Origin: a virus
Length of the DNA: 45,631 nucleotides
Virus record (IMG/VR): IMGVR_UViG_3300046739_000207
Span: 1-45,631 of that record
Strand: one strand, 5' to 3'
The notes under the pieces: model-generated
Seen by the model: only the letters and a program-made list of their open reading frames with translations
Database searches by the model: none
What the model was told of the DNA's origin: nothing
Program-made: the position numbers and the translations under genes
Shown here: positions 1-45,631 of the stretch, piece by piece
How the letters are laid out: every line of letters begins with the position of its first letter
Position numbering within the stretch: position 1 is the first letter of the stretch

Positions 1-127
1 TGGTATTGGTTTTTGGCGAGAAATCACGGTACAAACCCTTTCAGGTTTGCCGCGAAGGATCATTGGTGGGAGGCCGGAGATCCGTGGGTTGTCTAAAACT
101 TAGTCTTATTTCTCTTTGGCGTCAAGG
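1..127. repeat. Terminal direct repeat, exact copy of 45505..45631. The genome is circular or terminally redundant, with 45,504 bp of unique sequence.
   Basis: Read directly. tggtattggtttttggcgag...ctctttggcgtcaagg occurs at both window ends. Bases 1..63 duplicate the 5' end of the minus-strand gene 45154..45567. Confidence 0.95.
46..87 (+). repeat. Left copy of a direct repeat: a 21-bp perfect core tgggaggccggagatccgtgg at 67..87, plus an imperfect 5' extension
   Basis: The core recurs exactly at 2783..2803. The extension tttgccgcgaaggatcattgg resembles tttgctgcgaagtatctagc at 2763..2782. This copy spans the start codon (63..61) and upstream spacer of the HNH-like gene. Confidence 0.9.
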
Positions 128-240
128 CACCTGAGCGCCTGTTTTAGTACCGCCGTCTGGGTAATCCCCAGTTTCCTTACAAGTCTCTTGATGATGCGCA
201 AGTCCTCTTTATTGGCCCTGAAATTTATTTGCTTGCTCAT
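106..240 (-). CDS. Ribbon-helix-helix (CopG/Arc/Mnt-type) DNA-binding regulator, leftward arm
   Basis: ORF 106..309 trimmed to the internal ATG at 240: MSKQINFRANKEDLRIIKRLVRKLGITQTAVLKQALRCLDAKEK. It shows the beta-strand plus two-helix RHH pattern. By eye it is about 38% identical to the RHH core of 327..611. There is no SD, which fits a near-leaderless mRNA from the predicted leftward promoter. Confidence 0.6.
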   Translation of the reverse strand: MSKQINFRANKEDLRIIKRLVRKLGITQTAVLKQALRCLDAKEK

Positions 241-241
241 C

Positions 242-283
242 TTGACAATGGTATAGCACTTGATATAAAGCTTTGCAAGCTTT
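242..283. promoter_or_regulatory. Interleaved divergent sigma70-like promoters plus a 17-bp near-palindromic operator candidate
   Basis: Rightward promoter: TTGACA 242-247, 16-nt spacer, TATAAA 264-269. Leftward promoter (minus strand): TTGCAA 278-273, 17-nt spacer, TATACC 255-250, ending 9 nt before the ATG at 240. The palindrome AAAGCTT-tgc-AAGCTTT at 267-283 overlaps the rightward -10 and the leftward -35. Confidence 0.45.
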
Positions 284-326
284 ATTTTTCTTAGCGTTTT
301 CCAATTCATACTCTGGAGGAGCTTTT

Positions 327-611
327 ATGGCAGTCATACTCGCAACTTATCCGCACGTCCACGAAAGAAAAAATCAAGTCGTTGAAAACACAACGAAAAA
401 ACCTGTTGCATCTGTTAGGCACTCAGGTGTACTCTGTCACCCGATGGCAAAGAACAAACCAAAACCGGAAAAGATTCAGATCAGGCCCACAGACGAAGAT
501 TTCGCCATTATTGAGGCTGGCAAGAAGAAACACGGCCTCGACCAAACCCAGATCATCCGAATGGCCCTCCGTAGACTGGCAGAGGCCGACAATCTAAAGG
601 TAGCGGGCTAA
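327..611 (+). CDS. Ribbon-helix-helix (CopG/Arc-type) DNA-binding regulator, rightward arm
   Basis: ORF 273..611 trimmed to the ATG at 327, which follows GGAGGA (315-320). The C-terminal KIQIRPTDEDFAIIEAGKKKHGLDQTQIIRMALRRLAEA is an RHH motif. Confidence 0.6.
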   Translation: MAVILATYPHVHERKNQVVENTTKKPVASVRHSGVLCHPMAKNKPKPEKIQIRPTDEDFAIIEAGKKKHGLDQTQIIRMALRRLAEADNLKVAG

Positions 612-622
612 AGGACTTAGCA

Positions 623-1093
623 ATGCTGGGCAGAGAACAAAACACGTCTGTAGGTTCTGATAATACAACAGATATTATGATGAATGGCCACGTCCGCCAT
701 TCCTACCCGCCTAACCTAAGGGAATTCCAATCTTCTGCTTTCAGAAAAGTTGCAAATCTTTACGCATACTTAACTACCTTAGGCCGTACCATCCCTGCCC
801 TAGTTGCTAAGTGGATGCTGGCCATGGCCGCCCCTCTTCGCCGTATTGTTGCGCGGGAATTAGAAATCCTGAACCCGAGGCCGAAATACTACATTTACAG
901 CCTGCTAGACACGCTGGAATGTGGTCACGCTCAAAGTGTGTACCTGTTTAACGGCCTCTTAGACCTTCTTAACGCCTACACCGAAAACCGAGCAGTCAAA
1001 GCACGGAGACACCGTTGTGTCCCTTGTGCTTCCCTGCTTGCCAAAAAGAAACCGCAGTCGGTTCCCTTACCCGCCGTTGCAGCGACGGCTTAA
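623..1093 (+). CDS. Hypothetical protein (156 aa)
   Basis: ORF with an AAGGA-like SD, in the same orientation and tightly spaced with its neighbours. No motif recognised. Confidence 0.5.
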   Translation: MLGREQNTSVGSDNTTDIMMNGHVRHSYPPNLREFQSSAFRKVANLYAYLTTLGRTIPALVAKWMLAMAAPLRRIVARELEILNPRPKYYIYSLLDTLECGHAQSVYLFNGLLDLLNAYTENRAVKARRHRCVPCASLLAKKKPQSVPLPAVAATA

Positions 1094-1142
1094 ACCTTAA
1101 CCGGGGCCGGGAAACTGGCCCCTTAGCCTTCAGAGGGTACGA

Positions 1143-1958
1143 ATGTCTCAAGAAATTCCAGTCCATCCGGCAGCTCTACTTTTCCCGATGATGGTTCCCG
1201 AAGACCTAGGCAATCTTGCCGATGATATTGCCGCCAATGGCTTGATGGAGCCAGTCGTTCTCTACCACGGACAAGTACTGGATGGGCGCAACCGGCTAGC
1301 AGCCTGCGAAATGGCGAGTATTGAGCCGCGATTCGTGGAAGTTGATGGCGAACTTCCTTCCGCAACTATCTATGTGCTTTCCAAGAATCTTCACCGCCGG
1401 CATTTGACCACGAGCCAACGGGCTGCTGTGGCCGCTGAAGTTGTTCCATTACTTCAAGAGGAAGCCCACTCTAGGCAATTGTCAGGACTTAAAAATCAAC
1501 AACATACCTCGTCAGCACTAAAACGTGCTGACGACAATCATGGGAAAACTTCAGTACTTGCAGCCAAGGCCATGCAGGTCGGGAGTACGGCGGTCGATAA
1601 AGCGCTCCAAGTGAAAAGGGAAGCTCCTGAGGTATTTGAACAGGTGAAGCGTGGCGAAGTTAATTTGCACGCAGCCAACAGAGCACTGCCCAGCAAGCGC
1701 AAAGCCGATCCTGGAGCTGCATACGAACCGAAAACTGACCACCAAAAGAAACGGGCAGTCATACAGAAAGAACGCATGATCTCCGCGTTGTCCAACGTTA
1801 CTGGCCTCTGCCGTGGACTGGCAGACGAATTAGACCTGCCTATGGCGCTCTCCGTATGCAGTAAAGAAGACAGAGACATGGTGATTGACCGCGCCCATGA
1901 ATCCGCAAAACACCTTCGGGCCTTCATCGCCAAAATCGAAAGGACAGACAATGCCTAG
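1143..1958 (+). CDS. ParB/Srx-fold N-terminal domain protein (ParB-like nuclease/NTPase domain)
   Basis: The N-terminus ...IPVHPAALLFPMM...LADDIAANGLMEPVVLYHGQVLDGRNRLAACE... matches the ParBc pattern (conserved D-G-x-x-R box), followed by LSKNLHRRHLTTSQRA. GAGGG SD precedes the start. Confidence 0.7.
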   Translation: MSQEIPVHPAALLFPMMVPEDLGNLADDIAANGLMEPVVLYHGQVLDGRNRLAACEMASIEPRFVEVDGELPSATIYVLSKNLHRRHLTTSQRAAVAAEVVPLLQEEAHSRQLSGLKNQQHTSSALKRADDNHGKTSVLAAKAMQVGSTAVDKALQVKREAPEVFEQVKRGEVNLHAANRALPSKRKADPGAAYEPKTDHQKKRAVIQKERMISALSNVTGLCRGLADELDLPMALSVCSKEDRDMVIDRAHESAKHLRAFIAKIERTDNA

Positions 1959-2757
1959 TCCTGCAAAGCTTGCCAAGATGGGCAAGCCTACATCCAAAAT
2001 GCTTCGCGTTCGTGCTGATACCTTGCAGCCTCATCCCATGGCGCAGCGTGAACTTGTGCCTTCGCGCCTGCGGAAGTTGAACGCCTCGCTCGATCTGGAC
2101 GCTATCGGCGTTCTGCACGTTGTCCAGTATGCCATCAAAGGCAAAACAGCTATGTGGATTGTTGACGGTCAACACCGCTGGCGTTCTTTGATGGACAACG
2201 GCTTTGGCGAATGGGAAGTAGAACTAAAACTACATTCTGATGTGACCGATGACGCTGGGGCTTCCGCTCTCTTCTTGAAGCTGAATGACCGTTCGCCCGT
2301 CAGCCCTTATGACAAATTTCTGAATCGACTCATGGCGAAAGAAGACGACGCTATCAGCATCAATGACATCGTGCTCAAGCACAAAATGAAGATTTCCCGC
2401 AGTGCTGCGGATGGTCACATTGTCGGCATCGGAGCACTGGAAAAGACCTACCGTCTGGACGAAGGCGAAGCACTGGACAAGACCTTGGGGCTCATCACGG
2501 AAGCCTGGGGATTGCGTTCAATTGATGCCAAGGTAATTGAAGGTCTTGGGCTGGTTTGTGCGCGGTACAACGGAACGCTTGAGTACCCGGCATTCGTCAG
2601 AAAACTATCGAAGTACCCCGGCACAGCTACAGGGCTAGTCGGCGATGCGCGCAAGCTAATGGACTTTCGCAAAGTAGCGCTATCTCGTGCCATTGGTGAA
2701 CTTGCAATCGGACTTTACAACAAGGGCCGAAGCTCTGGAAAGCTGGACCCTCTGTGA
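1951..2757 (+). CDS. DGQHR-motif ParB/Srx-superfamily protein (DndB-like family)
   Basis: ORF 1885..2757 trimmed to the ATG at 1951 (AAGGA SD, 8-nt overlap with the upstream stop). Key motif: LRVRADTLQPHPMAQRE...AMWIVDGQHRWRSL, containing a literal DGQHR. Confidence 0.65.
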   Translation: MPSPAKLAKMGKPTSKMLRVRADTLQPHPMAQRELVPSRLRKLNASLDLDAIGVLHVVQYAIKGKTAMWIVDGQHRWRSLMDNGFGEWEVELKLHSDVTDDAGASALFLKLNDRSPVSPYDKFLNRLMAKEDDAISINDIVLKHKMKISRSAADGHIVGIGALEKTYRLDEGEALDKTLGLITEAWGLRSIDAKVIEGLGLVCARYNGTLEYPAFVRKLSKYPGTATGLVGDARKLMDFRKVALSRAIGELAIGLYNKGRSSGKLDPL

Positions 2758-3155
2758 ACACATTTGCTGCGAAGTATCTAGCTGGGAGGCCGGAGATCCG
2801 TGGCGAATCTGGGCGATCACTCGGGTGGGGTGGTCGCCTGGAAAGTTTAAAAGTTCCTGTCCGAGATTTCGATTACCAGCACTTAGCTCAGTGGGCCGAG
2901 TGCCAAAAAGTTCCAAAGTTTGCCGGCAAAGCGGAACTGACCGCTAGCGATTCCTGCGGGCTTGCGGGGTGCGGGTGCCGTTCGACTCGGCGTCCGGGTC
3001 GTTTCAGTCTGCTGGCGAACCTGCGCTGGTCCGGGTTAGTGGCCAGCACAATTTTCACCTTGCCGGAACCCCTCCGTGCAACTCCGGCAAATCTGAGGGT
3101 AGCCCCGTCGAGCTGCCCTCAGTCTTTCATCTTCCGAATTGGAAAGTTTTTGTAG
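2754..3155 (+). CDS. Doubtful hypothetical ORF (133 aa, GTG start overlapping the upstream stop as GTGA). This is the alternative reading of the structured region.
   Basis: The ORF is open, but its translation is Arg/Gly-rich and low-complexity in the C-terminal half. All three plus frames are largely open here, and strong hairpins lie inside it. Confidence 0.25.
   Translation: MNTFAAKYLAGRPEIRGESGRSLGWGGRLESLKVPVRDFDYQHLAQWAECQKVPKFAGKAELTASDSCGLAGCGCRSTRRPGRFSLLANLRWSGLVASTIFTLPEPLRATPANLRVAPSSCPQSFIFRIGKFL
2763..2803 (+). repeat. Right copy of the direct repeat (21-bp perfect core at 2783..2803)
   Basis: Exact 21-mer match to 67..87, lying immediately after the stop codon of the DGQHR gene (2755..2757). 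Confidence 0.9.
2804..3150 (+). ncRNA. Candidate structured RNA or cis-acting DNA element (hairpin-dense region)
   Basis: Hairpins and motifs read directly. (1) GGCGATCA 2812-2819 pairs with TGGTCGCC 2831-2838. (2) GTTCC 2910-2914 pairs with GGAAC 2933-2937, enclosing the perfect palindrome TTTGCCGGCAAA at 2919-2930. (3) Three tandem TGCGGG units lie at 2955-2975. (4) TTGCCGGA 3060-3067 pairs with TCCGGCAA 3083-3090. (5) CTGAGGG 3093-3099 pairs with CCCTCAG 3116-3122. (6) A small hairpin plus T-run lies at 3131-3151. Confidence 0.3.
3131..3151 (+). terminator. Weak intrinsic-terminator-like hairpin plus T5
   Basis: In cttccgaattggaaagttttt, TTCC pairs with GGAA (4-5 bp stem), followed by TTTTT. 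The short stem makes this weak. Confidence 0.25.
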
Positions 3156-3206
3156 CAGGCATCGGTTTTTGGGCTGTGATTTACAGACTTTGGAAATGAG
3201 GACGCC

Positions 3207-3353
3207 ATGGATGAACTGGCTAAAACCTGCTTAGAGATTCTGCTCTCGCCCTACCCTGAGCAGCATGACGGCTCAACCATAACCGAGATCGAAGCAGCAG
3301 TTTTACGGGCAGAGATTCACGCTGCTGGAAAGAAGGCCGACCGTGATTTGTGA
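3207..3353 (+). CDS. Small hypothetical protein (48 aa, below the ORF-track cutoff)
   Basis: ATG at 3207 follows GAGGAC. Translation: MDELAKTCLEILLSPYPEQHDGSTITEIEAAVLRAEIHAAGKKADRDL. Confidence 0.45.
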   Translation: MDELAKTCLEILLSPYPEQHDGSTITEIEAAVLRAEIHAAGKKADRDL

Positions 3354-3519
3354 AGACTGCCACAAGCCTCTGGGCGATTACCCGTATTCACGCGCTTACA
3401 CCTGCTCAGAGTGTCTATCAACTCTTTGCTTCGATTGCCATGAAGCACATGAGCAGAACGCTCACAGCTCAGATTCGAAACTTTCCGCAGAGCTGGCCTC
3501 TGCACAGAGGATTGCATGA
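3343..3519 (+). CDS. Small zinc-finger protein (58 aa, GTG start)
   Basis: Translation: (M)ICEDCHKPLGDYPYSRAYTCSECLSTLCFDCHEAHEQNAH..., with the pattern CxxC...CxxC...CxxCH. SD GAAAGAAGG lies 6 nt upstream. The stop overlaps the next ATG as ATGA. Confidence 0.5.
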   Translation: MICEDCHKPLGDYPYSRAYTCSECLSTLCFDCHEAHEQNAHSSDSKLSAELASAQRIA

Positions 3520-3860
3520 GCAAACTTAATCCGAATGCGCAGAAATGGGTTGACGCCCTGCGAAGCAGAAAATATCAGCAGGCGCGGTGCAATCTTAGAA
3601 ATGGCGATTCATTCTGCTGTCTAGGCGTGGCGTGCGACATATCTGGGATTGGAACCTGGACCGAATCCGGATACACCATCAACCATTACGGAAATAATAA
3701 GTTACTACCGAAGAAAGTCAGGAATTGGCTGGGACTTAAAGACACTTCTGGTTCTTATGGTACAACGCATCTCGCATGGGAAAACGATTATGGAAAAACT
3801 TTCGAGCAAATCGCTGACGTGATCGAAGCCTACGCCGACGAACTTGGAGTGAGCGCATGA
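3516..3860 (+). CDS. Conserved-looking hypothetical phage protein (114 aa)
   Basis: ORF with ATGA coupling at both ends. Contains CCLGVACD and NDYGKTFEQIADVIE motifs. No family assigned. Confidence 0.6.
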   Translation: MSKLNPNAQKWVDALRSRKYQQARCNLRNGDSFCCLGVACDISGIGTWTESGYTINHYGNNKLLPKKVRNWLGLKDTSGSYGTTHLAWENDYGKTFEQIADVIEAYADELGVSA

Positions 3861-4015
3861 ATCTCCCCAGCATCCAACGTGCAGCCTTTCAAGAAACCAG
3901 AGAGCGCAAAGAGTTCCGCGAAGAGAAGCAGGAACCACGCTGGCCGCTGGCTATCTTGGCAGTTCTCTTCGGGACCGCAGTCTGGGTATACGGCAAACTT
4001 TTTGGAGCCTGGTAG
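3857..4015 (+). CDS. Small membrane protein (52 aa)
   Basis: ATGA overlap with the upstream gene. The C-terminal WPLAILAVLFGTAVWVYGKLFGAW looks like a TM helix. The stop TAG abuts the next ATG. Confidence 0.45.
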   Translation: MNLPSIQRAAFQETRERKEFREEKQEPRWPLAILAVLFGTAVWVYGKLFGAW

Positions 4016-4249
4016 ATGAAAGTTTCAATTGAGTTTTGCATATGGCTGCAGCGGAACTTTGATGCGGTGATTGAGCATCTGCCCGAATGGCACGAAGGCA
4101 AGCCGGAGCCTACGCTCCCGGTGCCTATAGCTGTCCCGGCAGTGAGGCCTCCCGCAATGGAGATTGAGACCGAGCAATTTCGCAGACTCATTGAGGCCAT
4201 GAATAAATCAAACGAGGCTGATCGGAAGAAATCACGGTGGCCATTTTGA
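4016..4249 (+). CDS. Hypothetical protein (77 aa)
   Basis: ORF in the operon with an abutting start. Confidence 0.5.
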   Translation: MKVSIEFCIWLQRNFDAVIEHLPEWHEGKPEPTLPVPIAVPAVRPPAMEIETEQFRRLIEAMNKSNEADRKKSRWPF

Positions 4250-4398
4250 TCGACCTTCGCAGTAACACGATTAGATGGTTGTGCCAAACCATCAGCGAGT
4301 TGCAGAAGCGTAATTGGCAGCTTGAACAGGAGAATGCCAGATTGAAAAAGAATGCCAAAATAAGGCAGCAGCCGAAAACAATGGCGGCGAAGGCATGA
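4246..4398 (+). CDS. Small coiled-coil protein (50 aa, TTG start)
   Basis: TTGA overlap with the upstream stop and ATGA overlap downstream. Translation: ...ISELQKRNWQLEQENARLKKNAKIRQQ. Confidence 0.35.
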   Translation: MIDLRSNTIRWLCQTISELQKRNWQLEQENARLKKNAKIRQQPKTMAAKA

Positions 4399-4658
4399 AC
4401 AATCCTTACGCGGTACAAACCGTTAAATGTGCTGGCCCTGGATGTGAGCACGTGCGAAAGGACTGTAACCACTGGTTCGTTATCAAGCACCCTATGTCCA
4501 AGGCAGTTACTTCATTTCAGTGTGAGCCGCTAATTGAACCTAAGAACCTGCGCCCATGGAATAAGCCAGTATGCGGACAGGCATGTGCTCAGAAATTATT
4601 CGAGAAATGGATGTCAGATCAGGTTGTACCGCCCAGCGGAGAAAAGGAAGTTAAGTAA
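4395..4658 (+). CDS. Cys-rich hypothetical protein (87 aa)
   Basis: ORF containing KCAGPGCEH...CNHW...CGQACAQK. Confidence 0.55.
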   Translation: MNNPYAVQTVKCAGPGCEHVRKDCNHWFVIKHPMSKAVTSFQCEPLIEPKNLRPWNKPVCGQACAQKLFEKWMSDQVVPPSGEKEVK

Positions 4659-5411
4659 ATGGCAACGCAAATTGAGTTACCTACAGCAAAAGAGATGCAA
4701 GTACGCCAGCCTACGACGATGAGCTTGATGTTGCTAGCTCTTGAGACTGGCAAAGTAGAGCAGCTTCAGATTCTCCAGGAGATGCACTTCAAGGAATTGG
4801 CCCGCAGCGCCGAAGTCGAGTTCAATCTGGCCATGAATGCGGCCCAAACTGAGATTATCCGCGTGGTTCCTGATGCCTACAATCAGCAGACTAAGAGCAA
4901 ATGGGCAACTTACGCGGCCCTGGACAAGATGCTGAGACCAATCTACACAAAGCACAATTTCAGTCTGTCGTTCGACTCCGGGGAAAGTCCAGCCGAAACA
5001 GTGATCGCTCATTGTTACGTTTCCCACGGCGCCGGCCATACCCGCAAGTACCAGAGTCCTCCAATGCCATTGCCGACCATGGGAGCACAGGGTAAAGCCG
5101 TTATGACGGCTACTCATGGCACAGGCGCGGCGATGTCTTATGCCAAGAGATACCTGCTCACATTCATTTTCAACATTCCAGTAGGCGAGGATGATACAGA
5201 CGGCAACGGGCCCGGTCCACAGATGGATCAGGACGAACTGAAAGAGCGTCTCGCCCACTTCCCCAAGTGCGACTCATTTGAGGAGCTTGAGCAGCACTTC
5301 CGCGCCTCCTACATGGAAGCCAAGAAAGCCAAAGACCAGGGCGCACTGGATGCCGTAATCATGGCCAAGAATACCCGCAAGGAACAACTACGCAAAGCGG
5401 GTGCCCAATGA
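4659..5411 (+). CDS. ERF-family single-strand annealing protein (recombinase)
   Basis: GTGAAMSYAKRYLLTFIFNIPVGEDDTDGN matches the ERF signature (G-x-x-x-S/T-Y-A-x-R-Y followed by an acidic tail). It is paired with the exonuclease gene downstream. Confidence 0.65.
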   Translation: MATQIELPTAKEMQVRQPTTMSLMLLALETGKVEQLQILQEMHFKELARSAEVEFNLAMNAAQTEIIRVVPDAYNQQTKSKWATYAALDKMLRPIYTKHNFSLSFDSGESPAETVIAHCYVSHGAGHTRKYQSPPMPLPTMGAQGKAVMTATHGTGAAMSYAKRYLLTFIFNIPVGEDDTDGNGPGPQMDQDELKERLAHFPKCDSFEELEQHFRASYMEAKKAKDQGALDAVIMAKNTRKEQLRKAGAQ

Positions 5412-6151
5412 ATGTCCCTGGAATCTATTACCCGCAGCCGGAATGGTTCAAGGCCCGTCTTGGCCTGATAACCAGTTCCAAAGTCCACGATGCCATTACC
5501 TTGAGGCAGAAGGGTGGCACTCACGATCTGGCCGACCGCCGCAGGCTCAAAATGCAGCTAATTGCCGAGATGACTACGCGCCAAACTCCTGAGCACTACG
5601 TCTCCGCAGCAATGGACTGGGGCATTGAAAACGAGCCTAGGGCCAGAGCTGAATATGAATATCGTACCGGCCAGAACGTTGAACAACTTGGTTTGGTCAT
5701 GCACCCTAATAACCCTCGGGCCGCGGCTACAGCGGACGGCTGGGTAGCTCCTGAAGGCATTCTGGAGATTAAGTGTGCCGAAACCTACACCCATCTTGAG
5801 TATCTTGCCAGCAATGCCATTCCGAAAGAATATTTAGACCAAATCAACTGGCAAATGGCCTGTTGTGGGCCAGAAATCGCCTGGTGCGACTTCGTAAGCT
5901 TTGACCCAAGGATTGAGGCCGAAGAACTACAGTTGCTCGTTATACGGCATCAGCGAGACGAAAAACGCATTGCCGAGATGGAGTCCGCAGTAGACGACTT
6001 CCTTACCGAAACTATCCAGTTGTTTGAACAGATAAAGCGTGGCGCCAAATACCCGACAGTAGAAGCCAAGCTTCGCGAGAGCATCCGACAGGCCGGTAAG
6101 TACCCAGACTTTGACGCAGAACTTCAGATTACCGAACAGGACATCGCTTAG
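5408..6151 (+). CDS. YqaJ/lambda-Exo-like PD-(D/E)XK exonuclease
   Basis: ITSSKVHDA..., ENEPRARAEYE..., ADGWVAPEGILEIKC fit the D...E-x-K YqaJ pattern. ATGA overlap with the ERF gene. Confidence 0.7.
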   Translation: MNVPGIYYPQPEWFKARLGLITSSKVHDAITLRQKGGTHDLADRRRLKMQLIAEMTTRQTPEHYVSAAMDWGIENEPRARAEYEYRTGQNVEQLGLVMHPNNPRAAATADGWVAPEGILEIKCAETYTHLEYLASNAIPKEYLDQINWQMACCGPEIAWCDFVSFDPRIEAEELQLLVIRHQRDEKRIAEMESAVDDFLTETIQLFEQIKRGAKYPTVEAKLRESIRQAGKYPDFDAELQITEQDIA

Positions 6152-6163
6152 AGGGACAGAGAA

Positions 6164-6991
6164 TTGCCAGAATCAGCAAAGTATCTTGCCATTAAAAACT
6201 GGAACAAGTATCAGCCCTCCAGAAACGGGAAGGCCTCACCCTGGGTGAAGGACTACACAGACAAGGAATTGGATGCCGATTACATGCGCCTAACGTGCCT
6301 CCAGAGATACGTTTTAGATGGCTGCTGCAGGCTTCGCGGCCGGTCAGGAAAGAACCTTCCAAATGATGCTACGACGCTTGCACGACTACTGCACGTTGCA
6401 CGCACGGATGCTCCACACATACCTCACGCTGTAAGTACGCTGCTTACACGCGGGTTTTTGGTCCTTTCGAATCAACAACTTGATTTTACAGATAAAGATA
6501 AAGAAGAAGAGAAAGAGATAGACAAGAGTAAGAAAAAACCTTCCGCGAAACCAGTTCGCGGGACCAGTTCCCCAGGACAAGTTTTGCCAAAGGATTTAAG
6601 GCACGCCAGAGTTCGGAGTTTGGTCATGAATGCCTACCACGAGCAAACCGGAGCAGATTGCCCTTGGGACGGCGGCGAAGGTTCCCAACTTAAAGCTCTT
6701 TTGGCTGCAACTCCAGGTTGGCACGATACCCAATTGGCGCAGTGTTTAGTGAATATGTACGCTTCTGGCGGGTTTGCGAAAGGCACCAGGCCGAGAGAGT
6801 TTTTGCCGCGATTGCCGAAGTATTTGCATGGGCCGTTAAACGAATTTAACAGGGAGCAAGTCAATGGAAACAAAGGTGTTTCAGCCTCTAAAGCCGAAGA
6901 AAGGGACCGACGCATTGAAGAAAACACTAAACGGGTCGCAGCCGAGTTTGAGCGACTTCATCGCGGCGATCCAGCGGCACTATCGGACTGA
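6164..6991 (+). CDS. Putative replication organiser / DNA-binding protein (275 aa, TTG start)
   Basis: Assigned by position after the recombination genes. A Lys/Glu-rich linker separates two domains. No family recognised with certainty. Confidence 0.5.
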   Translation: MPESAKYLAIKNWNKYQPSRNGKASPWVKDYTDKELDADYMRLTCLQRYVLDGCCRLRGRSGKNLPNDATTLARLLHVARTDAPHIPHAVSTLLTRGFLVLSNQQLDFTDKDKEEEKEIDKSKKKPSAKPVRGTSSPGQVLPKDLRHARVRSLVMNAYHEQTGADCPWDGGEGSQLKALLAATPGWHDTQLAQCLVNMYASGGFAKGTRPREFLPRLPKYLHGPLNEFNREQVNGNKGVSASKAEERDRRIEENTKRVAAEFERLHRGDPAALSD

Positions 6992-7331
6992 CTGGTCAGA
7001 TGCGGAAATTTCCGATTGGATGGCTGGGCTGCAAGGCTACTCACATCGGGATCTTCACAAGGCGCTACAGAGGCTGATTTATCACCCGCCAAACGATTTC
7101 AGTGGCTGCCCTAATCTGCCTACTTTCCTGCGAACCTTGCGCGAGATTCAAGAAGAAATATCGCAGAAGATGCAGGCAGCCGGCGAGTTCAAGAACCATG
7201 CTGACCGAAATTGCGAGACCTGTAAAGGCAGCTCTTGGGTGCTCACGAAGGATTATTCCGGCAACGATGCGGTTTATCGCTGTGAGTGCTGGAAACGAAA
7301 CACTGAAGGACTTGTAAGGGAGCCAAAATGA
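6864..7331 (+). CDS. Hypothetical protein with C-terminal CxxC...CxC zinc motif (155 aa)
   Basis: ATG at 6864 is preceded by AGGGAG. It overlaps the upstream gene by 128 nt in another frame. The alternative ATG at 7020 has no SD. Confidence 0.5.
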   Translation: METKVFQPLKPKKGTDALKKTLNGSQPSLSDFIAAIQRHYRTDWSDAEISDWMAGLQGYSHRDLHKALQRLIYHPPNDFSGCPNLPTFLRTLREIQEEISQKMQAAGEFKNHADRNCETCKGSSWVLTKDYSGNDAVYRCECWKRNTEGLVREPK

Positions 7332-7597
7332 GCACACAAGCCACAAACGTACGTCACACTCAAATCGTTCCCCTGGAAGAGATTTACAAAGAAGTTCAGC
7401 TTGGCTCCAGGTGGGAATACCTCATTGCCGAAGCAGACACAATGAACTTCGATAGCGCTTTGGTCGAGAAATTCAGAACTCGCTACCAAGCTTGCCAGTG
7501 TGCTATTGGCGTGAGGTCTCTGATTGTTAGCAGAGGCTTGCCGTTATTCGTGAAGAGAAAGCAGCGTGAGGTCTTTATATGGAAGCGGAGACAGTAA
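7328..7597 (+). CDS. Hypothetical protein (89 aa)
   Basis: ATGA overlap with the upstream gene; GGGAG SD. Confidence 0.5.
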   Translation: MSTQATNVRHTQIVPLEEIYKEVQLGSRWEYLIAEADTMNFDSALVEKFRTRYQACQCAIGVRSLIVSRGLPLFVKRKQREVFIWKRRQ

Positions 7598-7605
7598 GAG
7601 AGCCG

Positions 7606-7692
7606 ATGGTTGAGCTGCACGATATTTACTGCCTATGTGAGCGCTGCGTTGAGCGGCGAGAGTCTGAAAAGGTGCGGAGAGAGACGAAGTGA
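7606..7692 (+). CDS. Possible micro-ORF (28 aa) coupled to the methyltransferase start
   Basis: Translation MVELHDIYCLCERCVERRESEKVRRETK. The stop overlaps the GTG start of the next gene as GTGA. The SD is weak. Confidence 0.25.
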   Translation: MVELHDIYCLCERCVERRESEKVRRETK

Positions 7693-8321
7693 AGCCCTAT
7701 TACGAACATAACGGAATTAGCATTTTTCATGGTGACTGTAGAGATGTGCTCACGCATCTGCCGGGCTTCCCTGTGATTATCTCTGACCCGCCTTATGGAA
7801 TTGATTACAAACCTTTGCGCGGCTCCAATGGATCGAAGATGTGGTGCGACGAAACAGTTCACGGCGATGATGCCGACTTTGATCCGCGCTGGCTTCTATC
7901 GGAGCAATTTGCAGGGTGTTTGCTGTGGGGCGCTAATCACTACAGCCACCTGTTGCCGCCTTCGCGTGGTTGGCTCTGCTGGGATAAGACGACGTCTGGA
8001 ATACGCGAAGGATTTATCTATTCACATTTTGAACTTGCATGGACGAATCTGACAACTCGCGCTCACAAATTCAACCTCAACTGGCAGGGTTCGGACAGGA
8101 ATGAGGACTTTTTTCACCCAACGCAAAAGCCGATACCACTCATGGAGTGGTGCGTTGGTTTTGCCGCTGCTGAGTTGCCAATAGTTGACCCCTACATGGG
8201 CAGCGGTACGACACTAATTGCTGCCAAAAACCTAGGACGGAGAGCAGTAGGCATAGAGATAGAGGAAAAGTACGCTGAAATAGCCGCCAAGAGATTGAGT
8301 CAGGAAGTGTTTCAGTTCTGA
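7689..8321 (+). CDS. DNA methyltransferase, beta-class (N6-adenine or N4-cytosine), DPPY motif
   Basis: Motif IV IISDPPYGIDY lies upstream of motif I VDPYMGSGTTLIAA, with FHPTQKPIPLMEW between them. This is the classic N4/N6 MTase layout. Confidence 0.85.
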   Translation: MKPYYEHNGISIFHGDCRDVLTHLPGFPVIISDPPYGIDYKPLRGSNGSKMWCDETVHGDDADFDPRWLLSEQFAGCLLWGANHYSHLLPPSRGWLCWDKTTSGIREGFIYSHFELAWTNLTTRAHKFNLNWQGSDRNEDFFHPTQKPIPLMEWCVGFAAAELPIVDPYMGSGTTLIAAKNLGRRAVGIEIEEKYAEIAAKRLSQEVFQF

Positions 8322-8331
8322 AAGGCGAGAG

Positions 8332-8661
8332 ATGCCCAGAAATAGCAAATACGGTGCGGTGCCGCAGATGGTCGATAATCTCCGGTTTGGCAGTAAGCGT
8401 GAAGCTGGGCGCTATGAAGACTTGAGGCTTTTGCAGCGTATCGGGAAGATTGAAAAGCTGGAGGCCGCGAAGGGGAATTTACGGTATGACCTCGCCGTAA
8501 ATGGCATCCTAATCTGCCGCTATGAGGCCGATTTCAGGTACTTTGACCTTGAGGCAGGGAAATGGGTTATCGAGGATAGCAAGGGCTTTAAAACGCCAGC
8601 ATATCGCATTAAACGTAAGCTTATGAAGGCGTGCCACGATATTGAGATTCAGGAAGTTTGA
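8332..8661 (+). CDS. DUF1064-like PD-(D/E)XK nuclease (possible resolvase)
   Basis: The pattern FGSKREAGRYEDLRLLQRIGKI...YEADFRYF...VIEDSKG matches the DUF1064 pattern as I remember it. Confidence 0.55.
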   Translation: MPRNSKYGAVPQMVDNLRFGSKREAGRYEDLRLLQRIGKIEKLEAAKGNLRYDLAVNGILICRYEADFRYFDLEAGKWVIEDSKGFKTPAYRIKRKLMKACHDIEIQEV

Positions 8662-8688
8662 AACTTTAAGAAGGGAGGAAATGAGCAA

Positions 8689-8775
8689 ATGACAATCATT
8701 CTGGGATTCGTATCGTTCACCGTGCCGAAGCTGATGGCGTTGGTAGCGCTGGCACATCGGATTGGCCTTCTCTAA
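8689..8775 (+). CDS. Possible 28-aa hydrophobic peptide
   Basis: Strong SD AAGGGAGGAA at 8671-8680. Translation: MTIILGFVSFTVPKLMALVALAHRIGLL. Confidence 0.25.
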   Translation: MTIILGFVSFTVPKLMALVALAHRIGLL

Positions 8776-8954
8776 TAGGCACACGTCTAGCCTCTGCTTA
8801 GAACGAGAGGCCGCACAGGTTCTACTGCGGAGGCAGGCAGCGCGGATTGTTAGGATTACAGGGCGGCGTGGGGTTCCCATCAGCAACCATGCCAACCGAG
8901 ATCAAAGACAGGGCGAGCAGCAACCAAAATAACTTACTTTTGAGGAAGGTTTTC

Positions 8955-9713
8955 ATGCCGTTTCACTCCTTTGAATGGACTTCAGAGATTATCAGTTTTG
9001 CCGTGCAATTAGCAGTGTTTTTTAAGGTGCGTCAGGTTAAATCTTTCCGCCTCTGGCTGGCTCTGCTTTGTCTCGGAAACGTCCTTTCGGTGCTCACCAG
9101 AAACCATGCTGTCCTCTACTGGGACCAGCTCTATATAGGGCGTATCGTTTGCGCCCTGGTGGGCCTGTGGGCCGTTGCTGACATCTCCTGCTACTATGAG
9201 GGCCAAACATCTCCTATCCTGCGCTTGCCGGTCATTGTGGCCGCACTGCTGGCCTATAAATACTGGCCATTGAACCCCGAAAGCGGCATTGTAGAAATGG
9301 AGACTTACCGCTACTTCGGCCTGGGCCTAGCCGTCTTCATTGTGGCCCTGCATGTAGTCTTTCTAATTGCCGGCGGTCGGCGCGTAAACTTTCAACTATG
9401 CGTTCTAGGTTGCTTGGCTGCGGAAGGGGCGGGATCAGCAGCCGTTGTGTTGTTTGGCTGGGTGCCCCGATTCCAGATGTTCGCATGGTTGGCGGGCTTA
9501 AGCTTCCTCGCAGCATTTGCAGTACATCAGAAAGGGTTTTTTCACACTGATCCTGACGTGCCTGAAGGTCAATCTGCTTTTGCTCCAGGTCAGACTGTCG
9601 GGCATGGATCGCCTCCTGACGCAGCGCTCCGGCTACAGTTGTCAGCGCGATTACCGTGTGAACGACCAGTTTTTTCCAGCTATAGCCCTCAAGTTCAAAG
9701 CCAAGAAACCTGA
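8955..9713 (+). CDS. Multi-pass integral membrane protein
   Basis: ORF 8847..9713 trimmed to the ATG at 8955, which follows GAGGAAGG. At least six hydrophobic helices run to about 9540. The last ~55 codons look non-protein-like. Confidence 0.6.
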   Translation: MPFHSFEWTSEIISFAVQLAVFFKVRQVKSFRLWLALLCLGNVLSVLTRNHAVLYWDQLYIGRIVCALVGLWAVADISCYYEGQTSPILRLPVIVAALLAYKYWPLNPESGIVEMETYRYFGLGLAVFIVALHVVFLIAGGRRVNFQLCVLGCLAAEGAGSAAVVLFGWVPRFQMFAWLAGLSFLAAFAVHQKGFFHTDPDVPEGQSAFAPGQTVGHGSPPDAALRLQLSARLPCERPVFSSYSPQVQSQET

Positions 9714-9741
9714 TGGAATGTTTTTTGCCAGTGGCGTGCAT
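9337..9741 (-). CDS. Possible single-pass membrane protein with a coiled coil (overlaps 8955..9713 antisense)
   Basis: Strong SD GGGGGAGAGAA precedes the ATG at 9741. The N-terminal ~75 aa (TM LVVHTVIALTTVAGAL, then a Q/E/R-rich heptad-like stretch) look genuine. The remainder is antisense to the membrane gene. Confidence 0.35.
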   Translation of the reverse strand: MHATGKKHSIRFLGFELEGYSWKKLVVHTVIALTTVAGALRQEAIHARQSDLEQKQIDLQARQDQCEKTLSDVLQMLRGSLSPPTMRTSGIGAPSQTTQRLLIPPLPQPSNLERIVESLRADRRQLERLHAGPQ

Positions 9742-9794
9742 TTCTCTCCCCCGCTTCGCTGATTAACCTTCTCCGTCAACCTGAAAGCGGAACT

Positions 9795-10157
9795 CTATCC
9801 CCCGGAAGGAGGTTCTTTGTCTTTCGGATGCACAACGGTATCGCCAGTCATTGTCTTGAGCAGTGCGCCCATAAAATTGCCAGTAATCGTTCCTGTGATA
9901 AAACTCAGGCTCATAATCGAGAACACGTTGTCCTGCTGGATCTTGCCGTCTACTGAGAGCTGGATGATGTAGTAAAAGAGGCGCAGAGAAGCCGCACCGC
10001 CAATGAGTGTGCCAAACAGAAGCAGAGCGATGTTGCCGCCTTTTGTGTTGATGAGGTCTAATGCCTCATGGACCTGCTGGATTGAGGGCAAGCGTCTAAA
10101 CCATGCCAGCACGAAAAAGCCAATGAGCAGTATCAATCCTGGGTAAAATACGGGCAT
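9795..10157 (-). CDS. Three-TM small membrane protein (120 aa)
   Basis: Hydrophobic segments PGLILLIGFFVLAWF, IALLLFGTLIGGAASLRLFYYII and VFSIMSLSFITGTITGNFMGALL. Confidence 0.6.
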   Translation of the reverse strand: MPVFYPGLILLIGFFVLAWFRRLPSIQQVHEALDLINTKGGNIALLLFGTLIGGAASLRLFYYIIQLSVDGKIQQDNVFSIMSLSFITGTITGNFMGALLKTMTGDTVVHPKDKEPPSGG

Positions 10158-10175
10158 GGGTTAGAATGGTGCGCT

Positions 10176-10298
10176 ATGAACGTCTGGTTAATAATCGCCG
10201 CTGTATTTGTTGGCGCGCTGATCCTTGTTCTATCGCTGGGCGCCGTTGCCAAACGAGGCGATAAACGAGCTTGGCCGAATCGCAAAGGCGAAGGTTAG
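10176..10298 (+). CDS. 40-aa single-TM peptide with a basic tail (below the ORF-track cutoff)
   Basis: Translation MNVWLIIAAVFVGALILVLSLGAVAKRGDKRAWPNRKGEG. It starts 18 nt from the divergent gene at 10157. The SD is weak. Confidence 0.35.
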   Translation: MNVWLIIAAVFVGALILVLSLGAVAKRGDKRAWPNRKGEG

Positions 10299-10302
10299 GC
10301 GA

Positions 10303-10332
10303 TTGCGTTCTGGAAGTAAAAAGAGGTAATAT
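10303..10332 (+). promoter_or_regulatory. Possible sigma70-like promoter for the lipoprotein gene
   Basis: TTGCGT 10303-10308, 18-nt spacer, TAATAT 10327-10332. Confidence 0.25.
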
Positions 10333-10398
10333 TCAAGCGCCTTGAAACGGGTATTGAGACCCGCTCCAAGGCTAAACAAAAGCACACAGGAGGTGCTC

Positions 10399-11034
10399 AT
10401 GTCTGCCAAGAAATCTACCACAATTTCTATTCTCGTTCTCGCCTTCACTTTTCTAATCGGCTGCGGTAGTAGCCTGCCATCCACCGTTCATGCCTCAGCA
10501 CCTGCTCTGCCCGATGTTGGCCCCGACTCAATCCACTGTGGCCCAACCGATGACGGCACCGCTTGCTCTTTCATCACTCACGTCAAAGATGCTCAGGGCC
10601 ATGTGCTGTTTTATTGCCAGGGCGAAACCCACGTCTTTGACGCCACTAAAACAATCTCATTTGGCCTGGAGATCGGCGTTTCATCTCTGATCACCGACCC
10701 GAACCTGAGCGGTTGCAACGTACCCATGCCGGAGCGCACGAACCTATTGAACATGCGCGGCAACCTCTCATTGACCCCATTCACTGGAAATCTGACCAGC
10801 ATCGCCACCTGGATCTATGCGATGGACTCAGGCCACAAGGGGTCGCTCTACACCGGCAAGATTCAGGCCACAAAGGGCATCGCCACGGCCATCCCATTTG
10901 AGGGATCGAGCGGCCAGCCGCTTGTGTTCCCCTCTGGTCACTACGCTGACAGCTTTCTGGTCTGGTTCAACATTGATCTGCCTGATTCAGTCCCGGCCAC
11001 AATCAGCGCTGCGGGATCGGGAGACATAGAGTAG
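10399..11034 (+). CDS. Lipoprotein (211 aa)
   Basis: ORF 10342..11034 trimmed to the ATG at 10399, which follows AGGAGG. The signal peptide plus lipobox is MSAKKSTTISILVLAFTFLIGC. Confidence 0.7.
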   Translation: MSAKKSTTISILVLAFTFLIGCGSSLPSTVHASAPALPDVGPDSIHCGPTDDGTACSFITHVKDAQGHVLFYCQGETHVFDATKTISFGLEIGVSSLITDPNLSGCNVPMPERTNLLNMRGNLSLTPFTGNLTSIATWIYAMDSGHKGSLYTGKIQATKGIATAIPFEGSSGQPLVFPSGHYADSFLVWFNIDLPDSVPATISAAGSGDIE

Positions 11035-11166
11035 ACTGTGGGCATGTTAAAGATTGTATCTCTCTTCATTATCTGGGGGCTGGCCTTTTATTTTTTCGCG
11101 TACCGAGCAACACCGGAAAAAAGGCAGGGCTGGCATCCAGATGGAAGATGAAAATAGAACCGGCTT

Positions 11167-12555
11167 TCAGTTAGATGGAATGAGCAGAAATGTCGTCATT
11201 GGCAAAAATGTGCTGGATGTATTGCTAATGAAAGCTGAATCAGCAGCATTGGTGGTTTTGAATTGAAGCGCAATGTTATGCGATGCTCCATCGCCAGTTA
11301 TCACCCAAGTTAAAGAAAGCGCAGTATTCGCGCCTGGGCTTGTCCCAGCGGTAGCGGTTTCACTCAAAATCCCCGTGTTAGCATTTCCGCAGGCGGCAGT
11401 ATCCGAAATTGCCACAAAATAAGGCACGACTGCCGTTGAGGTCCCACCTGTCACACTAGCATTTACCAGCAACTTCCAGCCTGTGGGGATTGTCACGGTA
11501 TAGCACAGGTTCGTGCTATCCACCACCACATAGGTCGTCGATGCGGTCGTGTAATTGCCAGCTCCGCTACCTTTCTTTAGAGTGACAGTGGGAATACCCG
11601 TTCCTGTTGGGCTGCCATTGATCACAGGCGAAGTCAGCGTCTTATTCGTCAGCGTGTCCGTCGTTGCGCGTCCAACATAGGTGTCGCTGCCCTGGAATGT
11701 CAGAGTAGTGCCATCCGTTCCCGCCAGCGTGAGTGAGTTGTTTACCGTAAGTGTCTTGCCATCTGTGCCTGCTATAGTCGTGCTGCTGTTCGCCGTCAAC
11801 GTCTTGTTGTTCGCAATTGTGAGCGTAGCTGCTGTGGCCGGCTGCGTGATTGTGACCTTATTAACTGTGGTAGCCGTTACCGCTGCCAGTGTAGACGCTC
11901 CAGTTACACCCAGCGTTCCCCCTACTGTAACGTTGCCGAATGTTGCATTACCCGAAAGCGTGCAGTTACTTGGATCGCAAGCGAGAATCTGATCTGGCTG
12001 AATCCTGGCTGTCAGTCCAGAGCCAAAGAACTGCTGAGTATATCTGCCTGGAACAATGTAAAAACTGTAATTCCCCAATCCATCGGCCGTTACTGGGTTA
12101 GGTGATGTGCATACAGCATCCGGAGAAGATGCGCACAAAGCAGCCAGCGGAGAGCACACGCTAGGCCCAGTGATGAGCGTTGTTCCGAAGATCGTTCCTG
12201 CTCCCAACCCCTGAACTGGATTTGAATAAGTGAAGTTTGTGCCGGAGGTCGTCAAGACCGTAAAGCTGCCATTATATTGAGTTGGCGTCACGCCGGTAAT
12301 CAGCACGGTTGAGCCCTGTGGAGGATTCAAGGTTGTAGTGATTGTGGCTGTACTTAGGGTTTCTGATGCGGCAGTAATTGCCACCTGTGAGCATACTGCC
12401 ACCTGTGCGCCCGGTGCAGGGTTTCCATTACGCGTGAACACTACGCCATCAAAGCGTGAGTTCTGAGCATGGCAGTCTTTTGCAAAAACCAAGAGCACCA
12501 ACAACGAGAGAAGCGTCAACCCGCGCCACGAAATCAACCACCTGTAAAATTTCAT
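11167..12555 (-). CDS. Tail-fibre / receptor-binding-like protein with an N-terminal signal-peptide-like segment and a CarboxypepD_reg-like domain
   Basis: The N-terminus is MKFYRWLISWRGLTLLSLLVLLVFAKDCHAQ, followed by FDGVVFTRNGNPAPGAQVAV. Repeats follow: TLTANSSTTIAGTDGKTLTVNNSLTLAGTDGTTLTF...TLTNKTLTSP. It is the last gene of the virion module. Confidence 0.6.
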   Translation of the reverse strand: MKFYRWLISWRGLTLLSLLVLLVFAKDCHAQNSRFDGVVFTRNGNPAPGAQVAVCSQVAITAASETLSTATITTTLNPPQGSTVLITGVTPTQYNGSFTVLTTSGTNFTYSNPVQGLGAGTIFGTTLITGPSVCSPLAALCASSPDAVCTSPNPVTADGLGNYSFYIVPGRYTQQFFGSGLTARIQPDQILACDPSNCTLSGNATFGNVTVGGTLGVTGASTLAAVTATTVNKVTITQPATAATLTIANNKTLTANSSTTIAGTDGKTLTVNNSLTLAGTDGTTLTFQGSDTYVGRATTDTLTNKTLTSPVINGSPTGTGIPTVTLKKGSGAGNYTTASTTYVVVDSTNLCYTVTIPTGWKLLVNASVTGGTSTAVVPYFVAISDTAACGNANTGILSETATAGTSPGANTALSLTWVITGDGASHNIALQFKTTNAADSAFISNTSSTFLPMTTFLLIPSN

Positions 12556-14969
12556 TAGTCTCCAGCCTTTGCAGTGCGCGTCTTCTTGTTTTTCTCAATC
12601 TGTTTTTTCATGTTCTCAACCGACCAATCGGTTGTTGGAGGCTCAGCGGGAACCTCGCCAGTGAGGCTGGTGGTGCCTAAAAGACCTTTTGCCTTTAGTT
12701 GATCTTCATATACCTTCCAAATTTTAGGCCCGTTGCCACTATAATCCATGTTCTTGATTTGATCGGCCAATTTAGCGAGAGATGTTTCGCGGGGCTCGTA
12801 CCCTAATTGATGGTTTACGATAGAATCATTAAGCCGATATTCTCCAGTGAGACGGTCGAAATATAATTTCCCCGTCGCTCCGTTTCCCCCAACCGATACC
12901 ATGGAATCTGGCAGATCAGCAACATGCCCCTGGATTTGGCCTTTTACCTTAGCATTCCTGAGCAGTGGTTCGCCGGCTGGGCCTTTTTGGGGTAGAAGAT
13001 CGCCGCTGACTTCATATAATGGCTTGCCGCTGGACTTCAGCCCAAGCGTTTCAAAGCCGACCCCGGATGAATCATTTATCCACTGTCCATTGACCTTTAT
13101 TTGCCTATATACACTAACTCCAGGTAGTGCTTGTCTATCCATCGCATTTGTGCTGGTGCCGGATGATGGAGGCTTGCCATAACGCACAAAGCGCTCAGCC
13201 TCAATATCGGACGGATTTATTTTTGAAACCGCTTGCTGGCCCTGTGGGGTTGCGGATGGTTTTGAGCCAGCACCCTTCTCCGCAGGCATGCGGCCTATTG
13301 TAGCATTCCTCTTGCTGTCAAGGGACTCATCTATATAATTCCCATTGGTTGTTGGGGGCTCAGCGGGAACCTCGCCAGTGAGTGTGGCCTTCATCTGTCC
13401 CGGATTACGCTGTATTGAATCAAGCTCATTCATTCGCCGCTGCACATCGGAAATTGCGGTCTGATTTCCTGCGGTTTGGGCGGATTTTAGTTCTGCCCGT
13501 AGCTGGTCAAAGCGATAGCTGAAATAATCTTTAATGCCTTGATCGGTGGAACGTTCAAACGTTCTTTTTTGTGGTGCCTTGATCCCGCGCTCTTCGACTG
13601 CCGGTGTAAATGGCTTGCCTTCAACTGGTACTTCGCCGTTTGGCCGCGTGGCAATCGTTTTCTGTGCGCGCGCGTTAGCAGTCAGGGTGCCTTTAGTTTC
13701 TCCCGGCACATTGCGCGCAAACCAGTCTCGTTTTTCCTGCGAGAGTGCTTGCCTTCCGTGGCCTTCAAGGTCTTCACGCATCTGCTCTTGAATGCCTTTG
13801 GTTTCCAGTCTGTCTTGTGCTCCGCCAAACTTCAGTGGCTGAATAGCGGACGGTCTTTCAGGAGGCCATGTCGATTGAACTGGAACTTCGCCCTTGGGCT
13901 GGGCTTTGACCGGAGGAATTGCTGCTTCGGTAGGTTGGCCGGTTCCGAGTAACCCTTTAGGCTTAAATACCTGCCGTGGCGTTATAGTGGCCGCATCTTG
14001 AATCTGATTCCCGCGCATCCGATACGGAGCTGGCTTAGTTTCAGGCGGAGCTATTACGTCTGTGTCACCCGACGGGTTTACTTTTAGATCGCCTTGGTAC
14101 GGTTGGTAGGGTCCGCGAACTTCTCCCCTGGAGGCAGATTGAATTGGTAGATCGCTTGTTGGCTTCGGAGCTGTAATATCCGCAAGTTTCCCGGAAAGTC
14201 TTTGAAGATGCGCTAATCTCGGAGAAGCCAATCCGACAACATCAGGATTTCCAGCTTTGGATAAGGCGGATGAAGCACGGTGAATTAGATTAGGCTGGCC
14301 TGTTGGCCGGCCCGCTGGAATCTCTGCCGGAACTTCACCTGTCCAAACATTTGGAGGCGGCAGTGCTCCACTTCGCGCCTCAGGCATTAGCCGTGCGGCT
14401 CCGAAAGGTGCAAGAATTCCAGCGGTAGTTCCTGCGGCACCAGATACATCCCCTGAGCCCAATTGTTCACCAGCCGTCGCAGGGCTCTCGCCGAATACCG
14501 GAGCCAGAGCAGTTGCACCTGTATAACCAGCAGACCCCACTTGATGCGCTAAATATCCCTTTATGTCGCCGCGCTTCAATGCTTCGGTAGCCGCCCGATC
14601 TTCGTCCATACTCTTACGCGCATTCGTAGCGATAGCATGAGGCGCCTGTAGGAGCATGCTCGCCCCTGGAGTAGCATCGAGTAGCGCTGATCTAATGGGA
14701 TGTTCGTGGGCTTCTAATGTTGAAGCCTGAAGCTGTTCAGGTGTGGCCCCAAAGACGGATAGCGCGCTATGGACGGCATGTGCCATTTTTGGATACTCAG
14801 CAGCCGTTGGATTCTGATCGGCCTGTGTCGGCATCCCATGGCCCATTAATCGCGTAAGATTCGGGTCGGTCGCAGGATCAGGTTTCTGCTCTTCGTCGCG
14901 GATTTCCGCGCCCTCGGGAATAGGAATATCCCCAACAGTGGCTCCCTGCGGAATTGGCATGGCGCTCAT
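12555..14969 (-). CDS. Large internal virion / ejection-type protein (804 aa) with reiterated GEVP modules
   Basis: Assigned by position between the tail genes and the fibre. It carries five x-G-E-V-P motifs, two of them encoded by a 36-bp near-identical DNA repeat (12630..12665 and 13347..13382). Confidence 0.5.
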   Translation of the reverse strand: MSAMPIPQGATVGDIPIPEGAEIRDEEQKPDPATDPNLTRLMGHGMPTQADQNPTAAEYPKMAHAVHSALSVFGATPEQLQASTLEAHEHPIRSALLDATPGASMLLQAPHAIATNARKSMDEDRAATEALKRGDIKGYLAHQVGSAGYTGATALAPVFGESPATAGEQLGSGDVSGAAGTTAGILAPFGAARLMPEARSGALPPPNVWTGEVPAEIPAGRPTGQPNLIHRASSALSKAGNPDVVGLASPRLAHLQRLSGKLADITAPKPTSDLPIQSASRGEVRGPYQPYQGDLKVNPSGDTDVIAPPETKPAPYRMRGNQIQDAATITPRQVFKPKGLLGTGQPTEAAIPPVKAQPKGEVPVQSTWPPERPSAIQPLKFGGAQDRLETKGIQEQMREDLEGHGRQALSQEKRDWFARNVPGETKGTLTANARAQKTIATRPNGEVPVEGKPFTPAVEERGIKAPQKRTFERSTDQGIKDYFSYRFDQLRAELKSAQTAGNQTAISDVQRRMNELDSIQRNPGQMKATLTGEVPAEPPTTNGNYIDESLDSKRNATIGRMPAEKGAGSKPSATPQGQQAVSKINPSDIEAERFVRYGKPPSSGTSTNAMDRQALPGVSVYRQIKVNGQWINDSSGVGFETLGLKSSGKPLYEVSGDLLPQKGPAGEPLLRNAKVKGQIQGHVADLPDSMVSVGGNGATGKLYFDRLTGEYRLNDSIVNHQLGYEPRETSLAKLADQIKNMDYSGNGPKIWKVYEDQLKAKGLLGTTSLTGEVPAEPPTTDWSVENMKKQIEKNKKTRTAKAGD

Positions 14970-16391
14970 TTACTGGGCTGGCCTCATGGTCTTACCGTCT
15001 TTCGTGTAGCCGACTAGTTTTCCTTGGTGGTAGACTGGCTTTTCCCCTTCTTGCGCGCCGCCACCTTGGTTGCTTTGCTGTAGCGCTGGCTTATCGCCAA
15101 TCTTGCGTTTCCCGAAGACTGTCTCCGCTCCCTTGGGAGGATTTACCCCGTACATCGTGGCGGCATCATGCGCACCCTGCACAGCTCTGTCCCTGGCTTC
15201 ATACCCCAGATCGAGCATTTGCTTCATCTGGTCCGGCCCGAGAGTCACGCCGGAAAGATACCCACGGTCATCGAATTTAGAGCCGATCTTGGCGAGCCAC
15301 GGCTGGGACTGAGTAGCTTCGTTGAGAATGTCTTTCGTGATGCGCGCGCCCTTCTGCATTCCCAAAGTCATACCGATATGATCAGTCAAAAGCGCCAGCA
15401 TGGCTTGCTGATCGCCCTTTAACCCTTTGGAATAAGAGGCTTCCATGCGCGAAAGGCGAGTATCAGCATCCAGCGCCGTTTCAAATCTCTTATTCGAGGC
15501 TTCGGTATTCTTTTCATCAAATCCCTTGCGCTGGCGCTCGTCTGCGGCTGCACTAGCGCGTGCCTGCTGATCAATGGTTTCTTGGCTATGCTGGGAATGC
15601 GCACGATTGGCCGAATCAACCAAAGGCTTCAAATCTGGGGGTAATTTCGGGTCATTGATGTCGTATGTTTTCTTCCCATCAGTCACACTGACTGGAATAC
15701 CTTGGTCGTAGGTGATGTGCGGAGCCTGTGCAGGCTTACCTTCGATGGCGGCCTGTTTGATTGCCTGATAGGCTTCCATGTATGTGTACGGCTTCCCTGT
15801 CTGTGGGTTCTGTCTGGGTGCTCCATTCTCACCAGTCATCAGGTCATGTAGCGTGGTTTCTTCAGGCGTCAGCCCTTCTTTGGGTTGAGGATTTCTGAGA
15901 GCTTCCGCGTGAGCATTCTCCTCACTTGCTTTGGCCGTCAGTTCGCCGGTCTGCGCTGTCTGCTGAGCTTCTTTGCTCGGAGCTTCATACTCTGCCGTAT
16001 CGTTTTTGTATTTCTCCTGCGCCCTTTTTTCAGGCATTTCATTGAAGACTTTGTTGGTAATCGGATTAAAGGCCGCCATGGTATGACCGAACTTTGCCCA
16101 TCCGTGTGGCTCCGCTGGAGCATAATCGGACCATTGTGGGCGAGGTTGAGTAACCGCAGGAGCTGCAGGAGCAGGCATTGCGGGAAAATCACTGCGTTTG
16201 GCAATTGCTCCTGGTGCAGCCACAGCCATTGATGCATCAGAAGACGGGCCTGGAGCAGGAGGCGGAGCTGATGCTGGTTGAGCGCCAACATCAAAGGTTC
16301 TGGCGGGTGAAGCCGGGGGGTATTCTTCCTGGCGCCGCCGTTCTTCTTCGTCGTCCGGAGCTTCTACCGGGTCGTAATCAATATCTGGCAT
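14970..16391 (-). CDS. Internal virion / ejection-type protein (473 aa)
   Basis: Pro/Ala-rich N-terminus with a helical, charged body. Abuts both neighbouring genes. No enzymatic motif recognised. Confidence 0.45.
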   Translation of the reverse strand: MPDIDYDPVEAPDDEEERRRQEEYPPASPARTFDVGAQPASAPPPAPGPSSDASMAVAAPGAIAKRSDFPAMPAPAAPAVTQPRPQWSDYAPAEPHGWAKFGHTMAAFNPITNKVFNEMPEKRAQEKYKNDTAEYEAPSKEAQQTAQTGELTAKASEENAHAEALRNPQPKEGLTPEETTLHDLMTGENGAPRQNPQTGKPYTYMEAYQAIKQAAIEGKPAQAPHITYDQGIPVSVTDGKKTYDINDPKLPPDLKPLVDSANRAHSQHSQETIDQQARASAAADERQRKGFDEKNTEASNKRFETALDADTRLSRMEASYSKGLKGDQQAMLALLTDHIGMTLGMQKGARITKDILNEATQSQPWLAKIGSKFDDRGYLSGVTLGPDQMKQMLDLGYEARDRAVQGAHDAATMYGVNPPKGAETVFGKRKIGDKPALQQSNQGGGAQEGEKPVYHQGKLVGYTKDGKTMRPAQ

Positions 16392-16392
16392 C

Positions 16393-16911
16393 TTAGCCCT
16401 TACCTTGTCCGGTTGCCCAATTCAGATAACCCAGCGCTGCCTGATCCCCGGATGGCCCAGCCGCTCTTGCTCCAAGCGTTCCTGGTCCAAGGCCATACAT
16501 AGCACCTTCAGTCTGCCGGTTGCCCTGTTCTTGTCCTGCAAGGCCGTACATGCCAGCTTCCTGATTCTGCATTTTTTGCATCTGTAGATTTGCCGCAGCA
16601 TCACCAGCGGTTCGGCCTTCTTCCAGAGCTAACTGGTCATTCCCAGCAGTCAAACTGGCATCATTGCGCGTGGCTGCAGCGTTGTTGTTATTTCTGAATT
16701 GTTCAGACTGGAACGGCTGAGTTGCCGCGCCCATTTCGCTCGTTGTCGCTGCATTCTCTTCCTGTGGATTTATGTAGCCGGTATCCATCAAGGATTGATA
16801 GCCAGGAACCAGTTTGCTCTCCAGCGCGCCTGCCTGAGAAGCGTTGGTATCGCCTACAGCGTTGGTTTTATTGAGCTGGGTATCGGCTGCTGCTGCTTGT
16901 CCGCGCGCCAT
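16393..16911 (-). CDS. Low-complexity (Ala/Gly/Gln/Asn-rich) virion-associated protein (172 aa)
   Basis: ORF abutting its neighbours. The composition resembles small podovirus internal proteins. Confidence 0.45.
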   Translation of the reverse strand: MARGQAAAADTQLNKTNAVGDTNASQAGALESKLVPGYQSLMDTGYINPQEENAATTSEMGAATQPFQSEQFRNNNNAAATRNDASLTAGNDQLALEEGRTAGDAAANLQMQKMQNQEAGMYGLAGQEQGNRQTEGAMYGLGPGTLGARAAGPSGDQAALGYLNWATGQGKG

Positions 16912-17301
16912 TTATTTGACCTCTCTAGAAAAACAGGGCCACAGCGGTTTCTTCCAGCCCAAGTGCATCAATAGCTTTCCAAAATTCTTTTCAATCTCTG
17001 GCGGCAACCAGCAATGCAAATCCGTAAGCCCTCTTCTCAGTGCTGGCCTGACTAATTCACGATGAAGGATCAACAGTTGAGCGAGTCTGTCTTTTCTCGA
17101 TCCGGTATCGGGATCAATTAGCATGTAAGTTTCTGCCGTCATTCTGAGAAAAGCTGCCATAGAAATTTTGCCGTCAACTTCCACCACACCAGAGACCAAC
17201 ATCTTTGACCAGTCCGGCGGCTCATAATCAAAGCCCATGGACCTGTGCAGAGCTTCGATGGGTGCCTTGTCTTTTTCCTGAAATGGTCTAACGATTATCA
17301 C
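16912..17301 (-). CDS. GNAT-like N-acetyltransferase (divergent)
   Basis: The opening MIIVRPFQEKDKAPIEALH..., then ...LILHRELVRPALRRGLTDL..., then FGKLLMHLGWKK follow the GNAT layout. The Q/RxxGxG/A loop is degenerate. Confidence 0.45.
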   Translation of the reverse strand: MIIVRPFQEKDKAPIEALHRSMGFDYEPPDWSKMLVSGVVEVDGKISMAAFLRMTAETYMLIDPDTGSRKDRLAQLLILHRELVRPALRRGLTDLHCWLPPEIEKNFGKLLMHLGWKKPLWPCFSREVK

Positions 17302-17304
17302 GGC

Positions 17305-17517
17305 TTAACCTTGGATAAGAGACTTCACTGGAGGATTTGGAACTCGCACCGATGGAAATGGAGCTGGATTCACGGTTTGACTGGGCGCTGGCGGAGTGCT
17401 GGCCGGCGGAGCCGCTACCGCGTTCCCAAGCGTTGTCGGCACCTGCTGATTCGTGTAATCCTGAACCTTCTTCAGGGCTTCTTCGATCTTGATCTCATCT
17501 TTTGCGATGCGATCCAA
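17305..17517 (-). CDS. Small Pro-rich hypothetical protein (70 aa)
   Basis: ORF within the operon. Confidence 0.45.
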   Translation of the reverse strand: MDRIAKDEIKIEEALKKVQDYTNQQVPTTLGNAVAAPPASTPPAPSQTVNPAPFPSVRVPNPPVKSLIQG

Positions 17518-17528
17518 ATTGGGCAGGT

Positions 17529-17726
17529 TTAACGGAATGGGGCAGCTCCTATGAAATCCATTCTCAAATGAGAGTTTTCTGTCATCTTGCTCTGCTCTTC
17601 TTTATGCGTTCCGCAGAGCAATGCAATCAGATCCCATCCGATGATTTTTTCTTTCTTGTCATCCATGACTGGTTTTCTTACTCTCCACTGTGCCCATTCA
17701 GAACACTTGTTGCAGGGTTGCATCAT
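17529..17726 (-). CDS. Small hypothetical protein (65 aa)
   Basis: 4-nt overlap with the upstream gene. Confidence 0.45.
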   Translation of the reverse strand: MMQPCNKCSEWAQWRVRKPVMDDKKEKIIGWDLIALLCGTHKEEQSKMTENSHLRMDFIGAAPFR

Positions 17727-20700
17727 TGCGCAAGCCCACTAACCACGATGGCCGAGTCTTTCTTTAGACACAACACCAAACGCTCAAGCTGAAACCATGA
17801 TCCTGCAACCGCATTAGTCCCGATGTTCACGAAGAATCGTTCGCTGCGAATATTAAGACCTATCCCGCCATCGCCTACTGGAGCGAGTGACAGGGTGTAT
17901 GGGCGAAGCACCGTTGTTCTACGAGCGGTAACGATTGCCAATGGAAGAAGTCCCGAACCGACTGCGCGCCACTTCATATACCCAGCCCGTTTGAGATGTG
18001 CCCCCAATTGAAACATCTGCTCTTCCATCATCGCTGGGCAGCCATATCCCTGGTAATTCCAAGGAATCGCTACGCCATCATCAGAACCTTGAGTAGCACA
18101 ATCAATCTGTTGATAAATCTTTCCATTCCCTGCGCCGTTTCCGAAGAAAGGCTGCGCGGTTCCATCAGATCGTTCAGCAAACGTCATTGAATTTGATGTA
18201 ATGGTCCAAAGCGCCCAGCGCCGGCCACGGCCATGCGAGAGAATCTTCCCGGTAAAACTTGAATAGGTAATCAGCGGCGAATTAGCAATATCCTGCGCTC
18301 CATCCAGCCATTTGTAATCCATCATGAAAACAACATTAGGCGTGCTTATTAACCCTCCGTCTGGATTTTTTCCCACCGGAGCGCCCACCAGAATCATTTT
18401 GTTTGTGCGGTCGATTCGTACCCAGATCGTATGGCCAGCAGACCAGTTGATTGATGCCCATGAAATCTTTCCCGTTCCTGAAGCATCCGTCTGGATTTCT
18501 GGAGTAAGTTTGACTGGATCAGAGCCCCAGCAGATATAGAGCCCAGAGCGTTCAGCAAATACCGCCCATTCTTCCGTGGTATCCACAGCATTCGGGCCAC
18601 AAATGCCGATAGTCGCTGAAACCTCATTCACTGCCCAAGACGAAGGCTCATTGAGCCCATCATCCTGCACGTAACATAGATAATGGTCTTTGGCAAAGTA
18701 GATGTTATTTCTGATCGGGAAAGCGGCTCTTAGTTGCTGGCCGTCATTCGTTCTGATCTGGACTTGCCCGGTTGTCGCATCAAACGATTCAGGATTGAAG
18801 GCATGAGACAGTCTGCCGGTCGAATAATTGAATGGCGTGTTTGTCGGATACAGTTCAATCGAATCGACCAGGAAAACGCCGTTATTCGTTGGGGTTCCAT
18901 CGGCAAAAACATTCAACGTCAAATCAGACAACGGCGCGGCGATCTGAGCAGTCAGAACAGCGGTAAATTCCTGATAGTTGGCTGTAAGTTGGGCCGCGGT
19001 CACAGAGATTCCAGTCCCAACAACCCCAGTGCCAGTTAGAGAGACGTGAACTGTACCTTGAGCAAGCGTATTGTTTTTGGCAAGCCTAACTCTCACGGAA
19101 TACGAAAGTGCAGAGCCGATGATTGCTACTCCCAGATAATCTTTGAAGGCTGACTGAGTGATTTTCCCGCGTACCGCCGTAGCTCCGTCTCCAGTGATTG
19201 CGTAGGCATCGCCCCAATCAGCAGAGAACCCTCCAGCAACCGCAGAACTTCCTCCAGCGCCAGAGGTAGCATCTAGCGTCCAGCCAAGAGGCACATTACC
19301 GCTAAACCCGCCATCAAAAGTCAGATTGACAAGATTTTGCAGTTTATTGCGTTCACCCAGCCATACACCGCGCGCATTGTATCCAACAGTAAAGGCCGAT
19401 TCGCCTAACTCGATTTGGCTGAAAAGATAATTCGCTGAGAATCCTGCTGAAAGGACGGTATCAGAAAAATCAACCACAATCGCTGTCGATGTGTTGTCAG
19501 CAACCAGCATGGTTGCGCCAAAAATCTGCTGAGAACCATTGGGCAGAGAAAAGAAATTTCCCGTTTTCGCCGGAGCTGTAATCGCCGGAGTGAAGTGTAT
19601 AAGCCTGCTGGTTATGTTTGCCGGGCCTATAGGAATTCCAGTCACAATCAGAGCATGGGCGCCAGCAGCAGTAAACGATGCAGGGACAGAAGCAGATGTA
19701 ATGAGCCCCTGACGAGTAATGAATGAGCAACTAACCTGATGAAGCCCTACAGAGACATTACCTGTCGGGGCAAGAGTCCCGCCACCGCTTGCTGGCGTGC
19801 CGAAGATCACGGCATTCAGGTTAACGATCCATGAAACGGTTGAAGGTCCAATCTGGACTATGGAATCCAAAAGAGAGAACGTGCCGTCGAATGTTGCCGT
19901 AGTAGCTCCGGCAATCGTTACCAGTTGACCAGGAGGCGTGCCGCCAAACCATTGAGACGTGGTATTCGTCACCACGGTTACTAGGCCAGTTACAAGTGTT
20001 CCTGAAACTCCAGAATTTGCCAGTGGGCCGGTAGGAATAACGAATTGCGCCTGATTTGCTGATATAACGTTCGTCAGAATCCAGTTCGCGTTATACCCAG
20101 TCGTGGCCACGCCGGCAATCTGAATTGAATCACCTGGTTTGACGACAATTTTCGTTCCAAGTGGCGACTGGAACGGAGTTCCTGCAGTTGTCACCGTAGC
20201 CACTACGCCGACCATGGTAATGCTTTGAATGTTTACGGCTACTGCTGGGAGCAGACCGTTTGGAGACGCCAGGATGGTAAGGCTGGCAACCAGATCAGTG
20301 CAGAACGGAGACGCTCCCGGTCCAACTTGGCTTACACGGTCCCAATTCGTGTCATCGTATTGGCGCGGGATATCAAAGCCGCCGAGAGAGTTGAAGAATG
20401 CCTGATATTCTCTGCCGAACTGAGTATTTGATTGATAAAACAGTCCAGTGTAAGGCCGAGAAAACAGAGAGTTGAGCGTACCTTGTGGTGACTCTTTATA
20501 GAAGTTGCCGAGCGAGTCCCACGCCAGTAATCTCTGTGCCAGCGTTGGAGTAATGTAACTTTTCAGCCCATTGATTGAGGCATTCGCGGGAATCGGAGAG
20601 CCCAAAGAAAAGAAGTTCTTCAGCCCTCCGCGCGTTCTTACTGCTCCCTGAGGAAAGATGACATCCTGAGCAATAGCCGCAGCTCCAGAGGAAAGGTCTG

Positions 20701-20770
20701 CCGGCGGGATCGCTGGACAAAATCCCCCGAACACTTCAAACGGTATATCGATCAGATCGGCAAAAAGCAT
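17723..20770 (-). CDS. Large tail protein (1015 aa), nozzle / tail-tubular-B-like by position
   Basis: This is the largest virion ORF. It is beta-rich and follows the adaptor-like gene in the T7-like order adaptor, nozzle, internal proteins, fibre. Confidence 0.5.
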   Translation of the reverse strand: MLFADLIDIPFEVFGGFCPAIPPADLSSGAAAIAQDVIFPQGAVRTRGGLKNFFSLGSPIPANASINGLKSYITPTLAQRLLAWDSLGNFYKESPQGTLNSLFSRPYTGLFYQSNTQFGREYQAFFNSLGGFDIPRQYDDTNWDRVSQVGPGASPFCTDLVASLTILASPNGLLPAVAVNIQSITMVGVVATVTTAGTPFQSPLGTKIVVKPGDSIQIAGVATTGYNANWILTNVISANQAQFVIPTGPLANSGVSGTLVTGLVTVVTNTTSQWFGGTPPGQLVTIAGATTATFDGTFSLLDSIVQIGPSTVSWIVNLNAVIFGTPASGGGTLAPTGNVSVGLHQVSCSFITRQGLITSASVPASFTAAGAHALIVTGIPIGPANITSRLIHFTPAITAPAKTGNFFSLPNGSQQIFGATMLVADNTSTAIVVDFSDTVLSAGFSANYLFSQIELGESAFTVGYNARGVWLGERNKLQNLVNLTFDGGFSGNVPLGWTLDATSGAGGSSAVAGGFSADWGDAYAITGDGATAVRGKITQSAFKDYLGVAIIGSALSYSVRVRLAKNNTLAQGTVHVSLTGTGVVGTGISVTAAQLTANYQEFTAVLTAQIAAPLSDLTLNVFADGTPTNNGVFLVDSIELYPTNTPFNYSTGRLSHAFNPESFDATTGQVQIRTNDGQQLRAAFPIRNNIYFAKDHYLCYVQDDGLNEPSSWAVNEVSATIGICGPNAVDTTEEWAVFAERSGLYICWGSDPVKLTPEIQTDASGTGKISWASINWSAGHTIWVRIDRTNKMILVGAPVGKNPDGGLISTPNVVFMMDYKWLDGAQDIANSPLITYSSFTGKILSHGRGRRWALWTITSNSMTFAERSDGTAQPFFGNGAGNGKIYQQIDCATQGSDDGVAIPWNYQGYGCPAMMEEQMFQLGAHLKRAGYMKWRAVGSGLLPLAIVTARRTTVLRPYTLSLAPVGDGGIGLNIRSERFFVNIGTNAVAGSWFQLERLVLCLKKDSAIVVSGLAQ

Positions 20771-20771
20771 C

Positions 20772-21137
20772 TTAGAGCCGGTTAAATACTGCCTCGCCCT
20801 GAAGATTCATTGGGCTGGGATACGCTCCGCTGCCAAGTTCGGTATTGACGCCAGTTTCCAGTTGCACTTTTGAATTGGCCTGGGTTGTTCCGATCGTGAC
20901 AACCACCACGGTCGCAAGGTTGCCACTCACGTCCCAAACGTCCAAGTTGAGGGGTGCGCCAAGGGATTCAATCGCCGGAACTGTGCCAACAAAAGAAGGA
21001 TCTGCAGTGGCTTTGGTGAAATCCACCGTATCTCCGCCCACTGCCGTAACGTAGTTTCCGCTTTTTACCAATTTGAAGCCAATACGAATTGGCCCTGCTG
21101 CCGGGCTGACATAGGTGAGCTGAACTGCTAAGGACAT
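20772..21137 (-). CDS. Small beta-rich virion protein (121 aa)
   Basis: ORF abutting the tail gene. Confidence 0.5.
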   Translation of the reverse strand: MSLAVQLTYVSPAAGPIRIGFKLVKSGNYVTAVGGDTVDFTKATADPSFVGTVPAIESLGAPLNLDVWDVSGNLATVVVVTIGTTQANSKVQLETGVNTELGSGAYPSPMNLQGEAVFNRL

Positions 21138-21149
21138 AGCGTTTCTCCT

Positions 21150-21929
21150 TTAAATCGGATAACTTCCTCTTCCGCCTCTCCCTGAATAGGGCTGGCGTCT
21201 TACTTGTTTTCTTTGTCTCCTGCGTGCTGAAACCTGCTGCAAGAGGAAAATCTCTTCACTGGCTGATAGCTTCGCTTCTGGAGCAATTGCCCCGCCTCTG
21301 CTGTCGGCAAATATCTTCGCGGCAAAATAAGCTGCGGCATTTACCACACCACGAATAGGAACGGGGTCAGTCGGCGCAGCAAGTTTTGGAAGATGTTTTT
21401 CATACAGGATTTTTACGTCCTGTACTTGCGTTGCCCCTCTGAACCTGATGCCATCATTCTTCCATTCCCATTCCATTAGATAGGTTTGCTGCGGCCAGGA
21501 ATGAAGCCCGTAATTCGGCTGCGTCATGGGCTTGCCAAGCGGGTTGTTTGTTGCGCTCTGGCGCTCCCATAGACGTAAAGGAAGGATCAGGTCTGTTGGT
21601 AGCTGTGGAGTGAGGGAAAATACGTTTCCTGTGCCATTCGGGAAGATGATGTTTGTGCCAGTATCATCAACGATCAGCCGAGCCTCAGGATCTTGCAAGG
21701 CAACGATAGGCAGCCCAATCAGCCAAGCATCGGTTGTGCAAGTCTCAACGCCGACCTTCGCCAGTTCCAATTGAACCCGCTCATAAGCAGCGTTGATGAG
21801 GTCAAAGGAAAATGGCGCGGTATCGGTGATGATGTCGCCGCCCACAACTTCAGAATCGTTCAGGATCGTGCGAACACGAATAAGAACGTCTTCTGCTTGA
21901 GAGTAGGCGGATGAGATGAGAACTGGCAT
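21150..21929 (-). CDS. Head-tail adaptor / tail-tubular-A-like protein (259 aa)
   Basis: Assigned by position upstream of the nozzle-like gene. The C-terminus is Arg-rich. Confidence 0.4.
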   Translation of the reverse strand: MPVLISSAYSQAEDVLIRVRTILNDSEVVGGDIITDTAPFSFDLINAAYERVQLELAKVGVETCTTDAWLIGLPIVALQDPEARLIVDDTGTNIIFPNGTGNVFSLTPQLPTDLILPLRLWERQSATNNPLGKPMTQPNYGLHSWPQQTYLMEWEWKNDGIRFRGATQVQDVKILYEKHLPKLAAPTDPVPIRGVVNAAAYFAAKIFADSRGGAIAPEAKLSASEEIFLLQQVSARRRQRKQVRRQPYSGRGGRGSYPI

Positions 21930-22787
21930 TTATGCTCTGGGCTGCTTGGTTCCTGATGCCTGCATTGGATCAGCGTAGCGTTCTGGATACATCTTCATAG
22001 CGCGGTCTTTTGGCTTCATGGCGCGTAGCTCTTCAATGCCTTCATCCAGCCATCCTGAACACTGTGGACAAGAAAGAATGTTCTCTTTGATCTTCGCTCC
22101 ACAGCCAGGACAATCCACAAGCTGCTGCGGCACGTATGCCCACGGTCTTTCCTGCCCAAGACGCGCACATGCACTGGTGTGAATCTCGCTGATATTGATT
22201 CTTCCCGGTTCCGGTCCTGCCCATATCTTGTCGCCTTGCGCCACGAGTGCCTGGTCTTCCAGCTGTAGATTGTGTTTGGCTTTGGCGATTTCGGATTTCT
22301 GCACGAGCTTTCGGCAGCTATCCTCAAATTCTGAGCGAAAGACTTGAACGTTCTGCGAAAACTCTTCCAACTTCTCTGCCACGCCTGGGCGATACGTGTT
22401 TTCTATCACAATAGCGCCAGAGTCAGAGTCTTTGGTATATTCGCATTTAGGGCGATTCTTGTTGATGAAGTTGGCCTCATCTTTGATAGCGGAAATGAGG
22501 TCTCTAGGAATCTCCGGCTCTGCTTCGCAGATTAGAAGACCCCATTTTTCCTTTGGACCGGAGTTTGAACCATGCCCCACAATCGAACGCGCCAGAACTT
22601 TGGCGTCAACAACTTCAATTTTGCCGCGTCGGTCGCCCTGATCCTGAATCTCTTCACGCGGATAAACAATCAGAATCGCGCAAGGTTCGTTAGCTTTCTT
22701 GGCAGGAACAACCCAAGTTCCCGATAGCCCGTTTGAGTGGGTATATTCGTGATCTCTCACGTTGATGACAATGGCAGCAGTGCTCAT
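21930..22787 (-). CDS. Hypothetical protein with a C-terminal zinc ribbon (285 aa)
   Basis: Contains CPGCGAKIKENILSCPQCSGW. Confidence 0.55.
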   Translation of the reverse strand: MSTAAIVINVRDHEYTHSNGLSGTWVVPAKKANEPCAILIVYPREEIQDQGDRRGKIEVVDAKVLARSIVGHGSNSGPKEKWGLLICEAEPEIPRDLISAIKDEANFINKNRPKCEYTKDSDSGAIVIENTYRPGVAEKLEEFSQNVQVFRSEFEDSCRKLVQKSEIAKAKHNLQLEDQALVAQGDKIWAGPEPGRINISEIHTSACARLGQERPWAYVPQQLVDCPGCGAKIKENILSCPQCSGWLDEGIEELRAMKPKDRAMKMYPERYADPMQASGTKQPRA

Positions 22788-22813
22788 AGCAAGCCTCCTT
22801 TTAGGCTCGTTGG

Positions 22814-23515
22814 TTAGTGAATCAATGGTTTGCCGTGCTTATCGACCAATTGCGGCACGGTGACAAAATCTTCCCCCGCGAAGGGCCGCATAGAGTCTTT
22901 GAACATGGCCATTGTGCGCTGAATGAAGCCTTCATCTTTCCTTGCTTCCCGCTGTTCAATCGCTGCTCTGCGTTGCTGGAAGGTGAACATCTCGCGGCCA
23001 AACTGGATCATCTCCACCAGCTCAGAAACGAGGTCATCAATCAAAGGCAGAGGACGACCGTGTGAAGTAGCATCATCGGTGAGCGGATAGCACAGTTCGT
23101 ACTCTCCGCGCTCAGGAAACGGGCCAGCAGTATCAACGGTCATGCCTTGGAGAACTTCCTCTCCTGCTTTACGCCAGTCTTCAGGAGAGCCGTACTCTTC
23201 AGGTAGACGCCACATTTCCAGATGCCAGCAGTTTCCAGGTAGGTATTTAGGAACGTAGCGGGTTTCCACAATTTCTTTTTCGAGCTTCATGAACTCCCGT
23301 GTTTCCGTGTATCCTGTCATTTTGTCAATGAGCATCGCTCCGTATTTAGCCCACTCTTCCCACTTTCCCGTCATGGGAACGATGCGGTCATATCCCCAGA
23401 CAACACGGAAATTAGGCTCGCCAAAGCGATTCTCTCCGCCTGCCACACGGAGAGATTCCGCAATGTGTTCAGGGCAAACGTGGTGCTCAATGACTTCGTT
23501 AGTTGATGAGCGCAT
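22814..23515 (-). CDS. Hypothetical virion-module protein (233 aa)
   Basis: ORF 22814..23593 trimmed to the ATG at 23515 (MRSSTNEVIEHH...). It overlaps the upstream stop by 17 nt. Confidence 0.5.
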   Translation of the reverse strand: MRSSTNEVIEHHVCPEHIAESLRVAGGENRFGEPNFRVVWGYDRIVPMTGKWEEWAKYGAMLIDKMTGYTETREFMKLEKEIVETRYVPKYLPGNCWHLEMWRLPEEYGSPEDWRKAGEEVLQGMTVDTAGPFPERGEYELCYPLTDDATSHGRPLPLIDDLVSELVEMIQFGREMFTFQQRRAAIEQREARKDEGFIQRTMAMFKDSMRPFAGEDFVTVPQLVDKHGKPLIH

Positions 23516-23720
23516 TAGATTCAGCTTCTGGTTCAGGTGTGCTGACGGTGATCTTAGCAACGATCTCAATCCCACCAGAGGCAGTTCTAACAATCGAAGT
23601 AACTTCGGCTGAAAGAGTCTGGCCTTCTGTCACCAGTTCAGCCGCACCATCAGCTTCAATCGTTACGCCCAGAGTGTGCGTGCGTCCGTCTTTGCTGCTG
23701 TCTTTCGATATAACGTGCAT
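23499..23720 (-). CDS. Small protein after the capsid gene (73 aa), possible decoration protein
   Basis: ORF 23499..23765 trimmed to the ATG at 23720, which follows AGGAG. Confidence 0.45.
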   Translation of the reverse strand: MHVISKDSSKDGRTHTLGVTIEADGAAELVTEGQTLSAEVTSIVRTASGGIEIVAKITVSTPEPEAESNALIN

Positions 23721-23774
23721 AAATTTCTCCTGAAAAAGCGGTGGATGCTGCAGCACCCACCACAAGGTTAAGTA

Positions 23775-25037
23775 TCAATAACCACCGGGAGGAAGAGCCA
23801 ATCCGTCAAAGAAGAAGCCAAACCTCGGACAATCCATAAACACATTAAAGACTGTGTCGAAGTAGCTGAGATATCCAGCCAGCAGGCCACCCGACTGACC
23901 ATACAACTGGAATACGGTCTGGCCGCCTTCTTCAAACAGGTCAACTTCTTTGGTCACGCCACGGCCCCAGTGTTTTAACGCCAATACGTCAATGCGCTGG
24001 ATGGTTGCATGAATTGAAGTCTTGATGGGCAGCCCGCCAAAGGTCTTCGGAGGCCTGCGCTTCAACATGTCCTGGGAAGTTTCGCCGGAAATCTGGGCTT
24101 GGATGTTTGTGGTCACGGTTATGCCAACATTCTCCCAAGCTGCTTCCTGGTCTACGTTCATGTATGCAACCAGGGGTTCATCGAAGTCCACGCCAAGAAC
24201 GCGGCGGAGTTTGTTTTCTCCAAGGCGCCTCAGAGCAGGGGTGATGGTCGATCCAGCCGCAGCAACGTGTGGTGTCTTCAGAACTTCTGGATAGGTCGAA
24301 CGTGCCAGGTTGTTCCAAGATCCCGAAGCGGAATCGACGTGGTTATAAAGCAGCCCTTCCAGCGAAACCGGGTTAGCTCCGCCAGCGCCTTGAGAAATGT
24401 TGATTGCCAGAGCATCGCCAGCAATCGTTCCCGGAGGCGCTGCATTGACAGTGATTGTCTTCAGCAGCGGGTCAACCTGTGTGACAGTGGCCATACCGCG
24501 CGATGCGGAAGCCAAGCCAGCCGGATAAACCTGAATGTCCTGGTTAAAATAGAAACTATTCGGATTGGCGACAGGGAACGTGGTGCCTGTGGTATAAGTC
24601 GAGCCGATGGTGTCCAACTGGCCGTTCCCTGGAGTCTGGTAAACGCAATCCAGAAAACGCTTGAACATCTTCATTGCTTCCGCAACTTCACGGACAGCAA
24701 CATCTTCTACTGCTTTGTCGTTGCCTTTGGTGGCGTACTCAGCAAGCTTTGAGACTTCAAACGCCCACCGGAATTGGATCGTGGACAGAGTCGCCACGTC
24801 CCAGGTCGAACCAGAACCGCGTCCCATATCGTCAAAGTCGGCAGTTCCCTGTGAACCTTTGCCACCAGGACGGACCAGGATAGGCAAACGGATGTTGCGG
24901 CTTGAGGCGTCAATTACATCGCCTCGTTTATCAATCATGTCGAGCAGAACGTGTTCCTGCTCATAGGCAGTCGGTACATTCTTCCGCACTTTTTCAAGCT
25001 GCAGAGCTACCGATTGAGTATTTTGTGGAGGTGCCAT
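23775..25037 (-). CDS. Major capsid protein (candidate, HK97-fold expected)
   Basis: 420 aa, placed after the scaffold-like gene and a structured leader. The size and position are typical of a capsid protein. Confidence 0.6.
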   Translation of the reverse strand: MAPPQNTQSVALQLEKVRKNVPTAYEQEHVLLDMIDKRGDVIDASSRNIRLPILVRPGGKGSQGTADFDDMGRGSGSTWDVATLSTIQFRWAFEVSKLAEYATKGNDKAVEDVAVREVAEAMKMFKRFLDCVYQTPGNGQLDTIGSTYTTGTTFPVANPNSFYFNQDIQVYPAGLASASRGMATVTQVDPLLKTITVNAAPPGTIAGDALAINISQGAGGANPVSLEGLLYNHVDSASGSWNNLARSTYPEVLKTPHVAAAGSTITPALRRLGENKLRRVLGVDFDEPLVAYMNVDQEAAWENVGITVTTNIQAQISGETSQDMLKRRPPKTFGGLPIKTSIHATIQRIDVLALKHWGRGVTKEVDLFEEGGQTVFQLYGQSGGLLAGYLSYFDTVFNVFMDCPRFGFFFDGLALPPGGY

Positions 25038-25155
25038 GGAATTTTCCTCGTGTTTTCGTCAGATTTGGCAATCAGTCGCACGAGGAGCCGGGGGAACGTA
25101 GCCCGGTAGAGGAAAGCGTTCGCTTTGCTCGTATTTCGCTTTATGCCTGAGATTT

Positions 25156-26529
25156 TTAGAGCAGATGCTGGCCGGCTAAGACTTCTTGCGTGGTAAATGG
25201 CGCACCGTTGCCGCCATCTCTATACCAGCGTCCGCCGATTTGCTTTGATGGTTTTGGTCCTTTATCGCTGGATTGACGGGTATTGTTTGCCGAAGGCGCA
25301 CCAGCGCGGCGTGTCACGGCAGCCCGATTGTTTGATACCAACTGCGGTATTTCCTTGCTGAAAACTGTGCGCACCATGCGGTTCAACAGCCACTGCTGCG
25401 ACCATGCCGCTTTCTGGAGAGACATGAGCTCATCCATCTTTCTGGCAGAGTAAGCAGGGCGAAGCTTGTTCATGAATGAAGAGCTCTTGCCAAGCTGTGA
25501 TTCAACGTTCTTTCTCACCTGCTCAATGATTTCTGCTTTCTTTTGCTCGGTAATTGTCTTGCTTTCCAGCAGTTTCTTAACTGCCGGATGAGAGCGAACG
25601 ATGCCAGTCTGGAGGTTCTTTGATTCGCCAAGAAACGACTGGTTAAATTGCTGTGCGGTCTTCTTGTCAATGTCATCTTTCTCGCGATTGAAGTTCTGGC
25701 GGTCGCGAGCAAGGCGTTGTTCTTCTTCGCTGGGTTGGGGTTTTTCCTTGAGATAGCCGCTGGCCCATCCCAAAAGTTGATTCAGCCCTTTGGCGAGGCC
25801 ATCCTGCTTGGCATCTTTCGCGCCTTGCAGGAGGTCAGAGACAAAATCCACAATCCCAGCACTGGAAATAGTTGCTCCGACAATCCGTCCCATAACTTCG
25901 TTGTAGCTGTCACGATCAAGGCGAGCCCATTCCTTCGGCATTGAACGGAAGAGCGAAACCGCAGCATTCCGGTCATCGCGAAACATGTTTTCCATGATCT
26001 TTGTGTGGCCGGGATAATTGCCTTCACGATCTCGCGTATAAAAGTCATTGTCCAGCTCTTCAACTTCTTTTACGCTGTTGTGAAGTTCCTGAACGTCTGC
26101 CAGGCCGTTCGGAAAATGCTCGCGCATCTGCCGCGCTTCGCCGATGGTTGGGAAGACTTCGCGGTAAGCAGCGTCCCGGCGGAAGACTGGCTCGAGTTCT
26201 TTCTGCAGTTCCGGATGTGCCGCGAACGCTTCTTTTAGTTTCGGGTATTTGTTGACCATGCCGACCATGCGGCGGCCCACAGGGACACGGAACTCTTGCG
26301 CTTCGGGCTCTTCTTTTACGGTCTGCAGGTCGGGCTTTTCAGTTGGCTCGGTTACTTCAGTGTGCTCTTCGCCACCTTCATATCCGCCAAGATCGCCGTC
26401 AGCGCCTTCGGCAGCACCAGAATCAATAACAGCGCCTTCAGGTGCTCCGCCAGCCAGAGCATCGGCCCCAGCGGCAAAGAACATGCCGAATAGAGGGAGC
26501 AGCCAGGGAAGAAAGAGTGTTTTAAACAC
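25156..26529 (-). CDS. Scaffolding-like protein (457 aa)
   Basis: Lies between the portal and capsid genes. It has an acidic N-terminal region and a long helical, charged body. The extreme N-terminus (MFKTLFLPWLLPLFGMFFAAGA) is hydrophobic, so the true start is uncertain. Confidence 0.5.
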   Translation of the reverse strand: MFKTLFLPWLLPLFGMFFAAGADALAGGAPEGAVIDSGAAEGADGDLGGYEGGEEHTEVTEPTEKPDLQTVKEEPEAQEFRVPVGRRMVGMVNKYPKLKEAFAAHPELQKELEPVFRRDAAYREVFPTIGEARQMREHFPNGLADVQELHNSVKEVEELDNDFYTRDREGNYPGHTKIMENMFRDDRNAAVSLFRSMPKEWARLDRDSYNEVMGRIVGATISSAGIVDFVSDLLQGAKDAKQDGLAKGLNQLLGWASGYLKEKPQPSEEEQRLARDRQNFNREKDDIDKKTAQQFNQSFLGESKNLQTGIVRSHPAVKKLLESKTITEQKKAEIIEQVRKNVESQLGKSSSFMNKLRPAYSARKMDELMSLQKAAWSQQWLLNRMVRTVFSKEIPQLVSNNRAAVTRRAGAPSANNTRQSSDKGPKPSKQIGGRWYRDGGNGAPFTTQEVLAGQHLL

Positions 26530-26740
26530 AGATTCCCTCCTTCTCTAGTTGCTTTAGTTCGCTTGCAGAAAGAGACCAACGGTCAATCTGTGTTTCACAG
26601 AGAAACCGCATGAACTCTTCGTCTTGGGTTAACTCAAAGAGCCTGAATTTTTCTTCTCTGCTGGCATATACACCAAGGCCAATCAGGCGTTTTAATTCAT
26701 AGGCAAACTTCGTGTAAACATATGGATCTTGTCTCATCAC
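26522..26740 (-). CDS. Small hypothetical protein (72 aa)
   Basis: Its start codon overlaps the stop of 26737..26949 by 4 nt, and its 3' end overlaps the scaffold-gene start by 8 nt. Confidence 0.5.
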   Translation of the reverse strand: MMRQDPYVYTKFAYELKRLIGLGVYASREEKFRLFELTQDEEFMRFLCETQIDRWSLSASELKQLEKEGICV

Positions 26741-26949
26741 TGCACTCCTGCCGCGCTTGGAGGTATAAGCGCTGATCCATCCGCGAACGTTTTCAGAGAT
26801 TCGACTAAATCATTCCAATCTTTAACTGCCTCATCTGTGGGCACATGAAAACGCTCAGATAGATTACGAACGTGAATTTCCCCCTTTGCGCGTAAAGCAT
26901 CTATTTCGCGCACCAGTTCTGCATTTTTTTGTATCAATTGTTCCATCAT
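26737..26949 (-). CDS. Small hypothetical protein (70 aa)
   Basis: 4-nt overlap with the portal stop. Confidence 0.5.
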   Translation of the reverse strand: MMEQLIQKNAELVREIDALRAKGEIHVRNLSERFHVPTDEAVKDWNDLVESLKTFADGSALIPPSAAGVQ

Positions 26950-29381
26950 TGCACTCCTGCCGCTGGAGGTAACTGCGGCCCGCCCGGTTGCGGCTGTCCG
27001 GGCATGGGTTTTGGTGCTTTCTTGGCCTGCTCGAGAGCAGCTTGCTCAACAAACGCTTGTGGCGTTACGTGAATGCCCCACTGCGCTAATACCTGAGCTT
27101 GGGCTTCAGGCGGCAAGTCCTTGAATGCTGAGTTCAACGTCTCAGACAGCGGCTTAACTGGCGGATTAGGCGGTGGAATCTGCGCATCATGCTGGGCCTT
27201 ATGCTGTTTCACGGCCATCCAGCCCATAGGATTCTCGCGCTTTATCTTCTGGCCTTTTTCGTCATTCATCCACCATTTGCAGCAAGCCGATTCCAAATCG
27301 TGAAAATCATCAGAATCAACTTCGACTGACGGCGCTATACCAGCCAAAAGGTCATCGCCTTGAGGAATCTTGGTGAGTTCTGAAATCTCTTTGAGTTGTT
27401 TACGCCATGAATCAAGGCCGGGAATCTTCAGATCAGGAATGCCGGTCATTTTGCCGAACAGTTCAGCATTGCCTGGTTCCTTAGAGAGTGCCTGACCGTA
27501 AGGCGTGTCCATAATCTGCATCATGGTTGCGCGCTGCTGGTTCCACAGTTCAGGAAAGTTCTCATCGCCTTCTGGATAAGCTTCTGCTTCTCCTTCGAGA
27601 GCAGTTACGTCAACCGATTCAGATTCAAAATCACCTGATGCGCCAAATACCGGGATCTTTACTTCACCTTCCGAATGAGCTTCAAAACAACGACATGAAA
27701 GCGTCATTACATCGGCATGAGCTTGTTTCAAGGGCACGTAGAAGATTCCCATGCGGCCCATGGCCTGATCACGCTGCATTGCCTGCTGACCTAACGTGTC
27801 TGGAGCTCCCTGTTGTGATCCTGCACCACTTAGAGCTGGATAGGTTCCTGACATCTGATCGGCTACCGGCCCCATCAGGTCCATGGTGTGCTTCGCCATA
27901 TCAGGAGAGACCGAATCAGCACGCACCTGCATGATCCTCTGCCGCATATCGGCACCTGGAAGCAATGCAACTTCAACTTCTAGTCCAGGGGCTGCTCTTT
28001 GGTCATCATCGGCCTCAGAAGCGAACGTATCTGACGCACGATAGGTAATCGGAATGCCATATTCGTAAGTTTCCGCTTCGATGTTAGAGAACGTATTAAT
28101 GCGATCCTGCACAGACATCGTGGACGAACCAACTGCAGGGCGATGCTGACCTCTTCCTGGCATCGCATGGCAGCTCACAATCGCGTCATCCATTGATTCG
28201 GCTTCTGATGTGCAGTATGTCAGGCCGGCAAACTCAACCCTGCAGCCGCGTGGGAACTTTTCCAGTAGTTCATCTCTCTGGTCTTCTTCGTCCAGCATCC
28301 AAAACGCTGTTGGTCGGAACCAGACGCGCGCAAACGTCACCAGGTTGGCCATTGCCTGAGCAGACTGAGTAGGAGTCTTAGAGTTCTCCGCAATTGATAG
28401 GCGAGCGTTGCGCTCAAACACATCATCTGGACCAAAATTCATTCCTGGCTTGATTTCTTTGGCTTTGTCCTGAAACGCTCCACGCAGAGTTGAGTAATGG
28501 ATTTCCTCTTCGATGGCGAAGTAATGCCACTGGCTCTGGTCTTTGGTATGTTGAGGGCGTTTAGAGTTCAGAGCCCCAAATGCAGAGATGACCTGACGCC
28601 CCTTTGGTATCTGTTGTTCTCCACCATCCTCAGGTACAGGAATTGGGCCTTCATCGCTAACGTTTTCTTCAGTAAGCTGATGACCGCAGTTCGGACACGG
28701 TACAGGCGGTACAGCTTGTTCGGCTGGCGCAGACCAGCCACATTCAGGGCAAGCAATTGAAGACTCAACATCTACCGCGCCCTGAGAAAGCAGTTCAACT
28801 GAGTCAATGCCGTACTTCTCCCCGTTTGGAACGTATCTGGTCCACCACGCAATAAATCCGCCAGTCCAAGCGTGATAGGTTTCTTCCTGTAATAGCAATT
28901 GGGGAGGATTCCAGCGCTCAATCAGCTTTGTAAGCTTGGTTCTGCCGGCAGCCGTTTCAAGGTCTTTGCTGTCGTCCGCATCATCAGGAAAGAATCTTAG
29001 CCGAGGCGGAGCGCCGGCAACAGCTCCAATCATCATCAAGCCACGCGCTTGATAGATGTTCGTAACAAACTGGAAGCGCGGCATATCATCGGGCTCGCTG
29101 TCAGTCTGCCCAGCTCCGCCCGTAGCCGTGGTAATAGGTTTCCAAGTCTGCTCCGAACGAGACCACCAGTCATACTGCCTGCCAGCCCAATAGTTCTCCG
29201 CTTGCTTTACGTCTTTGACTTCAATAAGGCGCGGATAGCGGTCTTCAGCAGAGCATTTCTGGTAGAGCCTTAGAAGAGTTTTCTGGAGGTCTTCAGAGAG
29301 TTCATCTTCTGAAGATTCTTCAGGCTGCTCTTCGTCAGTTTCTTCCTGGTCAAGTAGTTCGTCTGTATTTGGGTCAGGCAA
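26946..29381 (-). CDS. Portal protein (candidate, 811 aa) with an embedded zinc ribbon
   Basis: Assigned by size and position ahead of the scaffold and capsid genes, with an acidic N-terminus. CPECGWSAPAEQAVPPVPCPNCG is encoded at 28683..28751. Confidence 0.6.
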   Translation of the reverse strand: MPDPNTDELLDQEETDEEQPEESSEDELSEDLQKTLLRLYQKCSAEDRYPRLIEVKDVKQAENYWAGRQYDWWSRSEQTWKPITTATGGAGQTDSEPDDMPRFQFVTNIYQARGLMMIGAVAGAPPRLRFFPDDADDSKDLETAAGRTKLTKLIERWNPPQLLLQEETYHAWTGGFIAWWTRYVPNGEKYGIDSVELLSQGAVDVESSIACPECGWSAPAEQAVPPVPCPNCGHQLTEENVSDEGPIPVPEDGGEQQIPKGRQVISAFGALNSKRPQHTKDQSQWHYFAIEEEIHYSTLRGAFQDKAKEIKPGMNFGPDDVFERNARLSIAENSKTPTQSAQAMANLVTFARVWFRPTAFWMLDEEDQRDELLEKFPRGCRVEFAGLTYCTSEAESMDDAIVSCHAMPGRGQHRPAVGSSTMSVQDRINTFSNIEAETYEYGIPITYRASDTFASEADDDQRAAPGLEVEVALLPGADMRQRIMQVRADSVSPDMAKHTMDLMGPVADQMSGTYPALSGAGSQQGAPDTLGQQAMQRDQAMGRMGIFYVPLKQAHADVMTLSCRCFEAHSEGEVKIPVFGASGDFESESVDVTALEGEAEAYPEGDENFPELWNQQRATMMQIMDTPYGQALSKEPGNAELFGKMTGIPDLKIPGLDSWRKQLKEISELTKIPQGDDLLAGIAPSVEVDSDDFHDLESACCKWWMNDEKGQKIKRENPMGWMAVKQHKAQHDAQIPPPNPPVKPLSETLNSAFKDLPPEAQAQVLAQWGIHVTPQAFVEQAALEQAKKAPKPMPGQPQPGGPQLPPAAGVQ

Positions 29382-29565
29382 GGGGTTTTACTTGTGTTGG
29401 AACGTGACGTGCAGCGGCTAGTAAACGGTCTGTCAGGATTTTGGCCGATGCTTTTAGTTGGCCGTTCGTGGCGAACATACCTGTACGTTTCGCGGCATGT
29501 TTCCATGCTTTCGCCATCAGTTCATGGCGTAACTTGCGACGTGCTTTCTTCTCTTCTGTGGTCAT
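29374..29565 (-). CDS. Small basic hypothetical protein (63 aa)
   Basis: 8-nt overlap with the portal start. Confidence 0.45.
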   Translation of the reverse strand: MTTEEKKARRKLRHELMAKAWKHAAKRTGMFATNGQLKASAKILTDRLLAAARHVPTQVKPLA

Positions 29566-29720
29566 TTCTTTCGGCGTGGAATCACATGCGTTTTACGTTC
29601 CGGCAGTGATCCCTTTTTGGTTGCGCTATCCCATTCAGAGACAGCGGATTTACCGCCTAGAGCCTTGAGGCCCGCCGGAGAATGCCCCCAGCGAGCCTGT
29701 GCTTTAGAAGTCCAAGGCAT
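29562..29720 (-). CDS. Small hypothetical protein (52 aa, below the ORF-track cutoff)
   Basis: The ATG at 29720 abuts the upstream stop. Translation: MPWTSKAQARWGHSPAGLKALGGKSAVSEWDSATKKGSLPERKTHVIPRRKK. ATGA overlap downstream. Confidence 0.45.
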   Translation of the reverse strand: MPWTSKAQARWGHSPAGLKALGGKSAVSEWDSATKKGSLPERKTHVIPRRKK

Positions 29721-31502
29721 TTAGTTAGCTACTTCGAGCGTTCCTTCAAGCGGCTGGGCGCCGGTGACAGTAGCGCCTGTATCGCTGAATCTGACAGTAA
29801 TGCGGCCCGGAACCGTCAAGTTAATCGAGCCACTTGCAGCCACGGCGGTATCGTTCGCACCGCCAATGAGAACACCCGCTGAGCCAGTAGCAATGTCAAA
29901 ATACCCGCTACCGTTTACCAGAGCAGTGCCCGTTGCTCCTGTGGTCAAAATCCTGACCGTGCAGGAGTAGTATCCGGTCTGTGCGGCTGCGGCGTTGGTG
30001 TGAGTATTAGCGATGTTACACAGCGTTGTGGGAACAGTTGTGGTGTTCGTACCTGCGGCATCCCACGCAACAATCACTTTCATTGCATCCGAGGCGCCAC
30101 CGTCCGTCCAGGTGATTTTCCCAGAGACGCGGAATTCTGCGCCGACGAAGTTAAAACACCCAGCGGGAATCGTCCACGTTCCCATCGACATCGGAATGCC
30201 AGTGGTTGACGAAGCACTGATTCCACCCGCGGCAATTTCCTGTGTAGCGTTCCATGAAGACACTCCAGGGCACATGCCGACGCGGTTGCTAGGAGCATAG
30301 GAATACGTTACCGATGAGTTTGTCATCGGAGTAAGCGAAACGGTTGTTTGCACCGTAGACGCTAACTTCGGGAAGTGCTGCCCGGTGTTGAGTGAAATAG
30401 CGGCGATTTGCGCTCCGCCAGTGAATAGAGTGTTCTTGCCAAATAGAGATCCTGTTGATCCGTAAGTGGTATTGGTAATGGCGCATGAAGGAATTGGCGT
30501 CAGAGTTGATAACGTACAGATCGTTGAGCTTGGCGGGATTTGATATGCCTGCGCATAAGTTCCAGCGTCAAGCGACAGATAGGGAATCCAGCCAACTGCG
30601 CCAGCAGAAGCTGCTGGCAGGCCAATATCAATTGCCTTAGTGGAAACATCTGTAAAAGTGGCGGTTAGCGAACATGGACCTTCATTGCCCATGATGTCTA
30701 CGTAAGTAACGCAACCAAAAAGAGAGCCGCCGGCATAACTGGCTGAACCGGCAACGGTAGCATCTGAGCAAAATGAGTGTGTGGCATCGCAGGCAGCCTG
30801 AGCGCTTAACGTTGCCGGAACGGCTAGAGCCAGCCCGGTTGGAGTGGGATTCCAATAACGCGAGACGCCACCGCGATTGTCCATGATGGAAACTAGGGCA
30901 TACGGAACCAGTGCAGTGATTATGGTGTTCGTGCCGCCCATCTGCGCCCATGCAGCATCAATCAGGACTACTCCGCCACCGCCGAGATTAGTCGTGCCGG
31001 TTGCCGGAGTAAGGCCCAACTGAGCCGCATAGTTGATTGCCGTCTGCAAACCAAATGAGCCATCAATCACAACGGCAGACTGTCCGTGTGTATTGGCGAA
31101 GGTTCCGGTGAAATTCAAACACTGCGCACTGTTTGCTCCAATGCCGAGATTTCCAGACGGACAGGTGGTTGCCGTCAGCGTAGTAGGCGTCACGGTTTCC
31201 TGTGCACCCTGCCCAAAGTCAAAGATGACTGGGGTTAGCGTACTGGCAATGACTGAGCTAGAAATGGTTGTTCCGTCTGCCGTTACGAAGTTACCGGCAA
31301 TAGTGACGGTCTGGGCTCCAGTAGTGGCGTTGCCTGAGATCAGGATGCCGCGCCATGCGAAAGATGGAGCATAGAACATGCCACCAGGACGAGAAAGAAC
31401 TGATGGGTTACCCGAGGCGCCGGGAAAGTTTTGAGCAACTGACGGCAAAGCAGCCACAAGAAGGGCCGCCACCGCAATGATGATTGTGCGAAAGCGTTTC
31501 AT
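29721..31502 (-). CDS. Secreted-type beta-rich spike/depolymerase-like protein (593 aa)
   Basis: ORF 29721..31781 trimmed to the ATG at 31502, which follows AGGAG. The N-terminus is MKRFRTIIIAVAALLVAALPSVAQ. LQTAINYAAQLG...GGGGVVLIDAAW resembles the start of a pectate-lyase-type beta-helix. Confidence 0.6.
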   Translation of the reverse strand: MKRFRTIIIAVAALLVAALPSVAQNFPGASGNPSVLSRPGGMFYAPSFAWRGILISGNATTGAQTVTIAGNFVTADGTTISSSVIASTLTPVIFDFGQGAQETVTPTTLTATTCPSGNLGIGANSAQCLNFTGTFANTHGQSAVVIDGSFGLQTAINYAAQLGLTPATGTTNLGGGGVVLIDAAWAQMGGTNTIITALVPYALVSIMDNRGGVSRYWNPTPTGLALAVPATLSAQAACDATHSFCSDATVAGSASYAGGSLFGCVTYVDIMGNEGPCSLTATFTDVSTKAIDIGLPAASAGAVGWIPYLSLDAGTYAQAYQIPPSSTICTLSTLTPIPSCAITNTTYGSTGSLFGKNTLFTGGAQIAAISLNTGQHFPKLASTVQTTVSLTPMTNSSVTYSYAPSNRVGMCPGVSSWNATQEIAAGGISASSTTGIPMSMGTWTIPAGCFNFVGAEFRVSGKITWTDGGASDAMKVIVAWDAAGTNTTTVPTTLCNIANTHTNAAAAQTGYYSCTVRILTTGATGTALVNGSGYFDIATGSAGVLIGGANDTAVAASGSINLTVPGRITVRFSDTGATVTGAQPLEGTLEVAN

Positions 31503-31539
31503 TTGTTTCTCCTTGGGCGGTCTGCCCTTGAATTTGGAA

Positions 31540-31854
31540 CTAAACTCCTGGCCCACCAAAACCATCCTCGTTTTCCATGTTCTCGCCGCTGGAAAAGCCG
31601 TGGTCTTGACCTTCTGGGCCGCCGATCGAGCTGGCTTTGTCCATGGCTTCATTGAAGTTTCCATGGTCGGTATGCTCATGACTTCCATCCGCATGGTGAA
31701 TGTGAACATGGTGCTTGTTGTCGGGATGTGGGTCTCCGCCTTCGGCGTGGTGGATGTGGATGCTGTGCGGATGGGTGCCATGCCCTTCGTGAGCAGGCGC
31801 TTCGTGGCCTTTGCCTTCCATGTGTTTGCCTCTAGCTGGATTCATGTAGTGCAT
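31540..31854 (-). CDS. Histidine-rich protein (104 aa)
   Basis: AAGGAG SD lies 7 nt upstream. I count 20 His, 19 of them in the first 64 residues. Internal repeat: HSIHIHHAEGG / HHVHIHHADGS. Confidence 0.55.
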   Translation of the reverse strand: MHYMNPARGKHMEGKGHEAPAHEGHGTHPHSIHIHHAEGGDPHPDNKHHVHIHHADGSHEHTDHGNFNEAMDKASSIGGPEGQDHGFSSGENMENEDGFGGPGV

Positions 31855-32164
31855 CTAAATCTCCTTCGCCGTGTTCTTCGGCTTGTGTTTCGTTGTGGGC
31901 TGATTTGAAAAAGTTACAGCACGATTCAGCCTCTACTTGCCCATTGACTTCTGGATCGCTGATCACTTGGGGATGATTGCAGCGTGATTGCCCGTCAAAG
32001 TGAATGCAGTTCTCACACTCGAACGGCCCAAGATCAGGAGTGACATAGCCAGAAGCTTGCGTACCATCACCTTGTTCTGTTTGGTCGCCAGTGTCATTCT
32101 GTAAGCCTGGGACAACAGGCAGCGGACCACCACGCAGCGCAGAGGTTATGCGGTCTTCAGCCAT
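31832..32164 (-). CDS. Cys-motif hypothetical protein (110 aa)
   Basis: Contains GPFECENCIHFDGQSRCNHP...ESCCNFF. Confidence 0.55.
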   Translation of the reverse strand: MAEDRITSALRGGPLPVVPGLQNDTGDQTEQGDGTQASGYVTPDLGPFECENCIHFDGQSRCNHPQVISDPEVNGQVEAESCCNFFKSAHNETQAEEHGEGDLDALHESS

Positions 32165-32504
32165 TCACGCCAAATATTTCATCAAGTGCAACCTGCACTG
32201 CCTCGCGGTTATCCGGATGACAATAAGCAGGATGAATTGATCCCTCTGGGATTTCTATATTCCCAAGCCTCTTTATGATCTGCTGCTGTGCTTTACGGAA
32301 TATTTCGGGCGTTAGAGTGCCAGTATTTTCTTCAGACAAGTCTGCCTCCACATACACCGCGTCTTCAACCCATTCGCCTTTGGGGCTAAATACTTGAAAG
32401 CGCGCTTGGCCGAAGCGCGTGATTGCTTCTTCAGGGATAGGAGCGCCCCGTGGAATCGTGATTAGTTTGTATTTAGACAATTCGTAATTCGTCCTCCATT
32501 CCAA
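32157..32504 (-). CDS. Hypothetical protein (115 aa)
   Basis: ORF within the operon. Confidence 0.5.
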   Translation of the reverse strand: MEWRTNYELSKYKLITIPRGAPIPEEAITRFGQARFQVFSPKGEWVEDAVYVEADLSEENTGTLTPEIFRKAQQQIIKRLGNIEIPEGSIHPAYCHPDNREAVQVALDEIFGVNG

Positions 32505-32680
32505 AATTCATTTCTCATTTTTGGAGTCACCCACATCTGGCGCTGGTAATGGTGCATGACTCGATTAATTGCCGATGGAAGACTAATATCGAGATCGACA
32601 CAATTTATTGATGGATACCAATAGAAGCGACCATCACTTGATACGTGAATCTTAATCTTTTCAGGAATCTGCCCATTCAT
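32462..32680 (-). CDS. Hypothetical protein (72 aa)
   Basis: ORF with 4-nt upstream coupling and a 43-nt overlap downstream. Confidence 0.4.
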   Translation of the reverse strand: MNGQIPEKIKIHVSSDGRFYWYPSINCVDLDISLPSAINRVMHHYQRQMWVTPKMRNEFWNGGRITNCLNTN

Positions 32681-32913
32681 ACCAGCCTGCCTCCATCCGT
32701 CTTCTCAGCCCACGCAATCCGCTGCTGAATGCTCATACCACGCATCTTGTTAGCTCGCTCTTTACGCTTGTCTATCGGCACATCTGCGAGCGTTTCGAGG
32801 ATTTCCCCAGCTTCGCCGCGTTTGGTTACGAAGTGACGCTCCAGGTCGAGAACACGCGCTTCGAGCTTGTCAATGCCCAGCCATAAGCGGAGCTTGGAGC
32901 GTAGCCAGTTCAT
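32677..32913 (-). CDS. Hypothetical protein (78 aa)
   Basis: ORF with a 1-nt overlap with the upstream stop. Confidence 0.5.
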   Translation of the reverse strand: MNWLRSKLRLWLGIDKLEARVLDLERHFVTKRGEAGEILETLADVPIDKRKERANKMRGMSIQQRIAWAEKTDGGRLV

Positions 32914-33740
32914 TAATAGATCACACAGTAGCTATCGCGGGCGATTACGATTACATCTGCTGCCGTTCCATTGGCCACATAGAATTGAAGCGTTGTCGCT
33001 GTCGATCCAGCCGCTTCAATTGTGCCATCAAGTTCTGCCTGCTTCACTCCTGTGCCCACTGGCGTAAACGTAACAATTGATGTTGGCGTGGTGTTCGCGA
33101 TGTTTCCAGAGTCGCCTGTCGTCTGCGCCGCAGTTGCGCCTTCAGTCGTAATTACATGCGCCCAGGCATGAAGATTTGTTGGCGATGTAGTGAGCGATGC
33201 AACGCCAAACTGGTCGCTAGCTATTGGAGTGGCCTCACTGTAGGTCAGGGAGCAATGAAAGCTCCAGTTACGCGCTACCGTGCCCAGCGCAAAACTTAGG
33301 CCAGTAATCGCTTGCAATCCAGAAGCATTGGCATCGGTGAATGGCGCGCTCAAAGATACCTTATTGCCGCTTGCCAAGAGCGCGGTAGTGTCGCCTGCTG
33401 TGCCATTCCCGGCAGCAATTAGACCCGCTGCGCTACGCGAAAGGCCAGTGTCAGCATTCCAGTTATAGACATCACCGCTGGCAAGCTGGAGAGTGTTGCT
33501 TACTAAGACTGGGTTTGTGGCCGTCCCTGCTACTGATGGCGCCGTGAAGGTCGCTGTGCCGCTGGTCGTACCTGCCAATGCAAGAATCCCGTTCCCGCTG
33601 CCTACACCTGAGATCGTGAACGTAGGAACTGAGAACAAGAGCCCCGCCGGCAATGCGCTACCACTGAAGTTCTGGTTCTGCCAAGCGCCAAATCCCAGCA
33701 AGGCCAGCAAGAGAAAGCTGAGAGTAATGAACTTTTTCAT
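32913..33740 (-). CDS. Secreted-type fibre-like protein (275 aa)
   Basis: The N-terminus is MKKFITLSFLLLALLGFGAWQ. The motif DTGLSRSAAGLIAAGNGTAGDTT recurs in phage tail fibres. Confidence 0.6.
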   Translation of the reverse strand: MKKFITLSFLLLALLGFGAWQNQNFSGSALPAGLLFSVPTFTISGVGSGNGILALAGTTSGTATFTAPSVAGTATNPVLVSNTLQLASGDVYNWNADTGLSRSAAGLIAAGNGTAGDTTALLASGNKVSLSAPFTDANASGLQAITGLSFALGTVARNWSFHCSLTYSEATPIASDQFGVASLTTSPTNLHAWAHVITTEGATAAQTTGDSGNIANTTPTSIVTFTPVGTGVKQAELDGTIEAAGSTATTLQFYVANGTAADVIVIARDSYCVIY

Positions 33741-33949
33741 AAGATTGCGTTCCTTTCGATGGCCATTGATATTTCCCTGATAATTCCAAGCATCAACTCA
33801 GCGGCATCAATAAGCGCATCAACTTCTGGGCCATGCACCTCTGCCTTGGCGCGCTGAATGTAGGAGTCTGCCTTGCATAGTTGACTCCATCGACCATCCG
33901 TTCTTTCCTTTTCGGCGAACCAATGAGTTCCAGACGTACCGGGTATCAT
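33737..33949 (-). CDS. Small hypothetical protein (70 aa)
   Basis: 4-nt overlaps on both sides. Confidence 0.45.
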   Translation of the reverse strand: MIPGTSGTHWFAEKERTDGRWSQLCKADSYIQRAKAEVHGPEVDALIDAAELMLGIIREISMAIERNAIL

Positions 33950-34419
33950 GCTAACCTCGTAATCTTTGCTCTCACCTTGACCGCATTGGTCAGCGTCTTA
34001 AGCAACAAACGCATGAACTTACCGCCTGTTGGAGACAAGTCCACACGAGCATTCTGGGTTGCTGCTACCACTACGTTGACTGTGTAAGCCGTTGCGCTAG
34101 GCAGGATATAGAAAGCATCAGCATCCGTATCGGCTTCTTGGATATCTAGCTCAAACGCTCCAGGCGCCCCATCGAAATGAAGTTCAACGCAAACCATTGG
34201 CGGAGGGTCGCCCATCTGAGCCTGCAGGTCCACTGCAATAGAAGCAGTTCCAGCGGCCAGCGTCTCGCTTGCCACGTTGGTGTCATTGACCGGAAGCTGA
34301 GTTGCCGTAGTGGATAAGACGCCAAACACATACACGTATTCGCTCTTTTGTAGAGCGATTGGAGAAGCGTTCGATTGAACGGGAACGGTTGCGCCCGCTA
34401 CACCTGGATATGCTGGCAT
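33946..34419 (-). CDS. Hypothetical beta-rich protein (157 aa)
   Basis: ORF directly downstream of TerL. Confidence 0.5.
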   Translation of the reverse strand: MPAYPGVAGATVPVQSNASPIALQKSEYVYVFGVLSTTATQLPVNDTNVASETLAAGTASIAVDLQAQMGDPPPMVCVELHFDGAPGAFELDIQEADTDADAFYILPSATAYTVNVVVAATQNARVDLSPTGGKFMRLLLKTLTNAVKVRAKITRLA

Positions 34420-34420
34420 T

Positions 34421-35959
34421 TCAGTCTCCTATTTGCGGACGCCAGATTCGCCCAAGTCCGCCTCTGCGTGCTCCACGCCGCCTGGTTTCCTGCACTAAAG
34501 CCCTGCGATGGAGCTGCGCTACTGTGTTGATATTCAAGCCTTCAACCTCTTCGCCACGCTCTGCGGCATATTGAGCAACCCTGCGATCGGCAATGATTGT
34601 GGCCGGCAACATTGGAGTGCCTACCATGTGCTGCAGTCCCATGCGCGCGCCGTCATAGGGATCGTCACCCACTTCGTTTTCTGAGTAATCGACCTTGAGC
34701 ACGTCTTCTTGGTTGTCTTCGTCACGAATGAGTGTTGGCAGGCACTGAATCAGTTTTGGGCAAGCATTTGAGATTTGCACCATATCCGAATCAAGCAACT
34801 GGCCGATCAAACGAGCTCCAGACACCCGCGAACCAGGCGAAGAGTCTGCTGGATGTGGTTGAGGAATATGCTCTCCAAGCGCGTCTGCTACAAGCTGCAT
34901 CATTGATTTTGGAAGGTTTGGTTTGCTTCTGGGGCTTAACTTGCCAGCATCCCAGGAAAACGCGAATGACCTGATCTTTTCACTCTTTGGCGTAGCATCG
35001 GTAATCCGCCCACCAAGCTCAGTCTCGCCCACTCTGCGATCCCATAACTCACGGTAGATAATGACTTTGCCAGTTTCACTTTGAGCAAACCAGTAGATTG
35101 AATGTGGATGCTCATATCCCCAATCACCAGCAATCCAGCGCGTCCACCATGGCTTAATTTCCCGGTCAGCTTGCTCTCTGGTGATAACGTGGCGCCGCTC
35201 CTCAAACTGGGGGTAGAACTGGCCGGTGTAAATGTCCCAATCGCCGCGCGCAACCATCTTTGCCATGTCAGGTGGCAGAGTAAGAAGACGCTCATGGTAG
35301 CCCTTAGTAATGTGTGGGTTGTCACTGGCTTTAGCTCTGATAAGAATGAATTGGTCTTTGATGGGTTCGAGCTCTTCTGGGTATTCCTTGGTAATCCAGT
35401 ATTTCTTGACCCAAGCGTGTCCTGGGCCGCCAGGATTCGTTCCTGCCGCAAACTTAGGTCTTTCAACTCCAGGCCAGCGCAATCTAAAGCGTAAGTCATC
35501 AAAGATGGTCTTGGGGTTTCGGGTGAGCTCATCAACAGCAATCGCCGCGAACTCGGCTGAGTAATACTTGCTGGGATCATCCAAGTTGCGGAGGCGAATA
35601 ATCCCTCCGCCATACTCAGGATTGAGCACAAAGTTGTGAACTGAGCCTTCTTTAAGGTGTCCAAGCCATTCAGGGAACTCAAACTTAATCTTTGAGATCT
35701 GCCGGTCAGTAAGCGTTGGGTAGTCTTCACAGAACAGCCCAACAGCAGCGTGCTTGAGTCCCAGCGCGCGATAGAGCCAGATGAGGTACAGAACCAGCCA
35801 CCAGCGCAGAATGTATGATTTGCCTCCGCCGGCCTCGCCCCCATAGAGAACAAAGTCTTTTTCGGCAATAGCTTTGAGAAATTCACGCTGACGCTCAGTT
35901 GGGTTTACCAGTTGTTCCAGTGTTTTTGGATTCTGGCGTTGGAAGACTTCCGAAATCAA
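34421..35959 (-). CDS. terL: Terminase large subunit
   Basis: Walker A VLYGGEAGGGKSY and Walker B-like AAIAVDELTRN, with a C-terminal nuclease-like region. TTG start. Confidence 0.85.
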   Translation of the reverse strand: MISEVFQRQNPKTLEQLVNPTERQREFLKAIAEKDFVLYGGEAGGGKSYILRWWLVLYLIWLYRALGLKHAAVGLFCEDYPTLTDRQISKIKFEFPEWLGHLKEGSVHNFVLNPEYGGGIIRLRNLDDPSKYYSAEFAAIAVDELTRNPKTIFDDLRFRLRWPGVERPKFAAGTNPGGPGHAWVKKYWITKEYPEELEPIKDQFILIRAKASDNPHITKGYHERLLTLPPDMAKMVARGDWDIYTGQFYPQFEERRHVITREQADREIKPWWTRWIAGDWGYEHPHSIYWFAQSETGKVIIYRELWDRRVGETELGGRITDATPKSEKIRSFAFSWDAGKLSPRSKPNLPKSMMQLVADALGEHIPQPHPADSSPGSRVSGARLIGQLLDSDMVQISNACPKLIQCLPTLIRDEDNQEDVLKVDYSENEVGDDPYDGARMGLQHMVGTPMLPATIIADRRVAQYAAERGEEVEGLNINTVAQLHRRALVQETRRRGARRGGLGRIWRPQIGD

Positions 35960-36245
35960 GAGGTTCTCGCTGTTCCTTTGTCACATCTGTCATTCCGCCG
36001 TAGTTCTTCAGGAAGAAGATCATGGCCGATACCTTCCCTTTGCTCGATCCCAGCGCGGTTATATAAAGCTCCCGCCTGACACTTCCTACACCTTCGTCCT
36101 TCCATTCTTTTAGAGTTGCCGCAAAACGCCGCTCGATTGTGTCTTTGGAGACGCCACAAATCTTTGCAATCTCCGCAGTTGTAAGTTGGGCGTTTGCAAG
36201 CTGGTGAACCAGGTCTTCATCAATTTCAATGGTTGGACGGGCCAT
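35895..36245 (-). CDS. terS: Terminase small subunit (HTH)
   Basis: HTH LTTAEIAKICGVSKDTIERR and the motif AMIFFLKNYGGM. It lies directly upstream of TerL, with a 65-nt overlap. Confidence 0.7.
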   Translation of the reverse strand: MARPTIEIDEDLVHQLANAQLTTAEIAKICGVSKDTIERRFAATLKEWKDEGVGSVRRELYITALGSSKGKVSAMIFFLKNYGGMTDVTKEQREPLDFGSLPTPESKNTGTTGKPN

Positions 36246-36263
36246 TTATGCACAATCTAAGGG

Positions 36264-36479
36264 TTATTGCTGAGTTTCAAAAGTGTTTTGCCGTGATTCC
36301 GGAGACTTAGAATGCATAAATGCATAAAACTCTTTGAGTCTCACCTTGCACAAACCGCATGTTTCGGTGTTCTCGAGCTCTGGATTAGGTACATATGCTG
36401 TGCCACAGGTGGAACAGACTGTTCCTAGGCTTGGGATTCGGTGCTTTTTGAGCGCACGAAGGTAGGCTTGGCTCGGCAC
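36264..36479 (-). CDS. Small zinc-ribbon protein (71 aa)
   Basis: Contains CSTCGTAY...CGLCK. Confidence 0.5.
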   Translation of the reverse strand: MPSQAYLRALKKHRIPSLGTVCSTCGTAYVPNPELENTETCGLCKVRLKEFYAFMHSKSPESRQNTFETQQ

Positions 36480-36484
36480 GCTTC

Positions 36485-37045
36485 TTAGACCGTGGCCTTT
36501 GGATAGGCCACTTTCACCTTGTTGTTCCAGGTTGCTTTGAGGTCTTTGTGTGTCTTCCAGGGAACGCTCGGCAATGCTGCGGACTGAGCAAGGGTTTTGG
36601 ACTGTGGCGATATCCCAGCGGCCGGAAGATTCTGGAGCACCACGGTAATCACTGAGTTAGCGATTGCCACGGCCACAGTGATATATTCCGTCAACTCCGG
36701 ATTGTGGACGTTCACTAAACTCAGGATGTTGCTAAGGTCGGCGGTGAGCGTGTCAGTTGCCACCTTTATTTGGGCAGCAATGCCGTTCTGCGCGGCGCCA
36801 GAGGCTTTCTCGAAATTCGAGACCTCTGTGCTTAGGCCCTTTAGCTCATTCGCAATCTTGAGCATGACCTGACCGTCAGTCGGGTTGACAGCGGAAAGGA
36901 TGTTGCCTGCGGATTGAGCTACCACTTGAGCGGCGTTGATGTCCTTCACGAGCTCGGGCAGGCTCAAAGGGCAACCAGTGCTGGTTAAAAGGAAGCACAG
37001 CACCAAGCTGCTGGTGAGACACTTGTTTGCGAGTGAGTTTTTCAC
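36485..37045 (-). CDS. Helical lipoprotein (186 aa), possible spanin-like lysis accessory
   Basis: Lipobox LLTSTGC. There is a later hydrophobic stretch, YITVAVAIANSVITVVL. It is the last gene of the lysis cluster. Confidence 0.55.
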   Translation of the reverse strand: MKNSLANKCLTSSLVLCFLLTSTGCPLSLPELVKDINAAQVVAQSAGNILSAVNPTDGQVMLKIANELKGLSTEVSNFEKASGAAQNGIAAQIKVATDTLTADLSNILSLVNVHNPELTEYITVAVAIANSVITVVLQNLPAAGISPQSKTLAQSAALPSVPWKTHKDLKATWNNKVKVAYPKATV

Positions 37046-37083
37046 GCTTGAAATCTCCTGAAACTGATTTTGATTTGATGAAG

Positions 37084-37317
37084 TTACGGAGTCGGGGCCG
37101 TAGTAGCTTGTGATGTGGAGGCTGGCGGGATTGGGATCTTCTTCACCGTCATTGCTACTTCCATTTCCCCTTCGTTGAAGGCTGCCACCATCTTGTACTG
37201 CACCATTCCATCAGCGCCTAACTTGTCAGTCGAGATCATCTCGATTGAGTTAACGCCGCTATCTTCCGGCAAGCCAGAGAGTAGGGCGGCTGACAGTGCC
37301 TGAAATTTCTTGATCAC
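37084..37317 (-). CDS. Small hypothetical protein (77 aa)
   Basis: 4-nt overlap with the holin-like gene. Confidence 0.45.
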   Translation of the reverse strand: MIKKFQALSAALLSGLPEDSGVNSIEMISTDKLGADGMVQYKMVAAFNEGEMEVAMTVKKIPIPPASTSQATTAPTP

Positions 37318-37568
37318 AGTGTTCCCCCTTTAGGAACAGCAACTCCGTTTGTTGGCGATGTGGACCAGGACAGAAGTTTGGGCACCCAGATTTGTGCTTC
37401 ACGCACTGCCACCGCAATACCAGCAGCCTTCAGGAGGTTGAGCACGCCGGCCCATGAGTGCAGATGGAAAGTGCCTGAGAACATAGTCATTAAGGCTGCG
37501 TTCGTCAGCACTGCATTCACCGCATTTTTGGCCGTGACAATCAGAAACGATTTCACATTACTGTTCAT
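37314..37568 (-). CDS. Holin-like small membrane protein (84 aa)
   Basis: Two hydrophobic segments (FLIVTAKNAVNAVLTNAALMTMF and AGVLNLLKAAGIAVAV). 4-nt overlap with the upstream enzyme gene. Confidence 0.45.
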   Translation of the reverse strand: MNSNVKSFLIVTAKNAVNAVLTNAALMTMFSGTFHLHSWAGVLNLLKAAGIAVAVREAQIWVPKLLSWSTSPTNGVAVPKGGTL

Positions 37569-38008
37569 CGAACCCCCGTTGGACTTTCAGCAGACTTTGG
37601 TATTGGTGCGTTAACATACGTAATATCAATGGTTTCCCCGCGATCCCAAACAGGTACGAGTTTGTCCCAGAGATTCCCAAAAGCTACCTTTGAGCTGCCT
37701 ATAAAATCAGGATGCGGCCCTTTTGTTTGCCCTACTAGCGTGCAGGCTTTTGTATCTGCCGGAAAATTGCCCCAATGGATCTCAATATCACTGAACCCTG
37801 GAACGTTCTCTACTCCAGGCACGTCTCTTTTATGTTCTGCCGAAAATCGCCTGATAAGCGAATAGGTTCCTTCTGGAATAGCTCTTGGCTTGATGTCTTC
37901 TGTACTGAAAACCGGCTCCATTGTCCAGCATTCGTGCTCACCATCAATGAAGAGCTCGCCAATGGTTGAGTAGGGCGATAGAGTTTGACGCTGTACTTTG
38001 AGGTTCAA
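37565..38008 (-). CDS. DUF5675-like (YkuD/L,D-transpeptidase-fold) protein, candidate endolysin
   Basis: STIGELFIDGEHECWTMEP...AIPEGTYSL...VPGFSDIEIHWGNFPADTKACTLVG matches the DUF5675 pattern as I remember it, with the conserved His and Cys present. Confidence 0.6.
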   Translation of the reverse strand: MNLKVQRQTLSPYSTIGELFIDGEHECWTMEPVFSTEDIKPRAIPEGTYSLIRRFSAEHKRDVPGVENVPGFSDIEIHWGNFPADTKACTLVGQTKGPHPDFIGSSKVAFGNLWDKLVPVWDRGETIDITYVNAPIPKSAESPTGVR

Positions 38009-38328
38009 GTTAAGCTTATCTGCTCAGGATTGTGCAACTTACGCAGGAATTTGAAGTAAATGCCAGGTAGCTCTTTGGGTGGCATGACCATTCGCCGCAT
38101 GTCCAGCATCTTTTCTGTTTTGGCCAGCAGCAGAGCGTAACCGTTTTCCTTCATGCGAATGAGCCAATGCGTGAGCCGGTCGGCTACGCCAGAAAGAACT
38201 CGATACTCGGCTTCTGATTTGGTGATGTGGTAGGCAGGAGTTGCGCCAGAGATTTGATGAGGATTGAGTACGCCAATTTTAGTGGCCATTTTAGAAAAAG
38301 GAACTCCTAAGACTTCAGGAGACCCCAA
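38005..38328 (-). CDS. Hypothetical protein (107 aa from the TTG; an alternative ATG lies at 38289)
   Basis: ORF with a 4-nt overlap downstream. Confidence 0.45.
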   Translation of the reverse strand: MGSPEVLGVPFSKMATKIGVLNPHQISGATPAYHITKSEAEYRVLSGVADRLTHWLIRMKENGYALLLAKTEKMLDMRRMVMPPKELPGIYFKFLRKLHNPEQISLT

Positions 38329-38346
38329 ATACGCTGAGGCTACGTT

Positions 38347-38378
38347 GCGGCCCTCTGTTCGCTGTTCCAGAAGGCCGC
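38347..38378 (-). promoter_or_regulatory. 11-bp stem hairpin between the LuxR-type gene and the late/lysis genes
   Basis: Plus-strand gcggccctctg...cagaaggccgc. The single C-A mismatch on the plus strand becomes a G-U pair in minus-strand RNA. No U-run follows. Confidence 0.4.
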
Positions 38379-38417
38379 GCTTATCAATTCTTCCGGGTAC
38401 TGCAGTTAGTTCGGATT

Positions 38418-38639
38418 TTAGGCAGAGTGTATCGCTAAATGCAATAACTCTTTAGTTTGCTGTGCAATAGGTAGTAGCTGGCGGGTAGATCGTATGCCCA
38501 GGATTCTGAAAGCGCAACGCACACGGCTTTTTATGCAAGCCTCATCGGTGCCAAGCTCATCGGCAATCTCTTTGTTACTCTTGCCCTCTAGGACCAAGGC
38601 TAAAGTATCGCGCTCCAGAATTGTTAGCTGTCTTTTCAT
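38418..38639 (-). CDS. LuxR/GerE-type HTH transcription regulator (73 aa)
   Basis: LTILERDTLALVLEGKSNKEIADELGTDEACIKSRVRCAFRILG matches the GerE HTH signature. Confidence 0.75.
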   Translation of the reverse strand: MKRQLTILERDTLALVLEGKSNKEIADELGTDEACIKSRVRCAFRILGIRSTRQLLPIAQQTKELLHLAIHSA

Positions 38640-38718
38640 AGCACTTTAGATTGTTCTTTGTGGAACATTTGCTCACAACGGGGGCAGAAGGCCAGTTTCC
38701 CATATAGCCCCGGCTTAC

Positions 38719-39951
38719 TCATGGCTCCCTCGGCTCGGCGGCTGGCTCAACTCCGGTAGTGGCCCCGCAGCTATGCTCTCCGGTTACCGATAAACCGCAC
38801 ATGTTGCAGGTTGCTTTCTGTCGAAGATTGCTCTTCTCCTCCTGAGGCTCGGCTGGTACCACGCCAGTAGTTGCTCCGCAGATTGGACATTGTAAAAATC
38901 CCTGCCCTGCTGGAAGCTGCATTTCGGCAATGCACTTATGCGGCTCGGCTGGTGCGGCGGGAAGGGGTTGCCAGTGCGTGACTTGTCCAATTGGCTTTGC
39001 CCCGCGATCGAACAAATCGTCACTCTGGGATGACTCGCGCATTTCTTCGGCAAAACTCGGAACCCGTCTAACATTAGGGTTTACAACTTCATCGAGAAGT
39101 CTAGAAAACGGCACAAAATCAATTTCAAGTCCTACGTCATGGAAGTGCGCTAGCTCAAGCAGCGTGGCAATAGTGAATCGGCCATAATTCGGGTCTTCCA
39201 GTTTTGAAATCCACGTCTGAGCTTTTCCTGTAGCTTTTGCCATTTCATTTTGCGTCATTTGGCCTCTCATGTTTTTAAGCTTGAGAGGCAACCGCGCAAA
39301 GATTCTTTCCTCGACAAAAGCATCGCGATAGGTTTTATCACTGCGTAGGTTCGCCAGTAGTTCGCGCCGTATATCGGAAGACGTACTAACCCACCCCGTC
39401 CCCTCTCCCCCAGCATCGCGTCTGTTAACGAAGTTCGCGATTCGCGTCCAGCCTTCCCAGAATATTGGCTGTGGCGCATTGGGTAGGTTCATTGGAGTAC
39501 CGCCACAATAAACGCCGAACAACTTATCGGCCTTCATCCCCTCTCTCCCAGCATCTACCGCGCCCGCCCGCCATTCGTACTTGGCTCGTTCTTCAGGCGT
39601 GATGGGAAATAACTCTGACACGTTGCGGTCTTCGCCAGCAGCTACATCGTGTAACCAGTTCATGATTCTGGCAGGCCCTTTGATGCCATAGAATGTACCC
39701 AGCACCTGATAAAACGCCCATGCCATCGAGCGAATACGTTCAGCCTCCATCGGTTTCTCCTTCCGGCCCAACTCAACCGTAGCGGGGGCTTGGGCCGGAA
39801 AGCTCAACACTCGCGGTATCATGCGCCTGAGGCTGTCCATTAAGCCGTCGAACGTATCATGGCAGGCATTTCCGCCTTTGTTAGTTGCGCTCAATGGCTT
39901 AATATCACCACGCCAAATTCCATCGTCATCTTGGAATATTTCTACTATCAT
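38719..39951 (-). CDS. Multidomain protein: DUF1902/HicB-like N-terminus, XRE-type HTH, duplicated C-terminal Cys motif
   Basis: The N-terminus is MIVEIFQDDDGIWRGDI...LMDSLRRMIPRVL. The HTH is MTQNEMAKATGKAQTWISKLE...TIATLLELAHFHDVGLEIDF. The C-terminal repeats are CPICGATTGVVPAEPQ and HSCGATTGVEPAAEPR. Confidence 0.6.
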   Translation of the reverse strand: MIVEIFQDDDGIWRGDIKPLSATNKGGNACHDTFDGLMDSLRRMIPRVLSFPAQAPATVELGRKEKPMEAERIRSMAWAFYQVLGTFYGIKGPARIMNWLHDVAAGEDRNVSELFPITPEERAKYEWRAGAVDAGREGMKADKLFGVYCGGTPMNLPNAPQPIFWEGWTRIANFVNRRDAGGEGTGWVSTSSDIRRELLANLRSDKTYRDAFVEERIFARLPLKLKNMRGQMTQNEMAKATGKAQTWISKLEDPNYGRFTIATLLELAHFHDVGLEIDFVPFSRLLDEVVNPNVRRVPSFAEEMRESSQSDDLFDRGAKPIGQVTHWQPLPAAPAEPHKCIAEMQLPAGQGFLQCPICGATTGVVPAEPQEEKSNLRQKATCNMCGLSVTGEHSCGATTGVEPAAEPREP

Positions 39952-39984
39952 TTACTCTCTCCCTCCGTCCTCTGCCCCACAGCC

Positions 39985-40299
39985 TTAGCGGGCCACAACT
40001 TTCCACGGCTCCGTTCCATTTTTGCGATTGCGGCGAATATCAGCAACCAATGATTTAGCGGCTTCACGCGCTTCTAGAAAAGACTTACCGCCATTCAATT
40101 CATTCTGCTCAGTCCAGTAGTGCTCGGCTAACCGTGGATGGCACATAGGGCAAGGTATTTGCTCTACAGGTTCGTACAACTCGTGATTGTCGCTGCAATT
40201 GTCAGCATCCCATAGATATCCAGCAACGCAGATAGAGTCAGGATATTGCGCTCCGAACTCGTAACCTTGATAGCCGCAGCCTTCTGGTAGCTGTTTCAT
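39985..40299 (-). CDS. Cys-rich hypothetical protein (104 aa)
   Basis: ORF abutting the upstream gene. Confidence 0.5.
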   Translation of the reverse strand: MKQLPEGCGYQGYEFGAQYPDSICVAGYLWDADNCSDNHELYEPVEQIPCPMCHPRLAEHYWTEQNELNGGKSFLEAREAAKSLVADIRRNRKNGTEPWKVVAR

Positions 40300-40911
40300 C
40301 TACTCCTCCTTCTCCGGTTGCCCCACAGCACCAGGGGGCGCGACTAATTGCTTGCGTATTTCGGCTAATCCACAAGTGCATTCCACGTCGCCATCAAACT
40401 GCTTAACTTCGCAAAGTTCTTTGTGCTTCAAGTAAGGCAACAGCTTACTCACGTCTAGCGGCTCCTTCTGAGCAGGGGCCGCGAAGAATTGGGCCGCATC
40501 CGCTATACTTTCTAGCCGATGCGCCGGATGAGTCTGATCGTCACTGCAATACACGTAAATATCGCCACTATAATTGACATATAGAGTCAACTCTGTAGAA
40601 CCACAAATCGGACACTTGGGCGCCGAAGAAGCAGAGGCCGCCCGCAAACTTTCATCACGAACGGCCCCGGCTCGAATTTCTGCCACTGTTTTGTGGAACA
40701 TGAAATCATGCGCCCAGTTCTGCCTATAATCGCAATAGGGGCAAATCCAGCCATTTGGCGTAGCGAATAAGACTCCCTCACGATCAAGGTGGGCGGCGTC
40801 AATGCGATTGCCGCTCCCGCATGTGAAAGGATGCATTCTGCCAAACTGCTGGAAATGATTTAGCGCGTCGGCTTGTTCTTGTGTCCACGGCTTTTCAATT
40901 GTGTCGCTCAT
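40300..40911 (-). CDS. Cys-rich hypothetical protein (203 aa)
   Basis: Contains CPYCDY, CPICGS and ECTCG motifs. Confidence 0.55.
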   Translation of the reverse strand: MSDTIEKPWTQEQADALNHFQQFGRMHPFTCGSGNRIDAAHLDREGVLFATPNGWICPYCDYRQNWAHDFMFHKTVAEIRAGAVRDESLRAASASSAPKCPICGSTELTLYVNYSGDIYVYCSDDQTHPAHRLESIADAAQFFAAPAQKEPLDVSKLLPYLKHKELCEVKQFDGDVECTCGLAEIRKQLVAPPGAVGQPEKEE

Positions 40912-41645
40912 GGTTCCTTCGTCTCCGCGCCGTATCCGTGCTGGCGCTCAAGTCTTATTAGCATTCCTTCTAGTTTCATCCATTCCTGCTTGTTATAGGC
41001 GCGATTATCTACAGCCTTGGTCCAGAGACGATGAAAAAGATGCCAATCAAGCTCCTCCATCTGCGGCGTGGGCGGGGGTGCCGCTTCAGGTTCATTACCA
41101 TGTGAATCAGGACCGCCCCATGGATCACCGAATGTCTCTGGCGTTGTGCTGCTGCCCAAGCGGGAGAGTTCAGCCAACTGACGTTCTGCCTCATCGGCGC
41201 GTTTCTCGGCTTCTTCCGCACGTAGATTAGGTTCAGAGCTATCACACTTCCAATCCTGGCAATAGTTGTCGCGTGGATGTGTATTTTGCTGTAGAGCCTT
41301 CCCGTCTTCCGTTGGCTTACCAAGCCAGTGCGGAGTACCACAATTACCTAGCAACGGGTTGACGCATCGTTTCCTAGTCGTGAGCACAAGAGAATCAATC
41401 TCGTGAGACTTAGGAATTGTCCAGCCGCCTAACTCCCTCACCCAAGCATCGCGGTACATTTGCCAATGATGCTTCCAAGATTTAGCGGCGCCCTCAGCCC
41501 GATCCGCCCGCTCGCTTTCGCTGGCGCTGAAGGCCGCGGCAAATCCAGCAATCCACTCTTCGCTTGGATGGTGCTCGCCAATCTTGTAGCCGTTGTAGGC
41601 AAACTTGCGGACTCTCGCGGCCCGTTCTTGCTGAGTAGTGGTCAT
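40908..41645 (-). CDS. Hypothetical protein (245 aa)
   Basis: 4-nt overlaps on both sides. Confidence 0.55.
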   Translation of the reverse strand: MTTTQQERAARVRKFAYNGYKIGEHHPSEEWIAGFAAAFSASESERADRAEGAAKSWKHHWQMYRDAWVRELGGWTIPKSHEIDSLVLTTRKRCVNPLLGNCGTPHWLGKPTEDGKALQQNTHPRDNYCQDWKCDSSEPNLRAEEAEKRADEAERQLAELSRLGSSTTPETFGDPWGGPDSHGNEPEAAPPPTPQMEELDWHLFHRLWTKAVDNRAYNKQEWMKLEGMLIRLERQHGYGAETKEP

Positions 41646-41890
41646 TCCATTGCCTCCAGTGCATCTGCTAGCTCACGTAACGCTTCTGGCCGCGTCTGGC
41701 CTGTGCCATGAGCAACCCACTTCTTAGCGTCTACGTCGTACGCTTCAGCGATAAACTCCTCGCCGATGTTTGACCAAGCACAGACTACTTCCAGTTCCAT
41801 CTCGTCCGACTTCAACCGGCTCACGGCTTCACCTGCCAAGGCTCGCTCATCAAACTCCGCATCCGCAGCCTCCCCATTCGTGCTTGTCAT
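41642..41890 (-). CDS. Small acidic hypothetical protein (82 aa)
   Basis: ORF. The start is uncertain because it overlaps the upstream stop by 41 nt. Confidence 0.45.
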   Translation of the reverse strand: MTSTNGEAADAEFDERALAGEAVSRLKSDEMELEVVCAWSNIGEEFIAEAYDVDAKKWVAHGTGQTRPEALRELADALEAME

Positions 41891-42608
41891 AGTCGCCAGT
41901 TTCTATCCGCTCCCTGAATGCGGCTAGCGTCATGGGCTTAGTCTTCCCCCCACGGCGATCCCTGAGAATGGACACGTCCTGATCCAAATAATCGCGCACA
42001 TCCTGCTCGTTCTTTTCCCATTGGTCATAGACAGCTGGCCGAATCTGATGCAACAAGGCAAATTGTGCCTGACCCGCCTTAACGCAACCACCGCCGCAGT
42101 TATCGTGCGGGAAGCCATCAATATATGCTTCAGATATTGGCAGTGCCGTGCTGATGGCCTCCCGAATCATGTCGCACTTTGACCAAAATGGAGGATTACA
42201 CATCGGTGCTTCTACCTTCCATGGCTTCCAGCGCTCTATAATCTCGTCTATCCGGCCTTCGTCCCACGAAATGCCAACATACAGAATCGTATCTGCTGGA
42301 TCGCAGTTCTCATTCATCCATTTGCGGCAACGTTCCCGTTTTAGTATCCGAGAGCAAAGATCAACGCGAGTATTGCCCAAGAACTTTTTGTCTTTGAATA
42401 CCTCGAAAGGCGTCCTCCCGTCACACGTAAGCACAAATGGAACGGCTAGCCTAGCCACGGCATGTAGTGCAAAACGATAAAGCCCCGCCGATTCAATCAG
42501 CGTATCTGCAAACAGCAGTGTCACATCCTCACGGCCAAACTGCTCAACCACCCGCACAGCCGCAAAATAAGAGCATAAACCGCCACTGAATTGAACTATT
42601 CGTTTCAA
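41850..42608 (-). CDS. PAPS-reductase-fold PP-loop ATP-pyrophosphatase (DndC/IbrA-like)
   Basis: PP-loop motif IVQFSGGLCSYFAA; C-terminal NCGGGCVKAGQAQFALL. The preferred start is the TTG at 42608, which follows GGAGAGGGAG and overlaps the upstream stop as TTGA. The longest ORF starts at 42716. Confidence 0.6.
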   Translation of the reverse strand: MKRIVQFSGGLCSYFAAVRVVEQFGREDVTLLFADTLIESAGLYRFALHAVARLAVPFVLTCDGRTPFEVFKDKKFLGNTRVDLCSRILKRERCRKWMNENCDPADTILYVGISWDEGRIDEIIERWKPWKVEAPMCNPPFWSKCDMIREAISTALPISEAYIDGFPHDNCGGGCVKAGQAQFALLHQIRPAVYDQWEKNEQDVRDYLDQDVSILRDRRGGKTKPMTLAAFRERIETGDYDKHEWGGCGCGV

Positions 42609-42967
42609 ATCTCCCTCTCCTTTGCTACCTGCCAAGGCTCCAGGCTGGCGGTCTTTTCGTGTAGATTCTTCAGCTTGCTCAGGCTCTGAAGCGGTCCAAG
42701 TATTTTCAAGGCCCATGATGGTTCTGTATCAAAATGTGTAGCGCGAACGAATATCCCGTCCTCAAACGCCTGCAACACTTCCCCGGCAACCTTGGTCAGC
42801 TCCATATCTCGCTGAAGCAAATCGTTCACGGCGAATTGGATTTTCGTGGCCACTTCTTCGCGCACGGAATCAACAGCCCACTTTGTATCGCCTCTGCCCT
42901 GATCGTATGGGTATAGTTCAGCGACCAACTTCTTTGCGGCCTCACTTGCCCGGCTCACTTCGCTCAT
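42605..42967 (-). CDS. Hypothetical protein (120 aa)
   Basis: GAGGAGG SD. Confidence 0.55.
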   Translation of the reverse strand: MSEVSRASEAAKKLVAELYPYDQGRGDTKWAVDSVREEVATKIQFAVNDLLQRDMELTKVAGEVLQAFEDGIFVRATHFDTEPSWALKILGPLQSLSKLKNLHEKTASLEPWQVAKEREI

Positions 42968-43024
42968 CTGGCCTCCTCGGGTGAAGCTTCCATATACTCA
43001 ACTACTCTGTGCGGCTCGCGAGCT

Positions 43025-43270
43025 TCATCCAAGCCAATCACAAACTTGATTAAAAAGAACCCCTGTTTTACTGGATACGATCATCGCTGCTTCTTCATCA
43101 AATGGCCTGCGATCATAAAGATAATTGGCAATCCTACATATCTTCGAGTGAGCATTACAGGCTTTGTTCCAGCGAATAGGATGCAGCACTGGACTCATAT
43201 ATCCGAACAATCCGTGCCGGTGGCCGCCAAAATTGCGCAGCCTATCTGACCGCGATTTATACATTTTCAC
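43025..43270 (-). CDS. Hypothetical protein (81 aa)
   Basis: GGGGAGGG SD. Confidence 0.5.
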   Translation of the reverse strand: MKMYKSRSDRLRNFGGHRHGLFGYMSPVLHPIRWNKACNAHSKICRIANYLYDRRPFDEEAAMIVSSKTGVLFNQVCDWLG

Positions 43271-43327
43271 CCTCCCCTTTTAGCTCAGCCTCGGCTAATG
43301 CTCTCGCTGTTATTTCGTCTATGCGCT

Positions 43328-43564
43328 TCATTGGGTCGCATCCTTTTCTGACCATGGCGATTCTCCGTGTAGCCATTCCTGATTTCCTGTGCGCGGGTTC
43401 ACACGGACCACGTTCTTGTTGCACCTTGAACAACTACCGACTAGCACGCCATTCGATAGGGAGACATTTACCTGTGCTCCTCGGCAACATTTGACATGTG
43501 CGGCATCTTTTACGAGTGCCAATCTTTCCATTCCGCTCCCCTCCAACCGCTTCTTATCGGGCAT
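43328..43564 (-). CDS. Cys-containing hypothetical protein (78 aa)
   Basis: ORF. The start context GCGATGCCCGATAAG recurs inside the upstream gene. Confidence 0.5.
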   Translation of the reverse strand: MPDKKRLEGSGMERLALVKDAAHVKCCRGAQVNVSLSNGVLVGSCSRCNKNVVRVNPRTGNQEWLHGESPWSEKDATQ

Positions 43565-43763
43565 CGCCGGCCTCCAGGTTCGCTATCGTAGCCTGTGCTT
43601 CTTCCTCGCTGGCGCACCATTCGCCAATTTCAACCCAGCCATGATCCGCCCAAGCTCCCGGCTCTCCAGTCCCTTCATGCCGCAGAATGATGAATCCATC
43701 GAATGCTCCCGGCTCGTACTTGTAGCGCTTATCGGGCATCGCGTTTACCGGCTTATCTCCCAT
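43554..43763 (-). CDS. Hypothetical protein (69 aa)
   Basis: AAGGAG SD lies 6 nt upstream of the ATG at 43763. Confidence 0.5.
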   Translation of the reverse strand: MGDKPVNAMPDKRYKYEPGAFDGFIILRHEGTGEPGAWADHGWVEIGEWCASEEEAQATIANLEAGDAR

Positions 43764-43780
43764 GCTCTACTCCTTCGGCC

Positions 43781-43975
43781 TCAGTAGCCGCCCCATTGAC
43801 AATGTAAACAGAGTTCACTGCAACATTTCGCGCATCTGCCATTTGTACAGCGTCTACCTTTCGGCGCTTTCTCGCCGCACTGATTACAGAGTCCCTCTTC
43901 TCTGCATTGCTGGCAGCTTAATTCGTGCGGGAACTCAGTCTGCTCAATAACGTGCACTACAGGCTCTCGGCTCAT
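43781..43975 (-). CDS. Cys-rich small protein (64 aa)
   Basis: Contains CQQC...CNQC...C..GRCAKCC..LCLHC. AAGGAG SD. Confidence 0.5.
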   Translation of the reverse strand: MSREPVVHVIEQTEFPHELSCQQCREEGLCNQCGEKAPKGRRCTNGRCAKCCSELCLHCQWGGY

Positions 43976-44316
43976 TGCTCTACTCCTTCGGCCTTGGCGA
44001 TGGCTGCGTCAAGTGCTTGTTCACGCGCATAGCCGCCATGAAATGGCTTAACCCCATACCTGGAAGCCCATTCATATAATGTTTGACGGAGGTCGGAACG
44101 GAGAGCAATAATTAATTCAAACTGCATCGGAGCGGCTGCGATCAACCTAGCGTTAGCCGCATTCTCTGGTGTGCGCGTATTTGAATTGTTGGCCGTATCA
44201 CAGATATAAACGCCATATTCAGTTACTCCATTAACCTCTTTGCAGGCAGACATCACTCGATACCCGCTCGGCGCGACTTCCCACGGCCCTTCTGTGTGTT
44301 GCCACTCTCGGCTCAT
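43972..44316 (-). CDS. Conserved-looking hypothetical phage protein (114 aa)
   Basis: The TEGPWEV...ANARLIAAAP motif is common in uncharacterised phage early proteins. Confidence 0.55.
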   Translation of the reverse strand: MSREWQHTEGPWEVAPSGYRVMSACKEVNGVTEYGVYICDTANNSNTRTPENAANARLIAAAPMQFELIIALRSDLRQTLYEWASRYGVKPFHGGYAREQALDAAIAKAEGVEQ

Positions 44317-44480
44317 CTCGATTCTCCCCCTTCTGGATCAGCGAATACCTCGTCTTGGCATTTCTGGCACATGCCCGTGATATGGAACTCTCTGCGCGAA
44401 AGCTCATCGCGGAAATGCTGCGGCCCCTCAATTGGCGCTTGGCACCAAGGCACCTGACATTTATCGACTGGTATCGCCAT
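44313..44480 (-). CDS. Small Cys-motif protein (55 aa, below the ORF-track cutoff)
   Basis: GGGGGAGAA SD. Translation MAIPVDKCQVPWCQAPIEGPQHFRDELSRREFHITGMCQKCQDEVFADPEGGESR. ATGA overlap downstream. Confidence 0.45.
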   Translation of the reverse strand: MAIPVDKCQVPWCQAPIEGPQHFRDELSRREFHITGMCQKCQDEVFADPEGGESR

Positions 44481-44760
44481 CTGTCGATTCTCCCCCTTCT
44501 CGGCGGCTCAACTTTTCGATTTCAGCGACTAAGCGCGTGGTCATCCCTGTGGTATCAAGCGATAGGCCCACAGCTAAGCGCTTTTGTATGTAAGGCATAT
44601 CGTGCTTGGCGACCAGAGACATAATCGAATGTGCCTTGCTCTCTAATGTTTTAAGGGCGGCTTCATAGCCAGCGTTATAACCAAGCTCAAGCGCACAGCG
44701 AACCTGAACATCTGTTTCGCCATTTAGTAGCCGTTGAATTGTTTGCTCTCGGTTCGTCAT
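44461..44760 (-). CDS. Hypothetical protein (99 aa)
   Basis: ORF preceded by a G-rich leader and a coupled 17-codon uORF. Confidence 0.5.
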   Translation of the reverse strand: MTNREQTIQRLLNGETDVQVRCALELGYNAGYEAALKTLESKAHSIMSLVAKHDMPYIQKRLAVGLSLDTTGMTTRLVAEIEKLSRREGGESTDGDTSR

Positions 44761-44836
44761 TCCGATCCCTTCCTTCCCCCTCCCGCCCCCTTGCGCTCTT
44801 TAACGGCCATTTCCTTTCCCTCCCTGCGGCCCCCGG

Positions 44837-45109
44837 CTATTCTGCGGCTGGCTTGGGCGTCTCTCTTGGCAATATGGCCGTAATATCTTCAACGGACTTG
44901 GTTAGCCCCTTCAGGTTGCCATCCAGTTCATTCAAATTCTTTGCCATGCCGATTTCGAGACGAATCTGCTCCATCTCCAATGGGAAAATTTCGGCGCGCA
45001 TCTTCATGTGCTGCTCGATAGATTCGCGGTTAAGAACTATCCATTCACGGAAAAGCTGGTTATTCATCTCCAGCGCTTCCGCGATTCTATTCAGTGGATT
45101 TTTAGCCAT
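44837..45109 (-). CDS. Helical hypothetical protein (90 aa)
   Basis: The charged helical translation is far more protein-like than the antisense 144-aa ORF. Confidence 0.55.
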   Translation of the reverse strand: MAKNPLNRIAEALEMNNQLFREWIVLNRESIEQHMKMRAEIFPLEMEQIRLEIGMAKNLNELDGNLKGLTKSVEDITAILPRETPKPAAE

Positions 45110-45153
45110 TTCATCCTCTCCTTCTGAGTCCCTGCGGCCCCGCTTACCGTCCT

Positions 45154-45567
45154 TCAGCTTGACGATTTTTTAGGGCAAGGTTTTCCATTCCCGCCGGCAT
45201 GTCTTTTTTTGTGGCAGTCTGAACAGCTTGCTATTGAGCACTTAGGGCTGAGACAGTCACATTTGTTGGCGCCATGTCTGGTATGGCTCCACTCGGTTGG
45301 AGGGTTTGGGCAACGATAAATGTGGAAGCATCGGCGCCCTTCATTGCACCCCGGCAATGGGCACCTGATGATTTCTTCACAGTAGCGGCCGGCACGTTCA
45401 AATACTTCGGCCCTGCGTTTATCTCTTGCACTGCCATACAAACGAACACGCAGATGTCCGCCTGAACGCTCGGAATGCACAACCCGAGGCTTTGCACGTC
45501 TCTTTGGTATTGGTTTTTGGCGAGAAATCACGGTACAAACCCTTTCAGGTTTGCCGCGAAGGATCAT
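45154..45567 (-). CDS. HNH-type / zinc-finger nuclease-like protein (137 aa), crossing the assembly junction
   Basis: The pattern RAGRYCE...C..PGC...WSHTRHGANKCDC...CSDCHKKRH is an HNH-like Cys/His arrangement. Its first 63 nt lie in the terminal repeat. Confidence 0.4.
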   Translation of the reverse strand: MILRGKPERVCTVISRQKPIPKRRAKPRVVHSERSGGHLRVRLYGSARDKRRAEVFERAGRYCEEIIRCPLPGCNEGRRCFHIYRCPNPPTEWSHTRHGANKCDCLSPKCSIASCSDCHKKRHAGGNGKPCPKKSSS

Positions 45568-45631
45568 TGGTGGGAGGCCGGAGATCCGTGGGTTGTCTAA
45601 AACTTAGTCTTATTTCTCTTTGGCGTCAAGG
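45505..45631. repeat. Second copy of the 127-bp terminal direct repeat
   Basis: Identical to bases 1..127. Confidence 0.95.

Follow-up and report, generated by a model that had tools for sequence, protein, structure and literature searches.

The two overlapping genes near the start of this phage genome form a conserved, self-contained, translationally coupled early cassette that is carried by temperate phages and prophages across several bacterial phyla. Gene 1, the upstream one of the two (1143 to 1958, forward strand), has an ATG start and encodes an orphan ParB-type protein of 271 aa, made up of a ParB N-domain, an HTH region and a C-terminal helical hairpin. The second (gene 2; 1951 to 2757, forward strand) encodes a 268-aa protein of the DUF6551 family, whose N-domain has the ParB/Srx fold and whose C-terminal domain is all-alpha. 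The window, meaning the whole stretch of 45,631 nucleotides that was analysed, is a complete circular genome with a unit of 45,504 bp, its first 127 nt being identical to its last 127 nt. Comparison of the window with known phages gave no nucleotide similarity at blastn level, and an Rfam search of it returned nothing. This phage genome of about 45.5 kb, with its two overlapping early genes, was called temperate-type.

The original prediction had described two coupled genes with an 8-nt overlap, and these were located as such: the start of gene 2 lies over the stop of gene 1 in ATGCCTAG at 1951-1958. An SD-like AAAGGA at 1938-1943 precedes the overlap, the two together making up a translational coupling element (1938 to 1958, forward strand), and the ATG of gene 2 sits within a longer ORF with a TTG start (1885..2757). 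Homologue pairs in annotated phages have the same kind of overlap, of 1-14 nt, which implies coupled expression. The pair does not open the rightward operon as had been proposed, because two ORFs on the same strand come before it. The first gene of the rightward unit is a ribbon-helix-helix (RHH) ORF (327 to 611, forward strand), with GGAGGAG ahead of the ATG at 327 and a putative cro-like role; an analogous 91-aa TacA1/NikA-like gene precedes the pair in the relative loci L091 and L092. Between the cro-like gene and gene 1 lies an ORF of 156 aa (623 to 1093, forward strand), for which family searches gave no match and which is kept upstream of the pair only in loci L004-L006 (2.3e-39). The RHH ORFs of the window are divergent, and their intergenic region holds a tentative sigma-70-like promoter, TTGATA-17-TATTTT (260 to 288, forward strand), identified as a consensus match, with such matches not exceeding those in shuffles. 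Downstream, an apparently non-coding stretch of roughly 450 nt after gene 2 (2758-3206) contains a terminator-like hairpin of 11 pairs (3093 to 3122, forward strand), which may mark the end of the first rightward unit.

Gene 2 was placed in DUF6551 through its family, the window protein alone falling below the Pfam reporting level. Among 35 aligned relatives, whose identity to gene 2 goes down to 30%, 27 match Pfam PF20188 (DUF6551; best 6.7e-27), and many homologues carry a precomputed PF20188 label. At 50% identity the family falls into 9,575 clusters (E<=1e-3), and its members nearly always stand alone at 250-290 aa (~265 aa). In Foldseek, the AF2 model of gene 2 (pLDDT 92.2) matched Noc (2e-4), ParB-CDP (4e-4) and sulfiredoxin (2e-3), with a TM of 0.73-0.82 to uncharacterised phage proteins and a weak fold similarity to Osa (E 0.6). 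These matches, with an invariant DGQHR loop, make gene 2 a member of the ParB/Srx superfamily, in agreement with the original prediction. The motif IVDGQHRW that had been read in gene 2 is present literally (aa 70-77). Its residues D72-G73-Q74-H75-R76 (2164 to 2178, forward strand) form a predicted phosphate-binding loop, equivalent to box II of ParB and to the DGHHR of SerK; gene 2 aligns to SerK IVDGHHRW, and weak sequence matches to SerK and SbnI are centred on the loop. In the family alignment A1 the loop is invariant at D72, G73, Q74 and R76, with H75 conserved to at least 90%, and wherever the motif search located it, which was in all loci but L042, the motif is literally DGQHR. Q32-R33 (2044 to 2049, forward strand) correspond to the 'QR' motif of the DndB/DUF262-like branch, Q32 being invariant and R33 at least 90% conserved in A1.

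The proposed DGQHR/DndB-like character of gene 2 held for the pocket, which is that of the DndB/DUF262-like branch, but not for the named families. TIGR03187 (DGQHR) scored 15.4 bits against a cut-off of 58.85, the DpdB model reached 11 bits against 300, and Pfam DndB (PF14072) matched three of the 35 relatives weakly, at 5e-4 or worse. The only Pfam scores for gene 2 itself were sub-threshold (ParBc_2, 16.9 vs 23.6 bits; GmrSD_N, 14.8 vs 33.2 bits), and its all-alpha C-terminal domain gave no nuclease match.

Gene 1 also proved to be ParB/Srx-like, as had been suggested. Its family profile matched Spo0J (1vz0, E 6.6e-7) and Noc (6.7e-4) in the PDB, and its AF2 model (pLDDT 90.8) matched Spo0J (4.9e-5), CDP-bound ParB, Noc and KorB in Foldseek, the best structural matches being Spo0J, Noc and KorB. 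PHROGs assigned it to phrog_21315 (3.5e-24) and to the ParB-like phrog_4715 (3e-13), and a Pfam search gave no match at E<=1, the threshold of PF02195 (ParB_N) not being reached. The N-terminal ParB/Srx domain (aa 1-113; 1143 to 1481, forward strand), delimited by secondary structure and by alignment to Spo0J, has the alpha/beta ParB fold and a GxxR loop with invariant G48 and R51; in the family alignment A2, D47, G48, R49, N50, R51, N82, R85 and R86 are all invariant. The predicted LDGRNR was found literally at aa 46-51, as part of a box II variant, LDGRNRLAA (codons 1278-1304), and is followed by a box III-like KNLHRRHL. In the Spo0J alignment, DGRNR stands opposite GERR and NLHRR opposite ENLQR. 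The Q/R residues of box I are replaced by HPAAxLFP, and because gene 1 lacks these residues of the CTP-hydrolysing ParBs, its own nucleotide binding is uncertain. The HTH DNA-binding region (aa 133-180; 1539 to 1682, forward strand) aligns to the Spo0J HTH (residues 127-190 of 1vz0), with helices at 133-143, 148-160 and 162-169 in the AF2 model. The C-terminal hairpin (aa 199-270; 1737 to 1955, forward strand; helices 199-229 and 241-270) persists in the partner protein even where the ParB N-domain is absent, and OldBen gp45 matches gene 1 in this hairpin only. The two genes had been called tandem paralogues; the superfamily fold is indeed common to both, but the hhalign probability between their families is 1.8%, and recent paralogy was therefore rejected.

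Conservation of the pair was followed across the loci of the DUF6551 gene. Close relatives carry both genes on the same contigs. A gene-1-type ParB gene lies directly upstream of the DUF6551 gene in 37 of 90 loci, and an iterated profile recognised a gene-1-like partner immediately upstream in 71 of 88 loci, leaving 17 with none recognisable. Upstream partners match either in the N-domain and the C-terminal part (41) or in the HTH/C-terminal part only (29), and a partner is present in 15 of the 17 loci of an independent GTDB genome set. The constants across loci are the DUF6551 gene and its overlapping upstream partner, the partner's ParB N-domain being found only in some lineages; the window has this arrangement, with an HTH and hairpin partner directly upstream of, and overlapping, its DUF6551 gene. 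M. abscessus prophages, cluster F1 mycobacteriophages, Gordonia phages and Staphylococcus phages 85 and SA2P all have a leftward repressor, a rightward cro-like gene and then the pair, which puts the cassette directly behind the repressor/cro switch in the annotated phages of Mycobacterium, Gordonia and Staphylococcus. Distribution within phage clusters is patchy, and only some F1 mycobacteriophages have the cassette. Microcystis phage MinS1 has no partner, and its DUF6551 protein is fused to an Lsr2 DNA-binding domain, both Pfam matches being above threshold. The gene-1-type N-domain (HPAAxLFP...LDGRNR) is fused to Dam (PF05869) and DUF4326 in relatives and also matches a methyltransferase of Agrobacterium phage Rivra. 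Tractable carriers of homologues are the cluster F1 mycobacteriophages and Staphylococcus phage 85, where the homologues are ORF013 and ORF016.

The reading that we prefer, held tentatively and at a probability a little short of even, is that the cassette encodes a DNA-bound complex, gated by a nucleotide, with a regulatory or organising role soon after derepression. We regard it as neither a means of partition nor an enzyme that modifies DNA, and it does not work with the PAPS-reductase-like gene or the methyltransferase of this phage. Both proteins would form one DNA-bound complex, in which the HTH of the partner would supply DNA targeting and its conserved C-terminal hairpin would dimerise and/or dock the DUF6551 subunit. 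CTP or ATP at the DGQHR pocket might switch the complex between states, by analogy with CTP on ParB, Noc and KorB and with ATP modulating the DNA binding of the DGQHR protein DndB. Expression would be driven from the early rightward promoter right after derepression, and the cassette would most likely regulate or organise the DNA transactions of the phage (or host) in the early part of lytic development. The Lsr2 fusion that takes the place of the partner in MinS1 argues for DNA association, and the invariant DGQHR pocket argues for nucleotide gating. Passages of a preprint describe binding of CTP or ATP in DRaCALA by phage ParB-fold/DUF6551 proteins, which are other family members than gene 2 (bioRxiv 10.1101/2025.10.10.680097). 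Several observations weigh against a gated complex: no recurrent binding-site palindrome was found above shuffles, the 17 of 88 loci have no recognisable partner, and gene 1 lacks the box I Q/R residues. An early place beside the switch would suit anti-defence or host-takeover genes equally well, and ParB/Srx proteins can also be nucleases or NTPases.

An anti-defence or host-takeover effector, acting as an early counter-defence or host-shutoff module, is unlikely but retains an appreciable share of the probability. The cassette might act as a ParB/Srx NTPase/nuclease, depleting a nucleotide signal, nicking host DNA or blocking host DNA-sensing, with the HTH partner regulating or targeting it. 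Such accessory genes cluster at the immediate-early place beside the immunity switch, and the patchy, mosaic distribution, exemplified by the F1 mycobacteriophages, is in keeping with them. NTPase and nuclease activities are known from ParB/Srx members such as Osa, to which gene 2 has its weak fold similarity, and for DndB a possible role as an effector that limits nucleotides has been discussed (PMC10853773, PMC12839542). However, the best fold matches are DNA-clamp ParBs and not Osa, and searches of the pair against PADLOC and anti-defence families gave nothing beyond a marginal DpdB match (E 0.0087). The Lsr2 fusion of MinS1 and the HTH of the partner point to a DNA-bound role rather than a soluble, nucleotide-degrading one, and the mycobacteriophage overexpression screens of Girr and NormanBulbieJr, neither of which mentions ParB-like genes, yielded no phenotype data.

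Erf-type annealase and exonuclease genes lie downstream of the cassette in the window and in some relatives, with ERF and DnaB in L001, and this placement would suit a replication or recombination accessory, namely an origin- or DNA-end-binding factor that readies DNA for the Erf/exonuclease recombination and replication genes. Such a role is quite improbable. Homologues of the window Erf and exonuclease accompany the cassette in only 8 of 89 and 5 of 89 loci, respectively, the downstream modules of other phages differ widely (RecA-like ATPase, DNA polymerase I, Gp2.5-like SSB), and relatives have a separate putative replication module.

Still less probable, at under one chance in ten, is that gene 1 is a centromere-binding ParB for an extrachromosomal prophage, working with a host ParA or independently of ParA on a centromere downstream of gene 2. 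The ParB N-domain and HTH of gene 1 are the architecture for this, and no integrase was detected in the window: six tyrosine integrases and one serine resolvase from retrieved loci, together with phage 85 ORF007, gave no match as queries, nor did an HMM built on those tyrosine integrases. For the 410-aa and 462-aa ORFs, comparison with PDB sequences was empty or insignificant. The relatives, however, are integrated prophages with integrases right beside the cassette, and this complete genome has no ParA. The ParA-type Walker A motif KGGxGK[ST] is absent from every window ORF of at least 50 aa, and the sole P-loop-bearing window ORF with a family assignment is the terminase; classical partition is therefore unlikely, as the original prediction had already held. 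Gene 1 also has no N-terminal ParA-binding motif of the LG(K/R)GL type, and the ParB N-domain of the partner is dispensable in many lineages. The centromere would lie in the non-coding stretch after gene 2. Three of the four genomic copies of GGAAAGTTT fall within 2840-3486 (0.45 copies expected genome-wide), but the same 9-mer count is reached by 9 of 449 windows of 700 nt, the cluster being no outlier and rejected as a special site, and the downstream non-coding region is not conserved in relatives. Genome-wide, counts of repeated, parS-type palindromes were at or below those of shuffles, with no recurrent palindrome, and no notable repeat families were found in the window. The only perfect long palindrome near the two genes, TGTTGACGGTCAACA (15 bp, 2160-2174, in gene 2), was considered as a parS-like site. 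It is merely the codons for I-V-D-G-Q-H, is not conserved, and was rejected because the closest relative has GTG GAT GGC CAG for the same residues.

The original prediction had joined the pair with two further genes, both of which are where it placed them. The PAPS-reductase-like gene (41850 to 42608, reverse strand; phrog_424, 5e-34) is separated from gene 1 by 4,039 bp of the circular map, and the DPPY methyltransferase at 7689 to 8321 matches PF01555 (1.4e-16). A dispersed DNA-modification system, phosphorothioation- or IbrAB-like, made of the pair, a PAPS-reductase/DndC-like PP-loop enzyme and the methyltransferase would account for their presence in one genome, for the DGQHR that gene 2 has in common with DndB and DpdB, for the weak match of the PAPS-like protein to an SspD-like PP-loop (8.6e-6) and for the occasional fusion of gene-1-type N-domains to Dam-type methyltransferases in relatives. 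The three families do not co-vary. A PAPS-family HMM, run over +-10 kb around the DUF6551 gene, found nothing in 89 other metagenomic/viral loci and nothing in 17 GTDB genome loci, so that no PAPS homologue turned up near the gene in 106 other loci. The closest PAPS relatives (89% identity, 45.9-kb contig) lie in a different operon, and the +-10 kb around them holds no ParB pair. Of the 52 phage records that carry a gene 2 homologue, none is among the PAPS-homologue records listed, and the whole genome of MinS1 has no PAPS homologue. The top matches to the two families also differ in the lengths of their longest contigs. Both the gene 2 and the PAPS families circulate in cluster F1 mycobacteriophages. 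Homologues of the window methyltransferase were found near only 13 of 89 DUF6551 loci.

The core of the dnd system consists of DndD and DndE, DndC (a PP-loop protein with a cysteine dyad) and DndA (PMC10853773). The PAPS-like protein, which had been proposed to be DndC-like, has no NCBIfam match at E<=0.01, and so no DndC-type match, and no Pfam match. Three window ORFs have a P-loop (the terminase, an 83-aa ORF and a 473-aa ORF at its extreme C-terminus), none of them a DndD-type ATPase, and neither DndA nor DndE was found among the window ORFs scanned. The ORF that overlaps the start of the PAPS gene has no ParB-type GxxR motif and no family match. A PDB match of the PAPS-like protein is 'PptA', on which nothing relevant was found in the literature. 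With the TIGR03187, DndB and DpdB models failing as well, the dispersed modification or anti-defence system is largely refuted by the lack of co-variation and is the most improbable of all the readings considered. It fails on two of the grounds that the original prediction had itself set for its refutation, the absence of co-variation with the PAPS-reductase gene and the failure of the profiles, PF02195 and TIGR03187 among them.

A hidden phosphorothioation- or IbrAB-like system can thus be set aside, and no mass spectrometry chase is needed on this phage. DUF6551 comprises thousands of clusters, mostly behind the conserved partner (71 of 88 loci), and adjoins the temperate-phage immunity switch in annotated examples. 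The module structure, the position and the fusion to a DNA-binding domain turn annotations of the type "hypothetical ParB-like nuclease domain protein" into a testable model of an NTP-gated, DNA-bound complex, which also indicates the domains to mutate. More speculatively, and with a probability clearly below that given to the gated complex itself, the cassette could represent a very widespread and hitherto unrecognised class of nucleotide-gated two-protein DNA switch, deployed immediately after derepression by temperate phages of Actinomycetota, Bacillota, Acidobacteriota and other phyla, and controlling the lysis-lysogeny programme or early phage DNA transactions. DUF6551 would then be the invariant NTP-sensing core, and DNA targeting would be interchangeable among a ParB-HTH partner, an HTH-only partner and a fused Lsr2.

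Among known systems, the phage ParB-CTPase-fold proteins of DUF6551 (PF20188) treated in the preprint are likewise stand-alone proteins of ~265 aa of phage or prophage origin; the passages of it that were consulted mention neither a conserved upstream partner nor a place beside the immunity switch (bioRxiv 10.1101/2025.10.10.680097). DndB and other TIGR03187 proteins, including DpdB, have the ParB/Srx fold and the QR...DGQHR pocket in common with gene 2. DndB is described as an ATP-modulated DNA-binding regulator (PMC10853773), which would be the kind of mechanism proposed here for the cassette. It differs in the C-terminal domain, with gene 2 at a TM of ~0.33 to DndB-like viral models, and in context, neither dnd genes (A, C, D or E) nor a dpdA/dpdC context having been found in the window. 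Fusions of ParB_N with N6_N4_Mtase/Dam are described as phage-enriched in passages of the same preprint (bioRxiv 10.1101/2025.10.10.680097). Their N-domain is like that of gene 1, but gene 1 itself has the HTH and hairpin instead of a methyltransferase, and the separate methyltransferase of the window does not co-vary with the cassette. GmrSD and BrxU combine a DUF262 N-domain with a C-terminal DUF1524 HNH domain, from which gene 2 is set apart by its sub-threshold GmrSD_N score and the lack of a nuclease match.

The two IbrAB genes lie side by side, IbrA having DUF3440 at its C-terminus. The window resembles this system in having ParB-fold and PAPS-reductase-fold proteins in one phage genome, but the predicted IbrA/IbrB-like pairing does not hold: the genes are about 4 kb apart on opposite strands, no DUF3440 Pfam domain was detected, and the 106 other loci show no co-variation. 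The orphan ParB CTP switches Noc and KorB are like gene 1 in having an N-domain and an HTH with no ParA partner. They differ from it in that gene 1 has no box I Q/R and has DGRNR, not GERR, in box II, and no cognate palindromic sites were found in the window. In KorAB, a small partner protein modulates a ParB-type DNA clamp, whereas in the present cassette the second protein is itself of the ParB/Srx fold, and it is this protein, not the ParB-HTH protein, that is the invariant component.

The window was found to be a complete, circularly assembled genome with a 45,504-bp unit, because nucleotides 1-127 are identical to 45505-45631 and this 127-nt terminal identity is an assembler overlap. Its ParB-like gene (gene 1; 1143..1958, +; 271 aa) is followed by the DGQHR/DUF6551 gene (gene 2; 1951..2757, +; 268 aa), whose ATG start lies within a longer TTG ORF. 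As predicted, the stop of gene 1 runs over the start of gene 2 by 8 nt (ATGCCTAG), with an AAAGGA Shine-Dalgarno-like site ahead, and LDGRNR and IVDGQHRW are literally present in the respective translations. The two genes are not the first of the rightward operon, as had been supposed, since two same-strand ORFs precede them: one at about 327-611 (+), of the ribbon-helix-helix (RHH) type and with GGAGGAG ahead of its ATG, and one of 156 aa at 623-1093 (+). Another small RHH-like ORF (106-309, -) diverges from the 327-611 ORF, and a sigma-70-like match lies between the two at 260-288, so that the ORFs around this promoter-like site look like a repressor/cro switch. Between the 156-aa ORF and gene 1, a GC-rich hairpin without a T tract (GGGGCC-GGGAAACT-GGCCCC, 1100-1127) may serve in regulation or processing. 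Other genes of the window are phage-like, including an Erf-type annealase, an exonuclease, a Holliday-junction resolvase and a large terminase, and the anticipated N6/N4 methyltransferase and PAPS-reductase-like (PAPS-like) gene (41850-42608, -) are both present.

Both proteins have the ParB/sulfiredoxin fold that was originally proposed, while the ParB-like and DndB-like family labels gave way to an orphan ParB-HTH partner and DUF6551, respectively. The Pfam and TIGR03187 searches suggested for verifying those labels failed: gene 1 has no Pfam match, and gene 2 has sub-threshold Pfam matches only (ParBc_2 and GmrSD_N), with 15.4 bits against TIGR03187 (DGQHR; cut-off 58.85 bits) and 11 bits against the DpdB model (cut-off 300). 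The gene 1 family alignment has invariant D47-G48-R49-N50-R51 and N82/R85/R86, and its profile matches Spo0J (1vz0, 6.6e-7) over both the N-domain and the HTH, and also Noc. The predicted model (pLDDT 90.8) matches Spo0J, CDP-bound ParBs, Noc and KorB. It consists of a ParB N-domain (residues 1-113), an HTH (133-180) joined to it by a disordered linker, and a helical hairpin (199-270) at the C-terminus. On other contigs, N-domains of the gene 1 type (HPAAxLFP...LDGRNR) are fused to a Dam-type methyltransferase (PF05869) or DUF4326 (PF14216) (proteins P0213, P0233, P0237, P0227 and P0236); Agrobacterium phage Rivra has a methyltransferase that matches them as well.

For gene 2, Pfam DUF6551 is matched by 27 of 35 aligned relatives (best 6.7e-27); Q32, D72, G73, Q74 and R76 are invariant, with conservation of at least 90% at R33 and H75. 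PDB matches of its predicted model (pLDDT 92.2) are Noc, ParB-CDP and sulfiredoxin, and the model also matches uncharacterised phage proteins with TM 0.73-0.82. When 1.84 billion representative proteins were scanned in full, 9,575 clusters were found at E<=1e-3, nearly all of them stand-alone proteins of 250-290 aa. The predicted paralogy of the tandem genes is not detectable, as the profiles of the two families gave an hhalign probability of 1.8%; the genes are therefore distant members of one superfamily and not recent paralogues. Both proteins are new members of catalogued, uncharacterised families, and homologous pairs already stand in phage annotations under the generic name "ParB-like nuclease domain protein".

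Close relatives of the two proteins share contigs. Of 90 loci that have a DUF6551 gene, drawn from the window and from IMG/VR and metagenome contigs, 37 show a gene-1-type ParB gene immediately ahead of it, and an iterated gene 1 family profile matches 71 of 88 upstream ORFs. These partner matches cover the ParB N-domain and the C-terminal part in 41 cases, and the HTH/C-terminal part only, with a different N-terminus, in 29. The partner gp13 of an M. abscessus prophage has a canonical LLAGERRLAA box, and the likeness of mycobacterial OldBen gp45 to gene 1 is limited to the last ~120 residues. In an independent set of GTDB genomes, the partner is immediately upstream in 15 of 17 loci; the closest loci come from Solibacteraceae and Bryobacteraceae MAGs, suggesting that the phage host is acidobacterial. 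A related 47-kb phage contig (from an NCBI MAG) carries an IS605 OrfB/TnpB (Cas12f-like) gene in its early-left arm (4031-5125, -).

Annotated phages of six lineages (M. abscessus prophages, two kinds of cluster F1 mycobacteriophages, Gordonia phages, and Staphylococcus phages 85 and SA2P) share one arrangement, with a leftward immunity repressor and a rightward cro-like HTH gene followed first by the partner, about 290-320 aa long but 99 aa in Gordonia phage Bunker, and then by a DUF6551 gene encoding about 255-270 aa. The last two genes overlap by 1-14 nt, and in phages 85 and SA2P by 8 nt, as in the window. Bunker, whose DUF6551 protein is gp42, has a second "ParB-like nuclease domain protein" (gp47, 520 aa) 1.2 kb downstream (6040-7602 of that locus). 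In Microcystis phage MinS1 (MZ923504.1), a 403-aa protein annotated as "Lsr2 family protein" (3266-4477, -) consists of DUF6551 fused to an Lsr2 DNA-binding domain at the C-terminus, both Pfam matches being above threshold, and a gene-1-like partner is absent from the genome.

Sequence comparison shows two coupled genes, encoding a ParB-HTH partner conserved in its HTH and C-terminal hairpin and a DUF6551 subunit, which is invariant and whose DGQHR loop is conserved. The position of the cassette, beside the immunity switch, is that expected of early expression, and DUF6551, from its domain matches, occurs naturally fused to a DNA-binding domain. In a DRaCALA screen, phage ParB-fold/DUF6551 proteins bound CTP or ATP (bioRxiv 10.1101/2025.10.10.680097). 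The partner HTH would target the complex to DNA, its C-terminal hairpin would mediate dimerisation and/or docking of DUF6551, and nucleotide binding would switch the complex, which, right after derepression, would have a regulating or organising role on the DNA of the phage or the host. Taken as a whole, this layered proposal of a coupled cassette forming a nucleotide-switched, DNA-bound early complex is tentative, with slightly less than an even chance of being right. Three useful and testable points are added by this analysis: the conserved architecture of the cassette, its position by the immunity switch and the Lsr2 fusion.

The pair could instead encode an early effector of anti-defence or host takeover, which we consider unlikely, or an accessory of replication or recombination, which is distinctly improbable. 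Partition of an extrachromosomal prophage without ParA is more doubtful still: it draws on the integrase, which, like ParA, was not detected anywhere in the window genome with the queries used, but the relatives are integrated and parS-like sites are absent. There are no outstanding repeated palindromes or iterons in the window. A vaguely parS-like 15-bp perfect palindrome in gene 2 (TGTTGACGGTCAACA, 2160-2174) is formed by the I-V-D-G-Q-H codons and was rejected as a chance by-product, because relatives use other codons. After gene 2, a stretch of ~450 nt (2758-3206) with a strong hairpin of 11 pairs (3093-3122) is apparently non-coding; an ORF at 2754-3155 is oddly composed and lacks homologues. 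Of the four genomic copies of GGAAAGTTT, three lie within 2840-3486, together with related TCCAAAGTTT copies, and this loose cluster is statistically no outlier. The 2758-3206 stretch is not conserved in relatives, and an Rfam search of the window gave no match.

The original prediction had joined the pair, the PAPS-like gene and the methyltransferase (7689..8321) into a dispersed DNA-modification system whose three families should co-occur across relatives, and on that ground it is refuted and now scarcely credible. The PAPS-like family HMM has no match in the +-10 kb around DUF6551 at the 89 other loci and the 17 GTDB loci, and homologues of window neighbours are seldom near the cassette (methyltransferase in 13 of 89 loci, Erf in 8, exonuclease in 5, others in at most 5). 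Conversely, the ParB pair is absent within +-10 kb of the closest PAPS-like relatives (89% identical, 45.9-kb contig), whose operon differs: there the PAPS-like gene is followed by those of a 379-aa protein, an MT-A70 methyltransferase and a protein of 246 aa, all three missing from the window. That phage seems rich in modification enzymes, because it encodes a radical SAM protein and, after it, a Methyltransf_24 protein (14144-15774) and a cytosine-C5 DNA methylase-like gene (2706-3416).

Beyond these flanks, the comparison covered lists of phage records. Sizes of the longest contigs listed for the best 120 matches to gene 2 and to the PAPS-like protein never coincide, and no phage name occurs both among all 52 annotated records with a gene 2 homologue and among the more than 60 listed of the 80 with a PAPS-like homologue. 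Cluster F1 mycobacteriophages have both families, gene 2 in OldBen, Ramsey and Shauna1 and the PAPS-like gene in Llij, Drago and Eish; the PAPS-like family is frequent in mycobacteriophages of cluster A, F and J size (60/80 phage records). Among the records outside the list, Microcystis is the only shared genus, and MinS1, checked directly, lacks a PAPS homologue. Judged by the absence of the PAPS-like gene and the rarity of the methyltransferase, Erf, the exonuclease and other neighbours at these loci, the cassette is autonomous, and its description as self-contained and unrelated to the PAPS-like gene stands on far firmer ground than the mechanism.

Membership in a dnd system fails, because no DndD-type ATPase was found in the window and no DndA or DndE among its ORFs scanned, and IbrAB-type adjacency is absent from the window. 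The PAPS-like protein, which ends in GGCGCGV, has no match in Pfam or NCBIfam, a weak SspD-like PP-loop match, and a single match among PDB sequences (21fy chain C, E 1e-4), named "PptA", on which no literature was found. For DndB, the best-studied DGQHR protein, a regulatory role through ATP-modulated DNA binding has been described (PMC10853773). Viral proteins resembling DndB or GmrSD-N are no more than distant structural neighbours of gene 2. The DGQHR loop of gene 2 is the equivalent of the phosphate-binding box II of ParB and of DGHHR in SerK. In gene 1, DGRNR replaces the GERR of the canonical ParB box II, and HPAAxLFP stands where CTP-hydrolysing ParBs have the Q/R residues of box I.
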